A DNA stretch of 64,000 nt from Candidatus Falkowbacteria bacterium (GTDB lineage: Bacteria > Patescibacteriota > Patescibacteriia > Patescibacteriales > UBA12465): contig CP066698.1 in assembly GCA_016432645.1 (NCBI GenBank), positions 453,062 through 517,061 on the forward strand. The letters run 5' to 3'. A program made the translations under genes and the position numbers. The number at the start of each line of letters is the position of its first letter. The first letter of the stretch is position 1. This document shows, in pieces, positions 1-64,000 of the stretch. Below the pieces are notes generated by a model, which saw nothing but the letters and a program-made list of their open reading frames with translations, was not told where the DNA came from and made no database searches.

Positions 1-659
1 AGTGTTTCAATAATGATAGCTACCGCCGACAATGTTATAATAGCTGTTATAAATTTACCAAAATAGTTAAAACATTTAATCATTAACTTAGGAAATTTGC
101 ACAAACCAAAAGTAATAGCTACGGCTAAAATTAAAATTGGCAGCAAATTTATTATAATCATTCCTATATTAAACCCAGCAAAAATTCCAGCAAAAAAAGC
201 ACCAAGTGGAATTGTAATTATTCCAGATAAAATACCTAAAGCTAAAAATTCATAATCAGATTTTTCAATAATACCCAAGGCAACTGGTATGGTAAATACT
301 AGAGTTGCTCCCATCATAGAAGCGACTATTAATCCTGATAATAAACCAGCTTCGCTGCTACTAGCTAGCTTTAGTGCTAAATGATAACCACCCATATCAT
401 TAGCTAAAAAAGTACCGGCAAACATTGCAGGATCAGCACCAATAAATTTATAAACTGGGGTAATAAGCGGCGCTAAGTAACGAGCCAACACAGGTGCAAT
501 CGATATCATGCCTAACATCGCAATGGCCAATGAGCCCATGGCCATAAAACCTTCATCAAATTTTTTACCAAGGCCAAGTTTATTGCCAAAAATTTTATCA
601 AGAGCACTAAGAATTATAAATCCGACAAGTATATATATTATCACTTGATTTAAAATCAT
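1..659 (-). CDS. eutH: EutH-family ethanolamine transporter, N-terminal ~219 aa (gene runs off window start)
   Basis: Own translation from ATG (complement of 657-659): MILNQVIIYILVGFIILSALDKIFGNKLGLGKKFDEGFMAMGSLAIAMLGMISIAPVLARYLAPLITPVYKFIGADPAMFAGTFLANDMGGYHLA... It is collinear with EutH blocks (F.EGFMAMG, PVY..GA.P.MFAGT.LA.DMGG). It is absent from the ORF track because there is no stop in the window. Confidence 0.75.
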   Translation of the reverse strand, partial: MILNQVIIYILVGFIILSALDKIFGNKLGLGKKFDEGFMAMGSLAIAMLGMISIAPVLARYLAPLITPVYKFIGADPAMFAGTFLANDMGGYHLALKLASSSEAGLLSGLIVASMMGATLVFTIPVALGIIEKSDYEFLALGILSGIITIPLGAFFAGIFAGFNIGMIIINLLPILILAVAITFGLCKFPKLMIKCFNYFGKFITAIITLSAVAIIIET

Positions 660-696
660 AAACAAAAAAATTTACAAGCTAATTTATTATATTTTA

Positions 697-705
697 ATTA
701 TACCA
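697..705 (-). promoter_or_regulatory. Extended -10 promoter element TGGTATAAT upstream of eutH
   Basis: The reverse complement of 697-705 reads TGGTATAAT. It lies after the tRNA terminator and 38 nt before the eutH ATG. The same terminator-promoter-gene layout recurs across the window. Confidence 0.5.
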
Positions 706-732
706 TTTCATTCTAAAGCAATATACTTCTAT

Positions 733-757
733 AAAAAATAGCCCTAAAATAGGGCTA
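733..757 (-). terminator. Rho-independent terminator after tRNA-Ser
   Basis: Hairpin agccct/agggct (740-745 / 751-756) is followed on the minus strand by a T-run (733-738). Confidence 0.65.
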
Positions 758-768
758 TTTACAATCTG

Positions 769-855
769 CGGAGAGAGAGGGATTCGAACCCTCGAAGGCT
801 TTGACACCTTACCCGCTTTCCAAGCGAGCGCAATCGACCACTATGCGACCTCTCC
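769..855 (-). tRNA. tRNA-Ser (anticodon GGA), 87 nt, long variable arm, no encoded CCA
   Basis: Hand-folded cloverleaf: acceptor GGAGAGG/TCTCTCC, anticodon stem CTCGC/GCGGG with loop TTGGAAA (anticodon GGA), long variable arm, T-arm GAGGG-TTCGAAT-CCCTC, discriminator G. Confidence 0.9.
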
Positions 856-861
856 AATTAA

Positions 862-880
862 AGAGCGGACGAACCGCTCT
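862..880 (-). terminator. Hairpin between DsbA-like gene and tRNA
   Basis: agagcgg-acgaa-ccgctct, a 7-bp GC-rich stem. On the minus strand it is followed by TTAATT (a weak U-run). Confidence 0.4.
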
Positions 881-902
881 TATCTATTTTAAATTGTGTT
901 TT

Positions 903-1640
903 TTATTTAGTTTCGGCCGGCAGTTGATTTAGTTGCCTATCAATCACCGCTCTTAAACCTTCAATGGCGTCGCCATTAGAATCAACAAAATCGCTGTATG
1001 GACGGGCACCGATTATCATTTCATTGCCGACAAAAATTGTCGGGGCGCCTAAAACTAAATTCTTATCAGCTTCGGCCATCACTGCCTCCAATTTTACGGA
1101 TTTTTCTTCATTAGTCAAGCAAGCGTTAAAGACGGTTTCATCCAATCCCAACTGAGCAGCGTAAGCACCAAAACCGCCAGCCACCAATCTGCCCTCCTTA
1201 GCCTCCGCTAAAATCAAATCGCGCATTTCCGTGAACTTATCAACATCGGCCGCGCACATCAAAGCCAAAGCTCCTTCACGCGAAATATTATTGCCGGCAG
1301 TTACAAATGGCCGGATTACAATCGCTAGCTTATCGCCAGACTCGGAAATTATTCTTTTTAAAGTAGCGGCTAACTCAGAGCTATAAGGACTTGAGTAATC
1401 TTCGTAGACAAAGATGGTGAGCGGCGCCGTTTTCTCGCCGATAATATTATCATCCGCAGCCAAATTTAAAACTTCCCCGACCGGCTCATAGCTGCTAGTT
1501 TTAGCGCCAGTTATCGTTTTATATGGCTCGCCCGTTACTACTTCGGTTCTGGGCTTACGGCCGCCGATGAGCGCTAAGGCAGTGGCCGTGATAATTAACA
1601 AGGCGGCCAGCAGATACCAAATCTTTTTTGTGTTTGTCAT
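903..1640 (-). CDS. Membrane-anchored DsbA/thioredoxin-fold protein with the CxxC site replaced by SPYS
   Basis: N-terminal TM anchor plus a DsbA-family pattern (IFVYEDYSSPYSSEL ... GAPTIFVGNEMIIGARPY). The position normally reading CPxC is AGT CCT TAT AGC (S-P-Y-S). Confidence 0.6.
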   Translation of the reverse strand: MTNTKKIWYLLAALLIITATALALIGGRKPRTEVVTGEPYKTITGAKTSSYEPVGEVLNLAADDNIIGEKTAPLTIFVYEDYSSPYSSELAATLKRIISESGDKLAIVIRPFVTAGNNISREGALALMCAADVDKFTEMRDLILAEAKEGRLVAGGFGAYAAQLGLDETVFNACLTNEEKSVKLEAVMAEADKNLVLGAPTIFVGNEMIIGARPYSDFVDSNGDAIEGLRAVIDRQLNQLPAETK

Positions 1641-1665
1641 ACGAATATTTTTTATCTTATAAAAT

Positions 1666-3114
1666 TTAAACTAAAAACTCAGTAATCTTAAACAAGGTTT
1701 CTTCTTGAAAGCGGGGAGCGATTAACTGCGCGCCCAAAGGCATATCGCCACCATCTTTAACCTTCACGGTTCCCGCCGGCACGGAAATTGCCGGCAGACC
1801 AGCCAAACTCGCGCCGGTCACAAAAATATCTTCTAAATACATCGCTAATGGATCATTTGATTTCTCGCCGATTTTAAAAGCTCCATGGGGCACAGTTGGG
1901 GTTAATAAAACATCAACTTGCTTAAAGGCTTGATTAAAATCATTAATAATTAAAGTGCGGACCGTTTGGGCTTTTTTATAATAAGCATCATAATAACCGG
2001 CAGACAAGGCGTAAGTGCCAAGCATGATTCTTCTCTTAGCTTCCGGACCAAAACCGGCACCGCGGCTTTTTTTATAAAACTCTTGCAAGTTCTGAGCCTC
2101 TTCATCCTTCAAACCCCAGCCGATACCATCAAAACGCGCCAAATTAGAACTAATTTCTGAAGGCGTAATTATATAATAAACCGGAATGCCATATTTAGTA
2201 TAAGGGAGGCTCACCTCTTTAATCTCTGCGCCGGCATCTTTTAACTTATCGGCTAAAACCATAACGCGATTTCTAATTTCCGGATTTAATTCCGGTAAAA
2301 AATATTCTTTGGGCAAACCAACACGCAGGCCGTTTAAAGTCTTAGCGCGCGGGTCAATAATCTTTTTTTGCGAATCGCTGATTATTTTTTCCGGAGCGCT
2401 CGTCGCGTCTAATTCATCCTGGCCGGCGATTACCTTAAAAATTATTTCGGCGTCTTCGGCCGTCTTGGCAATCGGGCCGATGACATCAGTGGAAGAAGTC
2501 ATGGATAATAAACCGAAACGGGAAACTCGGCCATAACTTGGTTTCAAACCAACCACACCGCAAAAACTGGAGGGCTGTCGAATAGAACCACCGGTATCTG
2601 AAGCGAGTGCAAACAAGCACATATTAGCTGCAACTCCAGCCGCACTGCCGCCGGAAGAACCGCCGGCCACGCGCGTTAAATCATAAGGGTTTTTTGTGGG
2701 GCCGAAAGCGGAATTTTCCGTGGAGGCGCCATGAGCAAATTCATCTAAATTAGTTTTTCCGAGCATCACTGCTCCCGCCTCTTTTAGTTTGCGGACAACG
2801 GTCGCATCATAAGGTGCAACATAATTTTCTAAGATTTTAGAAGCAGCGGTTGTCCGAATTCCTTTGGTCATTAAAATGTCTTTACAAAGATAAGGAATAC
2901 CCAAAAGAGCTCCTCTTTCGCCTTGTTTAAGCCGCTTATCAGCCGCTTGAGCCGCTTCCCTAGCCTCATTAGCACAAACCGTTAAACAGGCATGAATTCC
3001 CCCATCCTGAGATGCTATTTGCGCCAAACAAGCCTCGGTAATCTCTAAAGAAGTGATTTTACCGCTATCCAATAATTCGCGCGCCTGTTTAATGTTTAAT
3101 TCGTTTAAATTCAT
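1666..3114 (-). CDS. gatA: Glu/Asp-tRNA amidotransferase subunit A
   Basis: 482 aa with the amidase signature GGSSGGSAAGVAA and full-length GatA collinearity. It lies directly downstream of gatC. Confidence 0.95.
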   Translation of the reverse strand: MNLNELNIKQARELLDSGKITSLEITEACLAQIASQDGGIHACLTVCANEAREAAQAADKRLKQGERGALLGIPYLCKDILMTKGIRTTAASKILENYVAPYDATVVRKLKEAGAVMLGKTNLDEFAHGASTENSAFGPTKNPYDLTRVAGGSSGGSAAGVAANMCLFALASDTGGSIRQPSSFCGVVGLKPSYGRVSRFGLLSMTSSTDVIGPIAKTAEDAEIIFKVIAGQDELDATSAPEKIISDSQKKIIDPRAKTLNGLRVGLPKEYFLPELNPEIRNRVMVLADKLKDAGAEIKEVSLPYTKYGIPVYYIITPSEISSNLARFDGIGWGLKDEEAQNLQEFYKKSRGAGFGPEAKRRIMLGTYALSAGYYDAYYKKAQTVRTLIINDFNQAFKQVDVLLTPTVPHGAFKIGEKSNDPLAMYLEDIFVTGASLAGLPAISVPAGTVKVKDGGDMPLGAQLIAPRFQEETLFKITEFLV

Positions 3115-3119
3115 ACTAA

Positions 3120-3410
3120 TTACTGCAAAACTCTTTTAACTTTAACATTGCCATTTTCTCGTTCACTTTGACTGAGTGCCGCTTCGGCCTCTTCCCGGCT
3201 CCAGGACCGAACCTCGTCTTCCCGAAAGACATCCATTAAGCCGCTGACTTGGGCGGTGGGCATAACTTTATCGGTTTTAACTTCATCCAGCATTTTTATA
3301 TAATCCAAAATCGAAGCAAGTTGATTGCGATATTTCTCCTCTTCTTCCGGACTCAAATTTAAGCGGGAAAGTTCGGCAATATGTTGAATTTCTTCTTTGC
3401 TAAGCTGCAT
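3120..3410 (-). CDS. gatC: Glu/Asp-tRNA amidotransferase subunit C
   Basis: 96 aa with the typical GatC start (..I.HIAELSRL.L..EE...) and a 5-nt gap to gatA. Confidence 0.9.
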   Translation of the reverse strand: MQLSKEEIQHIAELSRLNLSPEEEEKYRNQLASILDYIKMLDEVKTDKVMPTAQVSGLMDVFREDEVRSWSREEAEAALSQSERENGNVKVKRVLQ

Positions 3411-3414
3411 AATT

Positions 3415-5571
<2,157 letters not shown>

Positions 5572-5572
<1 letters not shown>

Positions 5573-5594
5573 AAAACCCTGCTTTTGGCAGGGC
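5572..5594 (-). terminator. Rho-independent terminator upstream of ligA
   Basis: ccctgc-ttttg-gcaggg hairpin (5577-5593) with T-runs on both strands. Confidence 0.65.
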
Positions 5595-5617
5595 TTTTTG
5601 AGCTGCAAAAATTTAAT

Positions 5618-5848
5618 TTATTGAGCCGGAGTAGCGGCTGGAGTCTCATTAGCGGCCGCGCCCTTGGTGGCGTTATTAATAAAGGTGACGATGTCATTAA
5701 CAGTCTGAGTATTTTGGTTGGTAGCTGTTTCGAGCTGCGCTAAACGAGCGCTTTGGTTTCTTAAGCTGGCGGTAAATTGCCAGAAAACCATTACCATGGC
5801 ACCAAAGATGATTCCGACAATCAGCGGAAAAACGATTTCTTTTTTCAT
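5618..5848 (-). CDS. Small single-pass membrane protein (paralog of 5910-6116)
   Basis: Start moved to the internal ATG (MKKEIVFPLIVGIIFGAMVMVFW...). It has one TM helix followed by a coiled polar tail ending ..NDIVTFINNA.., the same layout as the neighbouring gene (..TSIVNFFNAN..). Confidence 0.5.
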   Translation of the reverse strand: MKKEIVFPLIVGIIFGAMVMVFWQFTASLRNQSARLAQLETATNQNTQTVNDIVTFINNATKGAAANETPAATPAQ

Positions 5849-5909
5849 AGAATTATTATTGAGTCCGTCTCCGGCTAAAGCCTTAGTTGACGGTCTTTTT
5901 ATATTTTTA

Positions 5910-6116
5910 TTATTTATTAGTGTTCTGGGCATTGAGGTTGGCATTAAAGAAATTAACAATACTAGTAATTTTGGCGGAGTCTTGGCCAATAGTATTTTGT
6001 AATTCCATCATTTTCTTGTCCATGCGATTTAAAGACACATAAAAATAAGTTAACAGCCCGGCGAAAACTAGAATTAAGATAATCGCCACCAGATTTCCAA
6101 TCATGTTTTTTTTCAT
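5910..6116 (-). CDS. Small single-pass membrane protein (paralog of 5618-5848)
   Basis: 68 aa: MKKNMIGNLVAIILILVFAGLLTYFY, then a polar helix. Confidence 0.5.
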   Translation of the reverse strand: MKKNMIGNLVAIILILVFAGLLTYFYVSLNRMDKKMMELQNTIGQDSAKITSIVNFFNANLNAQNTNK

Positions 6117-6188
6117 ATTCTAAGATTAAAGTTTAAAAGAAGAAGATTTTCTCCACTTCTTTAAACTATAAATTATTATCTGAATTTT

Positions 6189-6197
6189 ATTATAGCA
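6189..6197 (-). promoter_or_regulatory. Extended -10 TGCTATAAT
   Basis: The reverse complement reads TGCTATAAT, 73 nt upstream of the ATG at 6116. A 12-bp-stem hairpin (6130-6167) lies in the putative leader. Confidence 0.45.
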
Positions 6198-6226
6198 ATT
6201 CTGAAAATTTCTGACAACCGCGACAA

Positions 6227-6811
6227 TTATTTAACCACAATAATATGCCCTTGGGGCCCGGATTGCAAGCCGCCGCAAGCTGAACAATAATAGATAAAGT
6301 CGCCGTCTTGCAGGGCTTGAAATTCTAAGGTTTTAGTTTCCCCTTGATTGGGTGCCTGTTTCATATTATAACCGGAGATGGTGAAGTCATAAGCCTTGTC
6401 AACTGCCGTAAATTCAATATGAACCGTGTCCCCTTGATTAACAATTATTTTTTCCGGAATAAATTTATCAGCCTGGGCTTTAACATTAAAAATTCTAATT
6501 TGAGCTGATGAGCCTTCGACCACCGGAACCGCGGCGGTTGGCACGGCAATTTGCTCCTTTAAATTATCGGGTATAATAGTTTTCATTTCCGGCACAACCA
6601 CGCCTTCAGGCACCGCCTTGCGCGTATCCGTTTCTTCCCAATCGCGAGGCGTAGTAGAACTCTGAGAAGCATCAGGTACGAATTGATTGCCAACTTCAAC
6701 AACCGGCGTTACTGCTTGATTGCCAGATTTTAACTGCCAAAGGATAAGCGCCAGCAAAGCCAAAATAAGGATAAAACCTAAAGCTAAAATAATTTTTTTC
6801 TTATTATCCAT
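6227..6811 (-). CDS. Membrane-anchored cupredoxin-like domain protein
   Basis: Start moved to MDNKKK (ATG 6809-6811, 4 nt after the upstream stop). It has a TM anchor and a C-terminal beta-sandwich-like pattern GDTVHIEFTAVDKAYDFTI...GDFIYYCSACGG...GHIIVVK. Confidence 0.5.
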   Translation of the reverse strand: MDNKKKIILALGFILILALLALILWQLKSGNQAVTPVVEVGNQFVPDASQSSTTPRDWEETDTRKAVPEGVVVPEMKTIIPDNLKEQIAVPTAAVPVVEGSSAQIRIFNVKAQADKFIPEKIIVNQGDTVHIEFTAVDKAYDFTISGYNMKQAPNQGETKTLEFQALQDGDFIYYCSACGGLQSGPQGHIIVVK

Positions 6812-6815
6812 ATCC

Positions 6816-7202
6816 TTATTTAACGTATTCGTACAAAATCTCCGAATCTTGATTAATAGTTTTCCAGGCAATGCACTTACCGTCCGCATCGCGATCTAAA
6901 ACCTGAATCCGCGCGGCTGTTGGAATGCCCATGGCTTGCTTTTCTGTATCAGACATAAATTCTACTTCCACTTTTTCCGCCTGCGGATCGCCGGCAAAAG
7001 AATAAGTGTTAGGATTGGCGTTGTTCACCAGGGCCTCCGGTTCCGGTGAGGCTATCGGGCCGGTGCTCACTGATTCTAAATTTGTCGGAGCCGCTAAATT
7101 AGAATTGCGTGAAACTGATTTTTTTAAAAAAACTAAAGACAAAACGGCTGCAATTAAAACCAGCAGGACGATAATAACAATAAGCTTTTTTTGATGGCTC
7201 AT
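6816..7202 (-). CDS. Small membrane-anchored protein, tandem triplet member 3
   Basis: N-terminal TM plus a conserved C-terminal block VEFMSDTEKQAMGI..RIQVLDRDADGK..AWKTI shared with 7217-7579 and 7597-7902. Confidence 0.6.
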   Translation of the reverse strand: MSHQKKLIVIIVLLVLIAAVLSLVFLKKSVSRNSNLAAPTNLESVSTGPIASPEPEALVNNANPNTYSFAGDPQAEKVEVEFMSDTEKQAMGIPTAARIQVLDRDADGKCIAWKTINQDSEILYEYVK

Positions 7203-7216
7203 AATATTAAAGAGTT

Positions 7217-7579
7217 TTACTGCTCTAAATTATTTATTATATCAACATCGGCATTAATAACTTTATAAGCCAAAACAACATTAGTCGCTTTATCGCGCGC
7301 TAAAACTTGGACTCGAGTGCTAGTACTAATTCCCATGGCCTGTTTTTCTTCATCATTCATAAACTCCACCTTAAAATCAGCGCCCGCTTCTTTTTTCCAA
7401 TCAATTGTTTCCGGAACCGAGACGGCGGATTGCGGCGTGGCATTTTCATTAAACTCTTCTTGGCTTAATTTGTCATTTGAATTATTAGCTCCCTGTTTTC
7501 CGGCTAGGGCTAAAACAACAGCCAGAGCAACAATCACAACACCAATTACCGCCATCAAGATTGTTTTTTTATTGTTCAT
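7217..7579 (-). CDS. Small membrane-anchored protein, tandem triplet member 2
   Basis: TM plus VEFMNDEEKQAMGI..RVQVLARDKATN..AYKVINADVDIINN. Confidence 0.6.
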   Translation of the reverse strand: MNNKKTILMAVIGVVIVALAVVLALAGKQGANNSNDKLSQEEFNENATPQSAVSVPETIDWKKEAGADFKVEFMNDEEKQAMGISTSTRVQVLARDKATNVVLAYKVINADVDIINNLEQ

Positions 7580-7596
7580 AATAATATTATTTTAAT

Positions 7597-7902
7597 TTAT
7601 TGATTTAGATTAATAATATCGGACTCGGAGCGGATAATTTTATAAGCTTCAACTTTGCCGTCAGCGTCACGGGAAATAACTTGCAGATTTAATTGAGGGC
7701 CGAGCTTCATTTCAACTTTCTCGGATTCAGTCATCATCTCCGGCACGAACTCGGCAGCGGGCTGAGCTGAATCTTGATTATTAACATCAGCTGGGGTGTT
7801 CACCTTTTTTTCCTTCAGACTAATATTCACTAAAAGATAAGCTAAAAAAATAAGCACTAACACAAAAATTAATAGCAAAATCTTTTTGATATTTTTCTTC
7901 AT
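7597..7902 (-). CDS. Small membrane-anchored protein, tandem triplet member 1
   Basis: TM plus PEMMTESEKVEMKL..LQVISRDADGKVEAYKIIRSESDIINL. Confidence 0.6.
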   Translation of the reverse strand: MKKNIKKILLLIFVLVLIFLAYLLVNISLKEKKVNTPADVNNQDSAQPAAEFVPEMMTESEKVEMKLGPQLNLQVISRDADGKVEAYKIIRSESDIINLNQ

Positions 7903-7936
7903 ATTTTCCAGGAGATTATTTATCTAAGATACTATA

Positions 7937-7945
7937 ATTATAGCA
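7937..7945 (-). promoter_or_regulatory. Promoter: -35 TTGACC, 17-nt spacer, extended -10 TGCTATAAT
   Basis: The minus strand reads TTGACC-ctagagcctgaaattgc-TATAAT, 35 nt before the ATG at 7902 and after the terminator at 7965-7993. Confidence 0.6.
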
Positions 7946-7964
7946 ATTTCAGGCTCTAGGGTCA

Positions 7965-7993
7965 ATAAAAAAAGGACATCTCGAAAGATGCCC
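7965..7993 (-). terminator. Rho-independent terminator of the 8020-8808 gene
   Basis: The minus strand reads GGGCATC-TTTCGA-GATGTCC followed by TTTTTTT. Confidence 0.75.
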
Positions 7994-8019
7994 TTAACTT
8001 ATATTTTAGACTGATTAGT

Positions 8020-8808
8020 CTATTGTTTTATAAGTTTAACAACCGTTTTGCCGGCTTTAAGAAAGTAGATGCCGGGTTTTAAGCCAGCGGTGGAAATCTT
8101 GGCCAAACCGGGCTGCAAGCGCTGGCTAGCCAAAACGCGTCCGCTAGCATCAACGATAAACGCATCGACGTTTTGAAACGAGTTAATATTCAACTCATCT
8201 ATAAACGGATTCGGAAAAGCACTAACCGGAGATTTAAAAGGATCGAAGACATTAGTTAAATCGCCAAGTTTCAAGACGCTGTCGGCGGCCACGCATTTAA
8301 TGGTGCGTAAATGATAGTTGTGATAACTCTGGCCATTAAGACCGGAGCAAACGGTACTAATCCGATATTGGATTGAGTCGCCAACTTTAAGCTGGTTAAT
8401 AAATTCAATATCACCCAGCCAACCACTCGGATAACGCCAGCATGACCAAGAACTTTTAAAACCATTTTCGGTTATATCAGTTTGGAAATAAGCTTCCTGG
8501 CCAGACTCGTTGTTAGCGAAGTAGAAATTAAACCCTGATGCTGTCGTGTCGTTGAAGATTAGAGGCAATTCCAGATAGTCCGGAGCCGATAAAACTTCAA
8601 TAACGGTGTTGCCGGAAATAAATGAGGCATTCAGATAATACGAAGCGGAATACTTCTCTCCCGGAAGGAGACAAACCACGTCCGTACTCGGGTAGATTGC
8701 TTGTTCATAGGCACCGTTTACCAGCACCTTATTGAACAGATACGAATTTTTAGCTCCAGCCAGGCCGGAAATAAAAATTACAACAACAATTAACAATAAT
8801 TTTTTCAT
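8020..8808 (-). CDS. Secreted protein with a T9SS-type (Por) C-terminal sorting domain
   Basis: It has a signal peptide. The last ~65 aa, FPNPFIDELNINSFQNVDAFIVDASGRVLASQRLQPGLAKISTAGLKPGIYFLKAGKTVVKLIKQ, match the TIGR04183 pattern (PNP...l.i......v.i.d..Gr.v......G...i....L..GiYf.k......K.iK), recalled from memory. Confidence 0.6.
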   Translation of the reverse strand: MKKLLLIVVVIFISGLAGAKNSYLFNKVLVNGAYEQAIYPSTDVVCLLPGEKYSASYYLNASFISGNTVIEVLSAPDYLELPLIFNDTTASGFNFYFANNESGQEAYFQTDITENGFKSSWSCWRYPSGWLGDIEFINQLKVGDSIQYRISTVCSGLNGQSYHNYHLRTIKCVAADSVLKLGDLTNVFDPFKSPVSAFPNPFIDELNINSFQNVDAFIVDASGRVLASQRLQPGLAKISTAGLKPGIYFLKAGKTVVKLIKQ

Positions 8809-8816
8809 GGTGCTAA

Positions 8817-9464
8817 TTAATTTTGCGGTGTGAGCGAATATCCCGGATAAGTTTTAGTTAACCAGGTGAACTTGAAAATGTTGCCGATGCCGTTAGGATT
8901 GGCGTCGACAAACTTTAGACTGGGCAATAAAATTCCCATGTTAAGCGTGAGATTATTTTCACCGATAAGCATGCCGCGTCCGGAAAAAATTAAATCTCCG
9001 GTTTCTAAATCCCACATCTTAATTTTATCTTGTCCATTAATGACCAGAATAAAATTACGCGTCCGAATAATTCCGTTAAACGGAAAATCCTTGCTGGTTC
9101 CGTATTTGACTTGCGGAAATAAATAAGCGGTCACTGTAGAGCCATTTGATAAATCGAAGACAGCTTTGTCTCCGCTGGCTCTAAAATCTAAAACAGTTAC
9201 CGAATTATCATTTAAAATTTCAGCGTAATCGCCGTTGATTTTAAATAAATATTCCGTGGTATCAGCAATCATCGCCGATTTCTTAGTCAGCTCATCAGAA
9301 GTGATAAGTACCTCAGTGTCAGCGGTTGGGTAATCGCGCACAAAAGTGTGCAAGTAAAGGCCGCTAAGCGGCTGTGGTTCAAATTCATTTTCTTCCTGAC
9401 AACTCGTCAGAAAAAAGGTTGCCATAATGGCAACCAAGGCCAGTAATACAATAACTTTTTTCAT
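8817..9464 (-). CDS. Lipoprotein, unknown function
   Basis: Signal peptide with lipobox FFLTSC. No recognisable domain. Confidence 0.55.
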   Translation of the reverse strand: MKKVIVLLALVAIMATFFLTSCQEENEFEPQPLSGLYLHTFVRDYPTADTEVLITSDELTKKSAMIADTTEYLFKINGDYAEILNDNSVTVLDFRASGDKAVFDLSNGSTVTAYLFPQVKYGTSKDFPFNGIIRTRNFILVINGQDKIKMWDLETGDLIFSGRGMLIGENNLTLNMGILLPSLKFVDANPNGIGNIFKFTWLTKTYPGYSLTPQN

Positions 9465-9525
9465 GACTGATATTTTTGGTTTCTATTAATTTTTAAAGTT
9501 CTCTTAATTTAATTTTAATGCTAAT

Positions 9526-9554
9526 ATTATATAATATTTTTAAATATTTGTCAA
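9526..9554 (-). promoter_or_regulatory. Consensus sigma70-type promoter (TTGACA-17-TATAAT)
   Basis: The minus strand reads TTGACA-aatatttaaaaatatta-TATAAT, between the terminator at 9598-9625 and the ATG at 9464. Confidence 0.65.
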
Positions 9555-9597
9555 ATATAAGATAAAACAGCACCAAAATTAAAGCTCCAATATTAAA

Positions 9598-9625
9598 CAA
9601 AAAGGCATTAAATTAATGCCTTTTT
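9598..9625 (-). terminator. Bidirectional-looking terminator after the Cys-rich gene pair
   Basis: Perfect palindrome aaaaaggcattaa-a-ttaatgccttttt. Confidence 0.75.
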
Positions 9626-9649
9626 ATAACTATTTGATACTAAATTTTA

Positions 9650-10999
9650 TTAATAGCACTCGCAAGTTCCATACGACTGAGCCACCCAAGAACCGCAATA
9701 ATCACAATAATATTGATCCCCCATACATCCCTGGCAATAACCGTAACCGCCGTTACAGTAACCGCCGGAATAACCAATATAAGTACAGAAACTGCTATTG
9801 CCATATCCATAACAAGCGCTATTATCTGAACAAACTTCGCCGCCGCAATCGCCATAGCAATTAGACGGTCCTTCCGTCGTTGTATAACAAATACCGTCAC
9901 CGCAATAACCACAATCCTTTACGCAGCTAGCGGCGGTTTCCCCGCTATCGCAAACTCCGTTACCGCAGCAAATTTCCGCGCAAGTTTTACAAGTAGTGTT
10001 GGAAAAAGTATAAGAGACTTCACAGCCATTAGCTAAACTACCGTCACAATTACAATATTGTCCGCCTGTACATTTAGCGGGATTACAAGAAGGATAAGGA
10101 CATGAGGTCCAGCGAGTATTGGTGCACCAACAGCTGGAAGCGGCCGTCGCTCCGGCGGAAGAAGTCATGTTAGCCGGACAAGTAGTTGCAGCTGCGGTTC
10201 CGCCCGTACAATAAGAGCCGACTGGACACTGAACACAGGTTGTTCCGCTGATATAATATCCGGCATTACAAGAACAAGTTTCCCCAGTAATCGTGACCGT
10301 ACCGTCAAAACAAGTAGCCGTAGCAGAACAAGAACCGTTAGTGATTGTTCTGCTGACTGATTGAGTACTATTAGCGCCGCCACTCTCTAAAGCATTATAA
10401 GAATATCCGCCCGAAGCACCGGCAGCACAATTTAACATACAAACATAATAACAACCATAAGTTGATTGATACCAAGAGCCGCTAGTGTAACGATAACCAG
10501 TATTGCAAGTTGGAACCGTACCGGTATTAGTAATAGTAACAACTCCGGTAGCACTGCAATTGGCGGTCGCACTTAAATGACCGCCATCGGTATGATAACA
10601 GGCCGGCTTATAGGCTACCCCTGTGGAACCATAATTAATGGCCGAATAAGACCAACCATCCGTTGTGCCCATCGGACATTGCGGGTTAACACAATCATCA
10701 ATCGCATCCGAACCAGCTGGTGAAACTTTGCCGCCCGTACAAGCGATTCTATCGGTAGCTCCCGGACAGTAATAATTAGCCGTGCAAGTGGAACAACTGG
10801 AGGCGCCGGCGGCGCTGTAAGTGCCGGCGGCACAAGTTCCGGAAACAGCCGTGTTACCAGTACTGCAATATGAAGAACCAGACTCTGAACAGAAAGGGCT
10901 AGAGGGAGCGGTCCCGGCAGCAATCACTGATTTAATTATCAACGCTACGGTAAATACTAGCGCTAATGAAGATAATGTAACAACAATGGCCTTCTTCAT
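9650..10999 (-). CDS. Secreted Cys-rich repeat protein (about 52 Cys in 449 aa)
   Basis: It has a signal peptide and motifs CxAGTY, CSTCTANYYCPG, CVQCPVGSYCTGG, CGNGVCDSGETAASCVKDCGYCGDGIC and a C-terminal Cys/Gly/Tyr tail. It shares a block (GxCSxTAxCxxGTVTxxGExxxCNAGYx) with the 1235-aa neighbour. Confidence 0.75.
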   Translation of the reverse strand: MKKAIVVTLSSLALVFTVALIIKSVIAAGTAPSSPFCSESGSSYCSTGNTAVSGTCAAGTYSAAGASSCSTCTANYYCPGATDRIACTGGKVSPAGSDAIDDCVNPQCPMGTTDGWSYSAINYGSTGVAYKPACYHTDGGHLSATANCSATGVVTITNTGTVPTCNTGYRYTSGSWYQSTYGCYYVCMLNCAAGASGGYSYNALESGGANSTQSVSRTITNGSCSATATCFDGTVTITGETCSCNAGYYISGTTCVQCPVGSYCTGGTAAATTCPANMTSSAGATAASSCWCTNTRWTSCPYPSCNPAKCTGGQYCNCDGSLANGCEVSYTFSNTTCKTCAEICCGNGVCDSGETAASCVKDCGYCGDGICYTTTEGPSNCYGDCGGEVCSDNSACYGYGNSSFCTYIGYSGGYCNGGYGYCQGCMGDQYYCDYCGSWVAQSYGTCECY

Positions 11000-11005
11000 A
11001 AAATT

Positions 11006-14000
11006 TTAATTATTTATATATTGGTTATCCGTATAAGAAGAACCGGAATAATCATAATAATCAGCCGAACCGTCACAATAAGAACCGGCGGGGCAATTTG
11101 TACAAGCGGAAGCGCTGGTTCCGCCGCTACTAGAATTATACTTACCAGCCGGACAGCTGTATTTAATCCCACCACTACAATATGACCCGGCCGGGCAAGT
11201 AATACATAATTTATTTCCCGAATGACAATAAGTATAATCAACCATTAATCCCGACGGATAAGATATGCTATCTAAATAATAAGTTCCTGCCGGGCAAGTA
11301 TAGCAACTGGCGGCCGAGGTGGCATTACAATTAGAAGTAGTGCTCCCGGAACAAATATTTTGATGAGTATCGGTGCTGCCAGCCGGACAATACCAACCGG
11401 CAAAACAACCGCCGTCACAAGTACTGACAGTATTGCCATAGGAATAGCCCGCATAGCCAGCCGCACAGCTAGCCTTTAACCCGCCGCTACAATATGAGCC
11501 CGGCTCGCATTGCGTTTGTCCGGTTCTAGTAGTGGAAGTTCCGCCGGTAGTATAATAACCGGAGGAAACTGTATAGCGAGTGTTGTTGTTGCAATAATAT
11601 TGATTGGGCGAGGCCATATTATAACCACAATCATAACAAGTTGAACCGCTTAAATATTGACCGCTTGGACAGTTGCAGGTATCTACCGAACAAGTTGAAT
11701 AAGTATAATTGCTGGGACTCCAGCCACCAGAAGTACAAGTTTGAGTCTGACTGGAACAACTGGAACCGCAAGCGACCGAAGATGTAGAATACATTGTCTG
11801 TGTGCTTACTGAAGAATAACTGGTAGCCGAATAATTATTTGGACTCCAAGATCCTGATGATTGGCAGGTTTGGGTTTCGGAATTATATCCATAAACACCG
11901 CAGCTATTAGTCGCATCGGCATATCTAACCCTAGTACTTAAGGTCGGAGCTGAAGCGGCAGTATAGGTACCATTAAAAGCACCAGAAGATTGGCAGGTTT
12001 GGGTTTCGCTGTATGCTCCCCAGACGCCACAAGCAGAAGTGGCGGCGGCATACATAGTGCGGGTAGTGTTAGCAGGAGTCGAACTTAAAGTATAAGACCC
12101 TGACCAAGAGCCTGAGGATTGGCAAGTCTGGCTTTCACTATAATAACCATAAGTACCACAAGCGGAAGTGGCGGCCGCATAACGTGTACGCGTGCTCGCT
12201 GCAGGCGCGGAACTTAAAGTATAAGAACCACTCCAAGAGCCGGAAGCTTGGCAAGTCTGACCTTCACTACTATAACCATAGGTGCCGCAGGCGGAAGTGG
12301 CGGCTGCATACATAGTTCTGGTACTCGCCGAAGGCGCGGAACTCAAAGCATAAGAACCGCTCCAGGAGCCGGAAGCTTGGCAAGTCTGACTTTCACTAGC
12401 AGAACCATATGTTCCACAAGCAGAAGTCGCCGCCACATACATCGTGCGCGTACTCGCCGAAGGAGCGGATGTCAAAGTATATGTCCCATTAAACGAACCG
12501 GATGACTGACAAGTTTGAGTTTCGCTGTTGGCGCCGTAAGTGCCGCAAGCAGACGTTGCCGCCGCATAACGCGTGCGCGTAGTATTTGTGGGAATTGAAG
12601 CTAAAGAATAAGTGCCATTCCAAACACCGGTTGCTTGACAGGTTTGAGTTTCTTGAGCATAACCGTAAGTTCCACAAGCCGAACTTAAAGCCGCATACAT
12701 GGTTCTAGTCGCTCCTGGAGTACAACTACAACTGGTGCCGCAATCGCCGCAAGTCGCACAAGTTTCACCATTATTACAAACGCCGTCGCCGCAACGAGAT
12801 TCACAACCATCGGCGCAACTAGTATTAATATCAAAATAACCAGCATTACAAGCGGCTGATTCTCCGCTAACTGTTACCGTGCCGCTATTGCAATTGGCTG
12901 TACCGGAACAATTTCCCTGGGTAACCACTTTGGAAACTGCTTGAGTAAAGCCATAATTAATATTGGAAAAAGTATAACCATTAACCGTCCCGCCAACACA
13001 ATAAGAGGCGGTACAAGCTGAGGAAGAAGTAGAACCGGCCGGCGAAGTATAGCCAGAGGTACAAGCCGTACAAGACGCGGAACTAGTGCCATTAACTCCG
13101 GCATTATAAGTGTTAATCGGACAGGTTGTATGATTAGTGCCGCCCGTACAATAGTAACCAGCACCGCAATTACCACAAGTTGTATTCCCTGTAGTCGTAT
13201 TAAAATAGCCGGCGGCGCAAGCAACGCAAGCAGTGACGCTAGTTTGACCAGTTAAAGCATTGGCTGTCCCAGCGGCACAGGCAGTTTGCGTGGCGCTGGA
13301 ACTACCGGCCGGACAATAATAACCAGCCGCACAAGTACCGGCAATAATACCGCCAACACAATATGAACCGGCGGTACATTGAGTTTGCCCGGTTCTAGTG
13401 GTGGAAGTTCCGCCAGTCGTGTAATAGCCGGTAGTAACATCAAAACAAGCCGCATCGCCACCATCAGACCATTTAGCATCCGAACCACAAGCGGTTTGAT
13501 CGCCACCGGTACAATAATACCCGGCACCGCAAACGGCTTGTCCGGTTCTAGTGGTGATCGTCCCTCCAGTAGTGTAGTAACCAGTTGAAACTGTAAAACA
13601 AGCAGCATCACCACCATCAGACCATTTATCATTGGCACCGCAAGCAAAGCGGCGATAATCATTAGCCGGAGAATAATAACCAGCTTCTACCAATTGGCAA
13701 ATACCATCGCGATTACTATCATAATAACCGGCCGCACAAGTATAAGAACCTGAAGGAGTAGAATTATAACCAACCGTACAAATACCGCTCGTCGCGCTCA
13801 CGTTACCGGTCGCGCAACAATAACCGTCAGAACAAGTTGTACAAGTTCCCGAACCTGGAGCGCTACTATAAGTACTGAAAGCGCAGGCTGACTGCGTACC
13901 ATTAGTACAGTAACTACCGGCGGCGCATTGCGTCTGCCCAGTTCTGGTTGTGGCTGTTCCGCCGGTGGTGTAATAACCCGCAGAAACCGTAAAACAAGCA

Positions 14001-14713
14001 GCCTCGCCCCCATCAGCCCATTTATCATTTGCGCCGCAAGGATATTGTTGATAATCATTTACAGGAGAATAATAACCGGGCAAAGTAGCCTCACAAACAC
14101 CATCACGATTACTATCATAATAACCGGCCGCACAAGTATAAATACCGGTTGTTGCCGAATTATAGCCAGCGGCACAGGCATTGCTACTGCTAGTAGTATT
14201 CCCTGTTCCGCAGCAAAAACCATCACTACAAAGATTGGAAGTACCCGAAGTACAATAATAAGCATAACCACATTGCGCCTGTCCGGTTCTGGTTATAGTC
14301 GTGCCGCCGGTAGAATAATAACCAGTGCTAACCGCTGAACGGCTGCAATCGCCAACGCAATAATTTGGATTACCACCGCAAGCCGTACAAACGCTCGCAT
14401 TCAAATAATAACCAGCCGAGCAAGCACAACAACTGGCTAAAGTTATTTCTGCTGGTTTATGAGAAACAAAAACATTCCACTCGTTAAGCGATTTAGTCGG
14501 AATAAAAAAATTCTTGGTCAGCGAACTATTGGAAACTACTTGGCAAATATCGCCGGAGGCGCTAGGAACGGTAATAGAGGTTCCGGAAGTATTCTTAGAG
14601 GCGACCCAACCGGTTGAAACCGTATTGTAAGTTCCAGCTAAAGCAATAAGCGGCAAAAAAATAAAAGCCGCCGCCACTAAATAACTCTTAAATTTTGAAA
14701 AGCGCTTGACCAT
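11006..14713 (-). CDS. Giant secreted Cys-rich repeat protein (ephrin-receptor-like / GCC2_GCC3-type CxxCxxGxY repeats)
   Basis: 1235 aa with a signal peptide. It has dozens of C..C.(A/P)G.Y units (e.g. CITCPAGSYCSGGIKYSCPAGKYNSSSGGTSASACTNCPAGSYCDG), five copies of GYYTTGGTxTTRTGQxQC, and an internal 43-aa tandem array. Confidence 0.8.
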   Translation of the reverse strand: MVKRFSKFKSYLVAAAFIFLPLIALAGTYNTVSTGWVASKNTSGTSITVPSASGDICQVVSNSSLTKNFFIPTKSLNEWNVFVSHKPAEITLASCCACSAGYYLNASVCTACGGNPNYCVGDCSRSAVSTGYYSTGGTTITRTGQAQCGYAYYCTSGTSNLCSDGFCCGTGNTTSSSNACAAGYNSATTGIYTCAAGYYDSNRDGVCEATLPGYYSPVNDYQQYPCGANDKWADGGEAACFTVSAGYYTTGGTATTRTGQTQCAAGSYCTNGTQSACAFSTYSSAPGSGTCTTCSDGYCCATGNVSATSGICTVGYNSTPSGSYTCAAGYYDSNRDGICQLVEAGYYSPANDYRRFACGANDKWSDGGDAACFTVSTGYYTTGGTITTRTGQAVCGAGYYCTGGDQTACGSDAKWSDGGDAACFDVTTGYYTTGGTSTTRTGQTQCTAGSYCVGGIIAGTCAAGYYCPAGSSSATQTACAAGTANALTGQTSVTACVACAAGYFNTTTGNTTCGNCGAGYYCTGGTNHTTCPINTYNAGVNGTSSASCTACTSGYTSPAGSTSSSACTASYCVGGTVNGYTFSNINYGFTQAVSKVVTQGNCSGTANCNSGTVTVSGESAACNAGYFDINTSCADGCESRCGDGVCNNGETCATCGDCGTSCSCTPGATRTMYAALSSACGTYGYAQETQTCQATGVWNGTYSLASIPTNTTRTRYAAATSACGTYGANSETQTCQSSGSFNGTYTLTSAPSASTRTMYVAATSACGTYGSASESQTCQASGSWSGSYALSSAPSASTRTMYAAATSACGTYGYSSEGQTCQASGSWSGSYTLSSAPAASTRTRYAAATSACGTYGYYSESQTCQSSGSWSGSYTLSSTPANTTRTMYAAATSACGVWGAYSETQTCQSSGAFNGTYTAASAPTLSTRVRYADATNSCGVYGYNSETQTCQSSGSWSPNNYSATSYSSVSTQTMYSTSSVACGSSCSSQTQTCTSGGWSPSNYTYSTCSVDTCNCPSGQYLSGSTCYDCGYNMASPNQYYCNNNTRYTVSSGYYTTGGTSTTRTGQTQCEPGSYCSGGLKASCAAGYAGYSYGNTVSTCDGGCFAGWYCPAGSTDTHQNICSGSTTSNCNATSAASCYTCPAGTYYLDSISYPSGLMVDYTYCHSGNKLCITCPAGSYCSGGIKYSCPAGKYNSSSGGTSASACTNCPAGSYCDGSADYYDYSGSSYTDNQYINN
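11681..12709 (-). repeat. Tandem array of about 8 units of 129 bp (43 aa) inside the 1235-aa gene
   Basis: Units follow TRTMYAAATSACGTYGYSSEGQTCQASGSWSGSYTLSSAPAAS (7 good copies plus 1 degenerate). The DNA period was checked from tggcaggtt at 11862 versus 11991 (129 bp). Confidence 0.85.
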
Positions 14714-14745
14714 ACGCGTGGGTTTTAATTTTTGCTTATCCTCTG

Positions 14746-15270
14746 TTATTTAGACAATTCTTTAACCTGAGCTTTCAATAAATCAATTTCTGCCTGCTGT
14801 TCTTTAACAGCTTCAATTAATAAGGCAACGATATTGCCATACTTAACCGCCTTCAAACCATCATTACCGGTTACTACTAATTCCGGAACTACTTTTTCAA
14901 CCTCTTGAGCAATCAAACCGATTTCTGCCTGGCCGTCTTTTTTCCAATTGAAAGATACGCCTTCCAAGGAATTAATTTTGTTCAGTGCGCCTGAGAGTTG
15001 AGCAACATTATCTTTTAACCTCAAATCGGAAGAATATAAAAATTCAGTGGCCGTTATGGAACCGGAAGAAACTAAATTAGCGCCGTCATTAGTTAAGACG
15101 CTGCTGGCTTCCCAGCCACTGGCACCATAGCGCAAAGTTTGTGCGCTAGTTCCATTCGGCAAACCGCTGCCCAAATAAGCGGCCTCTACCGGTTTATTAA
15201 AATTAATCAAAACCGCACCAGCCGTTAAGACAACTAACAATCCGAAGGAAATTAATAATTTCTTGTACAT
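14746..15270 (-). CDS. Stand-alone Peptidase_S74 (tail-fibre/endosialidase intramolecular chaperone) domain protein with signal anchor
   Basis: YSSDLRLKDNVAQLSGALNKINSLEGVSFNWKKDGQAEIGLIAQEVEKVVPELVVTGNDGLKAVKYGNIVALLIEAVKEQQAEIDLLKAQVKEL matches the S74 pattern (SD.RLK.NI...L..L.gv.f.wk.....iG.iAQEve.v.PElV......v.Y..l...lieAiKe). The N-terminus is hydrophobic. Confidence 0.8.
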   Translation of the reverse strand: MYKKLLISFGLLVVLTAGAVLINFNKPVEAAYLGSGLPNGTSAQTLRYGASGWEASSVLTNDGANLVSSGSITATEFLYSSDLRLKDNVAQLSGALNKINSLEGVSFNWKKDGQAEIGLIAQEVEKVVPELVVTGNDGLKAVKYGNIVALLIEAVKEQQAEIDLLKAQVKELSK

Positions 15271-15296
15271 ATTTTTATTTTTAAATTAATAACAAT

Positions 15297-17807
15297 TTAG
15301 TAGATAAACCAATCAGAGCCGTTACAATAAACCGGCGTGGAATTATAAGAGTCTAAAGAAATGGTATTTTGGCCGGCGATTGTCGTTGCTCCTTCTGGAT
15401 CAATTATCACTGCAAAAGTACTGCTGGCCTCATTAACAACAATAAATGTGCGGCCGGAAGCACAAAGCGCAGTCGGTAAAGTCACGGTGCGGTCTGCGGT
15501 TAAAGAAGTATAGGCAATAATATAATCAGTCGCCAGTGCGGTATAATTTGTATTAGCAACTGCTGTTCTCTTATTAATAATACCGCCACCAAAACTAAGC
15601 GCTGAAGAGACTTCAGATAAAAGTCCTTGATATAGAGCGCCAGTATTATCGGCTACTACATACTTATTACCCGCTCCACCCAGTAAAGAATGGGTGGTGG
15701 CCAGAGTGTTGCGTAAGGAGCCGACAATATCTAATTTTGCTGCCGGATTAGTAATTCCAATCCCCACGTTGCCGGTATTATAATAAATTGAAGTTCCATT
15801 AGTAGTCCACTGGCTAGAAGAAAATGCTGTACCATTTACCCGGAAAGCGCCAGTAACATTAACATCCCCAACCACATCTAATTTATACAGCGGACTGGAA
15901 GTACCGATGCCAATATTGCCATTAGCAAATAGATTTCTAATATTTAAATCGCGATAAGCACTCAGAGTTCCGGCAGTAACCGTGACGCCGTCATAAATTT
16001 CTAAAGCACCGGTGGTTGTTCGGCGTAAGCCGACATCTTTGGTGCCGCTATAAGCAGTCGTGCCCGACCAAGCAAACGGAAAATCTTTATTCAAATAAAG
16101 ATAAGAAGAAGTTAAATAATAATTACCAGCTTGATCTAATAAGTTGGGGATATAAACATTGGTGTCGCCCGTTCTCTTTTGAATTGCCATGCTGCCGGTC
16201 TCTGAATAAGTAGAAACCGCGCCATCACTGGCAATTTCGACTGCGCGGCTATAAACACCCCACAAGGTATAAGATAAATTACTATAGTTAGCGCTATAAG
16301 CACTATCAACAGTAACTACTGAAGTTGAGGTGTAGCCCGTAATAATTCGACTCTCGCCGTTAATTGTCAGACGTGAACCAATCATACTGGCGGAAAATTG
16401 AAAATTGACAACCGGGTTAAGAATTGTAACTGTTGTGCCGCTAGTACTGATACTTTGATTGGAATTCGGATTAAACCATTTTTTAATATGATAAAGGATG
16501 CTAACATTACTATTACTAATAAAGGCGGTTGGGGTCATAGAAAATAAAGACCCCGTATTATCAGACATCACAATGACATTGCCAGCTCCGCCAAGCAAAG
16601 ATAGCTGAGTGCTGCCGTTATTAATTATTCCAGGATTAGCGCCAGCGTTAATATTAAGTCTGGCAACTGGGCTGCTTGTTCCAATCCCGACATTACCCAA
16701 ACTACTAACAAATACTCCTTCATTGCCGCCATCACCGGACAACCAATAATTTCCTAATCTAATATTTTGTGTGGCAATATGATCGCCTAAATTATCACCG
16801 CCGGTTGCCGTTCCACAATCTGCAGTTTTTGCAGCTAAATTACCGGAGGCATCGACATAAACGCAGCGATTTCCACTACCGGACAGGGCGGTAGTAATCT
16901 GACCATTTAAATAACTAGTGCCGACAACCGTTAATTTATATAAAGGAGTGGTAGTTCCAATCCCCACGTTCCCTGCTCCGGCATCACCATTATAAATCGT
17001 GCCATTTTTAGTTCCGCTCCATAAGCTAGTTGGGGAATAAGAACTGAAAAAAGCAGCCGTAGTTGTTGAATATAAAGTTCCGGAATTATCCGCCATAATT
17101 ACCACATTACCAGCTGCGCCTAACAAGGGAAATTGAATGCTGCCGTTACCAATTAAACCGGGGTTAGCTCCAGGATTAATATATAATCTAGCCGTTGGAT
17201 TGGTAATGCCAATGCCTAAATTACCGGAATTTAAAATAGTAACTTTATCAGTACCGGCGGTTTGAAATTTTATTCCATAGGCTTGATTATTTAATAAGGT
17301 ATATCCCGTCGCTGAGTCATATAATTTTAAAGTGGCATAACTAGCACCGGCAGGATAGCCATAAATAGAGCCGCCGCCAAAAAGATTAGCCGCGATAGCA
17401 ATATTCCCTTGAACTTCTAATTTTTGCGATGGTGTACTTGTTCCGATTCCAACATTCCCCGCCAGCCCAATATTGGTTCCGTTCAAATTTAATTGCGCAC
17501 CTGAAGCGTTTTCTAAATAAAGATTCCCGGTATTAGTATAAATACCGCCGACCGGATTCCCGACACGCGTAAATTGCAAACCCCAGTAACCGTCCGGTAC
17601 TTCAATTCTCAATTTTTCATTAGCACCAACAGCCCCAGTTCCGATACCAAAATTACCGCCGGTATAAATCGTGTCCGTGGTTGTTCCGAGACTAATTGAT
17701 TTCGCTTGAACCTGAGTCATTAAACCGAACATAAAAAGGCCGGCCAAAGAAAAAATCAGCAGTGCCAGCCTGTTTTTGTTATGTTTAGAATATGAGGAAA
17801 TTAGCAT
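15297..17807 (-). CDS. Giant-family surface fibre protein (836 aa), GNVGIGT-repeat, tail-fibre-like
   Basis: It has a signal peptide and a GAGGAG RBS. Repeated G-N-(V/L)-G-I-G-T-x-x-P-x-x-(K/R)-L motifs are present, plus GDNLGDHIATQNIRLGNYWLSGDGGNEGVFV and one RNTLATTHSLLGGAGN cassette. The C-terminal knob-like domain is ..TVTLPTALCASGRTFIVVN... Confidence 0.75.
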   Translation of the reverse strand: MLISSYSKHNKNRLALLIFSLAGLFMFGLMTQVQAKSISLGTTTDTIYTGGNFGIGTGAVGANEKLRIEVPDGYWGLQFTRVGNPVGGIYTNTGNLYLENASGAQLNLNGTNIGLAGNVGIGTSTPSQKLEVQGNIAIAANLFGGGSIYGYPAGASYATLKLYDSATGYTLLNNQAYGIKFQTAGTDKVTILNSGNLGIGITNPTARLYINPGANPGLIGNGSIQFPLLGAAGNVVIMADNSGTLYSTTTAAFFSSYSPTSLWSGTKNGTIYNGDAGAGNVGIGTTTPLYKLTVVGTSYLNGQITTALSGSGNRCVYVDASGNLAAKTADCGTATGGDNLGDHIATQNIRLGNYWLSGDGGNEGVFVSSLGNVGIGTSSPVARLNINAGANPGIINNGSTQLSLLGGAGNVIVMSDNTGSLFSMTPTAFISNSNVSILYHIKKWFNPNSNQSISTSGTTVTILNPVVNFQFSASMIGSRLTINGESRIITGYTSTSVVTVDSAYSANYSNLSYTLWGVYSRAVEIASDGAVSTYSETGSMAIQKRTGDTNVYIPNLLDQAGNYYLTSSYLYLNKDFPFAWSGTTAYSGTKDVGLRRTTTGALEIYDGVTVTAGTLSAYRDLNIRNLFANGNIGIGTSSPLYKLDVVGDVNVTGAFRVNGTAFSSSQWTTNGTSIYYNTGNVGIGITNPAAKLDIVGSLRNTLATTHSLLGGAGNKYVVADNTGALYQGLLSEVSSALSFGGGIINKRTAVANTNYTALATDYIIAYTSLTADRTVTLPTALCASGRTFIVVNEASSTFAVIIDPEGATTIAGQNTISLDSYNSTPVYCNGSDWFIY

Positions 17808-17878
17808 AGAAATACTCCTCGTTTTAATTTTATGTTAGTCTATTTCCAACACAAAAACTAATTGTGTAAGTTATCTCT

Positions 17879-17887
17879 ATTATAACA
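17879..17887 (-). promoter_or_regulatory. Promoter: -35 TTGCCC, 17-nt spacer, extended -10 TGTTATAAT
   Basis: The minus strand reads TTGCCC-tatatttggaaaaatgt-TATAAT, after the terminator at 17926-17957 and 72 nt before the ATG at 17807. Confidence 0.55.
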
Positions 17888-17925
17888 TTTTTCCAAATAT
17901 AGGGCAACGGGTTATAAGGGCTTAA

Positions 17926-17957
17926 AAACAAAAAACGCGAGCTAAGAAACTCGCGTC
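17926..17957 (-). terminator. Rho-independent terminator of the cupredoxin gene
   Basis: The minus strand reads ACGCGAG-TTTCTTAG-CTCGCGT followed by TTTTTTG. Confidence 0.75.
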
Positions 17958-17978
17958 TTTTAAGTCTATTTTCAGAAT

Positions 17979-18671
17979 TTATTTAACAATCATTTTACCG
18001 ACTTCGCCAGCTTCGGCATGACCCGGAGAAGCACAACGGAAAGTATATTCACCAGCAGTTGTCGGAGCATTAAAAGTAATCGCCTTGGTTTGTCCCGGCC
18101 CGACTAAAATCGCGATAGCCGCGAGACTTGGATCATCGAAAGCGATAACGTGAGAGTAAGAATCAACTCCAGTTAAGGTAAAGGTGGTTGGAGCGCCGAC
18201 AGTTGTCGAGAATGAAGTTGGGCTAAATTTATTGTTGCCAACACTGATACCGACAACATCCTTAGAAATTTCTTCCTTGTTCAAAAATCCGGTTTGTTTA
18301 GGTGCATTTTCCGTCATCGGCTGAGCATTATTATCCGTAACTTGACCGGTTGCGGTCACGACTTTATTGTCAGCAGAAATTGGGTTAGCCCCAGGAACGA
18401 CAACTTTAGCTCCCTCTAAATTAGCGACGTTAGCCTCTTGTAAAGAAGCAGAATTGACTGGAGTAGAAGCGTCTTGCCCTTCTTGGGCAGTCTCAGCGGC
18501 ATTTTCCTGATTAACCGCTCCTCCTTGATTATTAGTAGTTGGCGCCTCATTCTTTTTGCTGGCTAACATTGCTATCACAATAATGACGACAACAAGTAAG
18601 ACTGCAGCAAGAATAAGCACTAACTTGTTCGGCTTCTTAGCGCCGACGTTTGCGTTTTCTTGAGTCTCCAT
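17979..18671 (-). CDS. Membrane-anchored cupredoxin (type-1 copper-like ligand set)
   Basis: It has a TM anchor, a polar linker and a C-terminal domain with ..SYSHVIAFDD.. and ..YTFRCASPGHAEAGEVGKMIVK (His...Cys-x4-His-x9-Met). Confidence 0.65.
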   Translation of the reverse strand: METQENANVGAKKPNKLVLILAAVLLVVVIIVIAMLASKKNEAPTTNNQGGAVNQENAAETAQEGQDASTPVNSASLQEANVANLEGAKVVVPGANPISADNKVVTATGQVTDNNAQPMTENAPKQTGFLNKEEISKDVVGISVGNNKFSPTSFSTTVGAPTTFTLTGVDSYSHVIAFDDPSLAAIAILVGPGQTKAITFNAPTTAGEYTFRCASPGHAEAGEVGKMIVK

Positions 18672-18718
18672 AAATTTATTAATTTAATTATATATTAATT
18701 ATAGTCTTTTTTAATTTT

Positions 18719-21700
18719 TTATTCAATAACGAAACCGGCTTTTTCTGTCTGGTCAAGCGACTTTGTCGGCCAGTTTCTCCAATCAATACGGCGTCCAGAT
18801 AAGCGATAGGAAATTGTGGTCGGTCTATCGGCGCGGAAAATAATTTTATTGCCCTCTATCTTATAATATACTTGGGCAAAATTACCATAAGGAGTAGCAA
18901 CAACTTCAACATTCTCGCTTGAAAAATCAACCGTCTTTCTCCAGACCCAAAGATCGCTGCCAGCAGCTAAAGTATTAAAATCAATAACATATTCTCGTTC
19001 ACCATCAGCGGTCAAATTATTAATTTTTACCCGACCAAGATATTCTTCTTTAACGCCGCCAGCAATAGATGAGGCAAAGGTGGAATAATTTATCCCCTGA
19101 ATATTATATAGAGGGTCAATCGTATTAACTGTTAATTTATTGATGTTGGTAATATTATTACCGCCCATATTCAAGTTGCCGCTTAAGCTGCCACCGGTTA
19201 GTGGTAAATAACTGCCGCTGCCGCCAATAAAGCCCGCGGTACTGGTGGAATATAAATTACCATTATTATCAGCCATCACTAGAACTTCCCCGCCGCCGCC
19301 TAGCAAGGAATGGGTCGTGGCTAGGGTGTTGCGGAAAGTACCCGTAACATCAAGCTTAACGGAAGGATTAGTTATACCAATACCGACGTTGCCGCCGTTT
19401 GGATTAAGCAACAAAGAATAACTTAAACTTAAATCTGATTTATTAGTTGCCTGCAACCAAGTTCCGGAAGAACTGCCACCGGTTCCCATGTCCAACACCA
19501 CGTTGCCACTAGTAGCGGCTTCAATTCTTAAAGCGCCATAAGTCTGAGTGGAAGTAGCAATGGTCTGCGGTAATCCATAAGTAACCTGATTGATATCTAA
19601 TTTAGCTCCAGGAGTTGCAAAGCCAATCCCCACATTACCAGAATCGCGTTCAATAGCCATTCTAGTATTAACTGTGGTGCCATTGCCGCTGTTTAAATTA
19701 AAATAATTACTGCTTCCATTATAAAGGACCCTAAATCCGTAAGTTCCGGCAGTGCCAAAGGCGCCAGTTCCTTCCAATAAATCAATTAAAGTAGAAGTTG
19801 AGTTTACCGCGCCTGTTATGCGTATCCCTGCGCCAGTAGCTTCATATAATTCCAATTTACTAATTGGATTTGTCACCCCAATCCCGACATTACCTGCTCC
19901 TGAATCACCGTTCCAAATATTGCCATTTAAAGTTCCTCCCCATAAACTGGTACCGCCGGAAAGCAAAGAAGCGGTGCTAGTTGCATAAAGCGCGCCAGTG
20001 TTATCTGCCATAACCACCACGTTACCTGCCCCGCCTAACAAGGAGTGGGTTGTGGCGAGGGTATTGCGAAGAGTTCCAGAAACGTCTAATTTTGTACCCG
20101 GGCTAGTTTGACCGATACCGACATTGCCAGCCGAATTTATAACCATACGAGCCGATGCCGCAACAGCGCCGTTTGTATTATCCCAAAAAGTCAAGGTGCC
20201 GGCACCAGGATAATCTCCAGTTCCAGTTGATATAATAGAAAATTCTCTACCACCAGTATCAGTAGATTCTAATGTAATACCCGTCCCAGCTGGATCACTA
20301 GAAATAACACGTAATTGATTAGTATAGTTACCGCCACTGATATCAAGTTTATGAACAGGACTTGTCGTTCCAATTCCGACATTTCCGGAAGACTTAAACG
20401 TAACCAAATCTCCAGTTCCTAATCCCCCAGTAGTATTATTAACATAGGATAATTTAAAATCATTGCTTGTATTATCTCGACCCAGAGTCCAAGTTTCTGC
20501 TCCATTGTTTGATTTAACAAATCTAATATCACTATCATCGCCCAAAGCGCTAGTTGAATTTATTTTTAAAGTTGCGGTACTAGTACTAGACAAATGTAAC
20601 AAAGCTGTCGGACTAGTAGTCCCCATGCCGATATTACCACTATTTATTATTCTCATTCTTTCATTATGATTACCAGTTTCTCCAGTCAAAAAACCGATGT
20701 ATGAATTAGTATCTGAAGTAGAGAGACTATAACCAATAATTTGAGCCGTACTTGCTCCCCAATTTATTGTACCTCCGCTGTTGACTAAGTAACTGTTAGC
20801 TCTAAAGGCGCCGTCAACATACAAACCTTCCGCTCCCATCCAAGATGGATAGGCGGTATCACCAATCACAACGCCGTTAGTACCGCTGGTTACAATCTGT
20901 AATTTAGTTGAAGGCGTTGTTGTTCCAATACCAACATTTCCTGCTCCTGCGTCACCATTATATATTGTTCCATTTAAAGTTCCTCCCCATAAACTGGTGC
21001 CGCCAGAAAGTAAAGAAGCTGTACTTGTCGCATAAAGCGCCCCGGTGTTATCTGCCATAACCACCACGTTGCCCGCACCGCCGAGCAAAGAGTGGGTTGT
21101 AGCGAGGGTGTTACGAAGGGCGCCAATAACATCTAATTTCACTGCTGGACTTGTCGTTCCGATACCAAGATTGCCATTTGTTAGAATCGACATACCGGTC
21201 CATAATCCAGTATTTATATAACTAGAGGCAGCGCTAGTTTTATAACCTATATCAAGTCTGTAGCTGCTACTAACTCCTCTGGCACCAAATATCCAATGCC
21301 TATTATCACCTGAATTAACAACATTAGTTAATACTAATGCAGATGCGTCATTACCAGCATCACTAGACACAATTTGCAGGCTTGACTCTGCGTCTTCTAT
21401 AGTAAGTACGCTACCAGTATCATAATGAGTGCCACTAACCAAACTACGAGCTGTATGTAATTTCGCTGCAGGATTTGTCGTCCCAATCCCGACATTGCCA
21501 ACGCTATTAATAACAAATTCATCAGTAAATGTATTTGCGGCGCCAATATCGCCACCGCTAGAACGCGCTATTACAAAACTAGTAGAAGAACTATGGGTCA
21601 ACTTTGGTGCCGAACCGCTCTTTTTTGTATACCCCAATCTTGGCGGATTATTAGTATCCATGCCAAAAAAAGTATCATCCGTGTTACCAAGAATGCTGCC

Positions 21701-23791
21701 GGCCACATTTAGTTTTGCTCCTGGATTCGTCGTACCGATTCCGACGTTACCGCCAGAATTAATAGTTATACTAGGAGTATCGCTATTATTTGAACTAAAA
21801 TTTAAGCTATCGCTAGATCCGGATTTGATAATTGGCGTATCGGCGGCAATAGTTTTTATTTCGATTGAACCTATGTCGGTATTATTTCTAAAAAAAGCTA
21901 AACTAGACGAACTAGTAGTATCATAAACATGAAGTCTAGCCGAAGGAGCCGTCGTCCCAATTCCCACATTCCCCACTCCCGCATCACCATTCCAAATATT
22001 AGAATTCTTGGTACCGCCCCAGAAATTGGTGCCACCACTAAAACCGGCCGTACTAGTTGCATAAAGGGCGCCAGTATTATCAGCCATAACAAGAACGTTG
22101 CCTGCGCCACCGAGCAAAGAATGAGTAGTAGCTAAAGTATTCAATGAAGTTCCAGAGACATATAATTTTGTATTAGGATTGGTAATGCCAATGCCGACAT
22201 TACCATTAACATACAAATCGGCTGTACTGCCAGACAGAGAATCAGTTGTTCCAATGCCGACTTTTTTATTAAACGAGAAATTACCCCAGCCATCAAAAAT
22301 TAAAGCACCGGGTTGAGAATTATCACTTCTAGTAGCACTAATTATAGTGGTTGTCGAATTCCCCTGAAAATTTAATAAACCATTTGAAAAGTCTGTTCCA
22401 ATTCCGACATTGCCGCCTAATACTTCCAACTTATTTGTCGGGGCTGTCGTCCCAATTCCCACATTACCTCCCGATGTTAAAGCCATCACTTGAGTGGCCT
22501 GAACGAAATGTAGTGCCGTACCAGTACTAGCGCCAGTTTTTTTATGCATTATATGATACCAGCTAGCATTCCCATCGTTACCGGCACGCATAGTTAAGCC
22601 AGCAAAACTTCCAGTGGTATTATCAGGATTCTCTAGATGCAATGTTCTATCAGCATCGCCAGGAGAACTTTGGGCACTATTATTATAAGAAGCGATTACC
22701 GATAAACCAAGCGTTGAACGACCCCAATTAGCGCCAATGGTGGAATTTCCGCTAACGCTTAATTTGGCACCCGGGTTTGTCACGCCAATCCCCACATTAC
22801 CATCCTTCCTAATAACCATTTTGGCATCACTAGTAGAGGCGTTGCCTGCGTCAGCGGCATTATCCAAGGCAAAGACAAAATCTCCACGACCCCAATCCGA
22901 ACCATCTCCTTTAAAGAATAGCGCACCTTTGGCATATTCGTCAGTCGTTACTCCAGAATCACCAATACTAAACTGTATGCCAGCACTTTGAGAAAGAGTG
23001 TCGGCGCCGTTGTTTCTTACTTGCAGTTGTGTGCCATCAACTGCCTGATTAATATCTAATTTTCTAAAAGGATTAGTCGTTCCTAAACCAATATTATAAC
23101 CGTAATTAGCATTCCAAATTTTTCCAGTTGTGGTTCCACCCCAAAGGTCGGAACCGCCGCCCAAAAATCCCGCCGTGCTGGTCGCGTAAAGCGTACCAGT
23201 GTTATCAGCCATCACTAAAACATTGCCGCCACCGCCAAGCAAGGAATGAGTAGTGGCAAGAGTATTACGTAAAGAACCGGCAACATCCAAGGCAGTCGTA
23301 GGGTTAGTTAAACCAATGCCCAATCTTTTATTTTGAATTCCGCCCGCCCCATTCGATTCCGAATACGCGGTCATAATATTGTCGCCGTCAACTTTAAAGG
23401 CATAGCCCTCAGGTGTTCCGGAAGCCGCTCCGGAAGTCACTGGCATATCGACAAAAGACACTAAACCAGAATCCGGACTAAATTCAAAACTACCGATATT
23501 TAAAGGTGCGCCGACTTCAATTTGATTACTGGCATTAACCTTAAACATGTTAACCACGCCCGTCCCGGCCGCATTTTGTGCGGAAATCCAACCATTATTT
23601 AAAATTTGTAAAAGCGTGGTCGGATTAGTGATACCAATACCGACATTACCGCTTGTACCGTTAACGGTAAAATAAGATTGGCTTGGAGAAGCGGCATTAA
23701 AAATATTAAAATTCTTAGCAGAAGCAGCCGAAAAAGACAGCAAAAAGCCGATGGTAACGGTCAATATTATTTTGTAATTTCGCTGTCTCAT
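18719..23791 (-). CDS. Giant surface fibre protein (~1690 aa), GNVGIGT-repeat family
   Basis: Start moved to MRQRNYKIILTV (ATG 23789-23791, AAGGA RBS), giving a signal peptide. It has five RNTLATTHSLLGG(A/G)GNV.VMADNTG.LY.TSTA cassettes and many GNVGIGTTNP..KL motifs, plus a distinct C-terminal domain. Confidence 0.8.
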   Translation of the reverse strand: MRQRNYKIILTVTIGFLLSFSAASAKNFNIFNAASPSQSYFTVNGTSGNVGIGITNPTTLLQILNNGWISAQNAAGTGVVNMFKVNASNQIEVGAPLNIGSFEFSPDSGLVSFVDMPVTSGAASGTPEGYAFKVDGDNIMTAYSESNGAGGIQNKRLGIGLTNPTTALDVAGSLRNTLATTHSLLGGGGNVLVMADNTGTLYATSTAGFLGGGSDLWGGTTTGKIWNANYGYNIGLGTTNPFRKLDINQAVDGTQLQVRNNGADTLSQSAGIQFSIGDSGVTTDEYAKGALFFKGDGSDWGRGDFVFALDNAADAGNASTSDAKMVIRKDGNVGIGVTNPGAKLSVSGNSTIGANWGRSTLGLSVIASYNNSAQSSPGDADRTLHLENPDNTTGSFAGLTMRAGNDGNASWYHIMHKKTGASTGTALHFVQATQVMALTSGGNVGIGTTAPTNKLEVLGGNVGIGTDFSNGLLNFQGNSTTTIISATRSDNSQPGALIFDGWGNFSFNKKVGIGTTDSLSGSTADLYVNGNVGIGITNPNTKLYVSGTSLNTLATTHSLLGGAGNVLVMADNTGALYATSTAGFSGGTNFWGGTKNSNIWNGDAGVGNVGIGTTAPSARLHVYDTTSSSSLAFFRNNTDIGSIEIKTIAADTPIIKSGSSDSLNFSSNNSDTPSITINSGGNVGIGTTNPGAKLNVAGSILGNTDDTFFGMDTNNPPRLGYTKKSGSAPKLTHSSSTSFVIARSSGGDIGAANTFTDEFVINSVGNVGIGTTNPAAKLHTARSLVSGTHYDTGSVLTIEDAESSLQIVSSDAGNDASALVLTNVVNSGDNRHWIFGARGVSSSYRLDIGYKTSAASSYINTGLWTGMSILTNGNLGIGTTSPAVKLDVIGALRNTLATTHSLLGGAGNVVVMADNTGALYATSTASLLSGGTSLWGGTLNGTIYNGDAGAGNVGIGTTTPSTKLQIVTSGTNGVVIGDTAYPSWMGAEGLYVDGAFRANSYLVNSGGTINWGASTAQIIGYSLSTSDTNSYIGFLTGETGNHNERMRIINSGNIGMGTTSPTALLHLSSTSTATLKINSTSALGDDSDIRFVKSNNGAETWTLGRDNTSNDFKLSYVNNTTGGLGTGDLVTFKSSGNVGIGTTSPVHKLDISGGNYTNQLRVISSDPAGTGITLESTDTGGREFSIISTGTGDYPGAGTLTFWDNTNGAVAASARMVINSAGNVGIGQTSPGTKLDVSGTLRNTLATTHSLLGGAGNVVVMADNTGALYATSTASLLSGGTSLWGGTLNGNIWNGDSGAGNVGIGVTNPISKLELYEATGAGIRITGAVNSTSTLIDLLEGTGAFGTAGTYGFRVLYNGSSNYFNLNSGNGTTVNTRMAIERDSGNVGIGFATPGAKLDINQVTYGLPQTIATSTQTYGALRIEAATSGNVVLDMGTGGSSSGTWLQATNKSDLSLSYSLLLNPNGGNVGIGITNPSVKLDVTGTFRNTLATTHSLLGGGGEVLVMADNNGNLYSTSTAGFIGGSGSYLPLTGGSLSGNLNMGGNNITNINKLTVNTIDPLYNIQGINYSTFASSIAGGVKEEYLGRVKINNLTADGEREYVIDFNTLAAGSDLWVWRKTVDFSSENVEVVATPYGNFAQVYYKIEGNKIIFRADRPTTISYRLSGRRIDWRNWPTKSLDQTEKAGFVIE

Positions 23792-23812
23792 GTGAACTTT
23801 TATTTTCCTTTT

Positions 23813-23823
23813 ATTATAGCACA
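23813..23823 (-). promoter_or_regulatory. Possible internal promoter TGTGCTATAAT
   Basis: The reverse complement reads TGTGCTATAAT, between the LamG stop (23828) and the ATG at 23791. Confidence 0.35.
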
Positions 23824-23827
23824 ATTT

Positions 23828-25876
23828 TTATCTTCCCTTCTCATAAAGGCTGGTGACTTCCGCTGCCGATAGGGCGCGATTATATATTTTCAAATTGGAA
23901 ACCGAGCCATTAAAATAATAAGTACCAGCCTGAGTGCGACCAACATTGAAATCGGCTAAAAAATTATACGCGGTATAGGCTTTTTGATGATTATATACGC
24001 CATTAATATACATATTGGCATAAACACCATCCATAGTCACAACCACATGCGTCCAATTAGTGGTCGCGTCCGTCGGTCCCGCCCCCCAAGCACTATTTTG
24101 TATCCCCATCTCCCAGTCGCCACCTTGAACCCCAAAATATAATCTGGGACTATAGCTAGCAGAAAAAAACATCGCATCCGTCAGTACATTCGGCTTAACC
24201 CACATGGAGAAACTTATCGGCGTTACCGAGGGGTCAATTCCGGCGCCATAAGGAATACTAACCCAATTAGCAGAACCGCTAAAACTTGCTCCCTCGCTGG
24301 AAATAGTGGCACTATTATTTTGGCCGTCGCGAGAATACGGAGTCTTATCGGTCATAATTTGCGAACCGGCAGTTTCGCTTTTAGTCCAATCAGTGGTAAG
24401 CGGCATATCAATAATTAATCCCTGTTGTAAAGAATCGGCCATAATTTTCGGGCGATAGGCGCTATAAAGAGTCTGAATTTCTGCCTCCGATAAGGCTCGA
24501 TTATAAATTCGGACATCTGACATTAAACCGTCTATCGGTGAAGTATAGCCATCGCCAATGGAAAGATTATTAGTCGAAGCAACCGCCGCTCCGTAAGAAG
24601 GGGTGGAGGTTGATACCGGAGCTCCATTAAAATACCAAACTATGCGGTTATTAGTTAAATCGCGAACAAGAGCGACATGTGTCCATTGATTTGTTATTAA
24701 CCCCGCTCCTGAATTTACACTAGTATACGGCGTCGTATTACCACCGCCGGTTCCCCAATAATAATTAAAGGCGCCGCTAGTCTCTAAAGTGATAGTCCCC
24801 TCACCGCCATACGCTTTGTCAATTGGATTCCGTCTTGAGCCAAAACTTCTTGGATATATCCAAAAAGCATAAGTCTGATTACCGGTTATTTTTAAACTAT
24901 TGTTATTTCCACAATTGAGATAGCTAGTCGAACCATTAAAATCCATGGCCCCATTGGCCTGCCCCGTTCTATCGGCCGTTAAAGTTGCGCCATTATTTGT
25001 ACAGTGATTTTCATAAGGAGTCTTATCGCTAACGCGCCCGGTCGTTGCATTATAATTATTAGCATCAAGCGGCCAATAGCCGACCAATCCGGCTTGCAAA
25101 GAGCTTCCGCCGAGGGCACGCGGACGATAAAGAGCCTGAACTTCTCCTAATGATAAGTCGCGATTATAAATTCTAACTTTAGAAATAAGCCCCGTGAATC
25201 TATTTCCAGTGCCGGCGAAAACCGTTCTTTGCGCATTCGGAACCCAAGTGCCATCAGTTATTGTGTTGGAAGAATAAAGAACCCCATTAATAAAAACGTT
25301 CAATTTATCAGTCGTATTATTAAAAGTAACAACCACAAAACTCCACTTATTATTTTCTAAAATTGGATAAGATGAGGCTAAATAACCACCAACGGGATCT
25401 TGAACGACAATTTGTAAACCATTATTAGCGCTTCGGCCTCTTATAAAAATGTGCTTTCTAGTATCATCATAATCATCAAAAATTGCCTTCATATCTTGGG
25501 CGGAAAAATCACCATAGACCCAGATGGCAATACTGCCAGCAGTCTGCGGAAAACTGGTATTATATAAAGAAGAGACGTTAACATAATTATTGGCCGTAAA
25601 GCTGGTAGCACCATTACTCTGGTCATAATTATCCGCCGCAAAACTGGCCGCCACTAGAGCAATGCCGTTATTTCCTAATCCGCTGGCGTCAGCAAAAGTC
25701 TTAGTGCCGCTAGTATAGTTGCTTTGAGCTAAACTCATATCCAAAACCAAACCATCGTTAACATCTCGAAAAATACTCCCACCAAATATCGTAATACCTG
25801 AAGCATTAGCAACAAAAGCAGCGGCAGCTGTCAGCAGAATAACACTCAAAGTAATTGTATATTTCCTGCTTATCAT
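23828..25876 (-). CDS. Secreted triple LamG (concanavalin-A-like lectin, Laminin_G_3-type) protein
   Basis: It has a signal peptide and three domain ends: VRIYNRDLSLGEVQALY, VRIYNRALSEAEIQTLY and LKIYNRALSAAEVTSLY. Its start overlaps the upstream stop (ATGA at 25873-25876). Confidence 0.8.
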   Translation of the reverse strand: MISRKYTITLSVILLTAAAAFVANASGITIFGGSIFRDVNDGLVLDMSLAQSNYTSGTKTFADASGLGNNGIALVAASFAADNYDQSNGATSFTANNYVNVSSLYNTSFPQTAGSIAIWVYGDFSAQDMKAIFDDYDDTRKHIFIRGRSANNGLQIVVQDPVGGYLASSYPILENNKWSFVVVTFNNTTDKLNVFINGVLYSSNTITDGTWVPNAQRTVFAGTGNRFTGLISKVRIYNRDLSLGEVQALYRPRALGGSSLQAGLVGYWPLDANNYNATTGRVSDKTPYENHCTNNGATLTADRTGQANGAMDFNGSTSYLNCGNNNSLKITGNQTYAFWIYPRSFGSRRNPIDKAYGGEGTITLETSGAFNYYWGTGGGNTTPYTSVNSGAGLITNQWTHVALVRDLTNNRIVWYFNGAPVSTSTPSYGAAVASTNNLSIGDGYTSPIDGLMSDVRIYNRALSEAEIQTLYSAYRPKIMADSLQQGLIIDMPLTTDWTKSETAGSQIMTDKTPYSRDGQNNSATISSEGASFSGSANWVSIPYGAGIDPSVTPISFSMWVKPNVLTDAMFFSASYSPRLYFGVQGGDWEMGIQNSAWGAGPTDATTNWTHVVVTMDGVYANMYINGVYNHQKAYTAYNFLADFNVGRTQAGTYYFNGSVSNLKIYNRALSAAEVTSLYEKGR

Positions 25877-28800
25877 ATCCCGATTGAAATATTACCGTCC
25901 GCATCTAAAAGAATGGAACTGGAGCTGGCGGTTGCCTTGAATGTGCCGCTCACATCTAGCTTATATGTCGGATTTGTTGTTCCAATCCCGAAATTACCAT
26001 TAACATCTAAAGTTGCCTTAGTAACATCTCCGACCATAAGTCCTAAAGGCGTGTTGTTCCAAGTACCAACGTTTCCCCACCCTCCCCAAGCCTCAATAGC
26101 CATAGTGGAAGTTCCATCGTTAATGGTAATAGCTGCTCCGCCAGCCTTATAAACAGCAATTTCGGAATTAGGATTTGTTACTCCAATCCCAACATTACCA
26201 CTCGTCGTTTTATAAACATTAGAACCGTTAACCGTCCAACCAGAATTACCGGACAGGAATGAGGCCGTACTAGTTGTATATAGCGCACCAGTATTATCAG
26301 CCATGACCAGAACATTACCGCCGCCGCCAAGCAAGGAATGAGTAGTGGAAAGAGTGTTGCGGAAAGAACCAGTAACATCCAACATGGCTCCAGGATTAGT
26401 AGTTCCAATTCCGACCCAACCAGAATTTTTTACAACTAATCTCTCCCAATTAGATGCGCCAGCCGATCCAACAACCAACAAATTAGAATCATTATTATTA
26501 GAATAATTATATCCTCTAATAACTGCTAACGAATCTCCAGACGCTAGCGCTCCATTTACATCATAAATAAATAAACCAGTGGTAGTCGGAGTAATCCCGG
26601 CGCCGGTATTAACAAATTTATTACCAAAAATAGTACCGTTTACATCTAACCGATAAGCTGGATTAATCGTTCCGATGCCAACATTCCCCGCCTGGGAAAT
26701 GAAAAACTTAGTGTTAGAATCATCAATTTCATTCTTGACACCATACCCGATTCTAAAAGTTTCATCATCGTCCAAGCCAAACATCCAAGCATTCGCGCCG
26801 GTTGTAGAATTAGAGGCTTGAATATAAACTTCGCCGCTATAATTAGGAGCCGAAATATTAAAACTGTTATCATTACCATAAGTGCGGAACAAGGCCGATG
26901 TTTCGTTAGAACTAGCAATCTCTAATTTGGCTGCCGGAGTCGTGGTGCCAATCCCGACGTTGCCATTTATATCCGTCTTATAAACATTAGAGCCATTGAC
27001 CGTCCAGCCGGAATTTCCCGACAAGAAAGAGGTGGTACTGGTTGTATATAGCGCCCCCGTATTATCAGACATAACCAAAACATTTCCTCCACCACCTAAT
27101 AACGAATGAGTGGTCGCGAGCGTATTGCGGAAAGTACCAGAGACATCTAAAGCAGTCGCTGGGGCAGTAGTTCCAATACCGACATTGCCGGCGCCGGATT
27201 CGGACGCAAAGGCATATTTATTGGTTATCGTCCCTTCGGGAGCCGGAACATAAATTGCATACCCGTTAGTCATCGTCCCATAATTATTGATGATTTTCGG
27301 AGTAAGAGCATAAGCGGTTGGATACTTATAATCAGTTACATAAACGCTGTCCATTGGATTAACGGCAAAACTATTTAACTGTCGGCCTTCAGTAAGTTGA
27401 CAACCGGTAATATCCCAAGTCCCTAAAATATCAAAACCGCGAACTCGCATATCAACATTTGGTCTGTCGCCGGTATTAAAATAATAACTTTCCCGATGCC
27501 AAGCACCATCGTTAGCGTAAGTAAAATTATTAGAATCAGCGTCACTTCTGCTAGTCCAATCAGCATAGTATCTTTCGGCGTGAAAACGACCATCAACCGT
27601 GTCGGTGGTTCTAAAATAACAAGAGAAATTATAATCCGTATTTAATTTCAAATTAACTATTCTGAAACCAAGTGGCCAGCCATCACCTGTGCCTAATGTG
27701 GTTATAGTATAGGTAACTTTTTTATGAGATTGAACTGGCGCGGTCACATCATCAGCTAACGTTCTGCTATAAACCAAGCCGGCGTAACCACCAGCTGCCT
27801 GCCAGTAATTTTCACCAAAAGATAAATCGGCATTTCTAACTAAATTAACACCGGCAGTAGTAAATATGCCAGAGGAAGTTGGGTCACTAGTCGAATAAAG
27901 CGCCCCGGTATTATCAGCGGCTACTAAAACATTCCCCGCTCCACCCAAAAGCGAATGGGTTGTGGCGAGGGTATTTAACGAAGTACCGGCGACATATAGT
28001 TTTGCAGTTGGGTTGGTTATGCCAATACCGACGTTGCCATTGTTATTTATAGTCATTGCTTGTGTAATTGCTCCTTGAGATGAGGCTGTGTTCGTATAAA
28101 AATCTAAATATGTATCATAACCGCCGCCTCTTCTAAAAGCAATTGCTGCGCCGCCACCGCTGATAGCTTGATAAGTAATAGCGTCTTGAGAATGTGACCC
28201 AGAACCATTAATTCTTATGCCCCCGCCACCATAAGCACTAATATTAGTTTGGGCGGTTGAGGTGGCGACGGAGGTGCCAGAAATCGTAAATTTCTGCTGG
28301 GGATTTGTCTCACCTATCCCAACATTACCACTTGGGCCATTGATAAATAAACGAGTCGTGGTGCTTGTTTCAAAATAAATATGGTCGCTACCGGAAGTTC
28401 TTCGGGTTCTAAATACTAAAGGATTTTCTATCCCATCAATATAGCTATAATTAACATCGGAAGAGATTCTAAGGCCATCACCCGGAGTACCAACATAAAC
28501 ATCACCGTTGACGCTAAATTTACCCATAGTTGTATTAGTCGTCCCAATTCCGACATTCCCAGCCCCCGCATCGCCGTTATAAATACTGCCGTTTTTGGTC
28601 CCCTCCCATAAATCAAGACTGTTGCCGCTGATAAATGAAGCAGTGGTCGTTGTATATAAAGTGCCAGTATTATCAGCCATCACGAGAACGTTCCCCGCGC
28701 CACCTAATAAGGAATGAGTGGTCGCCAAGGTGTTTCGGAGAGTTCCGGAGACGTCTAACTTGGTGGTGGGGTTGGTCAAGCCAATGCCGACGTTGCCAGC

Positions 28801-31107
28801 AAAATAATTATTTGTCCCAACAACATATAAACCATAATTCAACCCAGTACCGCTTACGGTACTAGCATTATTAAAATAACCACCGTAAGTATTCATATTT
28901 ACAGCTGCCGCACCATTAATTCCAGCCGTAAAAGGAGCTGATGGAAACGCCGAACCAGCGTTTTGAGAAATTTTTACCGCCGCTAATGTGCCGGCAACTG
29001 GATCAAAGTATGTACCTTGATAAAGGTGGCTTTCTCCGACCGCATAAATGTTGCCAGAGACATCCAATTTTGCCACCGGATTAGTTTTGCCAACACCAAC
29101 ATTAGTGCTGGTGGCTAAAAATAATTGATCTCCATTACCATCATTTGTAAAAAACATTAAAGGATGATTTGTTTTAGTGCCAATATAGGCCTTCCCTTGC
29201 CAAATAGATATTTCCGATTCCACATCGCTAGCACTATCCCTAACGGTGATAGCTGTGTCAGTGGCATTAGATACAAAAAGACCGGTATAAGATTGAGCGG
29301 CATCAGTGCCTGCCCCAACATGCAATCTAGCTCTAGGATTAGTTGTCCCAACACCCACGTTCCCATTCGTATCCGTCTTATAAACCGTTGTTCCGTTAGC
29401 GGTCCAACCGGAAGCCGAAGTAACTATTGGATTAATAAGAGCTGAGGTAGTTGTTGAATATAAAGTGCCAGTATTATCAGCCATCACCAACACATTACCC
29501 GCACCACCAAGCAAGGAATGAGTGGTGGTCAGCGTATTGCGTAAAGAGCCAATAACATCCAGTTTAACACCTGGGGTTGTCGTTCCAATTCCAAGATTGC
29601 CAGCAATTAATCCATTTCCTGAAATATTAAAATTACCCGTCTGCTGTGTTCCTGGGGTTGTTAACTGGAGGGCAACTGGCAAAGCTAAAGATGGTGACCA
29701 ACTTCCTCCTGCCGGAATGATAACTCCGCTGCCTAACTTTACATGAGGATCTGTAGACCCGGCGACAGAAGCGACGAGTATCCAATTACTAGGGATATCA
29801 ATATTGCTTCCGGTGTATTTTGTAATATACCAAGTGCCGACAGCGCCGGCACCACTTGTGCCGGGAGTGTGCGCCAGATATAATCCTTCCCATGAATTCA
29901 AAATTATACCATCAGTTGTAGCGCTTCGGGCCAATCCATCATAAACCTGACCAGCTGGTATATCAGTGGTTGGCATAATGATATCTATATAACCAGACAG
30001 CGAACTAGTGTGTGAAACTGGCGCTAAATACATTTTTGAAGTCCATTTCAATCTTCCACCGACACCCCCCCAAGTTACCGTCCCTCCGCCGCTCAATGTA
30101 AACTGGCCTTTGGTATAATCATTGGCCGCTCCTGTCATTATCCCTCTGTACGTATCAAGGGCACTGCGCGGATTTGTCGTTCCAATCCCGACATTACCGC
30201 TAAAAGTAGAGGTAGCGGTAACACGAAAACCACCAGCAATATCAAATTTGTAAGTTGGGTTGGTTATGCCAATTCCCACATTCCCCGAATTGGCATTATA
30301 CATATCGCTGCCGTTAACTGTCCATTGTCCTCCGCCGCCGGCCGCAACAATATCAGTCCAAGCCGCCTTACAATCTTCTTTGATACAAAAACGATTTCCT
30401 TTAACATCTCCTTCAATTGCCAAAGAAGCTGTCCAAGTCGTGGAAGTTCCGTAGCCGAAACCTTGGCCATCGTAGTAATTACCTAAAAGCAAAGTCGTAT
30501 TTAAATTGGAGTTAACAATGAGTGAACGGTTATGATCAATTTGAAAATCACCACCGGTAACCGTCAAGCGTGAATTAGGATTGCTTGTCCCTACGCCGAC
30601 ATTGCCAGTGTTATAATAAATTGCTGTCGCATTTGTTAACCATTGACTGGAAGAAAATGGACTGCCGTTATAAAGCAAGCTGCCCGTTAAATTAATATCG
30701 CCGACGACTGATAAAGCAGCAATCGGTGAAGTGGTCCCGATTCCGACATTTCCTGGAAAAGAATAATTGCCTCCGCCGAGGTTGCTGCCGAAAGCTCCGG
30801 CAGAGATATTGCCGGCGCTCATACTGCCGCCGTAAGAAGTACCGACAATTGGACCGTTAACTTGCAGCCCCGCGGCTGGTGCGGCGATGTTAATGCCTAG
30901 CGGCCCCTGCATCGTTGAGGAGCCGGTCTTATTCAAAAAGTCGCTAGCTAAATTATTCCATTCGCTAGCCGATAAAGTTCCATCCCAAGTCTTGTTATAA
31001 TCGTTTAAAAAGGCCTGGGCCGATTGCCCGGAAAATAAGAAAAAAGACCCAACTATTAAAATAGCGGTCGCTCTAATGACCTTATTTTTCTGGGTGATAT
31101 GCGGCAT
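25873..31107 (-). CDS. Giant surface fibre protein (1744 aa), GNVGIGT-repeat family
   Basis: It has a signal peptide (..SGQSAQA), five RNTL(A/T/S)TTHSLLGG cassettes and many GNVGIGTTNP motifs. It ends in a repeat (..KLDVSGTFKATASS..) with no distinct C-terminal knob. Confidence 0.8.
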   Translation of the reverse strand: MPHITQKNKVIRATAILIVGSFFLFSGQSAQAFLNDYNKTWDGTLSASEWNNLASDFLNKTGSSTMQGPLGINIAAPAAGLQVNGPIVGTSYGGSMSAGNISAGAFGSNLGGGNYSFPGNVGIGTTSPIAALSVVGDINLTGSLLYNGSPFSSSQWLTNATAIYYNTGNVGVGTSNPNSRLTVTGGDFQIDHNRSLIVNSNLNTTLLLGNYYDGQGFGYGTSTTWTASLAIEGDVKGNRFCIKEDCKAAWTDIVAAGGGGQWTVNGSDMYNANSGNVGIGITNPTYKFDIAGGFRVTATSTFSGNVGIGTTNPRSALDTYRGIMTGAANDYTKGQFTLSGGGTVTWGGVGGRLKWTSKMYLAPVSHTSSLSGYIDIIMPTTDIPAGQVYDGLARSATTDGIILNSWEGLYLAHTPGTSGAGAVGTWYITKYTGSNIDIPSNWILVASVAGSTDPHVKLGSGVIIPAGGSWSPSLALPVALQLTTPGTQQTGNFNISGNGLIAGNLGIGTTTPGVKLDVIGSLRNTLTTTHSLLGGAGNVLVMADNTGTLYSTTTSALINPIVTSASGWTANGTTVYKTDTNGNVGVGTTNPRARLHVGAGTDAAQSYTGLFVSNATDTAITVRDSASDVESEISIWQGKAYIGTKTNHPLMFFTNDGNGDQLFLATSTNVGVGKTNPVAKLDVSGNIYAVGESHLYQGTYFDPVAGTLAAVKISQNAGSAFPSAPFTAGINGAAAVNMNTYGGYFNNASTVSGTGLNYGLYVVGTNNYFAGNVGIGLTNPTTKLDVSGTLRNTLATTHSLLGGAGNVLVMADNTGTLYTTTTASFISGNSLDLWEGTKNGSIYNGDAGAGNVGIGTTNTTMGKFSVNGDVYVGTPGDGLRISSDVNYSYIDGIENPLVFRTRRTSGSDHIYFETSTTTRLFINGPSGNVGIGETNPQQKFTISGTSVATSTAQTNISAYGGGGIRINGSGSHSQDAITYQAISGGGAAIAFRRGGGYDTYLDFYTNTASSQGAITQAMTINNNGNVGIGITNPTAKLYVAGTSLNTLATTHSLLGGAGNVLVAADNTGALYSTSDPTSSGIFTTAGVNLVRNADLSFGENYWQAAGGYAGLVYSRTLADDVTAPVQSHKKVTYTITTLGTGDGWPLGFRIVNLKLNTDYNFSCYFRTTDTVDGRFHAERYYADWTSRSDADSNNFTYANDGAWHRESYYFNTGDRPNVDMRVRGFDILGTWDITGCQLTEGRQLNSFAVNPMDSVYVTDYKYPTAYALTPKIINNYGTMTNGYAIYVPAPEGTITNKYAFASESGAGNVGIGTTAPATALDVSGTFRNTLATTHSLLGGGGNVLVMSDNTGALYTTSTTSFLSGNSGWTVNGSNVYKTDINGNVGIGTTTPAAKLEIASSNETSALFRTYGNDNSFNISAPNYSGEVYIQASNSTTGANAWMFGLDDDETFRIGYGVKNEIDDSNTKFFISQAGNVGIGTINPAYRLDVNGTIFGNKFVNTGAGITPTTTGLFIYDVNGALASGDSLAVIRGYNYSNNNDSNLLVVGSAGASNWERLVVKNSGWVGIGTTNPGAMLDVTGSFRNTLSTTHSLLGGGGNVLVMADNTGALYTTSTASFLSGNSGWTVNGSNVYKTTSGNVGIGVTNPNSEIAVYKAGGAAITINDGTSTMAIEAWGGWGNVGTWNNTPLGLMVGDVTKATLDVNGNFGIGTTNPTYKLDVSGTFKATASSSSILLDADGNISIGI

Positions 31108-31167
31108 GTCTAGCTAATCAAAAAACTTTTAATATTACCCTTTTTTCTGTCAGTTGTTGTTGCCTTT

Positions 31168-31176
31168 ATTATATCA
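31168..31176 (-). promoter_or_regulatory. Extended -10 TGATATAAT upstream of the 1744-aa gene
   Basis: The reverse complement reads TGATATAAT, 61 nt before the ATG at 31107 and just after the PilX-like stop. Confidence 0.45.
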
Positions 31177-31197
31177 TTTTTCAATTTCGCTGACAAG

Positions 31198-31581
31198 CTA
31201 AAAATTGGCCTCAACGCTCCGTTTGGCACTCTGATATTCGCCCACGGAAACGAAGACGCGTGTCGGCTCGGCGTCAATGAAAAATTCCTTATAAGAAACG
31301 CCTGAACTCTCCAAATCACCGCTAATAATCGGGGTATCTAGCGAAATGTCGTCTTTGGTGTGCGGCAAGTTTTCCTTGCGTACTTGATATAAAATATTTT
31401 CCAAACCGGCCTCGGCCGCAAAATAGGCTTTAGTAGACTGCGCCTGCGTGCCACCGGCTTTAATGCCGGAGACAATAATGTAAGAACCGCTCATCGCGAC
31501 CACCAGCATGCCCGCCAAAATAAACATCGTTAAAATCATAGCGCTGCCGGCTTTAAATTTTTTAATATTTAAGAAAACCAT
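31198..31581 (-). CDS. PilX-like minor pilin / pilus assembly protein
   Basis: The N-terminus ..KAGSAMILTMFILAGMLVVAMSGSYIIV resembles the PilX N-terminal domain. It is the last gene of the pseudopilin cluster. Confidence 0.5.
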   Translation of the reverse strand: MVFLNIKKFKAGSAMILTMFILAGMLVVAMSGSYIIVSGIKAGGTQAQSTKAYFAAEAGLENILYQVRKENLPHTKDDISLDTPIISGDLESSGVSYKEFFIDAEPTRVFVSVGEYQSAKRSVEANF

Positions 31582-31591
31582 AAATTAATTA

Positions 31592-32167
31592 TTAACGATA
31601 AAAACGCGAACTAACGGTCGTTTGAATATCCATTTCTGATTTATAGCGGTCTTCCCCGGCGGCCCAAGCCTTAATATTAACCGTGACGGCAACTTGTCCG
31701 GTGCCATCAACCGCAAATTCCAAAGTATCAATTAAAATTTTGGCCGGCGAAATAAAACCGGAACTTAAGTTCCCCGGAGTGTTGCGTTCAATTTTAAAGC
31801 GCTGTTTGCCATTATCATCTTCCAGATAATAATAAACGCACTCGTCATAATAATTTCTGAATTGCAAAACCCCGCCCAAAGAATTGCTGGTCAGTAAAAA
31901 TATGTTACCGGCCGGAATATCCGGACAGACATTCTCATTCTTCTTCGCCATGCGCATCTCTTTGCCGATAACTTCAAAAAAATATTTCAAACTTTCTTGT
32001 ACGTTTTGGCTGGCAATCGCATCGCGCTGCCCCTGAATGACCAGGCGAAAAATTTCCGTGGCCGACAAAATAATTGTCACGAACAAAGCAACGGAAACCA
32101 AAACCTCAACCAAGGAAAAGCCCGATTTTTCAGAACTATTTTTAGTTTTATCATTAGCGCCAATCAT
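31592..32167 (-). CDS. Prepilin-type minor pilin (PilW-like)
   Basis: Prepilin cleavage/methylation motif KSG|FSLVEVLVSVALFV. Confidence 0.65.
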   Translation of the reverse strand: MIGANDKTKNSSEKSGFSLVEVLVSVALFVTIILSATEIFRLVIQGQRDAIASQNVQESLKYFFEVIGKEMRMAKKNENVCPDIPAGNIFLLTSNSLGGVLQFRNYYDECVYYYLEDDNGKQRFKIERNTPGNLSSGFISPAKILIDTLEFAVDGTGQVAVTVNIKAWAAGEDRYKSEMDIQTTVSSRFYR

Positions 32168-32651
32168 AAAAAAGAGTCTCTAAATCATAATTAAAAACCT
32201 TATCGCGGTCATACCAGACAACATGCGCATACACTCGCATCGAACCGCCATCAATTGGAATAATTTCAATCGTCCGCTTAAAAGGCGTTAATGACGTTAC
32301 GCCGCCATGAATATAAAAACCGTTGTTATCCAAATATAATTCACTGTCAGTATCATGCGTAATTAGAGTCGGGGTTTCATCCAGGTAATCCATAAAATAA
32401 GAACCGGCGCCTAAATTCAAATTCCAAGCATCGCCGTTTCGCCAGTTAGTATCCCGCGTTTTTCGAATAAGCTCCAATCCTTCTTGAGCGAGCTGGTAAG
32501 CGGCAATCGTCCGTTTATTAATATTTTGGCTTTGAATATTTTGCACAATCAAAGATAAGACGCCGATGAGCCCCAAGGAAATAACAAACAAAACCGCCAA
32601 TACTTCCACTAACGTAAATCCGGATTTATTTTTTAGGAATTTTAATTTCAT
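32154..32651 (-). CDS. Prepilin-type minor pilin (PilV-like)
   Basis: KSG|FTLVEVLAVLFVISLGLIGVLSL...AYQLAQEGLELIR. It overlaps the next gene by 14 nt. Confidence 0.65.
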   Translation of the reverse strand: MKLKFLKNKSGFTLVEVLAVLFVISLGLIGVLSLIVQNIQSQNINKRTIAAYQLAQEGLELIRKTRDTNWRNGDAWNLNLGAGSYFMDYLDETPTLITHDTDSELYLDNNGFYIHGGVTSLTPFKRTIEIIPIDGGSMRVYAHVVWYDRDKVFNYDLETLFYDWR

Positions 32652-32652
32652 A

Positions 32653-33246
32653 TTAATTGATTACTTCGGCCAACCCTAAAAAATTAACTTTAATTGTTTT
32701 AATTGTATTGCCGCGCAATTCTTTAATATCAATTTCTAAAGCCGTAGAAGTCGCCCCGGAAGAATAAATATTGGTACGCGGATCAGGCGGCAAAAAAGTA
32801 ACGCTCGCCGATTCAACCGGATTAGTATTAGAGCCGGAATAAATGCGCAAGGCGCTAATTTCTGTTTGTGCCGACAAAGGCACGATGCGCGCGCCTTGAT
32901 TCGGATCGCCTTCATCGGAACTATAATCACGGTAACCACTTTCTCCTGGAGCATTTAAATCGGCAAACAAAATATACTGATTTTTATTAGTTAAATCAAA
33001 ATGAACACCCCAGCCGCCCGCCGGAACTTCGGTGCCATATTTTAATAAGCCCAAAGAATTATTTTGCGCTTGATGAATATCGGAAACCAGCGCCTGCGAC
33101 GACATCACAATATCCGTGCGCTTATTGGTCGTATTATAATTGGTCACAAAAATAGCGGTAATAAAAGCAATTATGGAGACCGAAACAATCATCTCCACAA
33201 AAGTCAGGCCCGGCCGAAATAATTTTAGTTGTCGCTTATTTTTCAT
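32653..33246 (-). CDS. Prepilin-type minor pilin (FimT/GspH-like)
   Basis: Start moved to MKNKRQLK (ATG 33244-33246). Motif RPG|LTFVEMIVSVSIIAFITAIF. Confidence 0.6.
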   Translation of the reverse strand: MKNKRQLKLFRPGLTFVEMIVSVSIIAFITAIFVTNYNTTNKRTDIVMSSQALVSDIHQAQNNSLGLLKYGTEVPAGGWGVHFDLTNKNQYILFADLNAPGESGYRDYSSDEGDPNQGARIVPLSAQTEISALRIYSGSNTNPVESASVTFLPPDPRTNIYSSGATSTALEIDIKELRGNTIKTIKVNFLGLAEVIN

Positions 33247-33253
33247 GATATTT

Positions 33254-34696
33254 TTATTGAGCTTTAATTTCATGCCAAATCGGCAAATCATAATTTACCC
33301 TAAATTCCGGCGAAGAGCTGCTACAAACATAACCTTCCGCATCGGTGACCGACAAAGTCACCCGCGTATTGGTCGCCGTAAAGAAATTAATTCCAGTAAC
33401 CGCACTGGTCGTGGCATAAATAGTTGCATCGGCATCAGTCGTCGTCCAGAAATAAGAACAGCGTCCCGGCTCACAGCTAACCGGCAACTGGGGGTTAGCG
33501 GTAAGATAAGCGTAAGAATCGCTGGTAAAAGTAGTCGTGGTTCCGGTCATTACCTCCAGCGGTGCCCAGGAAAAGAAAGGATTAGGAAACTCGTGTTTAA
33601 AAGTTTGAAAAGTCATGGCATTGCCATCCAAATTCTGGTCGGTATCGGCGATGCTATTGCTGACATATTGATACCATTCCGTCGGATTATTTTCTTCATC
33701 ATAGGCTCTAATCCACCAATAATAAGCGGTTCCATATTGCAAACGATTACCGCAATAAGGATTAGAATTAGAAATAATATATTGAGTCGCCGAAGGATTG
33801 TTAACCTTCTCCGACCAACAAACAAAAGCGCCGCTCGTCGTGCTCATTACATTACTGTCATTAACAATCACCTCATAAGCAGTCTGGGTGCCGCTCAATT
33901 TTCCCCAACGCAAAACCGCTTGCAGAGCATTGCCCGTACAAGCACTGGAATAAGACCAGTTTGGCGCCGACAAGCGTCCGAGGCGTAAATTTTTAACATA
34001 AACTTTGTATTGTCTGGTATCACAAGTTCCAAGTCCGGGATAGTCTTCACTTTCGCAGTTAAAGCTGATGTCGTTAAAAGAACCGGCTGAAGCTGTGCCG
34101 ACAAAATCGCCGGAAGAAACGCTATATCCCGGAAGCACCGGATCTAAATCATTAGACTGCAGTTTTACCGGAACGCTGGAAGTGGAATTAAGCTTTATCC
34201 AATCACCGTTATATTCTATGCGCGCATAGCCATAAACCGATTGGTCGCTTTCATCATAGCAAGCAATACAATTAGTACCCGTGCTGCAAGTTGGACAATG
34301 GGCCGCGGCAAAATCATAATCCGGCGGCGCGTTGACGCCGTCATATTCAAAACTAATATAGCCCATCGAGGGATTCCAGGCCTTGCCTAAAAAAATATTA
34401 CTAGTATTGATTTCCACGCCGTGGACAAATTTATCACAAGGCTCGGCATAAAAATGAAAAAGCAATGCCGCTGGGGCGACGTACCTAGTGCCACCGTTTA
34501 AATTGGCGACTTCATCAAAACGATTACCAATCACGTCGTCTGTGCAGCTAAAATAAATATAGCCCTTATTGCCCCAATAAGCTTGGCCGCGAACAACGGA
34601 ATTAGCGGCCTGTGCCGAATCAGCCAGCATTAAAAATCCGGAAAATACAAAAAAACCGACTAGTAAAAAAATTAATTTTCTGGCTCTTTCAAACAT
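33254..34696 (-). CDS. Secreted 480-aa protein heading the minor-pilin operon (PKD-like C-terminus), unknown function
   Basis: It has a signal peptide (..ADSAQA), Cys pairs, and a C-terminal segment ..RVTLSVTDAEGYVCSSS.. resembling a PKD/Ig-like fold. Confidence 0.5.
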   Translation of the reverse strand: MFERARKLIFLLVGFFVFSGFLMLADSAQAANSVVRGQAYWGNKGYIYFSCTDDVIGNRFDEVANLNGGTRYVAPAALLFHFYAEPCDKFVHGVEINTSNIFLGKAWNPSMGYISFEYDGVNAPPDYDFAAAHCPTCSTGTNCIACYDESDQSVYGYARIEYNGDWIKLNSTSSVPVKLQSNDLDPVLPGYSVSSGDFVGTASAGSFNDISFNCESEDYPGLGTCDTRQYKVYVKNLRLGRLSAPNWSYSSACTGNALQAVLRWGKLSGTQTAYEVIVNDSNVMSTTSGAFVCWSEKVNNPSATQYIISNSNPYCGNRLQYGTAYYWWIRAYDEENNPTEWYQYVSNSIADTDQNLDGNAMTFQTFKHEFPNPFFSWAPLEVMTGTTTTFTSDSYAYLTANPQLPVSCEPGRCSYFWTTTDADATIYATTSAVTGINFFTATNTRVTLSVTDAEGYVCSSSSPEFRVNYDLPIWHEIKAQ

Positions 34697-34736
34697 ATTT
34701 TAATCAGCGCGGCCTTACCAGTCCGCCTTGATTTAA

Positions 34737-35189
34737 TTATACCACTTTTTTTTGAAAAAATCCGCTTAAAAACTTGCTTCCCAAAATTATCATCGCTTGA
34801 CGGCCTTTCTCGGTTTTATCGTCGTAACCTAACAGATGTAGCAGTCCGTGAACCAATAAAAAATAGAAAATATAGCTGGATGTTTTTTTGTCGCCGAACA
34901 TTTCCTGATATTTAAAAGTGCGCGCTGCTTCCTGAATATTAATAAATATCTCTCCTAAAAATTCTGGGGAATTTTTAATGGTCAGCTTGTCCGGCGAAAA
35001 AGATAAAACATCTGTTGTTTTATCAACCCCCCGGAACTGATAATTTAAGCTCTGCATTTTTTTATCACCGATAATAACCAGCGATACTTCCAAGGCTTCT
35101 TTTTTATAAAAACGCAGAACATAATCCGCGAGTGCTTGGGCGGTCTTTTGATTTATTTTTTGCTTGGTTTTATTGGCAATTTCTAACAT
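34737..35189 (-). CDS. ybeY: rRNA maturation endoribonuclease YbeY
   Basis: 150 aa with the metal-binding motif HGLLHLLGYDD. Confidence 0.85.
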   Translation of the reverse strand: MLEIANKTKQKINQKTAQALADYVLRFYKKEALEVSLVIIGDKKMQSLNYQFRGVDKTTDVLSFSPDKLTIKNSPEFLGEIFINIQEAARTFKYQEMFGDKKTSSYIFYFLLVHGLLHLLGYDDKTEKGRQAMIILGSKFLSGFFQKKVV

Positions 35190-35193
35190 ATAG

Positions 35194-36201
35194 TTATTTT
35201 AAAACTCGCTTTATTTTTTTTAATCCTTGATATAACTTATAAACTCCCGCTTGCAAAACAATATCAAACACTCCGAAGTATTCTCGTATTTCCCCGCCGA
35301 AGCCCAGCTTAAAGCGCGTGACCCCCGGCCATTTTTTCTCATTCACACCATAAAAATCATATATTTCCGCACCGGCCGTCTGGGTATGCTTGATTATTTC
35401 CCATTGCAGCAGATACGGGGCCATAACATTCCGATATTCATTATCGCTGGCGCCGTGCAGATAAGTTGCCTGCGAACCGAAGCGGCAGATTAAAGCAGTG
35501 GCAATTTTTCGGCCTTCATATTCAGCAAAAAATAATTGAATAAAATCAGAAGGAGTCTTTAATAAATTTTGATAATGTTTTTGCCCGTGAATTCGGAAGC
35601 CATCGCGCTCACCAGTCAAACTCATTAAGCGCCAAAAATCAGAAAAATCGGCAGCGCTTCCCGAGATAATCCGCACGCCTTTTTTTTCGGCAAGACGGAT
35701 ATTATAACGGGTTTTCTGATGCATAGCCGCCAATAAATTTTCCGGAGAATTTTTTAAATCCAAAATTAAAGTTTTTTGGGGCTGGATATCGGACGCTGCT
35801 TTATAACTAACTGACAGTTGAGCGAGCTGTTTAACCTGTAAAATATTTTGCGCCGGTTCAATTTTGAGAAAAACCGATTTTGGGTAATCAGCCTTCAATT
35901 TAGAAACAACAGCCGCCGTAATTTTCGCGGCCTCCTCCGCCTCGATTCCTGCCTCAAAAATCGGCCCGCGCGGCACGTACCAATAAAAAAATCCCGCCGG
36001 AAGATTTTCCTTTATTAAACAAAAAAGCGCATTTATTTTTTTATGGTCATCGACAGCAGCTAAGACTAGAGCTACCTTCCCTTCGCGTTCCATCGCTTCA
36101 GCCCATTGCGGACTTGCCAAAAACTCCAAACCTGAAATGCCGGGATTGCGATACAAGAAATCTTGCCATTTATTTTTGTCTTTCAATCTAATTATTTCCA
36201 T
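35194..36201 (-). CDS. FemAB-family peptidoglycan interpeptide-bridge peptidyltransferase
   Basis: 335 aa with FemAB-like blocks (..KTRYNIRLAEKKGV.., ..YLHGASDNEYRNVMAPYLLQWEIIK..). Confidence 0.75.
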   Translation of the reverse strand: MEIIRLKDKNKWQDFLYRNPGISGLEFLASPQWAEAMEREGKVALVLAAVDDHKKINALFCLIKENLPAGFFYWYVPRGPIFEAGIEAEEAAKITAAVVSKLKADYPKSVFLKIEPAQNILQVKQLAQLSVSYKAASDIQPQKTLILDLKNSPENLLAAMHQKTRYNIRLAEKKGVRIISGSAADFSDFWRLMSLTGERDGFRIHGQKHYQNLLKTPSDFIQLFFAEYEGRKIATALICRFGSQATYLHGASDNEYRNVMAPYLLQWEIIKHTQTAGAEIYDFYGVNEKKWPGVTRFKLGFGGEIREYFGVFDIVLQAGVYKLYQGLKKIKRVLK

Positions 36202-36207
36202 AGAAAA

Positions 36208-36216
36208 AGTATAGCA
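36208..36216 (-). promoter_or_regulatory. Extended -10 TGCTATACT 6 nt from the FemAB-family gene ATG (leaderless-type)
   Basis: The minus strand reads TGCTATACT-TTTTCT-ATG, directly after the pilin terminator. Confidence 0.45.
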
Positions 36217-36221
36217 TAAAC

Positions 36222-36252
36222 ATAAAAAGAGGCTAGTTTTACTAGCCTCTTT
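36222..36252 (-). terminator. Rho-independent terminator of pilin gene 2
   Basis: gaggctagt-ttt-actagcctc. The minus strand is followed by TTTTTAT. Confidence 0.8.
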
Positions 36253-36288
36253 GATAGATATAAATTGTGGAGATAAAAACAGGAATGA

Positions 36289-36756
36289 TTAAAGCTTAAT
36301 ACCAGCCGGAGAAGCGGTCTGCAAAGCATTGCCCGGAACGGTATTGATGGTTGCGCCTAAACAATAATTAATTGTATAGGAACCGCCGGTGCCGCTGGTT
36401 GTTTGCTTGGCGTAAGTATATTTTGGCTGAACCGAAGGACAAGAACCGCCATCAACTGGAGACGGAGGAGTTGGGACTGAGGCTAAATAAACATTGCCAG
36501 CAGTGGAAGTGATGGCGTCCCCTGGATCGACTAAAGTTGCCACCGGGTACTGCCCTTCTTCGTTATAGTATAACTCCAGGGCTGTTTGAATTTGTTTGAC
36601 ATCGGAAATACGTTTGGCGTCGCGCGCTCTGGCTCTGGCTTGGTTAAGAGCGAGAACAGACATTGTGGATAATAAGCCGATAATCGCGATAACGACTAAC
36701 AATTCGATGAGCGTAAATCCTTTTTTATTTTGTTGATAGTTAGGAGTTTTCCACAT
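36289..36756 (-). CDS. Type IV major pilin (PilA-like), copy 2
   Basis: KKG|FTLIELLVVIAIIGLLSTMSVLALNQARARARDAKR. It is about 85-90% identical to copy 1 except for a central block. Confidence 0.85.
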   Translation of the reverse strand: MWKTPNYQQNKKGFTLIELLVVIAIIGLLSTMSVLALNQARARARDAKRISDVKQIQTALELYYNEEGQYPVATLVDPGDAITSTAGNVYLASVPTPPSPVDGGSCPSVQPKYTYAKQTTSGTGGSYTINYCLGATINTVPGNALQTASPAGIKL

Positions 36757-36785
36757 AGTGATTTAAAAAATTAATTTATGTTTTT

Positions 36786-36796
36786 ATTATATCACA
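36786..36796 (-). promoter_or_regulatory. Extended -10 TGTGATATAAT for pilin copy 2
   Basis: Reverse complement of 36786-36796, 30 nt before the ATG at 36756. Confidence 0.5.
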
Positions 36797-36823
36797 AAAA
36801 AATAAAAAATAATTAATAATACA

Positions 36824-36852
36824 AAAAGAGGCTAGTAAAACTAGCCTCTTAT
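36824..36852 (-). terminator. Rho-independent terminator of pilin gene 1
   Basis: agaggctag-taaaa-ctagcctct. It has the same stem as 36229-36249 with the loop inverted. The minus strand is followed by TTTTTG. Confidence 0.8.
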
Positions 36853-36891
36853 ATAAGAGAGAGAGATTTTTTAATTAAAGACGAAAAATGC

Positions 36892-37335
36892 TTACAGCTT
36901 AATGCCGGCCGGAGTGGCAGTCTGCAAAGCATTACCCGGAACGGTATTGATGGTTGCTCCTAAACAATAATTAATCGTATAGGAACCACCAGTGCCGCTG
37001 GTTGTTTGCTTGGCGTAAGTATAAGCTGGTTGAGTCGCAGGACAAGAACCACCATCAATTGGAGACGGAGGAGTTGGCACGGCTGCTAAATAAACATTGC
37101 CGGCTGTTGATTGGATAGTGCCGCCGGTAGTAACGGAAGCCGGGTAAGAGCCTTCTTCGTTATAATATAACTCCAAGGCTGTTTGGATTTGCTTGACATC
37201 AGAAATACGTTTGGCGTCGCGCGCTCTGGCTCTAGCTTGGTTAAGAGCGAGAACAGACATTGTGGATAATAAGCCGATAATCGCGATAACGACTAACAAT
37301 TCGATGAGCGTAAATCCTTTTTTATTTTGTTGCAT
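36892..37335 (-). CDS. Type IV major pilin (PilA-like), copy 1
   Basis: MQQNKKG|FTLIELLVVIAIIGLL... with an AGAGAGG RBS and a C-terminal disulfide pair (CPATQ...YC). Confidence 0.85.
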   Translation of the reverse strand: MQQNKKGFTLIELLVVIAIIGLLSTMSVLALNQARARARDAKRISDVKQIQTALELYYNEEGSYPASVTTGGTIQSTAGNVYLAAVPTPPSPIDGGSCPATQPAYTYAKQTTSGTGGSYTINYCLGATINTVPGNALQTATPAGIKL

Positions 37336-37415
37336 AATAAACCTCTCTTTAAAGGCTGATCGCCATCTTAATAAAAATTAACATGAGCGATATTTAAATT
37401 ATTTTATATAATCAA

Positions 37416-37424
37416 ATTATAGCA
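37416..37424 (-). promoter_or_regulatory. Promoter: -35 TTGCCC, 17-nt spacer, extended -10 TGCTATAAT for pilin copy 1
   Basis: The minus strand reads TTGCCC-cgttttttaattaatgc-TATAAT. Confidence 0.6.
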
Positions 37425-37479
37425 TTAATTAAAAAACGGGGCAATAGTTTTTGCGAGCATTTGAAAAATCCGATTCTTT

Positions 37480-38685
37480 TTAAAACTGGCTGGCCATATT
37501 ATACATCGGCATGATAACCGCCGCCACCATGATTCCGACGCCGACACCCATGATTACCATAATAATCGGTTCCATTAATTTGCTTAAGTTATCAAGCATA
37601 TTAGCGGTATCACGCGAATAAAAGGTGGTGATTCTATCTAATACGGAATCCAGCTTCCCTGTTCTTTCACCGACCGCAATCATCTGCGGCACCATTTTAG
37701 GAATATAGGAACTATTCTCCATGACCATGGATACCGGATTACCATCGTTAATGGCATTTAAAGTTTCAATAATAAGTTCACGATAAATAATATTACCGAT
37801 AACATCGGCGGTGATTTCCAAACTCTTAGTAATCGTGACGCCGCCTTTAAGTAAGGTCGATAAGGAACGGGTAAAACGCATCAAATAAATATATTTGAAT
37901 AATTTACCAAAAATCGGCATTCTTAATTTAACTACATCCATCTGGCGTTTGCCAAAATAAGTTTTCAAATAAAAATGCATCGCCACCCAAATCGCCGCGA
38001 TAATCAAGCCAACAAGCCATAAATAATTTTTAAAGAAATTGGAGGCACCGATAACCACGCGCGTGGAGAATGGCAAAACCGCGTTAGTCTCGGTTAAGAT
38101 GGCGGTTAAATTCGGAATAACATAAATCATCAAGACGATGCCGACGCCGATTAAACCGGCAGTAACAAAAACCGGATAAATCATCGCACCCTTAATCTTG
38201 GCGACCATATCATAATTCTGCTCCATTTCATCCGCCAAATAATTTAAAACTTCATCTAATTTACCAGAGGTTTCACCGGACCGGACAATGTTGATAAAAA
38301 ACTCCGAGAAAATTTTCGGACGCTTGCTGAAAGCTTCCGACAAAAATGAACCGCTATCAACCTCAAATCCGATTTCCGAAATTAAATTTTTCAAGCTGAT
38401 ATTTTCCGTCTGGTCTACCAAAATTACCAAAGATTCAACCACTGGCACATTAGCGCTAATCATTACCGAAAACTGGCGCGTAAAAATTGCCAAATCCTTA
38501 ACCTTAATCGGGGCAATCATCATCAAAAACCGCATGTCTAAAGTATGGGTAATGTTAACCAAAGAAATCGGGGTTAAATCCTTTTTCTTTAATCTGGCGG
38601 AAGCATCCGCCTCGCTTAAGCCGACAACTTGCCCGTTTTTTTTGCGACCACTTTTATCGGCGGCCTTATATCTAAAAATTGCCAT
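37480..38685 (-). CDS. pilC: Type IV pilus platform protein PilC (T2SS F family)
   Basis: 401 aa with two T2SSF repeats and three TM segments. Confidence 0.9.
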   Translation of the reverse strand: MAIFRYKAADKSGRKKNGQVVGLSEADASARLKKKDLTPISLVNITHTLDMRFLMMIAPIKVKDLAIFTRQFSVMISANVPVVESLVILVDQTENISLKNLISEIGFEVDSGSFLSEAFSKRPKIFSEFFINIVRSGETSGKLDEVLNYLADEMEQNYDMVAKIKGAMIYPVFVTAGLIGVGIVLMIYVIPNLTAILTETNAVLPFSTRVVIGASNFFKNYLWLVGLIIAAIWVAMHFYLKTYFGKRQMDVVKLRMPIFGKLFKYIYLMRFTRSLSTLLKGGVTITKSLEITADVIGNIIYRELIIETLNAINDGNPVSMVMENSSYIPKMVPQMIAVGERTGKLDSVLDRITTFYSRDTANMLDNLSKLMEPIIMVIMGVGVGIMVAAVIMPMYNMASQF

Positions 38686-38696
38686 AGTTATTTCAA

Positions 38697-40460
38697 TTAG
38701 CTTTCAATAACTCTTAGAATTTCCTCCATAGTGGTAACCCCCTGCAAAACTTTCATTACCCCGTCCTGCTTAATGGAAACAAAATCTTCCGTTTTTTTAA
38801 CTGTTCCAATGTTCAATTCTCCTTCGCCGCTATTAATTATCTCCTTTAAGTCATCATTAATTTCAATTACTTCAGCCACGGAAACACGGCTAGAATACCC
38901 TGTATTTTCACAGCGCTGGCAGCCGACCGCTTCATATAGCTTATAACGCGAAAAAATTTCTTCTAAATTAGTGAAATCTGGGAGCTCTGTCCGGATAACC
39001 GTTTCTGGAATATCCTTCAACTCATTAATTATATCCTGTTTGGCGTCTGGAGACAATTCAGTTTCTTTTTTACAATGATCGCACAGGCGGCGAGCTAAAC
39101 GTTGGGCAACTACGGTTCTTAAAGTAGAAGCCATCAAAAAGCGCTCAATTTTCATATCCAATAAACGAAAAACCGCGCCGATGGCATCGTTGGTATGCAA
39201 AGTGGAGAGCACCAAGTGCCCGGTTAAAGAAGCGTTAATCGATAATTCAGCCGTCTCTTCATCACGAATTTCTCCAACCATGATAATATTCGGGTCTTGG
39301 CGCAATAAAGAGCGCAAGCCGTTAGCAAAGGAGAAGCCGATACGCGGCCGAACCTGCGACTGATTAATCCCTTTGATTTCATATTCAATCGGGTCTTCAA
39401 GCGTTGAGATATTTACCCCTTCTTGGTTCAAAATATTAAGCAAAGAATAAAGAGTTGTGGTTTTACCGCTGCCGGTCGGCCCGGTAACTAAAACGATACC
39501 GCTGGTTTTCTGGATTCCCTCTCGCATGCGCTTTAAAGACAGTTGATTAAAGCCTAAGCTTTCCAAGCTTTGGATGGCGCGTACGGTATCTAAAATTCTC
39601 ATTACCACTTTTTCACTGCTGGCCAGCGGAAGCGTGGAAACACGAAAATCGATTTCCCGATTATTAATAACCAAGCGGATGCGGCCGTCTTGCGGAATTC
39701 TAGTTTCATCCAATTTTAATTTTGCCAAAACTTTAATACGCGCGATAACCGCGTTATGAATACTCTTCGGCAAAGTCAAAGAGGTGTGTAAAATACCGTC
39801 AATGCGATAACGGACTCGGCTTTCTTTAGCAAACGGTTCAATATGAATATCGGAAGCGCGCGCTTCAACGGCATGGCGGATAATAACCGAAACGATACGG
39901 GAAACCGGAGCACTATTAATATCATCCTGGGTTAAATCATTTGATTCAGAAGCGACTTCCAATAGCTCTTCTCCCTCCTCTTTGGCCTTAACTTCCAAGG
40001 CGGAAGATATTTCCTGTTCAATCTTTTGATATTGCTTAAAGGCTTTCTGCCAGCTGGAGGCGGAGATTAAAAAATATTCAACTTTTAAATTTTCCTCAGC
40101 GGCCAAAAAGTTAACCGCTTCCATCGCTTTCAAATTAGGCTCTACTAAACCGATTTTTATATTGCGGTTTTCTTTACCAAAACAAATAATCTGATAAGTC
40201 CGGGAAATATCTTCCGGCAAAAAATTAAGAATTGCTTCCGGCACGTCATTATCGGCTAAATTATAATAATTTAAACCAAAAAATTCCGCTTTGGCCTCCG
40301 TCAGTTTTTCTTCATCAACGATTTTCTGCTCCACTAAAAAAACGGACAGATTCTTCCCTTTATCCAAGGCCTCTGTCTTTAACTTCGCAGCCGTTTCGGT
40401 GCTTATTATCCCTTTAGCGAGGAGGAGATTTATTAATTTAGGATCATTATTAGCTAGCAT
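38697..40460 (-). CDS. pilB: Type IV pilus assembly ATPase PilB (GspE family)
   Basis: Walker A GPTGSGKTTT, Asp/His boxes and a tetracysteine (CDHC...CQRC). Start set to the ATG at 40460 (the track used a TTG 6 nt upstream). Confidence 0.9.
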   Translation of the reverse strand: MLANNDPKLINLLLAKGIISTETAAKLKTEALDKGKNLSVFLVEQKIVDEEKLTEAKAEFFGLNYYNLADNDVPEAILNFLPEDISRTYQIICFGKENRNIKIGLVEPNLKAMEAVNFLAAEENLKVEYFLISASSWQKAFKQYQKIEQEISSALEVKAKEEGEELLEVASESNDLTQDDINSAPVSRIVSVIIRHAVEARASDIHIEPFAKESRVRYRIDGILHTSLTLPKSIHNAVIARIKVLAKLKLDETRIPQDGRIRLVINNREIDFRVSTLPLASSEKVVMRILDTVRAIQSLESLGFNQLSLKRMREGIQKTSGIVLVTGPTGSGKTTTLYSLLNILNQEGVNISTLEDPIEYEIKGINQSQVRPRIGFSFANGLRSLLRQDPNIIMVGEIRDEETAELSINASLTGHLVLSTLHTNDAIGAVFRLLDMKIERFLMASTLRTVVAQRLARRLCDHCKKETELSPDAKQDIINELKDIPETVIRTELPDFTNLEEIFSRYKLYEAVGCQRCENTGYSSRVSVAEVIEINDDLKEIINSGEGELNIGTVKKTEDFVSIKQDGVMKVLQGVTTMEEILRVIES

Positions 40461-40482
40461 GAACAAATATTATTCTAATTTA

Positions 40483-40788
40483 CTAGAAGGGTTTGTTGTT
40501 CCCCTTAACGCAGCGCTTGACTGAATTAACACTCTCGCCGCAAACTTCATCAAAAACAAAAACGTTAACATTATTTTTCAAAGCCGTCATGCGCGGATCT
40601 GCTAAAATCGCAGTGTCCAGCAATTCGCTGGCCGGAGCGCTGCGGCGCACAGTGACGTCAATTGTCGAAATGCCTGTTTGGTTGCGCAAAGCCTCGATAA
40701 AAGGCTGGCGCAAAAATAATAAAGCCGCGCCGGCAAGCGCCAAGGCAATGATTATGACATAAAAAACAACAGCGTGATTATTTTTCAT
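40483..40788 (-). CDS. Small membrane-anchored protein in the pil operon
   Basis: 101 aa, one TM. Assigned by position between pilO-like and pilB. Confidence 0.5.
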   Translation of the reverse strand: MKNNHAVVFYVIIIALALAGAALLFLRQPFIEALRNQTGISTIDVTVRRSAPASELLDTAILADPRMTALKNNVNVFVFDEVCGESVNSVKRCVKGNNKPF

Positions 40789-40791
40789 AAA

Positions 40792-41448
40792 TTATTGCGC
40801 GGGTTTATAATAATAAGTAACGAATTCCAATTGAGCGGAATTCCCGGCTTCGGAAAAACTAACCGATTCAATATCAAATAAACGGGAATTAGCTTCAAAA
40901 GTTTTCAATAAAGTCTTTAGCCCTTGATAATTAATCGCCCCGATAGAAACTGTGACTGTTACTTTGCCGATTTTTTCATTATCGGTCGGTGCGCCAGCGG
41001 CCGGCATCGGATTACCATCGACATCAACAGCATCATCGCTCATAACGCTCATGGTCGTGATGAGAAAGCCGTCCTTCACGACAATTTCCTCCAGTTCGCC
41101 AAATAGCTGCTCTTTAATATAGTTATCAGGCAAAACATTATTGAACTTCTTTAGATCGGCCGGGCTAATATTATCAAACACCTCTTTAACTGTTTTTAAA
41201 TCTCTGAGCTTTTTTTCCTGTTCGGCATATAATTTTTTCTGGCTTTCAATATTTTCTCTAATCGCTGCCTGGGTCAGCTTAAACTTCGGGCCGATGAATA
41301 GGAAATAAGCCAAAGCAAATACCACCAACAAAACCAAAAGCGTGAGCAAATTAAAATATTCGTTTAAAAAAATGTTTAAGGAATTTTTGTCTTGTAAATC
41401 GTTTTTTGTGGTCACAGATTTATTTATTAAAAATTTCCGGGTTAACAT
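40792..41448 (-). CDS. PilO-like pilus alignment protein
   Basis: TM plus a coiled coil (..AIRENIESQKKLYAEQEKKLRDLK..). Position after PilN-like. ATG at 41448. Confidence 0.5.
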   Translation of the reverse strand: MLTRKFLINKSVTTKNDLQDKNSLNIFLNEYFNLLTLLVLLVVFALAYFLFIGPKFKLTQAAIRENIESQKKLYAEQEKKLRDLKTVKEVFDNISPADLKKFNNVLPDNYIKEQLFGELEEIVVKDGFLITTMSVMSDDAVDVDGNPMPAAGAPTDNEKIGKVTVTVSIGAINYQGLKTLLKTFEANSRLFDIESVSFSEAGNSAQLEFVTYYYKPAQ

Positions 41449-42130
41449 CAAGCAGCATAGTGAAGCCGACTTTATTTTGAGCGGCCAAATTACGCGCAGC
41501 CGCAGCCGCGGCGATTTCTTCCGGGGTGGCGGTCTTTAACTTTTCGGCTTCTTCCCGGCTCTGCTTGCCGGCGCCGGAGTCAGAAACTGTTTCTACGGAA
41601 ACATTCAAAGCAATCGGGTCGTCACGAAAAGTTTTGACCTGCCAAGAAACGTCAGCAAATGAGCTGGCCGAACCGGATAAAGTATATTTGCCGTCAGTTT
41701 GGCCGATAAAGTTGCCGTAAGTAACTGTGCTTAAAGTATTTTTTTCCAACCAGTTGAAAAACTGGGTCCAATATATATGGCTTTCCAAAAGACTATTAAC
41801 CTCCAATGCTTTATCTTTATAAGCTAGGGCGTCAGCCGCTGATTTTCTGAAATCAGCAATGTCTTTTCCAGTTTTAGAAATAGCGGCCTTAGTTTGTTCC
41901 AAGCGGATTTCCTCATCTTTTTGCCACCAATCAAGACCCAAATATAATTCCGAGATTATTAAAATAGCCACCGCTAAAGCGGCTACCAATGATTTGATAT
42001 TTGTCTTCCAGTCAAAACCCAATTTAATTTCATCTCTAATCAAATTGACTTCCAAAATTTTTGGATTCTTTAAAACATTATCCAGGGCATTATCTTTTTT
42101 TGGTTTTTTGTTTTTATTTGAAAAAAGCAT
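41420..42130 (-). CDS. PilN-like pilus alignment protein
   Basis: Short cytoplasmic N-terminus (..LEVNLIRDE..), a TM and a periplasmic domain. It directly follows pilM. Confidence 0.55.
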   Translation of the reverse strand: MLFSNKNKKPKKDNALDNVLKNPKILEVNLIRDEIKLGFDWKTNIKSLVAALAVAILIISELYLGLDWWQKDEEIRLEQTKAAISKTGKDIADFRKSAADALAYKDKALEVNSLLESHIYWTQFFNWLEKNTLSTVTYGNFIGQTDGKYTLSGSASSFADVSWQVKTFRDDPIALNVSVETVSDSGAGKQSREEAEKLKTATPEEIAAAAAARNLAAQNKVGFTMLLDVNPEIFNK

Positions 42131-42132
42131 AA

Positions 42133-43188
42133 TTATTCTATTTCGCGCATGGCCAAGCCAATAGCGACAGCCAGCTTGGGACCAACCTCCTCTAAGACCG
42201 GCTTAATTTCTTGAGGATATTCCACTCGGCTCCAAGGATTGCCGATAATTACTTTAATGTTCAAGCGTTTAGAAAAATAATCGGCCAAATTCAGAAACAG
42301 CGAGCCGCCGCCGGAAAGAATTATTTTTTCCAAATTTTCATCATTCTGAGAACGATAAAAATCAATCAAATACTGCATCTCGGTTACTATTGGTTCTAGA
42401 GTCTTGGTAATAAGCTGAGGCAGCTCTTCTTGGCTGGAATCGGCATTAAGCGAAAAGCTTAAATCAAGTTTAAACTGTTCTGCTTGGGCATAAGTCATTC
42501 CCAATTTGGCAGCTAAAGCTTTAGTAACCGTAGAGGCACAAACCGTTAAGCTGCGGTTTAAAACCGGAATACTGTCTTTAACAATTGATAAATCGGTACT
42601 ATTAGCGCCAATCTCCACAATCATCATCGGCGCTTTATCGTCACCGATTAAAGAACGGACCAAAGAAAAAGTTTCTGTTTCGAGACTAGCCAGGACTACC
42701 CCGGATTGCTTAAAAACATCAATATATTTACGAACTAGTTTTTTGGGAGAACCGGTTAAAAAAACTTGGATATTGCCGGAAACCGGGGTTTTGCCATTTT
42801 TATCGGGGATAACTTTCCAGTCCAGAATCATTTCCTCCAAAGGAAGCGGAATAACTTTTTTAGCTTCCTCGTTAACGCCATTGGCTAAGGTGTTCTTATC
42901 GGCATTGGTAATATTGATAATTGAAGAAAAAACAGCAAAAGTTGGAAGAGAAACCGTCGCTCGCCTAGCTTTCATTCCCGCTTCTTTCATGACTTTAGTT
43001 ATCGCTTGGGAAAGATAATTTATGTCGTCGACACGATTAAAATTTATCTCGCTCACATTCTCGCTAAAGGCATAATTGGAAAGCAAAATCTTCTGACCCT
43101 TCTTTTTTAACTCTACCATTTTTAAAGAAGAGTCGCCAATGTCAATTCCTAAAAACAGGTTCTCATTTCCTAAAGTTATAAAACTCAT
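42133..43188 (-). CDS. pilM: Type IV pilus assembly protein PilM (actin-like ATPase)
   Basis: 351 aa with GIDIGDSSLKMVELKK and ..IILSGGGSLFLNLADYF... Confidence 0.85.
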   Translation of the reverse strand: MSFITLGNENLFLGIDIGDSSLKMVELKKKGQKILLSNYAFSENVSEINFNRVDDINYLSQAITKVMKEAGMKARRATVSLPTFAVFSSIINITNADKNTLANGVNEEAKKVIPLPLEEMILDWKVIPDKNGKTPVSGNIQVFLTGSPKKLVRKYIDVFKQSGVVLASLETETFSLVRSLIGDDKAPMMIVEIGANSTDLSIVKDSIPVLNRSLTVCASTVTKALAAKLGMTYAQAEQFKLDLSFSLNADSSQEELPQLITKTLEPIVTEMQYLIDFYRSQNDENLEKIILSGGGSLFLNLADYFSKRLNIKVIIGNPWSRVEYPQEIKPVLEEVGPKLAVAIGLAMREIE

Positions 43189-43241
43189 AATATTTAAAGC
43201 ACCGCAAAACTAAATTGAATAATCTGCATTCTTAGTATATA

Positions 43242-44546
43242 ATGAATTATATAATATTTGGAAACATTAAACAAGTATTTATGAGCATCTCTCCCCGCTT
43301 CAAAAAAATAATTATGCTGATAATCTTCTTAGGGTTGATTGTCTTTTTTGGCTACTTACTCTGGAAATTATTTTTTAAAGTTGAAACCATAACTCCTGGG
43401 CAACAAATAACCTCTAGCTCCAGCCCCTCCGGATTGCCGGCGGCTGGGACTGGCGGTAATAATATCGGCAATATAACCGGCAGCGGCAACTTGCCGGGAA
43501 GCGACAGCCCGATTAGCAGCGGCACCCCAGTCGGAACTCCCAGTTCCGAAGCTTCCGCTCCCAGCCCAACGGCCAGCGGCGGAATAACTTCCGTATCGCC
43601 TTTAATTTCTTCACAAGTGCTCGACCCGACTGTTTCTAGCGACGGCGGCATTAGATACTATAATAAAGACGATGGCCATTTTTATAAACTGGATGACAAC
43701 GGTAACGCTGTAAAAATGAGTGATAAAGTTTTTCATGAAGCTGATAATGTTACCTGGTCACCGAGCGGCGACAAGGCTATTATTAGCTACCCCGACAAAA
43801 GCAAAATCATGTATAACTTCGATACCGATAAACAGGTTACCCTGCCCTCTTACTGGCAAGATTTTTCTTTCTCGGGTGACAGCGAACAAATTGTCGCCAA
43901 AAGTATCGGACTGGATGTGGAGAATAATTGGCTGATTGTCTCCGGCAGCGATGGTTCCAAAGCGACTGCCTTGGAAGACATCGGCGCTAATGCCGACACC
44001 GTCTATCCCTCCTGGTCGCCAAACAACCAAATTGTCGCGATGTATACTAAGGGCGTGGATTTTAATCGCCAAGAAATATATTTTGTCGGTTTGAACGGCG
44101 AGAATTTCAAATCAACTCTAGTAGAAGGCCGCGGCCTGCAAACCCAATGGTCTACTGAAGGCAATACCCTCTTATACAGCGTTTATAATACGGCGGATGA
44201 AATGAAGCCGCGTCTCTGGATAGTTGATGCTACAACCGATAGTATTGGTGAAAACCGCCGCAGTTTTAACCTGCAAACTTGGGCCAGCAAGTGCACTTAC
44301 GCAACCGATACGGAAATTTATTGCGCCGTACCCGAAGAACTTCAGGCCGGAGCCGGCATGTTCCCGGAACTCGCCGATAAAACTAAAGACAATCTTTATA
44401 AAATAGATTTGGCCACCGGAACGCAAAAATTAATTGCCATCCCTAATGGCGCTTACAACATCTCGCAAATCTTAGTACCGGAAAATCAAAAAACTTTATA
44501 TTTTACCGACAAAAGTACACAGTTAATTTATAAAGTTGATTTATAA
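43242..44546 (+). CDS. Membrane-anchored TolB-like beta-propeller (PD40-type repeats) protein
   Basis: It has a TM, a Ser/Pro/Gly-rich linker and repeated WSP(S/N)G-type blades (VTWSPSGDKAII, YPSWSPNNQIVAMY, QWSTEGNTLLYS). The true start may be the ATG at 43281. Confidence 0.6.
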   Translation: MNYIIFGNIKQVFMSISPRFKKIIMLIIFLGLIVFFGYLLWKLFFKVETITPGQQITSSSSPSGLPAAGTGGNNIGNITGSGNLPGSDSPISSGTPVGTPSSEASAPSPTASGGITSVSPLISSQVLDPTVSSDGGIRYYNKDDGHFYKLDDNGNAVKMSDKVFHEADNVTWSPSGDKAIISYPDKSKIMYNFDTDKQVTLPSYWQDFSFSGDSEQIVAKSIGLDVENNWLIVSGSDGSKATALEDIGANADTVYPSWSPNNQIVAMYTKGVDFNRQEIYFVGLNGENFKSTLVEGRGLQTQWSTEGNTLLYSVYNTADEMKPRLWIVDATTDSIGENRRSFNLQTWASKCTYATDTEIYCAVPEELQAGAGMFPELADKTKDNLYKIDLATGTQKLIAIPNGAYNISQILVPENQKTLYFTDKSTQLIYKVDL

Positions 44547-44583
44547 TTTATCCTTACTTTAGCTCTCTTGGGTCATAATAAAT

Positions 44584-44599
44584 CTGTTATTTATAACAG
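44584..44599. promoter_or_regulatory. 16-bp palindrome CTGTTATTTATAACAG (CTGT-N8-ACAG) 9 nt upstream of comFC
   Basis: Perfect 7-bp arms. It fits the gamma-proteobacterial LexA-box core CTGT-N8-ACAG with an AT-rich centre, and lies just downstream of a CATAAT -10-like hexamer. Confidence 0.35.
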
Positions 44600-44607
44600 C
44601 ATTAGTT

Positions 44608-45261
44608 ATGGCTCTTTTTTTAAAAAAATTTATTCTCAATCTCCTCTTCCCGGTTATCTGCGTCGGTTGCCGCCGGGAGACGCCAAATAGCGCCTATCTT
44701 TGCGCCCGTTGTTTTAAAAAATTAAAATTCTATGGCAAAACAACCGGCTTAAATTTAAAATTTGTCGACGAACTGAACGTCGCCGGCGATTATGACAATC
44801 GCCCGCTAGCCGGCCTGATTAAACTTCTAAAATTTAATGCGGTTCCCGAAGCCGGTACCGCCTTAGTTGCTTGGCTAACTTTATTTTGGCAAGGACCGGC
44901 AGCTTTAAAACCGCCAAACTTACTTGTTATTCCTATCCCGCTGGCCGCCCGGCGGCGTCAGCGGCGCGGTTTTAATCAAGCGGAAATTATTGCCCGCGGC
45001 CTAGCTAACAATTTTGATTATGAAATTAGTTTAGAATTAATAAAAATTAAAAATACGAGAGCGCAATCCGGATTAAACGCCAAAGGAAGAAGCTCTAATC
45101 TGACGGGTGCTTTTAAATGGCAGGGACCGAGACCGATTAAGCGCGATATTTTATTGATTGACGACATAGCGACAACCGGCGCGACCCTAGAGGCGGCGGC
45201 GGAAACCTTAAAATTAGCCGGGGCGCAAAAAATTATTGCTTTAGTAGCCGCTAAAGGTTAG
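44608..45261 (+). CDS. comFC: ComF-family phosphoribosyltransferase (competence protein ComFC)
   Basis: N-terminal double Cys pairs (CVGC...CARC) and a PRTase motif LLIDDIATTGATL. Confidence 0.8.
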   Translation: MALFLKKFILNLLFPVICVGCRRETPNSAYLCARCFKKLKFYGKTTGLNLKFVDELNVAGDYDNRPLAGLIKLLKFNAVPEAGTALVAWLTLFWQGPAALKPPNLLVIPIPLAARRRQRRGFNQAEIIARGLANNFDYEISLELIKIKNTRAQSGLNAKGRSSNLTGAFKWQGPRPIKRDILLIDDIATTGATLEAAAETLKLAGAQKIIALVAAKG

Positions 45262-45295
45262 GAGCGGCGGCGAGTAAGGTAATATTTACAAATTA

Positions 45296-45512
45296 ATCGA
45301 AGCGTGCTAAATTAATTATAGTTGATTGTTGAGCCTACCAAGCTCAAGGCCTAAAAACCGCTTAACCGCCTAAGACTAAAAAACAATTTATAAGCGCTTT
45401 CGCAAATATTATTTGGAAAGAAGCTGGGTGGAACCGCGAGACCTAAAATAGTCCCGTCCCAGTAAAAGCAGTTTTTGCTGTTTTTACTAGGAGGGGATTT
45501 TTTATTAATAAT
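45296..45512 (+). promoter_or_regulatory. T-box riboswitch leader (Thr) with terminator, upstream of thrS
   Basis: T-box sequence GCTGGGTGGAACCGCGAG at 45423-45440 (consensus GGGTGGNACCGCG). Thr codons ACC (45337, 45365) and ACT-A (45375) lie in the putative stem I. The long terminator stem at 45453-45496 includes the AGGAGG RBS and is followed by ATTTTTT. Confidence 0.7.
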
Positions 45513-45525
45513 TAATTTTAATAAT

Positions 45526-47265
45526 ATGGAAAAATTAGAAACCAAGCGCCATTCGCTTTCCCACATTATGGCCGCCGCCATCAAAGAATTTTGGCCGCAA
45601 GCAAATTTAGCTATCGGGCCAGCTATTGATAACGGCTTTTACTATGATATTGATTTTGGCGAGACTAAAATCTTAGAAGCGGATTTAAAAAACATTGAAA
45701 AAAAGATGGCTCATCTTCTAAAACAAAATTTGAAATTTGAACGCGCGGAAATGGAAATCGGCGCCGCTTTAAAAGCCGCCCAAACAGAAGCTAACCCCTA
45801 CAAGACCGAATTAATCAGCGACTTAATGAAGGGCGGCGAAACCAGCGTCAGTTTTTATACGGTCGGCAAATTCACCGATTTGTGCCGCGGACCGCACGTC
45901 GAATCAACCAAAGAAATAAAACCGGGCAGCTTCAAGCTTCACAAATTGGCCGGTGCTTACTGGCGCGGCGATGAAAAAAATAAAATGCTTACTCGGATTT
46001 ACGGCTTAGCCTTTGATACTAAAGAAGAATTGGATGAATATTTAAGAATTATGGCCGAAGCCGAAAAAAGAGACCACCGCAAAATCGGCAAAGAACAGGA
46101 TTTAATTATGATCCATGAATGGGCTCCGGGGACGCCGTTCTTTTTGCCTAAAGGTTTTGTGATGCTGCAGGAATTATTAAAAGTAGCTCGCGAATTTTCT
46201 TATGGCGAGGGCTATCAAGAAGTTCGTACACCGCAGCTTTTAAATGCTGAACTCTGGAAAACTTCCGGACACTGGGATCATTACCAAGAAGATATGTTTA
46301 TCCTCCACCACGCCGAAGATAATTGCGATATGGGAGTCAAACCAATGAATTGCCCGGCGCACATGCTAGTCTTCAAGCGCGACATCCATTCCTATCGCGA
46401 CTTGCCTTTGCGCCTAGCCGAAACCACAACCCTATACCGAAACGAAAAATCCGGCACTCTGCATGGATTAACCCGCGTCCGCAGCTTATCCCAAGATGAT
46501 AGCCATATTTTCTGCCGCGAAGAGCAAATTTTAGGGGAAATCGCCCTCTTGCTTGATAAGATAAAAGCAATCTATAAAATTTTCAATCTGCAAATTGATG
46601 AAATTCATCTTTCAACCCGTCCGGAAAAATTCTTGGGCGAAAAAAGCGTTTGGGACGAAGCCGAGGCTAATTTAAAAAAGGCTTTAGAGGCCGCCGATTT
46701 AGCTTATAAAATAAACGAGGGCGACGGCGCTTTTTACGGACCAAAAATTGACGTTAAAGTTAAAGATGCTATCGGCCGCCAGTGGCAGCTGGCCACTATT
46801 CAACTGGATTTCCAATTGCCGCAACGTTTTGATTTGCATTACACTGAAACTGATGGCTCTCAAAAAACACCAGTGGTTATTCATCGCGCCTTGCTCGGCT
46901 CGCTGGAAAGATTCATGGGCGTAATCATTGAGCATTATAGCGGCCTCTTCCCTCTCTGGTTCTCACCGGTCCAAATAAAAATAGTGTCCGTCGCGGAAAC
47001 GCATATCCCGGCCTGCCAAAAATTAGCTGAAGAATTTAGAGCCAACGGCCTGCGCGTGGAAATAGATGATTCCAATGAAACTGTCGGCAATAAAATCCGC
47101 AAGGCGGTTGGTGAAAAAATACCGCACATGCTGGTTATCGGCGACAAAGAAGCCGCTGCTCCGGTTTTAAGCGTCCGCGACCGCGGCCAGCAAGAGACCC
47201 GCGAGATTGCCAAAGACGCTTTTATTGCCGAATTATTGAAAAAGATAAAGGAATATTCCAACTAG
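45526..47265 (+). CDS. thrS: Threonyl-tRNA synthetase (no N-terminal TGS domain)
   Basis: Start set to MEKLETKRHSLSHIMAAAIKEFWP (ATG 45526), which aligns with the start of the ThrRS editing (N2) domain. Class II motifs and the anticodon-binding domain are present. The upstream track start lies inside the T-box terminator. Confidence 0.9.
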   Translation: MEKLETKRHSLSHIMAAAIKEFWPQANLAIGPAIDNGFYYDIDFGETKILEADLKNIEKKMAHLLKQNLKFERAEMEIGAALKAAQTEANPYKTELISDLMKGGETSVSFYTVGKFTDLCRGPHVESTKEIKPGSFKLHKLAGAYWRGDEKNKMLTRIYGLAFDTKEELDEYLRIMAEAEKRDHRKIGKEQDLIMIHEWAPGTPFFLPKGFVMLQELLKVAREFSYGEGYQEVRTPQLLNAELWKTSGHWDHYQEDMFILHHAEDNCDMGVKPMNCPAHMLVFKRDIHSYRDLPLRLAETTTLYRNEKSGTLHGLTRVRSLSQDDSHIFCREEQILGEIALLLDKIKAIYKIFNLQIDEIHLSTRPEKFLGEKSVWDEAEANLKKALEAADLAYKINEGDGAFYGPKIDVKVKDAIGRQWQLATIQLDFQLPQRFDLHYTETDGSQKTPVVIHRALLGSLERFMGVIIEHYSGLFPLWFSPVQIKIVSVAETHIPACQKLAEEFRANGLRVEIDDSNETVGNKIRKAVGEKIPHMLVIGDKEAAAPVLSVRDRGQQETREIAKDAFIAELLKKIKEYSN

Positions 47266-47306
47266 CCAGCACCCCCAGGGGAGGTATTCCAGGTTTTAAA
47301 ATTTTA

Positions 47307-47315
47307 TGTTATTAT
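47307..47315 (+). promoter_or_regulatory. Extended -10-like TGTTATTAT
   Basis: 30 nt upstream of the ATG at 47345. Confidence 0.35.
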
Positions 47316-47344
47316 ATCCTTACTAATAACTTAAGCGAAAAACC

Positions 47345-47713
47345 ATGAAAATAAAAAAATACGCGCCCGCGATTATCCTCGCGTTAGGCGTAGTGGCCCT
47401 ACTGACAATCATGAGCCTTAGCCGGCAAAATCAAAACCTTGAACCCGGTGACGAGAAAATTCTGTTTTATGGCGACACCTGCCCCCATTGCAAAAACGTT
47501 GAAGAGTTTATGAGCACTAACGGAACGAAAGCTAAATTAAGTTTTCTAGAACTAGAGGTCTACCGAAACCAAAGCAACGCTCAGTTGTTGGTGGCAACCG
47601 CTAAAAAATGCGGGCTGGATACCAGCGCCGGCGTCGGCGTCCCTCTTTTTTTTGACGGGGAAAAATGTTTATTGGGCGATCAAGATATAATTAATTATTT
47701 TAAGCAGCTATGA
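47345..47713 (+). CDS. Membrane-anchored thioredoxin/glutaredoxin-fold protein (CPHC)
   Basis: TM anchor plus FYGDTCPHCKNVEEF and ..VGVPLFF.. (cis-Pro region). Confidence 0.7.
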   Translation: MKIKKYAPAIILALGVVALLTIMSLSRQNQNLEPGDEKILFYGDTCPHCKNVEEFMSTNGTKAKLSFLELEVYRNQSNAQLLVATAKKCGLDTSAGVGVPLFFDGEKCLLGDQDIINYFKQL

Positions 47714-48231
47714 AATTAAAAAGACTAAGTTTAATTGGAGCAGGCGCGGCTATTTTTAGTTTAAGCGCCTTGCCGGCCAAAGCCGTGTGTCCGGTGTGCG
47801 TGGTAGCTGTCGGAGCCGGCTTGGGACTTTCGCAATATTTAGGAATCGATGACAGTATTTCCGGAGTTTGGATTGGAGGCTTGACCGCGGCTGTCGCCGC
47901 TTGGACCATAAACTGGTTCAATAAAAAAAAGTGGAATTTCGGCAATAAAACCGGACGCGACATAATCACTGTCATCGCTTATTATTTGATGGTTTTCTGG
48001 CCGCTGTTAAATCAAGACTTAATCGGCCATCCAAGCAATAAACTTTTTGGGATTGATAAGCTCGCCCTGGGAGCAGCTTTCGGCAGCTTAGCCTTCACTG
48101 GCTTCAGTCTGTGGTATGAAAATCTGAAGAAAAAAAATAACGGCCATGCCTATTTCCCTTTTCAAAAAGTAGTGATGCCTTTCAGCTCGCTGGCTATTCT
48201 AAGCATTATTTTTTATTTTCTGACAAAATAA
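47710..48231 (+). CDS. Polytopic membrane protein with a CPVC motif, translationally coupled to the CPHC thioredoxin
   Basis: ATGA overlap at 47710-47713. About 4-5 hydrophobic segments, with AVCPVCVVAVGAG at the first one. Confidence 0.55.
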   Translation: MKLKRLSLIGAGAAIFSLSALPAKAVCPVCVVAVGAGLGLSQYLGIDDSISGVWIGGLTAAVAAWTINWFNKKKWNFGNKTGRDIITVIAYYLMVFWPLLNQDLIGHPSNKLFGIDKLALGAAFGSLAFTGFSLWYENLKKKNNGHAYFPFQKVVMPFSSLAILSIIFYFLTK

Positions 48232-48241
48232 CTTAAAATAT

Positions 48242-48760
48242 ATGAGTAACATTTTAGAATTACATGAATTAGTGGAAAAAGTGGACCAGATGAAAAAAGA
48301 CAATGCTCTGGATTTGTCTTCTGATCAAGACTTATCAATTGCGATTATGAATCTAGTAAGCATTGAAGAACACTTTTTCTTCACGGGCGCCAAAACCGGC
48401 AATCCCAAATATTATGATTTGCTAACAGAGGTCCGAGAAATGCGCAAGCAGCTCTTAAAAAGAATTATTAAAGAATACGAAGGTGAAGTTTGGTGCATCT
48501 CTAAGCACTTACTCGCTGCCTCCTATCGCTTAATGGAAGTTGGCACTAAAGCTCAGGGTAAAGGCGACAAAAAAGATGCCGAGGAAATGTTTCAAAAAGC
48601 TTATGATTTATATTCCCTGTTCTGGGGCTTAAATATGAAGCTCATTGATATTGGCGAAGTTAAAAAAATAGATGATGATGATTTAAACATCAAGAAAAAA
48701 GGCGTTGTCGGCAAGCTAGGCGCCTTAGTTAAAAAGGTGGTTGATTGTTGTATAGAATAA
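48242..48760 (+). CDS. Hypothetical soluble protein ending in CCIE
   Basis: 172-aa ORF, third gene of the plus-strand unit. No recognised domain. Confidence 0.45.
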   Translation: MSNILELHELVEKVDQMKKDNALDLSSDQDLSIAIMNLVSIEEHFFFTGAKTGNPKYYDLLTEVREMRKQLLKRIIKEYEGEVWCISKHLLAASYRLMEVGTKAQGKGDKKDAEEMFQKAYDLYSLFWGLNMKLIDIGEVKKIDDDDLNIKKKGVVGKLGALVKKVVDCCIE

Positions 48761-48782
48761 ATTAAAAAATAGGCAAGAAAAA

Positions 48783-48806
48783 AACCGCTCCCTGGGGGCG
48801 GTTTTT
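48783..48806. terminator. Bidirectional terminator between convergent genes
   Basis: aaaaaaaccgctccctgggggcggtttttt: a GC stem flanked by an A-run and a T-run. Confidence 0.7.
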
Positions 48807-48844
48807 TAAAAAAATCTTTTGTAACATTTAAGCGCTTGGGAGCT

Positions 48845-49531
48845 TTAATTGGCAACCAAAATTTTTTCTAATTTTGAACTGCCATGCTTGCGGGCGGCAG
48901 TTTCGCCATCAACCAGAATGAAGACGTGAAAATCATTGCCTTCTTCCAGGTCAGTCTTATCAACCAAAGAAACAATGGTTGCCGGCCCATAAACTGTGGT
49001 TAAACGTTTCTGTCCTGTCCACGGCTCGCGTACAATTCGGTTTCCATTTCCCACCGGGAAAGAAACCTGACCAAACTCGTCTTCCCAAACAATAGCCTGA
49101 AAATTCTCTTGCCAAAAGGCTTCATCGCCTAAGGTCTTTTTTTTCATCAGCAGCTCCTTCACTTTCTCTTGCTCTTCGTTTTCAGAATTTAATTTCTGCA
49201 AAATCTTAGGCGGCGGCAATAAATCGGCCGGCAGAGAGAGTAAAAGCGCTCTTGCTTGATCTGCTAATAAGGGACGAACCTTTATCACTCCAAAAAAAAG
49301 ATGTAGTTCTTTAACAGCCTTCTTGGGTAAATACCCTAAAGCCAAACCGCGCCAGTCTTCGGAATGCAAATCAGATGTCCGGCCATTAGTGGCAGCACGC
49401 AGCCAATCTTCAAAATTAGAAAGTGCCGGCCCCGTACCGGCAGCTTTCTTTTTTTCCGATGTTAAAGCCGCACTGTCTTTTTGGCTGGAGTTAGAACCCA
49501 ACAAATTTCTTAAAAAGGATTGCTTTGTCAT
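48845..49531 (-). CDS. Hypothetical protein
   Basis: ORF with start moved to the ATG at 49531 (MTKQSFLRNLLG); the track start is a TTG. No recognised domain. Confidence 0.45.
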   Translation of the reverse strand: MTKQSFLRNLLGSNSSQKDSAALTSEKKKAAGTGPALSNFEDWLRAATNGRTSDLHSEDWRGLALGYLPKKAVKELHLFFGVIKVRPLLADQARALLLSLPADLLPPPKILQKLNSENEEQEKVKELLMKKKTLGDEAFWQENFQAIVWEDEFGQVSFPVGNGNRIVREPWTGQKRLTTVYGPATIVSLVDKTDLEEGNDFHVFILVDGETAARKHGSSKLEKILVAN

Positions 49532-49583
49532 AAGTAAAAAATTTGGTGAAACAAAAAATTTAAAATTTAAAAAGGACAATTAA

Positions 49584-49612
49584 AACGCCCTAACTAAAAA
49601 ATTAGAGCGTAT
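49584..49612 (-). terminator. Hairpin plus U-run downstream of the xylF-like gene
   Basis: The minus strand reads ACGCTCTAA-TTTTTTAG-TTAGGGCGT followed by TTTTAATT. Confidence 0.5.
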
Positions 49613-49681
49613 TTTATGTCAGTATTAAATCACTAAAATGGAGCTTTGTCAATATTAAATATCCTGTTGGAAATATCTCTT

Positions 49682-50728
49682 TTATTTAGCCGGGGTTTGA
49701 TAAATTTCATTATAAGTATGGAAGCCATCCTTAATCACGGTATCATTCAAATTATTTTGCGTAACCGCGATTGGCTCCAAGAAATAAGACGGTACTTGAA
49801 TTTTGCCGTTATCCGTAAAAGTAACCGTTTCTGGATTCAGGCCGCGAGCTAAAGCAACCGCCAGCTCAGCCGCCTTATTAGCCAAATCAGTTATCGGCTT
49901 ATAAACGGTGCAAGTTTGCGTACCAGCGACTATTCGCTGCAAGGCAGACAATTCGGCATCTTGGCCAGAAACCGGAATTTTTCCGTCTAAATTAAATTCC
50001 GCTAGCGCCCTAATAACACCGGAGGCCGTGCCGTCATTAGAGGCAATGACGGCGTCAAGCTTCTTACCGGACTTTAAATAATTTTTAATGGTCTTATAAG
50101 CTTCTTCAGGATCCCAATTAGGAGTTGGTTCGTCAATCACTAAATCAATATCGCCGCTTTCAATTTTATCAGCCAAAACTTTCATAGAACCATCTTTCAA
50201 TAAAACTGAATTATTATCATCAGGCGAACCGCCGATATAAGCAAAATGTCCTTTATCAACTACATCTAAAATATTTTGCGCCTCCATCTGTCCAACCTTA
50301 ACATTATCAAAGGAAATATAAAGGTCGAGATTACTATCCTTGATTAAACGATCATAGGCAATTATTTTTACACCTGCAGCTTTAGCGGCCTCCACGGCTG
50401 GAGCAATTTTTTGAGAGTCAGACGGGATGACTACAATTACATCAACTCCCTGTTTTACTAAACCTTCTATTTGGGAAATTTGTTTATCAACATCATAATC
50501 AGAAAGGGTGACGCTAACCAGCGCGCCCAATTCTTGAGCCTTTTTAACAAACAAATCGCGATCCGTAAACCAGCGTTCTTCCCGTGTCGTCCCCATAGAA
50601 AAACCGATAACAATCGGCTTGGCTTCTTGGGTGAATACTGAACTATTTTTTAGTAAGTTGCTGATTAGATAAATTGTTCCCGAAATAATAATCAACAAAG
50701 CAATCGAAAAAATAATTTTATTTTTCAT
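49682..50728 (-). CDS. xylF: D-xylose-type ABC transporter substrate-binding protein (XylF-like), orphan
   Basis: Collinear with E. coli XylF as recalled (..ERW..DRD.FVKKA..LGA.V..; YISFDN.KVG; ASNDGTA.G.I.AL; ISGQDA.L....I..GTQT.TVYKPI..LA..AAE.AV; KDTVIKDGFH). It has an N-terminal TM anchor. No permease or ATPase gene is adjacent. Confidence 0.8.
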   Translation of the reverse strand: MKNKIIFSIALLIIISGTIYLISNLLKNSSVFTQEAKPIVIGFSMGTTREERWFTDRDLFVKKAQELGALVSVTLSDYDVDKQISQIEGLVKQGVDVIVVIPSDSQKIAPAVEAAKAAGVKIIAYDRLIKDSNLDLYISFDNVKVGQMEAQNILDVVDKGHFAYIGGSPDDNNSVLLKDGSMKVLADKIESGDIDLVIDEPTPNWDPEEAYKTIKNYLKSGKKLDAVIASNDGTASGVIRALAEFNLDGKIPVSGQDAELSALQRIVAGTQTCTVYKPITDLANKAAELAVALARGLNPETVTFTDNGKIQVPSYFLEPIAVTQNNLNDTVIKDGFHTYNEIYQTPAK

Positions 50729-50765
50729 ATTATTGCTAAAATTAATACAAACTTAGCTGATATTA

Positions 50766-50774
50766 ATTATAACA
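50766..50774 (-). promoter_or_regulatory. Extended -10 TGTTATAAT upstream of the xylF-like gene
   Basis: Reverse complement of 50766-50774, 38 nt before the ATG at 50728 and after the terminator at 50803-50826. Confidence 0.5.
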
Positions 50775-50802
50775 TAGTTACTAATTATAATATACGACCT
50801 TT

Positions 50803-50826
50803 AAAAAATAGCCCCTATTCAGGGCT
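50803..50826 (-). terminator. Rho-independent terminator of the ATPase unit (near-copy of the tRNA-Ser terminator)
   Basis: agccc-ctattca-gggct with a T-run on the minus strand. The flanks are identical to 733-768 (aaaaaatagccc...agggctatttacaatctgcgg). Confidence 0.65.
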
Positions 50827-50928
50827 ATTTACAATCTGCGGGGAGTCCGGGACTATATCCGAACTGAAATGAGAGAAAAAGGCAACAAATATTAACAATT
50901 ATGTTGCTCTTCCCGACATTACCCAATG

Positions 50929-52860
50929 TTATTTAAATCTATATAAACTCAAACCATTAACTACAACGATTACGGTCACGCCAACGTCAGCAAATATCGC
51001 TAATGATAAATTACTTATTCCCATGACTGCTAATATCAAAAAGATCGATTTCGTCCCAAGGGCAAAATAAGTGTTAAATTTAATTTTAGTTACCGTTTTT
51101 TTACTTAATTTAATTATATAAGGAATTAATTTAAGATCGTCATTCATTAAAGCAATATCAGCAGTTTCAATTGCAATATCAGAACCAAGAGAACCCATGG
51201 CAATACCGACACTAGCTCCAGCTAAAGAGGGCGCATCATTTACGCCATCGCCAACCATGGCTACTTTTATATTATTTTTTGATTTATTAATGATGAGCTC
51301 CGCCTTATCTTCTGGCAACTTTCCTGAATGTATTTCTGATATACCAAGAGAATCTGAAACATACTGAGCGGCTCCGTCATTATCCCCTGTTATCATAAAA
51401 CATTTTATTTTTTGTTCCTTCAACTCTTTTATCACTTGTTTACTTTCATCCTTTATTCTATCAGACAAGGCTATTAGTCCTTTTATAGCTTTTTCATCAC
51501 CCAAAAACACAACTGTCTTACCTTCTTTTTCCAGTCTTTCTTTTTCTCTTGTCATGAGTTCGTTTAACTCCATTTTGCCAATTTGATTATCAATCAAATT
51601 TATTTTACCTAAACAATGTTTTACATCCGTACAAACTAAACATTCACCAACGATGCCTTGCCCTTGAACTGATTGAAAATTCTTGAAACCGTGCATATTT
51701 AATGCATCTTTTTTAGCTTTTTCAACAATTCCTTGCGACAAAGGATGTTCAGAATATCTACTTAAACCAGCCGAGCAACTTAAAACTTCTTCTTTGGTGA
51801 AACCATTAAATGGGATGATGTCCGTAACTTCTGGCTTACCGATTGTTAGTGTCTTGGTTTTGTCAAAACCAATCTCGGTAATATATGCCAAGTCTTCGAT
51901 AGCTTTACCGCCTTTAACTAAAATTCCTTTTTGGCTGGCATTACCGATTGCGGAAAAAACTGAAATAGGAGTAGAGATTACTAAAGCACAGGGGCAAGAT
52001 ATTAAAAGAATGGTTAACGATTGAACTAACCAAAAAGCCACAGACCCATTAAAAAATAAAACCGGAATAATAAATAAAATGACTGCAAAGGCAGTAACGG
52101 CTGGCGTATAATAACGGGCGAATTTTTCTATGAACTTTTGTGAATCCGCCTTTCTCTTTAAAGAATTTTCAGTTAACTGCACAATTTTATTTAAAGTTGA
52201 ATTCTTAGATTCTTTTAAAACTTTAACTTCTAAATATCCGCCACTGTTAATTGAGCCAGCATATATTTTATCACCAATACTTTTGCTTTTTGGTAACGGC
52301 TCTCCAGTAATTGTTGATTCGTCAACCAGACTATCCCCGTAAACCACCTCGCCATCTAAGCCAACCTGATCTCCAGGTCTAATAATTATAACTTCCCCAA
52401 TTGTTACTTGATCGATGCTTACTATTCTATTTTCAGATTTAAGTTCGGCTGTTTTAGGAAAATTGTTAATCAATTTTTCTAAAGCCTTCCGGCTTCGTTC
52501 TAAACCATATTCCTCAAGAGCTTCACCTAAACTAAACAACACCACGATGATAGCCGCCTCTTCATATTTTTGCAAAAATATAGCTCCAATAATAGCAATA
52601 GTCATCAGCAGATTTATATCAGAAAAATTCAATTTAAGCAGACTTTTAAAACCGCTAATAATGGTCGTTTTGCCAAAAATAAGAATAATGCTAATAAAAA
52701 ATGGCAGCTTAATCCACAACACTAAGTCAATTGAAAAAAGCGACAGGATTTCAAGCGGGACAACAAATAATAACGCTATTACTAGCCACCAAATTTTATT
52801 GGTTTTTGTTTTAGGTTCACTTTTTTTTGAGTTAGCGCAACAATCATTACAACTACCCAT
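50929..52860 (-). CDS. P1B-type heavy-metal-translocating ATPase (CPC type) with a DKTKT phosphorylation motif
   Basis: 643 aa with N-terminal CNDCCAN, TGEPLP, SCPCALVISTP, FDKTKTLT (codons GAC AAA ACC AAG ACA), SEHPLS and GDGVNDAP. Confidence 0.85.
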   Translation of the reverse strand: MGSCNDCCANSKKSEPKTKTNKIWWLVIALLFVVPLEILSLFSIDLVLWIKLPFFISIILIFGKTTIISGFKSLLKLNFSDINLLMTIAIIGAIFLQKYEEAAIIVVLFSLGEALEEYGLERSRKALEKLINNFPKTAELKSENRIVSIDQVTIGEVIIIRPGDQVGLDGEVVYGDSLVDESTITGEPLPKSKSIGDKIYAGSINSGGYLEVKVLKESKNSTLNKIVQLTENSLKRKADSQKFIEKFARYYTPAVTAFAVILFIIPVLFFNGSVAFWLVQSLTILLISCPCALVISTPISVFSAIGNASQKGILVKGGKAIEDLAYITEIGFDKTKTLTIGKPEVTDIIPFNGFTKEEVLSCSAGLSRYSEHPLSQGIVEKAKKDALNMHGFKNFQSVQGQGIVGECLVCTDVKHCLGKINLIDNQIGKMELNELMTREKERLEKEGKTVVFLGDEKAIKGLIALSDRIKDESKQVIKELKEQKIKCFMITGDNDGAAQYVSDSLGISEIHSGKLPEDKAELIINKSKNNIKVAMVGDGVNDAPSLAGASVGIAMGSLGSDIAIETADIALMNDDLKLIPYIIKLSKKTVTKIKFNTYFALGTKSIFLILAVMGISNLSLAIFADVGVTVIVVVNGLSLYRFK

Positions 52861-52864
52861 ATAT

Positions 52865-53797
52865 TTAGAATATAATAAATTTATTAAGCATACTTCTATA
52901 TACCCGGTACGGTTTCGGCCCTACCAAGGCCTTGCCATTAATGAAAACCGTGGGAGTGCCGTATAGATGGGTTTTTCTTAATTCGCTAACCTGTCTGCTA
53001 ACAATATCTTTTGTATTCTGATTCTCAACGCAATTATTAACCTTATCAACGTCGAAATCGAAATTCTGCAGTATTGTATTAACGTATTCTTTCTGATAAA
53101 TTTCCACCTTATCTACTGTAAATAAATAATCATTAAAAGCCCAAAACCTGTCTCCGTAATCCTTATAAACACAGTAGCCAATTTCTGATAAAAAATTAGT
53201 GTTTTCTTTAGCTGGATAATGAGCAAAAATATAATTAGTTTTTTTCTCTCTAACTAGCTTCTGAATATCCGAGTATGCCTTTCTAGTGTAATCGCATTCA
53301 TAACAACCAATTAAAACGACCGTGTCTTTTGAGCCAATATTTTTTGTTGGAAAGCTTGATAAATCAACATTTTCTAAGGTTACGTTTTTCTCTGTTTTTT
53401 CTTCAACTCCGCATTGCTGATTAATGTCTGTTACCTTATTATTTTCACCCTTAGGGTCAAAGGCGCAAAATCCAGATTGATTTAATCCATTGCAGCTACC
53501 ATATATATAATAATTATAGCCACCCTTAACTACCCAAAAGGTACTTCCAATCATAAGAATAAAAAATATCCAAGAAAAAATCTCAAAATACTTGTTTGCG
53601 ATTCTGGCAAAAAAAACTGACTTACTCAACAATCTGCCAATAATACGACTTTTTATTTTTTCCTTAAAACCAGTATTACAAGGACGGAACGTAACTCGCC
53701 TAAATACACAATCTAGCGCTTCTTTGGCTAACACCCGATGCGTAGCGCTAAATAGTCCCAAAATAGAAAATACTATTAGTGATATTATGCAAATCAT
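52865..53797 (-). CDS. Membrane-anchored DsbA-like thiol:disulfide oxidoreductase (CYEC)
   Basis: The N-terminal membrane region has Cys pairs. The thioredoxin fold carries VVLIGCYECDYTRKAY and ..YGTPTVFINGK... Confidence 0.65.
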   Translation of the reverse strand: MICIISLIVFSILGLFSATHRVLAKEALDCVFRRVTFRPCNTGFKEKIKSRIIGRLLSKSVFFARIANKYFEIFSWIFFILMIGSTFWVVKGGYNYYIYGSCNGLNQSGFCAFDPKGENNKVTDINQQCGVEEKTEKNVTLENVDLSSFPTKNIGSKDTVVLIGCYECDYTRKAYSDIQKLVREKKTNYIFAHYPAKENTNFLSEIGYCVYKDYGDRFWAFNDYLFTVDKVEIYQKEYVNTILQNFDFDVDKVNNCVENQNTKDIVSRQVSELRKTHLYGTPTVFINGKALVGPKPYRVYRSMLNKFIIF

Positions 53798-55014
53798 ATT
53801 TTTATTTTATCCTTCATAATTTGAAGCGTTTTATTAAAATCATTTCTATCATTGGCGTCAATCGGCTTTCCTGGAGGCAATATCTCTTTTGCGGGATTGA
53901 TATTAACACCGTTTTTTGACATTTCCAAATGCAAGTGCGGTCCAGTGGAAAATCCAGTGGATCCAACATAACCAATTACCTGACCCTGACTCACACGTTC
54001 ACCTTTTTTGACTAGTATTTTTGATTGATGAGCATAAAGAGTTGAATAAACACCATCATGTTTAATTTTAGTCATATTACCATAACCGACCGTACTCCAA
54101 CCAGCAGACACAACGACGCCATCACCAACCGCCCTGATTGGCGTTCCGGCTGAGGCGACATAATCAACTGCTTGATGTTTTGTCGCTAAACCAAATTTAT
54201 CAACATACCTCTTGCCCAGAGTAAAAGGCGATGAAATATATCTGAATGACAAAGGCGCACGCAAGAACTTTTTTTGCACCGCATTGCCGTTCTCATCGTA
54301 ATAGTCATAACCGCCAGTAGAAGTTTTGTAATAAAAAGATTGATGCAATTTTTCGCCATTCAAATAAGCACCAGCCAAAACTCGCCCAGGCATCACATAT
54401 TTCCCGTCGCGATAGCGTTCTTCATAGATAAATTTGTATTTATCTCCTTCTCGTGGGTCATTAGCAAAATCAATACTGTATTCCAAACTTTCAGCAAACT
54501 GAATAACCACTTTTTCGTCAGCACCCTGCTTTAAAGCTGATTCATAGAGAGATCCGTTCAGTTGCCCCTCAATCACCTTCTCCATAATTTCGTAATCAAT
54601 CGTATTAATTGCCGATTGCCAATCTTCATTATTTTCTCGGCTGATTATCAACTCTCGTTCGTCGTCAATATTATAAATTATCTTAACGAGATTGCCATTC
54701 TCATCGTTATTAAAAAGAAATTCGTGGCCAATTTTTAGATCAGCTAAATCGTAGATCGGTTTGACTTTTTCATAAAGATTAAGAGCGGATTTTTCATCTA
54801 TGTTAGCCTTTAAAGCAACTACGCTAAAAACATCACCTTCTTCAACTATAATCTTAAAGCCGTTGGCATTATTTTTCAGTCCTTCTCCCTTGACCGCCAC
54901 GACTCCTGGCTTAGCTTCCTTTATCGGGTTACTATTTGCTTCGTCCTTAAATATAAAAACTGATATAGGAATCATTAGGACAACCAATATAATATATAAT
55001 TTTTTTCTATTCAT
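53794..55014 (-). CDS. M23-family peptidoglycan metalloendopeptidase
   Basis: HQAVDY...GTPIRAVGDGVV...GYGNMTKIKH...YAHQS...GSTGFSTGPHLHLEM. ATGA overlap with the downstream gene at 53794-53797. Confidence 0.85.
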   Translation of the reverse strand: MNRKKLYIILVVLMIPISVFIFKDEANSNPIKEAKPGVVAVKGEGLKNNANGFKIIVEEGDVFSVVALKANIDEKSALNLYEKVKPIYDLADLKIGHEFLFNNDENGNLVKIIYNIDDERELIISRENNEDWQSAINTIDYEIMEKVIEGQLNGSLYESALKQGADEKVVIQFAESLEYSIDFANDPREGDKYKFIYEERYRDGKYVMPGRVLAGAYLNGEKLHQSFYYKTSTGGYDYYDENGNAVQKKFLRAPLSFRYISSPFTLGKRYVDKFGLATKHQAVDYVASAGTPIRAVGDGVVVSAGWSTVGYGNMTKIKHDGVYSTLYAHQSKILVKKGERVSQGQVIGYVGSTGFSTGPHLHLEMSKNGVNINPAKEILPPGKPIDANDRNDFNKTLQIMKDKIKI

Positions 55015-55016
55015 AT

Positions 55017-56222
55017 CTAAAGTAATTTTAATATTAACTCTAAGTTTTTCAAAAAAATATCAGCCTCATCCAAGGTATTATAAAAATAGAGTGAAACCCT
55101 GGCGGAGTTAAATATTTTTTTATCATTGAACCACGAATGGACACAATGCTGTCCTGATCGAATCATAATATTCGCCATCTCATCAAGCATTAAAGCGAAC
55201 TTATGCATATCAACGCCATCAATGTAAAAAGAAATAATACCAGAGCGCAAAGCCGGGTCTACTGGGCCAACAATCTTAATCTTCGGCCACTTTCTTAAGC
55301 CGTCCGTAATATAACTGTTTAATTTCAATTCCTGCTCTTTTATTTTATCAAACCCGATTATTTCAATATATTTTACCGCCTCACCTAGACCAATTATACC
55401 GGCATAATCCTGTAATCCGGCTTCAAATTTCTCTGGCGCTTCAAGCATTTTATAATCGGCATAAGTCGAATATTCAACCGTATTACCACCGACCATAAAT
55501 GGTTCAAACTTTTCCAATAAATCATGCTTAGCATAAAACACCCCCGTGCCAGTCGGTCCAAGCATCTTATGACCGGAGAAAGCTAAAAAATCTACATCTA
55601 AATTTTTAACGTCAACTTTTTGATGTGCTATACCTTGCGCCACATCCAAAAAAACCAAGGCTCCATGCTCATGAGCAATTTTAATTATTTCCTTAGCCGG
55701 AATGGTTGTGCCATCTAAATTAGAGGTTAATACCATGGCCACCAATTTGACTCCATCTATATTTTTCTTGTAGCTATCAAGATCAAATGTTTCATCTTCT
55801 TTTGACCTAATTATTTGATGTTTAATGCCTTTCTTTTTGACAAGCGCCAGCCATGGAACTAAATTTGAATTATGTTCCTTGTCAGTAGACAATACAATGT
55901 CGCCAGCCTTAAAGTCAAAAGAATTAGCCAATAAATTTATGCCTTCAGTCGTATTTCTGGTAAAAACAATTTCATTCTCATTAGCATTGATAAAACGCGC
56001 GATGGAGATTCTTGCTTCCTTGACCTTTTTGGTAACTATTTCCCCAAATTTATGGTGACTCCGACCAGCGCAAGCTGGATACTCATAATAATATTCGTCC
56101 ATCGCTTCAATTATCTGCCGGGGCTTCAAACTCATGCAAGCATTATCAAAATAAACAATTCGTCTGCCTTTGATTTCTTTGCTAAGAATTGGAAAATCAT
56201 ATTTTATTTTTTCTATATCCAT
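55017..56222 (-). CDS. Class V aminotransferase-fold cysteine desulfurase (SufS/CsdA-like)
   Basis: PLP lysine in FSGHKMLGPTGTGVFY and the catalytic Cys loop RSGQHCVHSW. No sufBCDE or iscU is adjacent. Confidence 0.75.
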   Translation of the reverse strand: MDIEKIKYDFPILSKEIKGRRIVYFDNACMSLKPRQIIEAMDEYYYEYPACAGRSHHKFGEIVTKKVKEARISIARFINANENEIVFTRNTTEGINLLANSFDFKAGDIVLSTDKEHNSNLVPWLALVKKKGIKHQIIRSKEDETFDLDSYKKNIDGVKLVAMVLTSNLDGTTIPAKEIIKIAHEHGALVFLDVAQGIAHQKVDVKNLDVDFLAFSGHKMLGPTGTGVFYAKHDLLEKFEPFMVGGNTVEYSTYADYKMLEAPEKFEAGLQDYAGIIGLGEAVKYIEIIGFDKIKEQELKLNSYITDGLRKWPKIKIVGPVDPALRSGIISFYIDGVDMHKFALMLDEMANIMIRSGQHCVHSWFNDKKIFNSARVSLYFYNTLDEADIFLKNLELILKLL

Positions 56223-56240
56223 ATTTAACAGGTTAGGAAT

Positions 56241-56843
56241 TTAATGTTTACCGCAACCACAACCTCCACCTTTAGCCGCTCCACATCCAGAACTTCCGCA
56301 ATTTCCGTTACAGTCACCCTTTGGTAAATTATCATTCGTATTGGCCAATGCTGTCCCAGAAGGTTGTAAACCATCTTCAGTTATTACAAACTTACCCCAA
56401 ACCATTCTCATCCCGCAAGAAAATCTGATTTCATTCTCGCCATCGGGAGCTAAAAATTCAATAACATTCTTTCCAACCTCCAAACTCTTACTTATCCCCA
56501 GGGACTCAATCATAATCTCGTTCGTGCAACCGGTCATCTGCTTAACATCAATATTCCAACGCACGGGAATTCCTTTTTTGATGTAAATTACATTTGGACT
56601 ATAACCATCGTAAGTGAGAGTCATGGACACCTCCTGAAATTTACTTTTATCAACCGATGCAATGTTACTCGAGCCTGTAGAATTAACGGATTTAACAAAA
56701 CCAAAACCGTTAAATGCAAAAGCAGATAGTGTTATTACTATTAAAGCCAACGAGATATAAACAAGCTTAAAATTACCCGTTCTTGCTCTTTCGACTATTC
56801 GATGTAAGCCTCCGCCAAATATTTTTTTAATTTTATTCATCAT
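56241..56843 (-). CDS. Membrane-anchored cupredoxin-like (PF13473-type) protein with a Cys/Gly-rich tail
   Basis: ..IKKGIPVRWNIDVKQMTGCTNEI...IRFSCGMRMVWGKFVI.. and the tail GDCNGNCGSSGCGAAKGGGCGCGKH. Confidence 0.6.
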   Translation of the reverse strand: MMNKIKKIFGGGLHRIVERARTGNFKLVYISLALIVITLSAFAFNGFGFVKSVNSTGSSNIASVDKSKFQEVSMTLTYDGYSPNVIYIKKGIPVRWNIDVKQMTGCTNEIMIESLGISKSLEVGKNVIEFLAPDGENEIRFSCGMRMVWGKFVITEDGLQPSGTALANTNDNLPKGDCNGNCGSSGCGAAKGGGCGCGKH

Positions 56844-56866
56844 ACTATTAACAATTTAGCCTAATC

Positions 56867-56900
56867 AATCAGTCGAGGAACAACTCGCCCCCGACTGATT
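56867..56900. promoter_or_regulatory. Inverted repeat AATCAGTCG-N16-CGACTGATT in the intergenic region
   Basis: 9-bp perfect arms with no U-run. It lies between the GILT-like stop and the cupredoxin start. Confidence 0.25.
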
Positions 56901-56912
56901 GAAATTATATTA

Positions 56913-57932
56913 TTATTGACCGCAACCGGCAGCAGCCGCTCCAGATGACGGCGCTGCTCCTGCACCAAATCCTGGCGCTGGGGAGTCGCTGGATAATTCA
57001 GTTGAACATTCCTTTGGGGGATTATTGAAAGCTGAACAAATCGACTTTAATAAGCTCTTGCTATCACGACCACTGTTACTTTGTGTGCCATTAATAACCA
57101 GGGTCGGAGAACCGCCCACGTTATATTTTTCATTATCAGATTTAAAAATTTCAAATCCGGCATAACTACCCTTAAAGCCAGCTTTGTTATTGAAATTTTC
57201 AAGTACTTTAAACTCTTTATCTGTTTTTGCAATACAGCCATTTAACTTATTCTTGTCAATTTTGGCATTACTGAGACAACTCTCAATACCGCTATCACCA
57301 TCTTTAGTAAAACATCCTAAATATGCCATATACTTATCAGATTGTTCCTTTTGAATACAGTACTGGCTCAGCTGTTCTTTGAGCTCCTTTTCACCATGCA
57401 TAGCATAATCATTAAACTTGATTTTGAAATCAATCTTGTCCCCCAAGGTCTTTGCCACTGGGATAATTCCTTTTTCCATTTGCAGACCATAGGGACAATG
57501 GCTCATTACGAATAACTCAACTTTCGGTTTGTCAGATTTTTCCTCTACTACATCAGCTACTGGTTCCGAATCGGTTTTAGTATTTGGGGTATCATTTTCA
57601 GCCGTTTTGTCTCCAACAATATCCATGACTTGCGGAAAAAATCTTTTGCCGTCTTTGGAAATATAGGATGGGATATTTTGTCCATTATATTCAATATCCA
57701 GCTTGTAAAAATCTCCGTCCTTGCCAACCACTTTAACCGTTGCTTTACCTTGTTGTATCAATTCGGAGTTAACATAGTCCGCCGCTTTTGTTTTGATTTC
57801 TTCTTCCGGAAGCCATGTTGATCTTTCTTTCTGAGCATTAGCGGTGTATACCGCAAATCCCACGATACTTGCCAATGCTATTCCAGCCAGCAAACCAGTC
57901 AAAACTTGTTTGTTTACAATTGTTTTATTCAT
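56913..57932 (-). CDS. Membrane-anchored GILT/DsbA-like thioredoxin-fold protein (CPYG monothiol)
   Basis: ELFVMSHCPYG at the active-site position. AMHGEKELKEQLSQYC resembles the GILT signature CQHGxxECxxNxxxxC. Also ..GGSPTLVINGT.. and a C-terminal Ala/Gly/Ser tail ending in CGQ. Confidence 0.55.
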   Translation of the reverse strand: MNKTIVNKQVLTGLLAGIALASIVGFAVYTANAQKERSTWLPEEEIKTKAADYVNSELIQQGKATVKVVGKDGDFYKLDIEYNGQNIPSYISKDGKRFFPQVMDIVGDKTAENDTPNTKTDSEPVADVVEEKSDKPKVELFVMSHCPYGLQMEKGIIPVAKTLGDKIDFKIKFNDYAMHGEKELKEQLSQYCIQKEQSDKYMAYLGCFTKDGDSGIESCLSNAKIDKNKLNGCIAKTDKEFKVLENFNNKAGFKGSYAGFEIFKSDNEKYNVGGSPTLVINGTQSNSGRDSKSLLKSICSAFNNPPKECSTELSSDSPAPGFGAGAAPSSGAAAAGCGQ

Positions 57933-57964
57933 AAAATTTATTAATATTTAGTATTTAGTCAATT

Positions 57965-57993
57965 AAAAAACCGCCAAAACAATAGTATGGCAG
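57965..57993 (-). terminator. Rho-independent terminator
   Basis: The minus strand reads CTGCCA-(10 nt)-TGGCGG followed by TTTTTT. Confidence 0.6.
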
Positions 57994-58008
57994 TTTAAAA
58001 CTAAATTA

Positions 58009-58389
58009 TTAATAAATTTTTGGATGCAATACGCCCTTGGCGAACAAATCAATTAATCTGTTATAATCGGAAGAATAATTTCTGATAAGAGTTTTAAACC
58101 GCAAACAGAACTGCAATAATACCGAACTGCGATTAAGCAATGAGACAAAAACAAAAAGTAAAACAATCAACTGCATCAAAGTCTGGTTATCTCTGACTGT
58201 GGCCGTTAAAAAATTGGCTCTTTCCGCCAAATGATTGCTTATGTCCTCATTAATGCAATTTCCATCGCTACATACCTGGTTTTGTGGCACAAAAAAACAA
58301 CCATCTGGCAAACAAATTTGCTGATTACTTATAACAACAAAAAGAGACGCTATTATAGATAAAATTGTTGTAATATAAAATTTTTTCAT
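58009..58389 (-). CDS. Small secreted/membrane Cys-containing protein, unknown function
   Basis: 126 aa with a signal-like N-terminus, five Cys in 30 aa (CLPDGCFFVPQNQVCSDGNC) and a C-terminal TM. Confidence 0.45.
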   Translation of the reverse strand: MKKFYITTILSIIASLFVVISNQQICLPDGCFFVPQNQVCSDGNCINEDISNHLAERANFLTATVRDNQTLMQLIVLLFVFVSLLNRSSVLLQFCLRFKTLIRNYSSDYNRLIDLFAKGVLHPKIY

Positions 58390-58865
58390 TATATCTTTAT
58401 TTTCTAAAACTTTAAATTTACTATTCTATCTGCCTACATTTTCATATAAATTCTAGCATCTTTTATACAAAATACCAAGGGTTACCGTAATAATAATGTC
58501 TATATAAAACTAGAGCTTTTTATAAACAAAAACAGAGCCTCAAAAAGCTCTATTTTCAAACTACCTCGTGCTAGCACGATGTTGCGGGGTGTTAGGGGGC
58601 GCTATTCGAACTAATTTAGATTAAACAATGTAATATTAAGCAAAAGATTTTATGGGGTAGACTATTTTTCTATTTTTGGCTATAATTGTCTTATATATGC
58701 TCAACAAAACACTTATTAAATTTAAACGTATCTCGGAAAATCATCCTATATATACAGCTTATCCAAATAAAGAGATGCCAACTAGTAGCAATATAGATAG
58801 TATTAATATTGCTACAATAGAAAAATATCCGAAATTTTCCAGTAGAATGAGTTTAAACAGTTCTA

Positions 58866-59990
58866 TTACCCTATAACGTCTTTTGTAAACACTAAGCCAT
58901 TTGATGATTCAAATAATTTTAATGCTATTTTACTGAATCCGGTAATATTTCCAGATTTATCATATATCGGGTCAAGGGTATTTCTCACTACCTCTAAAGA
59001 TCTAATGGCTAATTCTTGAAGTTTATTTTCAATGACGACAGTTTGTTCGTCATTTTTTTGTTCATCCTCAATAAAATGATTTTTAAATTTTTGTACAAAT
59101 TTATTCATACAATATTTACAATCCTTTATATCTTCATAATAAATCGGTCTGCCATGCGAATATGAAGCACTGTGTTCAGTAAATATTTTTAATTCGTCTT
59201 TTAGTTCACCATTTTCGCCATATTCATTTTTGAGGTTTGGATTTGTGTATATTCTTTTTTCTATAATATCTCCCGTATGTTTAATAGCTGTCTCAGCTCT
59301 TTTTATGGCAATGGGGTCATATTTTGACAACAATATAATATCTGCTTCATTTGGTTTATTAAAGAAAAGTTTCTTTTTACATTCACGATATTGCTGAGAA
59401 CCGTAATATATCTGATGAGCTGAATCACGTATTATTTCTCCATTGGGAGCATAAACAACTATTTGTGGGTCAACTGGGCCAAGTTCTGCACATTCACAAA
59501 GCAATATTTTACTTGAACCAAGGGCAAATAATGTAGCAGCACTTTTTGCTTGCTGGACTATTATTGTACGAAAATCAAAATTAGTACCATTTGCAGTTCG
59601 TGTTTGGCAAATTTTTATCATTTTTTCAGAGGCATCCGTTAATCCTCCAGGACTATTTATCAAAATATCTACTTTATTTAAATTATTTGAAATTAAAAAA
59701 TCCTCAATTATATGAGCGTCTCTGTCCGAAATCATTCCATTTATCGAAAAATACGTCAAAAGTCTTCTACCGGTAAAATCTTCTATATCTTTTATAAGTT
59801 TGGCTCTAATTGAATCAGGATTTTTTTCTTGGAGTTGTGCTTTTAAGCCAGAAATACTTTGGCTAATCCCAGCTTTAACCTCGGCATTATCCGTATTATT
59901 AAACTGTTTTTCTAGCTCTAATATTTGCTGCTGCAAGATATTAATATCTCCGCTATCTTTAATTATTTTTCCAAGCACAGTGTTTCTCAT
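58866..59990 (-). CDS. SDH-family (PF01972-type) Clp-fold serine protease
   Basis: DILINSPGGLTDASEKMIKI...QQAKSAATLFALGSSKILLCECAELGPVDPQ matches the serine dehydrogenase proteinase pattern. The gene is very AT-rich. Confidence 0.65.
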   Translation of the reverse strand: MRNTVLGKIIKDSGDINILQQQILELEKQFNNTDNAEVKAGISQSISGLKAQLQEKNPDSIRAKLIKDIEDFTGRRLLTYFSINGMISDRDAHIIEDFLISNNLNKVDILINSPGGLTDASEKMIKICQTRTANGTNFDFRTIIVQQAKSAATLFALGSSKILLCECAELGPVDPQIVVYAPNGEIIRDSAHQIYYGSQQYRECKKKLFFNKPNEADIILLSKYDPIAIKRAETAIKHTGDIIEKRIYTNPNLKNEYGENGELKDELKIFTEHSASYSHGRPIYYEDIKDCKYCMNKFVQKFKNHFIEDEQKNDEQTVVIENKLQELAIRSLEVVRNTLDPIYDKSGNITGFSKIALKLFESSNGLVFTKDVIG

Positions 59991-60077
59991 GTTTTTTGTA
60001 AAATAAACTTTTATTAAATTATTTTATATATATACTATAGTATTTTAAGCCAAATAAATCAATTTATCTTTCTCTTC

Positions 60078-60106
60078 TTGCCTTTCGTTTTTGTTTCGTT
60101 TATAAT
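60078..60106 (+). promoter_or_regulatory. lexA promoter: -35 TTGCCT, 17-nt spacer, -10 TATAAT, with the direct repeat TTTCGTTT x2 in the spacer
   Basis: TTGCCT-ttcgtttttgtttcgtt-TATAAT. The 8-bp repeat copies are 11 bp apart. Confidence 0.6.
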
Positions 60107-60131
60107 ACCAATATAACAAACAAATATAACT

Positions 60132-60743
60132 ATGTCTACACTCACTAAAAAACAAAAACAAATTTACGATTTTATCCGTGAATACACGGGAAAATACGGC
60201 TATGCCCCCTCCCTAACAGAGATTGGAAGCGAATTCGGAGTATCGACTGTCTCGACTATTCACAAGCATATTTCCAATCTTATTGAGAAAGGGCTCGTTA
60301 AAAGAATAAGGGGGGTAGCTCGAAGTATTGAGCTTGTCGGCAAGCAAACGGTCGATTTTATGGCTATACCGATTATCGGAACTATTGCCGCCGGCAAGCC
60401 TATTGAAGCCATAGAAGTGCCCGACGATGTCGTGGAGATAGCCAAAGACAGGCGTTTCCAAGATGGCGATCTTTACGCTCTGCGAGTTAAAGGTAATTCA
60501 ATGATAGGCGACGGCATATTCGACGGAGATATTGCTATCATCAAAAAACAAGAGTGGGCCGATAACGGCGATACCGCCGTGGCGATCATCGACGATAACG
60601 AGGCCACGCTCAAAAAGTTTTACAAAGAGAAAGGTCGAATAAGACTGCAGCCGGCCAATCCCACCTTCCAACCGATATTTCGCAAACATATAGAAATAAG
60701 AGGAATAGCGGTGAAAATAATCCGAGACCTGGCGAGATATTAA
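60132..60743 (+). CDS. lexA: LexA-type repressor (S24 peptidase)
   Basis: LexA winged-helix N-terminus (LTKKQKQIYDFIREY..GYAPSLTEIG..FGVS..STIHKHISNLIEKGLVKR), an Ala-Gly cleavage site (IAAGKP), the Ser in GNSM and the Lys in TLKKF. Confidence 0.85.
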   Translation: MSTLTKKQKQIYDFIREYTGKYGYAPSLTEIGSEFGVSTVSTIHKHISNLIEKGLVKRIRGVARSIELVGKQTVDFMAIPIIGTIAAGKPIEAIEVPDDVVEIAKDRRFQDGDLYALRVKGNSMIGDGIFDGDIAIIKKQEWADNGDTAVAIIDDNEATLKKFYKEKGRIRLQPANPTFQPIFRKHIEIRGIAVKIIRDLARY

Positions 60744-60762
60744 TTAAATATGTTGAGTTCCG

Positions 60763-60793
60763 CGCCCTGCCTTAACGGGCGGGCGTATTTTTT
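60763..60793 (+). terminator. Rho-independent terminator of lexA
   Basis: GC-rich stem cgccc(t)gcc / ggcgggcg followed by tatttttt. Confidence 0.7.
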
Positions 60794-60859
60794 ATGATTT
60801 GTTATTAACCGTCTTTATTTTTTCTTTAGAAAAAGTTTAGCTTTTCTTTATTCTCAAAA

Positions 60860-60868
60860 TGTTAAAAT
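60860..60868 (+). promoter_or_regulatory. Extended -10-like TGTTAAAAT
   Basis: 27 nt upstream of the ATG at 60895. Confidence 0.35.
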
Positions 60869-60894
60869 ATATATAAAAGTTAAAACATATTTTT

Positions 60895-61695
60895 ATGAAT
60901 TTGACATCGGAAAAAATTAAAGAAACGCTTACGCAACTTACGGAGCTTTTTCATCTTGAAAAAAACATTTTTCAAAAATTCGTTATCATTCATAAGTATG
61001 TCGATTTTTTAAATAAGACTCCGATAACAAAAGAGGCTCTGCAAACAATCTTCGACGATAGTGCCGCAACTATGGGCGATATTTATGAAAACTTACCGAA
61101 CAAGGAGGCTAGAAATAAGATACGCGGCAAAAAGTTTTGGATGTATTATTCCGATTTGGAAATGATTCACGATATAATGGGCGAATTTAAAGTCGGCAAA
61201 ACCTCCGAAAGAACTGAATTTGATAACCTTTGCCAAGATTTTTCCGAACCTTATTCCGAGGAAATACTGGAACTCGCTTTTAAAGTGGTTAACTGCCACG
61301 TGTTTAATCGGCTTGATCAAGAGTCGTTTTTAAATGAAAAGAAAAAAGACGGAAAAACTTGGTTTGACGAAAAAAATAGTATTTTATACATAAAAGGCGA
61401 GAGAGTAATGATTAATAATCATGATAAAATTACAAACGCCCACAAAATTCTAAATTATATTTTTACGACCAATAAAGACAATTTGGAAGACGATTTTTTT
61501 TATTCCGAAATCGCTTTTGAAGAATTTGAAGATATGGAATATAAAGAAGATAAATGTGCTTGGCGGAAATATTTTACCGCGTGCCAAGAAATAAAAAATA
61601 AAATCATTAAATGTACCAAGAATAAGGTGGATAACTTTTTATTGTTTAATTCGGGACAAAAAGGAAGAGTGAAAATAAATTTTGAGTATCTTTAA
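60895..61695 (+). CDS. Hypothetical protein (266 aa)
   Basis: AT-rich ORF with its own terminator. No HUH or other motif recognised. Confidence 0.45.
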   Translation: MNLTSEKIKETLTQLTELFHLEKNIFQKFVIIHKYVDFLNKTPITKEALQTIFDDSAATMGDIYENLPNKEARNKIRGKKFWMYYSDLEMIHDIMGEFKVGKTSERTEFDNLCQDFSEPYSEEILELAFKVVNCHVFNRLDQESFLNEKKKDGKTWFDEKNSILYIKGERVMINNHDKITNAHKILNYIFTTNKDNLEDDFFYSEIAFEEFEDMEYKEDKCAWRKYFTACQEIKNKIIKCTKNKVDNFLLFNSGQKGRVKINFEYL

Positions 61696-61769
61696 TATAA
61701 GATAAAAAATACCTAAAATCTACAGGTAAATCTTCAGGTGAAGTTTCCTGTAAGCCACTTTCATACAAT

Positions 61770-61798
61770 AGCCTCATAACGATTATGAGGCTTTTTTT
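61770..61798 (+). terminator. Strong rho-independent terminator
   Basis: agcctcataa-cga-ttatgaggct followed by ttttttt. Confidence 0.85.
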
Positions 61799-61878
61799 AT
61801 TAAGTCCCAAAACCGCTATCGCCCAGTAAAGGTCGAGGCGCAAAAATTTATTAATAAACAAAATTAACATCTGCAATT

Positions 61879-62151
61879 ATGTTTTATATCAAAGGAACAA
61901 TAAAAGACGACAAGATAGAAAACTTCACCCGCAAAGACGGGACACCCGGTCAAAAGCGGTTGCTTTACATCGAGCCGTTAAACAGCATTTATCCGATAAC
62001 CGTTAATGTGCCTCTAAACAAGGACTACGGCAAAATCGGCGCCAAGGTGGAAGTCGAGGTAAAAGTTTACCCCTTCTCTTTTGTCAACAAAGAGCGTCAA
62101 AGGGCTTTTCTTTCGGTTTACGTGCCAGAGGAAGAAACCGATAAAAAATAG
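61879..62151 (+). CDS. Small OB-like protein, candidate filamentous-phage ssDNA-binding protein (g5p position and size)
   Basis: 90 aa. MFYIKGTIK..FTRKDGTPGQKRLLYIEPLNSIYPITVNVPL parallels M13 g5p (87 aa; MIKVEIK..FTTRSG..YVDLGNEYPVLVKITL, recalled). It lies immediately upstream of tiny TM ORFs and a coat-like gene. Confidence 0.4.
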   Translation: MFYIKGTIKDDKIENFTRKDGTPGQKRLLYIEPLNSIYPITVNVPLNKDYGKIGAKVEVEVKVYPFSFVNKERQRAFLSVYVPEEETDKK

Positions 62152-62159
62152 ATAATCAT

Positions 62160-62321
62160 ATGGATATTATAATCGCCACCACAACCGCGACTTCGACGAT
62201 TTACCGCCTGACCGACGAGGCCTTAAATCTCCTTAACTTCAACTATCAGTTTTGGACGTTCGTTGTTTGCGTTGCCTTGGGATTCGCCGTGATATTTTTA
62301 ATTCTTAACATCTTCGACTAA
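62160..62321 (+). CDS. 53-aa single-TM ORF (minor-coat size class)
   Basis: Own translation: MDIIIATTTATSTIYRLTDEALNLLNFNYQFWTFVVCVALGFAVIFLILNIFD. Below the track length cutoff. It starts 9 nt after the previous stop. Confidence 0.4.
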   Translation: MDIIIATTTATSTIYRLTDEALNLLNFNYQFWTFVVCVALGFAVIFLILNIFD

Positions 62322-62322
62322 T

Positions 62323-62427
62323 ATGCACGCCGCGATTATAACTTTCTTTGAGTCTCTCGGGAATATTATCGTTCCCGTCCTGGCAATCGCCTTGATCGCC
62401 AAATTATTAATAAGAATTAGCAGATAA
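62323..62427 (+). CDS. 34-aa single-TM ORF (g7p/g9p size class)
   Basis: Own translation: MHAAIITFFESLGNIIVPVLAIALIAKLLIRISR. It starts 2 nt after the previous stop. Confidence 0.35.
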   Translation: MHAAIITFFESLGNIIVPVLAIALIAKLLIRISR

Positions 62428-62433
62428 TAAATT

Positions 62434-62577
62434 ATGTGCTCCGCTGAAATATTAATCTCAAACTCTTGCTACCTGGATAACTGGGTCAATATCACGCACT
62501 CTTTATCCGCGGGCTTGGTTATGGGCGCGTTTCTCGGAGTAACGGTCGGCATAATTCTATTATTTCTTAAAAAATAA
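62434..62577 (+). CDS. 47-aa single-TM ORF (minor-coat size class)
   Basis: Own translation: MCSAEILISNSCYLDNWVNITHSLSAGLVMGAFLGVTVGIILLFLKK. Confidence 0.35.
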   Translation: MCSAEILISNSCYLDNWVNITHSLSAGLVMGAFLGVTVGIILLFLKK

Positions 62578-62593
62578 TTTAACTGTAATTTTT

Positions 62594-62842
62594 ATGATGA
62601 ATTTCATTAAGAAAATTAAAGTGGGGTTAATGGCTTTGCTGGGTATTATCGGCTTAAGCGCCGCTAACGCTTACGCGGCCGTGGACGCGGATATCGCTTC
62701 CACAACCAGCGGAATGGCAACGACCGTTAAGGAAAACTTAATGGGCGTCCTAATTTCCAACTTGCCGACTATCGTCATTGTCGGTGTAGCCGTCTTAGCG
62801 ATCGGCTTCATTTGGAGATTATTCCGCAGATTCGCTAAATAG
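62594..62842 (+). CDS. Inovirus major-coat-protein-like (g8p-like) protein
   Basis: The signal peptide ends ANAYA|A. The mature ~54 aa has an acidic N-terminus (VDADI..E), a hydrophobic core LPTIVIVGVAVLAIGFIW and a basic tail RLFRRFAK. Confidence 0.6.
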   Translation: MMNFIKKIKVGLMALLGIIGLSAANAYAAVDADIASTTSGMATTVKENLMGVLISNLPTIVIVGVAVLAIGFIWRLFRRFAK

Positions 62843-62849
62843 CCCTCAG

Positions 62850-62876
62850 GTTGCCCGATAATAAAAATCGGGCAAC
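62850..62876 (+). terminator. 10-bp-stem hairpin right after the coat-like gene
   Basis: gttgcccgat-aataaaa-atcgggcaac. There is no clear U-run. Its position is analogous to the terminator after gene VIII in Ff phages. Confidence 0.45.
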
Positions 62877-63006
62877 TTACAGGGAGATTGTGATATCGGT
62901 TAAGAGCCGGTGACGAGGGACAAAAATGCGTTTTAAGAGTTCTAAACTTTTAAGTCGGCAAACAAATACCCTCTCTCCTTTTAATAACATTTAACCTCTG
63001 CCCGTT

Positions 63007-64000
63007 ATGAAAAAGTTAAATTTTAAAAAATACTCATTTGGATTATTTTTTGTACTCTCACTATTTGGAATATTTTTCAACTCGCTCCAAGCAGTTAAGG
63101 CGACGAGCGGAATTTATTTAGATAGTACCGGATATACCTATCGCCTAAATTCTGATGACGGAGCCGGTAATTTTACTTTTGCGAATACTATAAACCCAAC
63201 TTGTGTTAATAGCTTTTTAATGGCTTTTGTTTCCACTTATACCGACGGTGCCGGTTGGGACAGTGTTTCTTATGGCGGCGTTCCAATGACCGACAGCGGA
63301 ATCGGCTCTCAAGCTTACGTCGGCCAAGTGCGCCATATGCGCTGGCAAACTTTTATTTTAAAAAGTCCTCTTTCCGGCACGAGAAATTTTCATGTTAGAA
63401 ATACTCGCGGTCTTTACTCCGACCCGGCGACCATAGTTTTAAAAACATTTTGCAATGTTGATCAAACCACGCCTTTGGATTTCGTGCGCGGCGGAGTAAG
63501 CAATTATAGCGGCAACGGAATCGGCAGCGGCTATTTTAATATCACTAATGATAATAGTTTAGTTCTGTTTAATTATATTCTGGCAACCGGCGGCACAGTC
63601 ACCGGAACCGCCGGATACAGTCAATCCTCTTTAAACGCCTACGAATACGCCGGACAGCAGATTTATAATTTCTTTACGGCGACAATCGGCAGAAAAACTC
63701 AATACGATTATTATTATGTCGGCGGAACCGATACCGACTGGGCTCGTTCTCTGGATTTATTTGTTTTAAATTCGGCCGCTCCGACTTCCAATATATCCAT
63801 AACGTCGCACACCATTAATCAAGCGAGTGGCGATGTCAGCATTAACGGAATTTGCGACACTATCGGAACCGGACAAAATCAACTCGATATTTTTGCCAAC
63901 TCGCAAGGCGATCCGAAACTATTTATCGTTGATTGTCTAAACAACGGCTTCTCGGCAATTTATCCGGGAATGGATTATGGCACTTCGACAATTTACGTTA
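63007..64000 (+). CDS. Large secreted protein, 5' partial (>331 aa, open to window end), g3p position
   Basis: Own translation: MKKLNFKKYSFGLFFVLSLFGIFFNSLQAVKATSGIYLDSTGYTYRL..., with no stop through 64000. It has a signal peptide. Absent from the track because there is no stop in the window. Confidence 0.6.
   Translation, partial: MKKLNFKKYSFGLFFVLSLFGIFFNSLQAVKATSGIYLDSTGYTYRLNSDDGAGNFTFANTINPTCVNSFLMAFVSTYTDGAGWDSVSYGGVPMTDSGIGSQAYVGQVRHMRWQTFILKSPLSGTRNFHVRNTRGLYSDPATIVLKTFCNVDQTTPLDFVRGGVSNYSGNGIGSGYFNITNDNSLVLFNYILATGGTVTGTAGYSQSSLNAYEYAGQQIYNFFTATIGRKTQYDYYYVGGTDTDWARSLDLFVLNSAAPTSNISITSHTINQASGDVSINGICDTIGTGQNQLDIFANSQGDPKLFIVDCLNNGFSAIYPGMDYGTSTIYV

Follow-up and report, generated by a model that had tools for sequence, protein, structure and literature searches.

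Why a Peptidase_S74 domain should stand in a short protein of its own, directly behind a fibre gene, is the question posed by this locus in a Candidatus Falkowbacteria chromosome. The original prediction described a signal-anchored S74 domain split from its fibre and saw in it either a trans-acting chaperone for the neighbouring giant fibres or a minimal fibre stub. Here, we analyze the gene in the window (the whole stretch of DNA under study, 64,000 nt long, to which all coordinates refer) and compare it with its relatives in other genomes. As read from these sequences, the conserved linkage of the gene to its neighbours suggests a cell-surface adhesin of several parts and not a phage gene that has broken down.

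A stand-alone S74 protein

The gene lies at 14746..15270 on the minus strand, where a 174-aa ORF had been predicted; it begins with ATG, its product has exactly the sequence quoted in that prediction, and the database record, QQG53034.1, is annotated "tail fiber domain-containing protein." The protein, which we call the mini-fibre, is made up of a signal peptide, a stub of about 50 aa, and an S74 chaperone/protease domain with a long terminal helix. The signal peptide (residues 1 to 30; 15181..15270, minus strand) has an n-region of MYKK, an h-region of 18 residues, and a c-region of NFNKPVEA. The mature stub (residues 31 to 80; 15031..15180, minus strand) holds one hairpin module, G-x3-QTLRY-x4-W, as well as the pre-cleavage strand ITATEFLYS, which is conserved as A-x-x-F-x-Y-S. 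The S74 domain (residues 81 to 174; 14749..15030, minus strand) is C-terminal, with 50 residues before it in the mature chain, and residues 144 to 172 form its C-terminal helix.

The match to PF13884 (Peptidase_S74) spans residues 81 to 132 at E = 6e-17 and 62.1 bits, against a cut-off of 22, and a search of representatives returned 184,821 S74 relatives at E ≤ 1e-3. An HMM built from the orthologues detected no S74 domain in the 64-kb window other than this one. The 836-aa fibre upstream, which had been said to lack the domain, indeed has none by either this HMM or Pfam, where it has no match of any kind. The Ser/Lys dyad, whose presence the original prediction had left to be confirmed, is in place: Ser81 (15028..15030), Asp82, and Lys86 (15013..15015, all on the minus strand) form an S-D-x-x-x-K motif that does not vary among 36 orthologues or among 121 diverse relatives. 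When compared with PDB sequences, the family profile matched phage S16 gp37 best (E = 7.8e-16), along with the tail fibre 8JOV and MyRF (7DC3). Ser81 and Lys86 of the mini-fibre align with S587 and K592 of MyRF, which correspond to S911 and K916 of endoNF (PMC8326128). Because MyRF is cleaved at P586|S587 (PMC8326128) and the structure of the mature Bd3182 tip ends at A781, before the catalytic S782 (PMC10769870), the scissile bond of the mini-fibre is predicted by homology to be S80|S81 (YS|SD), N-terminal to the catalytic serine and one residue earlier than the YSS|D cut first proposed.

An AF2 monomer model computed from the 121-sequence alignment reached a pLDDT of 90.2 (an earlier run on a shallow 36-sequence alignment gave 58.6 and was discarded) and placed strands in the stub at residues 44 to 49, 52 to 61, and 66 to 68. 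Foldseek returned three meaningful matches to this model and no others, each with a probability of 1.00, namely, the MyRF ICA domain 7DC3 (E = 1.8e-6; TM 0.65, target-normalised), the endoNF IMC domain 3GW6, and GA-1 gp12 (3GUD). The modelled monomer has the S74 fold, in which a beta "donut" or tentacle region precedes the C-terminal helix that, in this family, builds a triple coiled coil. The mini-fibre is a genuine stand-alone short S74 protein with a signal peptide and an intact dyad.

The hydrophobic N-terminus that had led to the description "signal-anchored" is there, and the anchoring itself is unproven. The segment has the n/h/c layout of a Gram-positive-type Sec signal with an A-x-A-like V-E-A|A site (Val at −3, Ala at −1), and among 36 orthologues Ala30 is invariant and Ala31 nearly so. 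We read it as a cleavable Sec signal peptide rather than an anchor; it could also stay uncleaved and serve as a membrane anchor. About 35 full-length orthologues, 153 to 201 aa in length and 53 to 95% identical, have PF13884 as their sole Pfam domain, the 95%-identical copy being that of Candidatus Falkowbacteria S5_I03. Measured against two relatives, dN/dS of the mini-fibre is 0.03 to 0.06 and about equally low in the signal peptide, the stub (0.02 to 0.05 when taken alone), and the S74 part. Distant orthologues show indels and replacement in the pre-domain, a few orthologues carry a single GNVGIG..P..L motif, and NCBIfam holds no model for the mini-protein or the fibres. The orthologue listing, all of it below 300 aa, is unfit to show that short forms dominate (the median in the genome scan is about 527 aa), and its length spread is unusable because the step that picked candidates by words passed over long relatives, among them the 1262-aa fibre described below. 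Several apparently short ORFs at Gracilibacteria loci are probably artefacts of translating, with table 11, a genome that uses TGA as a sense codon, a recoding that we take to apply to the lineage at these loci.

Relation to long fibres and the cellular setting

The neighbour from which the S74 domain was supposed to have been split is a secreted 836-aa fibre without S74 (NS74 type; 15297..17807, minus strand) that carries GNVGIGT..P..KL repeats and a C-terminal domain of its own ending in NGSDWFIY. This domain, with the ending YCNG[ST]xWFIY, closes the fibre in every relative, as seen at loci L001, L054, L008, and L087 and in P0122 to P0127, P0137, and P0151. The fibre gene terminates with TAA, and an AT-rich spacer of 26 nt without a terminator-like site (15271..15296, minus strand) separates this stop from the mini-fibre ATG. 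The 836-aa fibre is complete, and the mini-fibre has its own signal peptide and its own pre-domain, whose G-x3-QTLRY-x4-W pattern is found in no other ORF of the window. Both ends of the mini-fibre align instead with those of one and the same long S74 fibre from Patescibacteria (P0134, 1262 aa), at 38% identity over the signal peptide and first module and 54% over the S74 domain, and the stub module recurs three more times inside that fibre. The position after an NWFIY-type fibre is itself variable. At two loci reached from two more distant NWFIY-type fibres, the S74 gene that follows encodes a 978-aa fibre in one case (L252) and a 152-aa mini-version in the other (L253), so the same syntenic slot holds S74 proteins of 152, 168 to 180, and 978 aa. 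One orthologue clade (L003 to L007 and L088) has no fibre upstream; a membrane protein of 146 to 153 aa is encoded there. Because both termini match the 1262-aa fibre and the slot varies in length, we favour internal loss of the shaft over a gene split, and from sequence the best reading of the mini-fibre is a long fibre that has lost its shaft. The claim of a domain split from its fibre does not survive this comparison, and the minimal fibre stub turns out to be the better of the two alternatives originally offered.

The surroundings are those of a chromosome of the candidate phyla radiation (CPR), not of the phage that the original prediction had in view. The window encodes NAD-dependent DNA ligase (LigA), a GatA-type amidase, ThrRS, YbeY, a FemAB-family protein, a P-type ATPase, and tRNA-Ser, together with a type IV pilus operon (PilB, PilC, and pseudopilins); these housekeeping and pilus genes flank the region of the mini-fibre, around which we found no phage genes. 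A Candidatus Falkowbacteria metagenome-assembled genome encodes a protein with 100% identity to the 836-aa protein. Given these neighbours and the identities to Falkowbacteria, the "fibres" of the window are surface proteins of a CPR bacterium and not phage tail fibres. Two of them resemble the MAT fibres of Bdellovibrio, which are secreted trimeric adhesins for prey recognition and end either in S74 or in a C-terminal beta-sandwich or other tip domain in its place (PMC10769870). A 1701-aa neighbour has MAT-type repeats and matches the Bdellovibrio MAT structures 8OND (Bd2133, E = 1.6e-11), 8OML, and 8OJN, and the 836-aa protein also has MAT-type repeats and matches 8OJN weakly.

Two readings that would deny the gene a function of its own can be judged from these data. 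A prophage tail-fibre gene, or the C-terminus of the 836-aa protein cut off by a frameshift, is suggested by the close 26-nt spacing and by the fact that S74 is best known from phages. However, independent assemblies show the same boundary, a WFIY-stop and then a gene with a signal peptide of its own, and none of the 80 best viral (IMG/VR) S74 loci matches the N-terminal 28 residues of the mini-fibre. With the recurrent gene boundary and the cellular neighbours, both the phage reading and the frameshift, which the original prediction had itself raised, are ruled out by comparative data, and we attach next to no probability to either. The architecture of the two ends of a long fibre, together with the indels and replacements in the pre-domain of more distant orthologues, would also be expected of a decaying remnant, in which the shaft has been deleted from a long S74 fibre gene and the functionless remainder is heading for loss. 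Against this, some 35 full-length orthologues keep the reading frame, signal peptide, and dyad down to 53% identity, the dN/dS values are those of a gene under constraint, and the same cassette carries other short secreted S74 families in other CPR lineages. The intact orthologues and low dN/dS largely refute a pseudogene, which we consider very improbable.

As a shaft-less fibre, the mini-fibre is closest in kind to the S74 subgroup of Bdellovibrio MATs, such as Bd3182 (Caulton et al. 2024, PMC10769870). Both are cellular, carry a signal peptide, and have a terminal S74 domain with SDxxxK; S74 and non-S74 fibres coexist in one genome in both cases; and the S74 fibres of Bdellovibrionota have the same downstream partner module as the mini-fibre. 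In contrast, MATs are about 1000 aa long, with a beta-rich domain, conserved and some 130 aa in length, behind the signal peptide and with a long beta-helical shaft (PMC10769870), whereas the mini-fibre has 50 residues between signal peptide and S74, without the ~130-aa domain and without a shaft of capping-loop repeats, and its host is a monoderm CPR bacterium. The mini-fibre is thus an S74-family member that probably works like the S74 MAT subgroup and lacks two features that define MATs, the ~130-aa domain and the shaft. With the IMC domains of phages (endoNF/K1F 3GW6, T5 pb1 4UW8, and GA-1 gp12 3GUD), it shares the Pfam family, dyad spacing, C-terminal position, and fold, but those domains chaperone, and then leave, a large trimeric virion enzyme or fibre in the cytoplasm, whereas the mini-fibre has a client of ~50 residues, a Sec signal, and a place in a cellular genome. 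The best structural match, the MyRF ICA domain, belongs to a protein in which a C-terminal coiled coil drives trimerisation, but MyRF is a eukaryotic transcription factor of the ER membrane and its ICA domain is internal.

The gene cassette and its partner module

Downstream of the mini-fibre stop, after a spacer of 32 nt (14714..14745, minus strand), begins the gene for a secreted, Cys-rich partner of 1235 aa with furin-like repeats and 8.3% Cys (11006..14713, minus strand), which is the conserved downstream neighbour of the mini-fibre. Six nucleotides past this gene starts another for a 449-aa Cys-rich secreted protein (9650..10999, minus strand), also syntenic in L054. A consensus scan showed nothing terminator-like in the intervals from the fibre gene through the mini-fibre gene to the partner gene; just upstream of the 836-aa gene, the same kind of scan alone marks a strong terminator-like hairpin (17962..17929) and then a promoter-like site (17907..17879), both on the minus strand. 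The fibre, mini-fibre, partner, and 449-aa Cys-rich protein may therefore form a putative transcription unit that begins at the 17879..17962 site.

Every mini-fibre orthologue locus has a gene for a Cys-rich secreted protein 25 to 48 nt downstream. CPR bacteria also have other, unrelated S74 proteins that are short and secreted, and behind these, too, lies a gene for a secreted protein, at −1 to +12 nt; the products of these genes are as different as a Kelch protein (L167), a Fibrinogen_C protein (L171), and a Cys-rich protein (L093). All these partners carry the same Cys-bounded module of about 70 aa directly behind the signal peptide (alignment A2). In the window, it occupies residues 29 to 103 of the partner (14405..14629, minus strand; HMM match E = 4e-24), with the invariant residues C57, P72, T73, E78, W79, F82, and C95 and a conserved N-x-S/T. 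The C-terminal domains of the partners are variable and mostly of binding type, including furin-like Cys-rich, Kelch, Fibrinogen_C, LamG, Fib_succ_major, and Hint domains.

We ran an HMM of the module over 252 loci (2.06 Mb), all of them chosen for carrying S74, and found it at 18 genome loci and 19 metagenome loci, out of 80 in each set, and at none of 80 viral loci. Among these S74-bearing loci, 40 of 47 module matches share the strand of an S74 domain and lie 77 to 1322 nt (mostly 80 to 310 nt) downstream of it, versus a chance expectation of 9% (binomial p about 1e-34). The module is present at 31/149 cellular versus 0/75 viral loci (p = 1.7e-6), and at 12/29 loci from Bdellovibrionota, Omnitrophota, and CPR versus 0/26 from Bacteroidota (p = 1.4e-4). 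The locus of the 152-aa mini-version (L253), which had been reached from its fibre gene instead of its S74 domain, also has the module, as predicted (E = 5e-23). Altogether, we collected 34 non-redundant S74-partner pairs from CPR, Bdellovibrionota, and Omnitrophota, and only two of them have gaps outside the range of −4 to 48 nt. The S74 protein of a pair is about 170 to 1726 aa long, with examples in Bdellovibrio sp. HCB-110 and Peredibacter.

Taken together, the S74 proteins of cassettes make up a series of lengths between 152 and 1726 aa, and all retain SDxxxK. What is common to every one of them is only the S74 domain and about 15 preceding residues, including a pre-cleavage tip of the form [FY]-x-[YW]-[ST]|SD. 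The residue equivalent to Tyr79 is a tyrosine in 95% of cassette S74 proteins versus 35% of non-cassette cellular and 25% of viral ones. Distances among S74 domains and among modules are correlated (Mantel r = 0.58, 0 of 2000 permutations), but gene linkage can reflect co-inheritance alone and would by itself explain such a correlation, so we do not take it as evidence of interaction. The module matched nothing in Pfam, NCBIfam, or PDB sequences, and a search of a very large protein database with alignment A2 returned nothing at E ≤ 1e-3, which we attribute to the shortness of the domain and the size of the database. We found no mention of the module in PMC10769870 or elsewhere in the literature and no publication linking S74 to CPR. 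The partner module thus appears to be a novel, previously undescribed N-terminal domain.

Proposed function and its alternatives

We propose that the mini-fibre is a shaft-less S74 fibre and the middle gene of a cassette composed of an NS74 fibre, an S74 fibre of variable length, and a partner, and that it trimerises, cleaves itself, and cooperates with the partner; taken as a whole, this proposal seems to us probable, if only just. The protein would be exported through the Sec-type signal peptide that we read from its sequence. Outside the cell, judging from what is known of the family, the C-terminal helix and S74 domain would assemble into a trimer and fold, in cis, the short segment upstream of them, and the Ser81/Lys86 dyad would cut the S80|S81 bond. 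The products would be a trimeric stub of ~50 residues per chain, ending in ...EFLYS, and a free chaperone trimer of 94-residue chains. We speculate from the gene linkage that the stub or the S74 trimer acts with the partner encoded 32 nt downstream, whose N-terminal module would dock to give a trimer-based surface adhesin with the binding part supplied by the partner. For a stable triple beta-structure, 50 residues are very few, and it is doubtful whether the stub would hold together once the chaperone is lost. Because the S74 domain and ~15 residues are the sole region shared by the cassette proteins, the partner may recognise the chaperone domain and not the stub. A mini-fibre whose signal peptide had been cleaved off would have no evident anchor to the cell.

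The arrangement of phage S16 (T2-type) offers an analogy for such docking, since there an S74-terminated fibre gene (gp37) is also followed by a separate gene for a binding protein (gp38; PDB 6F45), and gp38, the adhesin, uses its N-terminal part to attach to the tip of gp37 (PMC9608196). The differences are that the partner module, Cys-bounded and probably beta-rich, has no detectable similarity to gp38, that its interaction is hypothesised, and that the fibre is a stub. TfaMu, Pam3 gp25, and T4 gp38/gp57A are also small separate ORFs beside a fibre gene, and Pam3 gp25 is an IMC-like helical bundle with "tentacles" (PMC9608196), but chaperones of the Tfa type are not of the S74 family and have neither a cleavage dyad nor a signal peptide, whereas the mini-fibre has the dyad and a substrate in cis.

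The alternatives to our proposal let the S74 domain act in trans, and they differ in the client. If the client were the downstream partner, the S74 trimer would template the folding or oligomerisation of the module outside the cell, and the stub would be a vestigial substrate for the folding and self-release of S74. Such a role would account for the S74 domain and pre-cleavage strand being the only part common to cassette S74 proteins while the partner module is conserved; many pairs have gaps of −4 to +2 nt, a spacing that suggests that their production is coupled; and trans-acting fibre chaperones with IMC-like architecture exist, as exemplified by Pam3 gp25 and TfaMu (PMC9608196). However, purifying selection among close relatives is as strong on the stub as on S74, the long cassette proteins of up to 1726 aa are clearly fibres themselves, and known S74 domains act in cis on the segment that precedes them (PMC3742443), so that we regard a chaperone for the partner as unlikely, albeit worth keeping in mind. 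The other candidate clients are the neighbouring giant fibres without S74, above all the 836-aa fibre, as the original prediction had envisaged. That idea gains from the occurrence of an S74 gene directly after NG[ST]xWFIY fibres in 7 of 7 lineages (the window, L054, L001, L008, L087, L252, and L253), from an order of fibre then chaperone that is also the phage order (PMC9608196), and from the lack of a terminator between the fibre and mini-fibre genes. It is weakened by the orthologue clade in which the small membrane protein takes the place of the fibre and by the locus at which the S74 gene in the slot is itself a 978-aa fibre. Moreover, C-terminal beta-sandwich domains substitute for S74 in Bdellovibrio MAT fibres (PMC10769870), and a pure trans-chaperone would need neither an invariant cleavage dyad nor a conserved stub. 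We therefore consider a chaperone for the giant fibres quite improbable, though less so than the remnant and phage readings, and we continue with the shaft-less, self-cleaving fibre as the preferred explanation.

Retention of S74 in a fibre that is nearly absent implies that the fibre ends, not the shaft, carry the essential function, and the mini-fibre, at 174 aa, is a very small system for S74-driven trimerisation outside the cell. Beside its type IV pilus operon, the Falkowbacteria genome encodes relatives of the MAT fibres by which Bdellovibrio recognises prey. To our knowledge, CPR bacteria are mostly uncultured, and how they attach to their hosts is largely unknown. The more interesting result, however, is the cassette with its undescribed partner domain, in which the S74 fibres of three phyla are linked genetically to binding proteins that vary but have this N-terminal domain in common. 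CPR, Bdellovibrionota, and Omnitrophota are small predatory or host-dependent lineages. We suggest, tentatively and as a possibility that falls short of probable, that they share an undescribed modular surface system in which a self-cleaving S74 fibre, reduced in the mini-fibre to a trimeric stub of ~50 residues, offers a platform where interchangeable secreted proteins, binding proteins or toxins, dock or are assembled and are recognised through the ~70-aa module. If the genetic coupling reflects physical docking, the cassette would provide a model for exchangeable host-recognition heads, and the system, if it exists, would correspond in cells to the gp37-gp38 pair of fibre and adhesin in phages and serve for the recognition of host or prey.

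The N-terminal module of the partner proteins

The 1235-aa Cys-rich secreted protein encoded directly downstream of the S74 mini-fibre gene (the partner; 11006..14713, minus strand) carries a previously undescribed N-terminal module of ~70 aa (14405..14629, minus strand), in which two Cys, P-T, E-W and F are invariant and an N-x-S/T sequon is conserved. The module also occurs in other loci (L167, L171, L093, L024, L030 and others): in CPR, Bdellovibrionota and Omnitrophota, it is carried by secreted proteins whose genes come immediately after S74 fibre genes. It was found in none of 75 viral and none of 26 Bacteroidota S74 loci. Elsewhere in the partner, the unit TRTMYAAATSACGTYG..SE.QTCQ.SGSW recurs in ~8 copies, the protein-level counterpart of a tandem repeat at 12027..12481 (minus strand; 129-nt unit, 3.5 copies, 79% matches). 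In one orthologue clade (L003-L006), the mini-fibre gene is preceded, ~3.5 kb upstream, by one for an STT3/PMT_2-like membrane protein of glycosyltransferase type. The nearness of such a protein to the cassette, taken with the conserved sequon in the module, makes glycosylation conceivable.

A second S74 mini-protein family and the non-S74 fibres

A second CPR family of S74 mini-proteins (L167, 5001..5549; L169, 5001..5597; proteins P0068, P0087 and P0041) is likewise secreted and ~180-200 aa long, and its stub differs, reading AWTGPSQSPPNGNV.AP.NVG... In L167, the mini-protein gene is followed after 2 nt by that of a Kelch protein with the module. One subfamily of non-S74 fibres closes with a conserved C-terminal domain of ~110 aa ending in YCNG[ST]xWFIY, represented here in the 836-aa fibre (domain at 15297..15630, minus strand), with counterparts in L252, L253, L008 and L087. 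In all seven lineages found, such a fibre gene was followed by one for an S74 protein, whose length ranged from 152 to 978 aa.

The giant fibres and their surroundings

Several other genes lie in this region, all on the minus strand. Interspersed with the fibre genes are two (17979..18671 and 6227..6889) whose small, cupredoxin-like products carry a hydrophobic segment at the N-terminus; L001 and L054 have the former gene in synteny, and L252 has a Copper-bind fragment near its fibre. Between the two largest fibre genes lies one for a 682-aa protein (23828..25876), also syntenic in L001, in which the Laminin_G_3 (ConA-like lectin) domain occurs three times. A 262-aa ORF (8020..8808) scores 30.8 bits (cut-off 27) against Por_Secre_tail, the C-terminal sorting domain of type IX secretion, which is unexpected since CPR bacteria are generally described as having a single membrane and hence no outer-membrane secretion system.

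The genes for the giant secreted repeat proteins (18719..23824 and 15297..17807; also 25873..31107, whose 1744-aa product gave no match in a Pfam search) lie, on the minus strand, directly downstream of a type IV pilus operon (31198..40466). A giant repeat protein of the window matched the Bdellovibrio mosaic adhesive trimer (MAT) structure 8OND at E=1.6e-11. By sequence, these giant repeat proteins of the CPR bacterium are homologues of the MAT fibres with which Bdellovibrio recognizes its prey.
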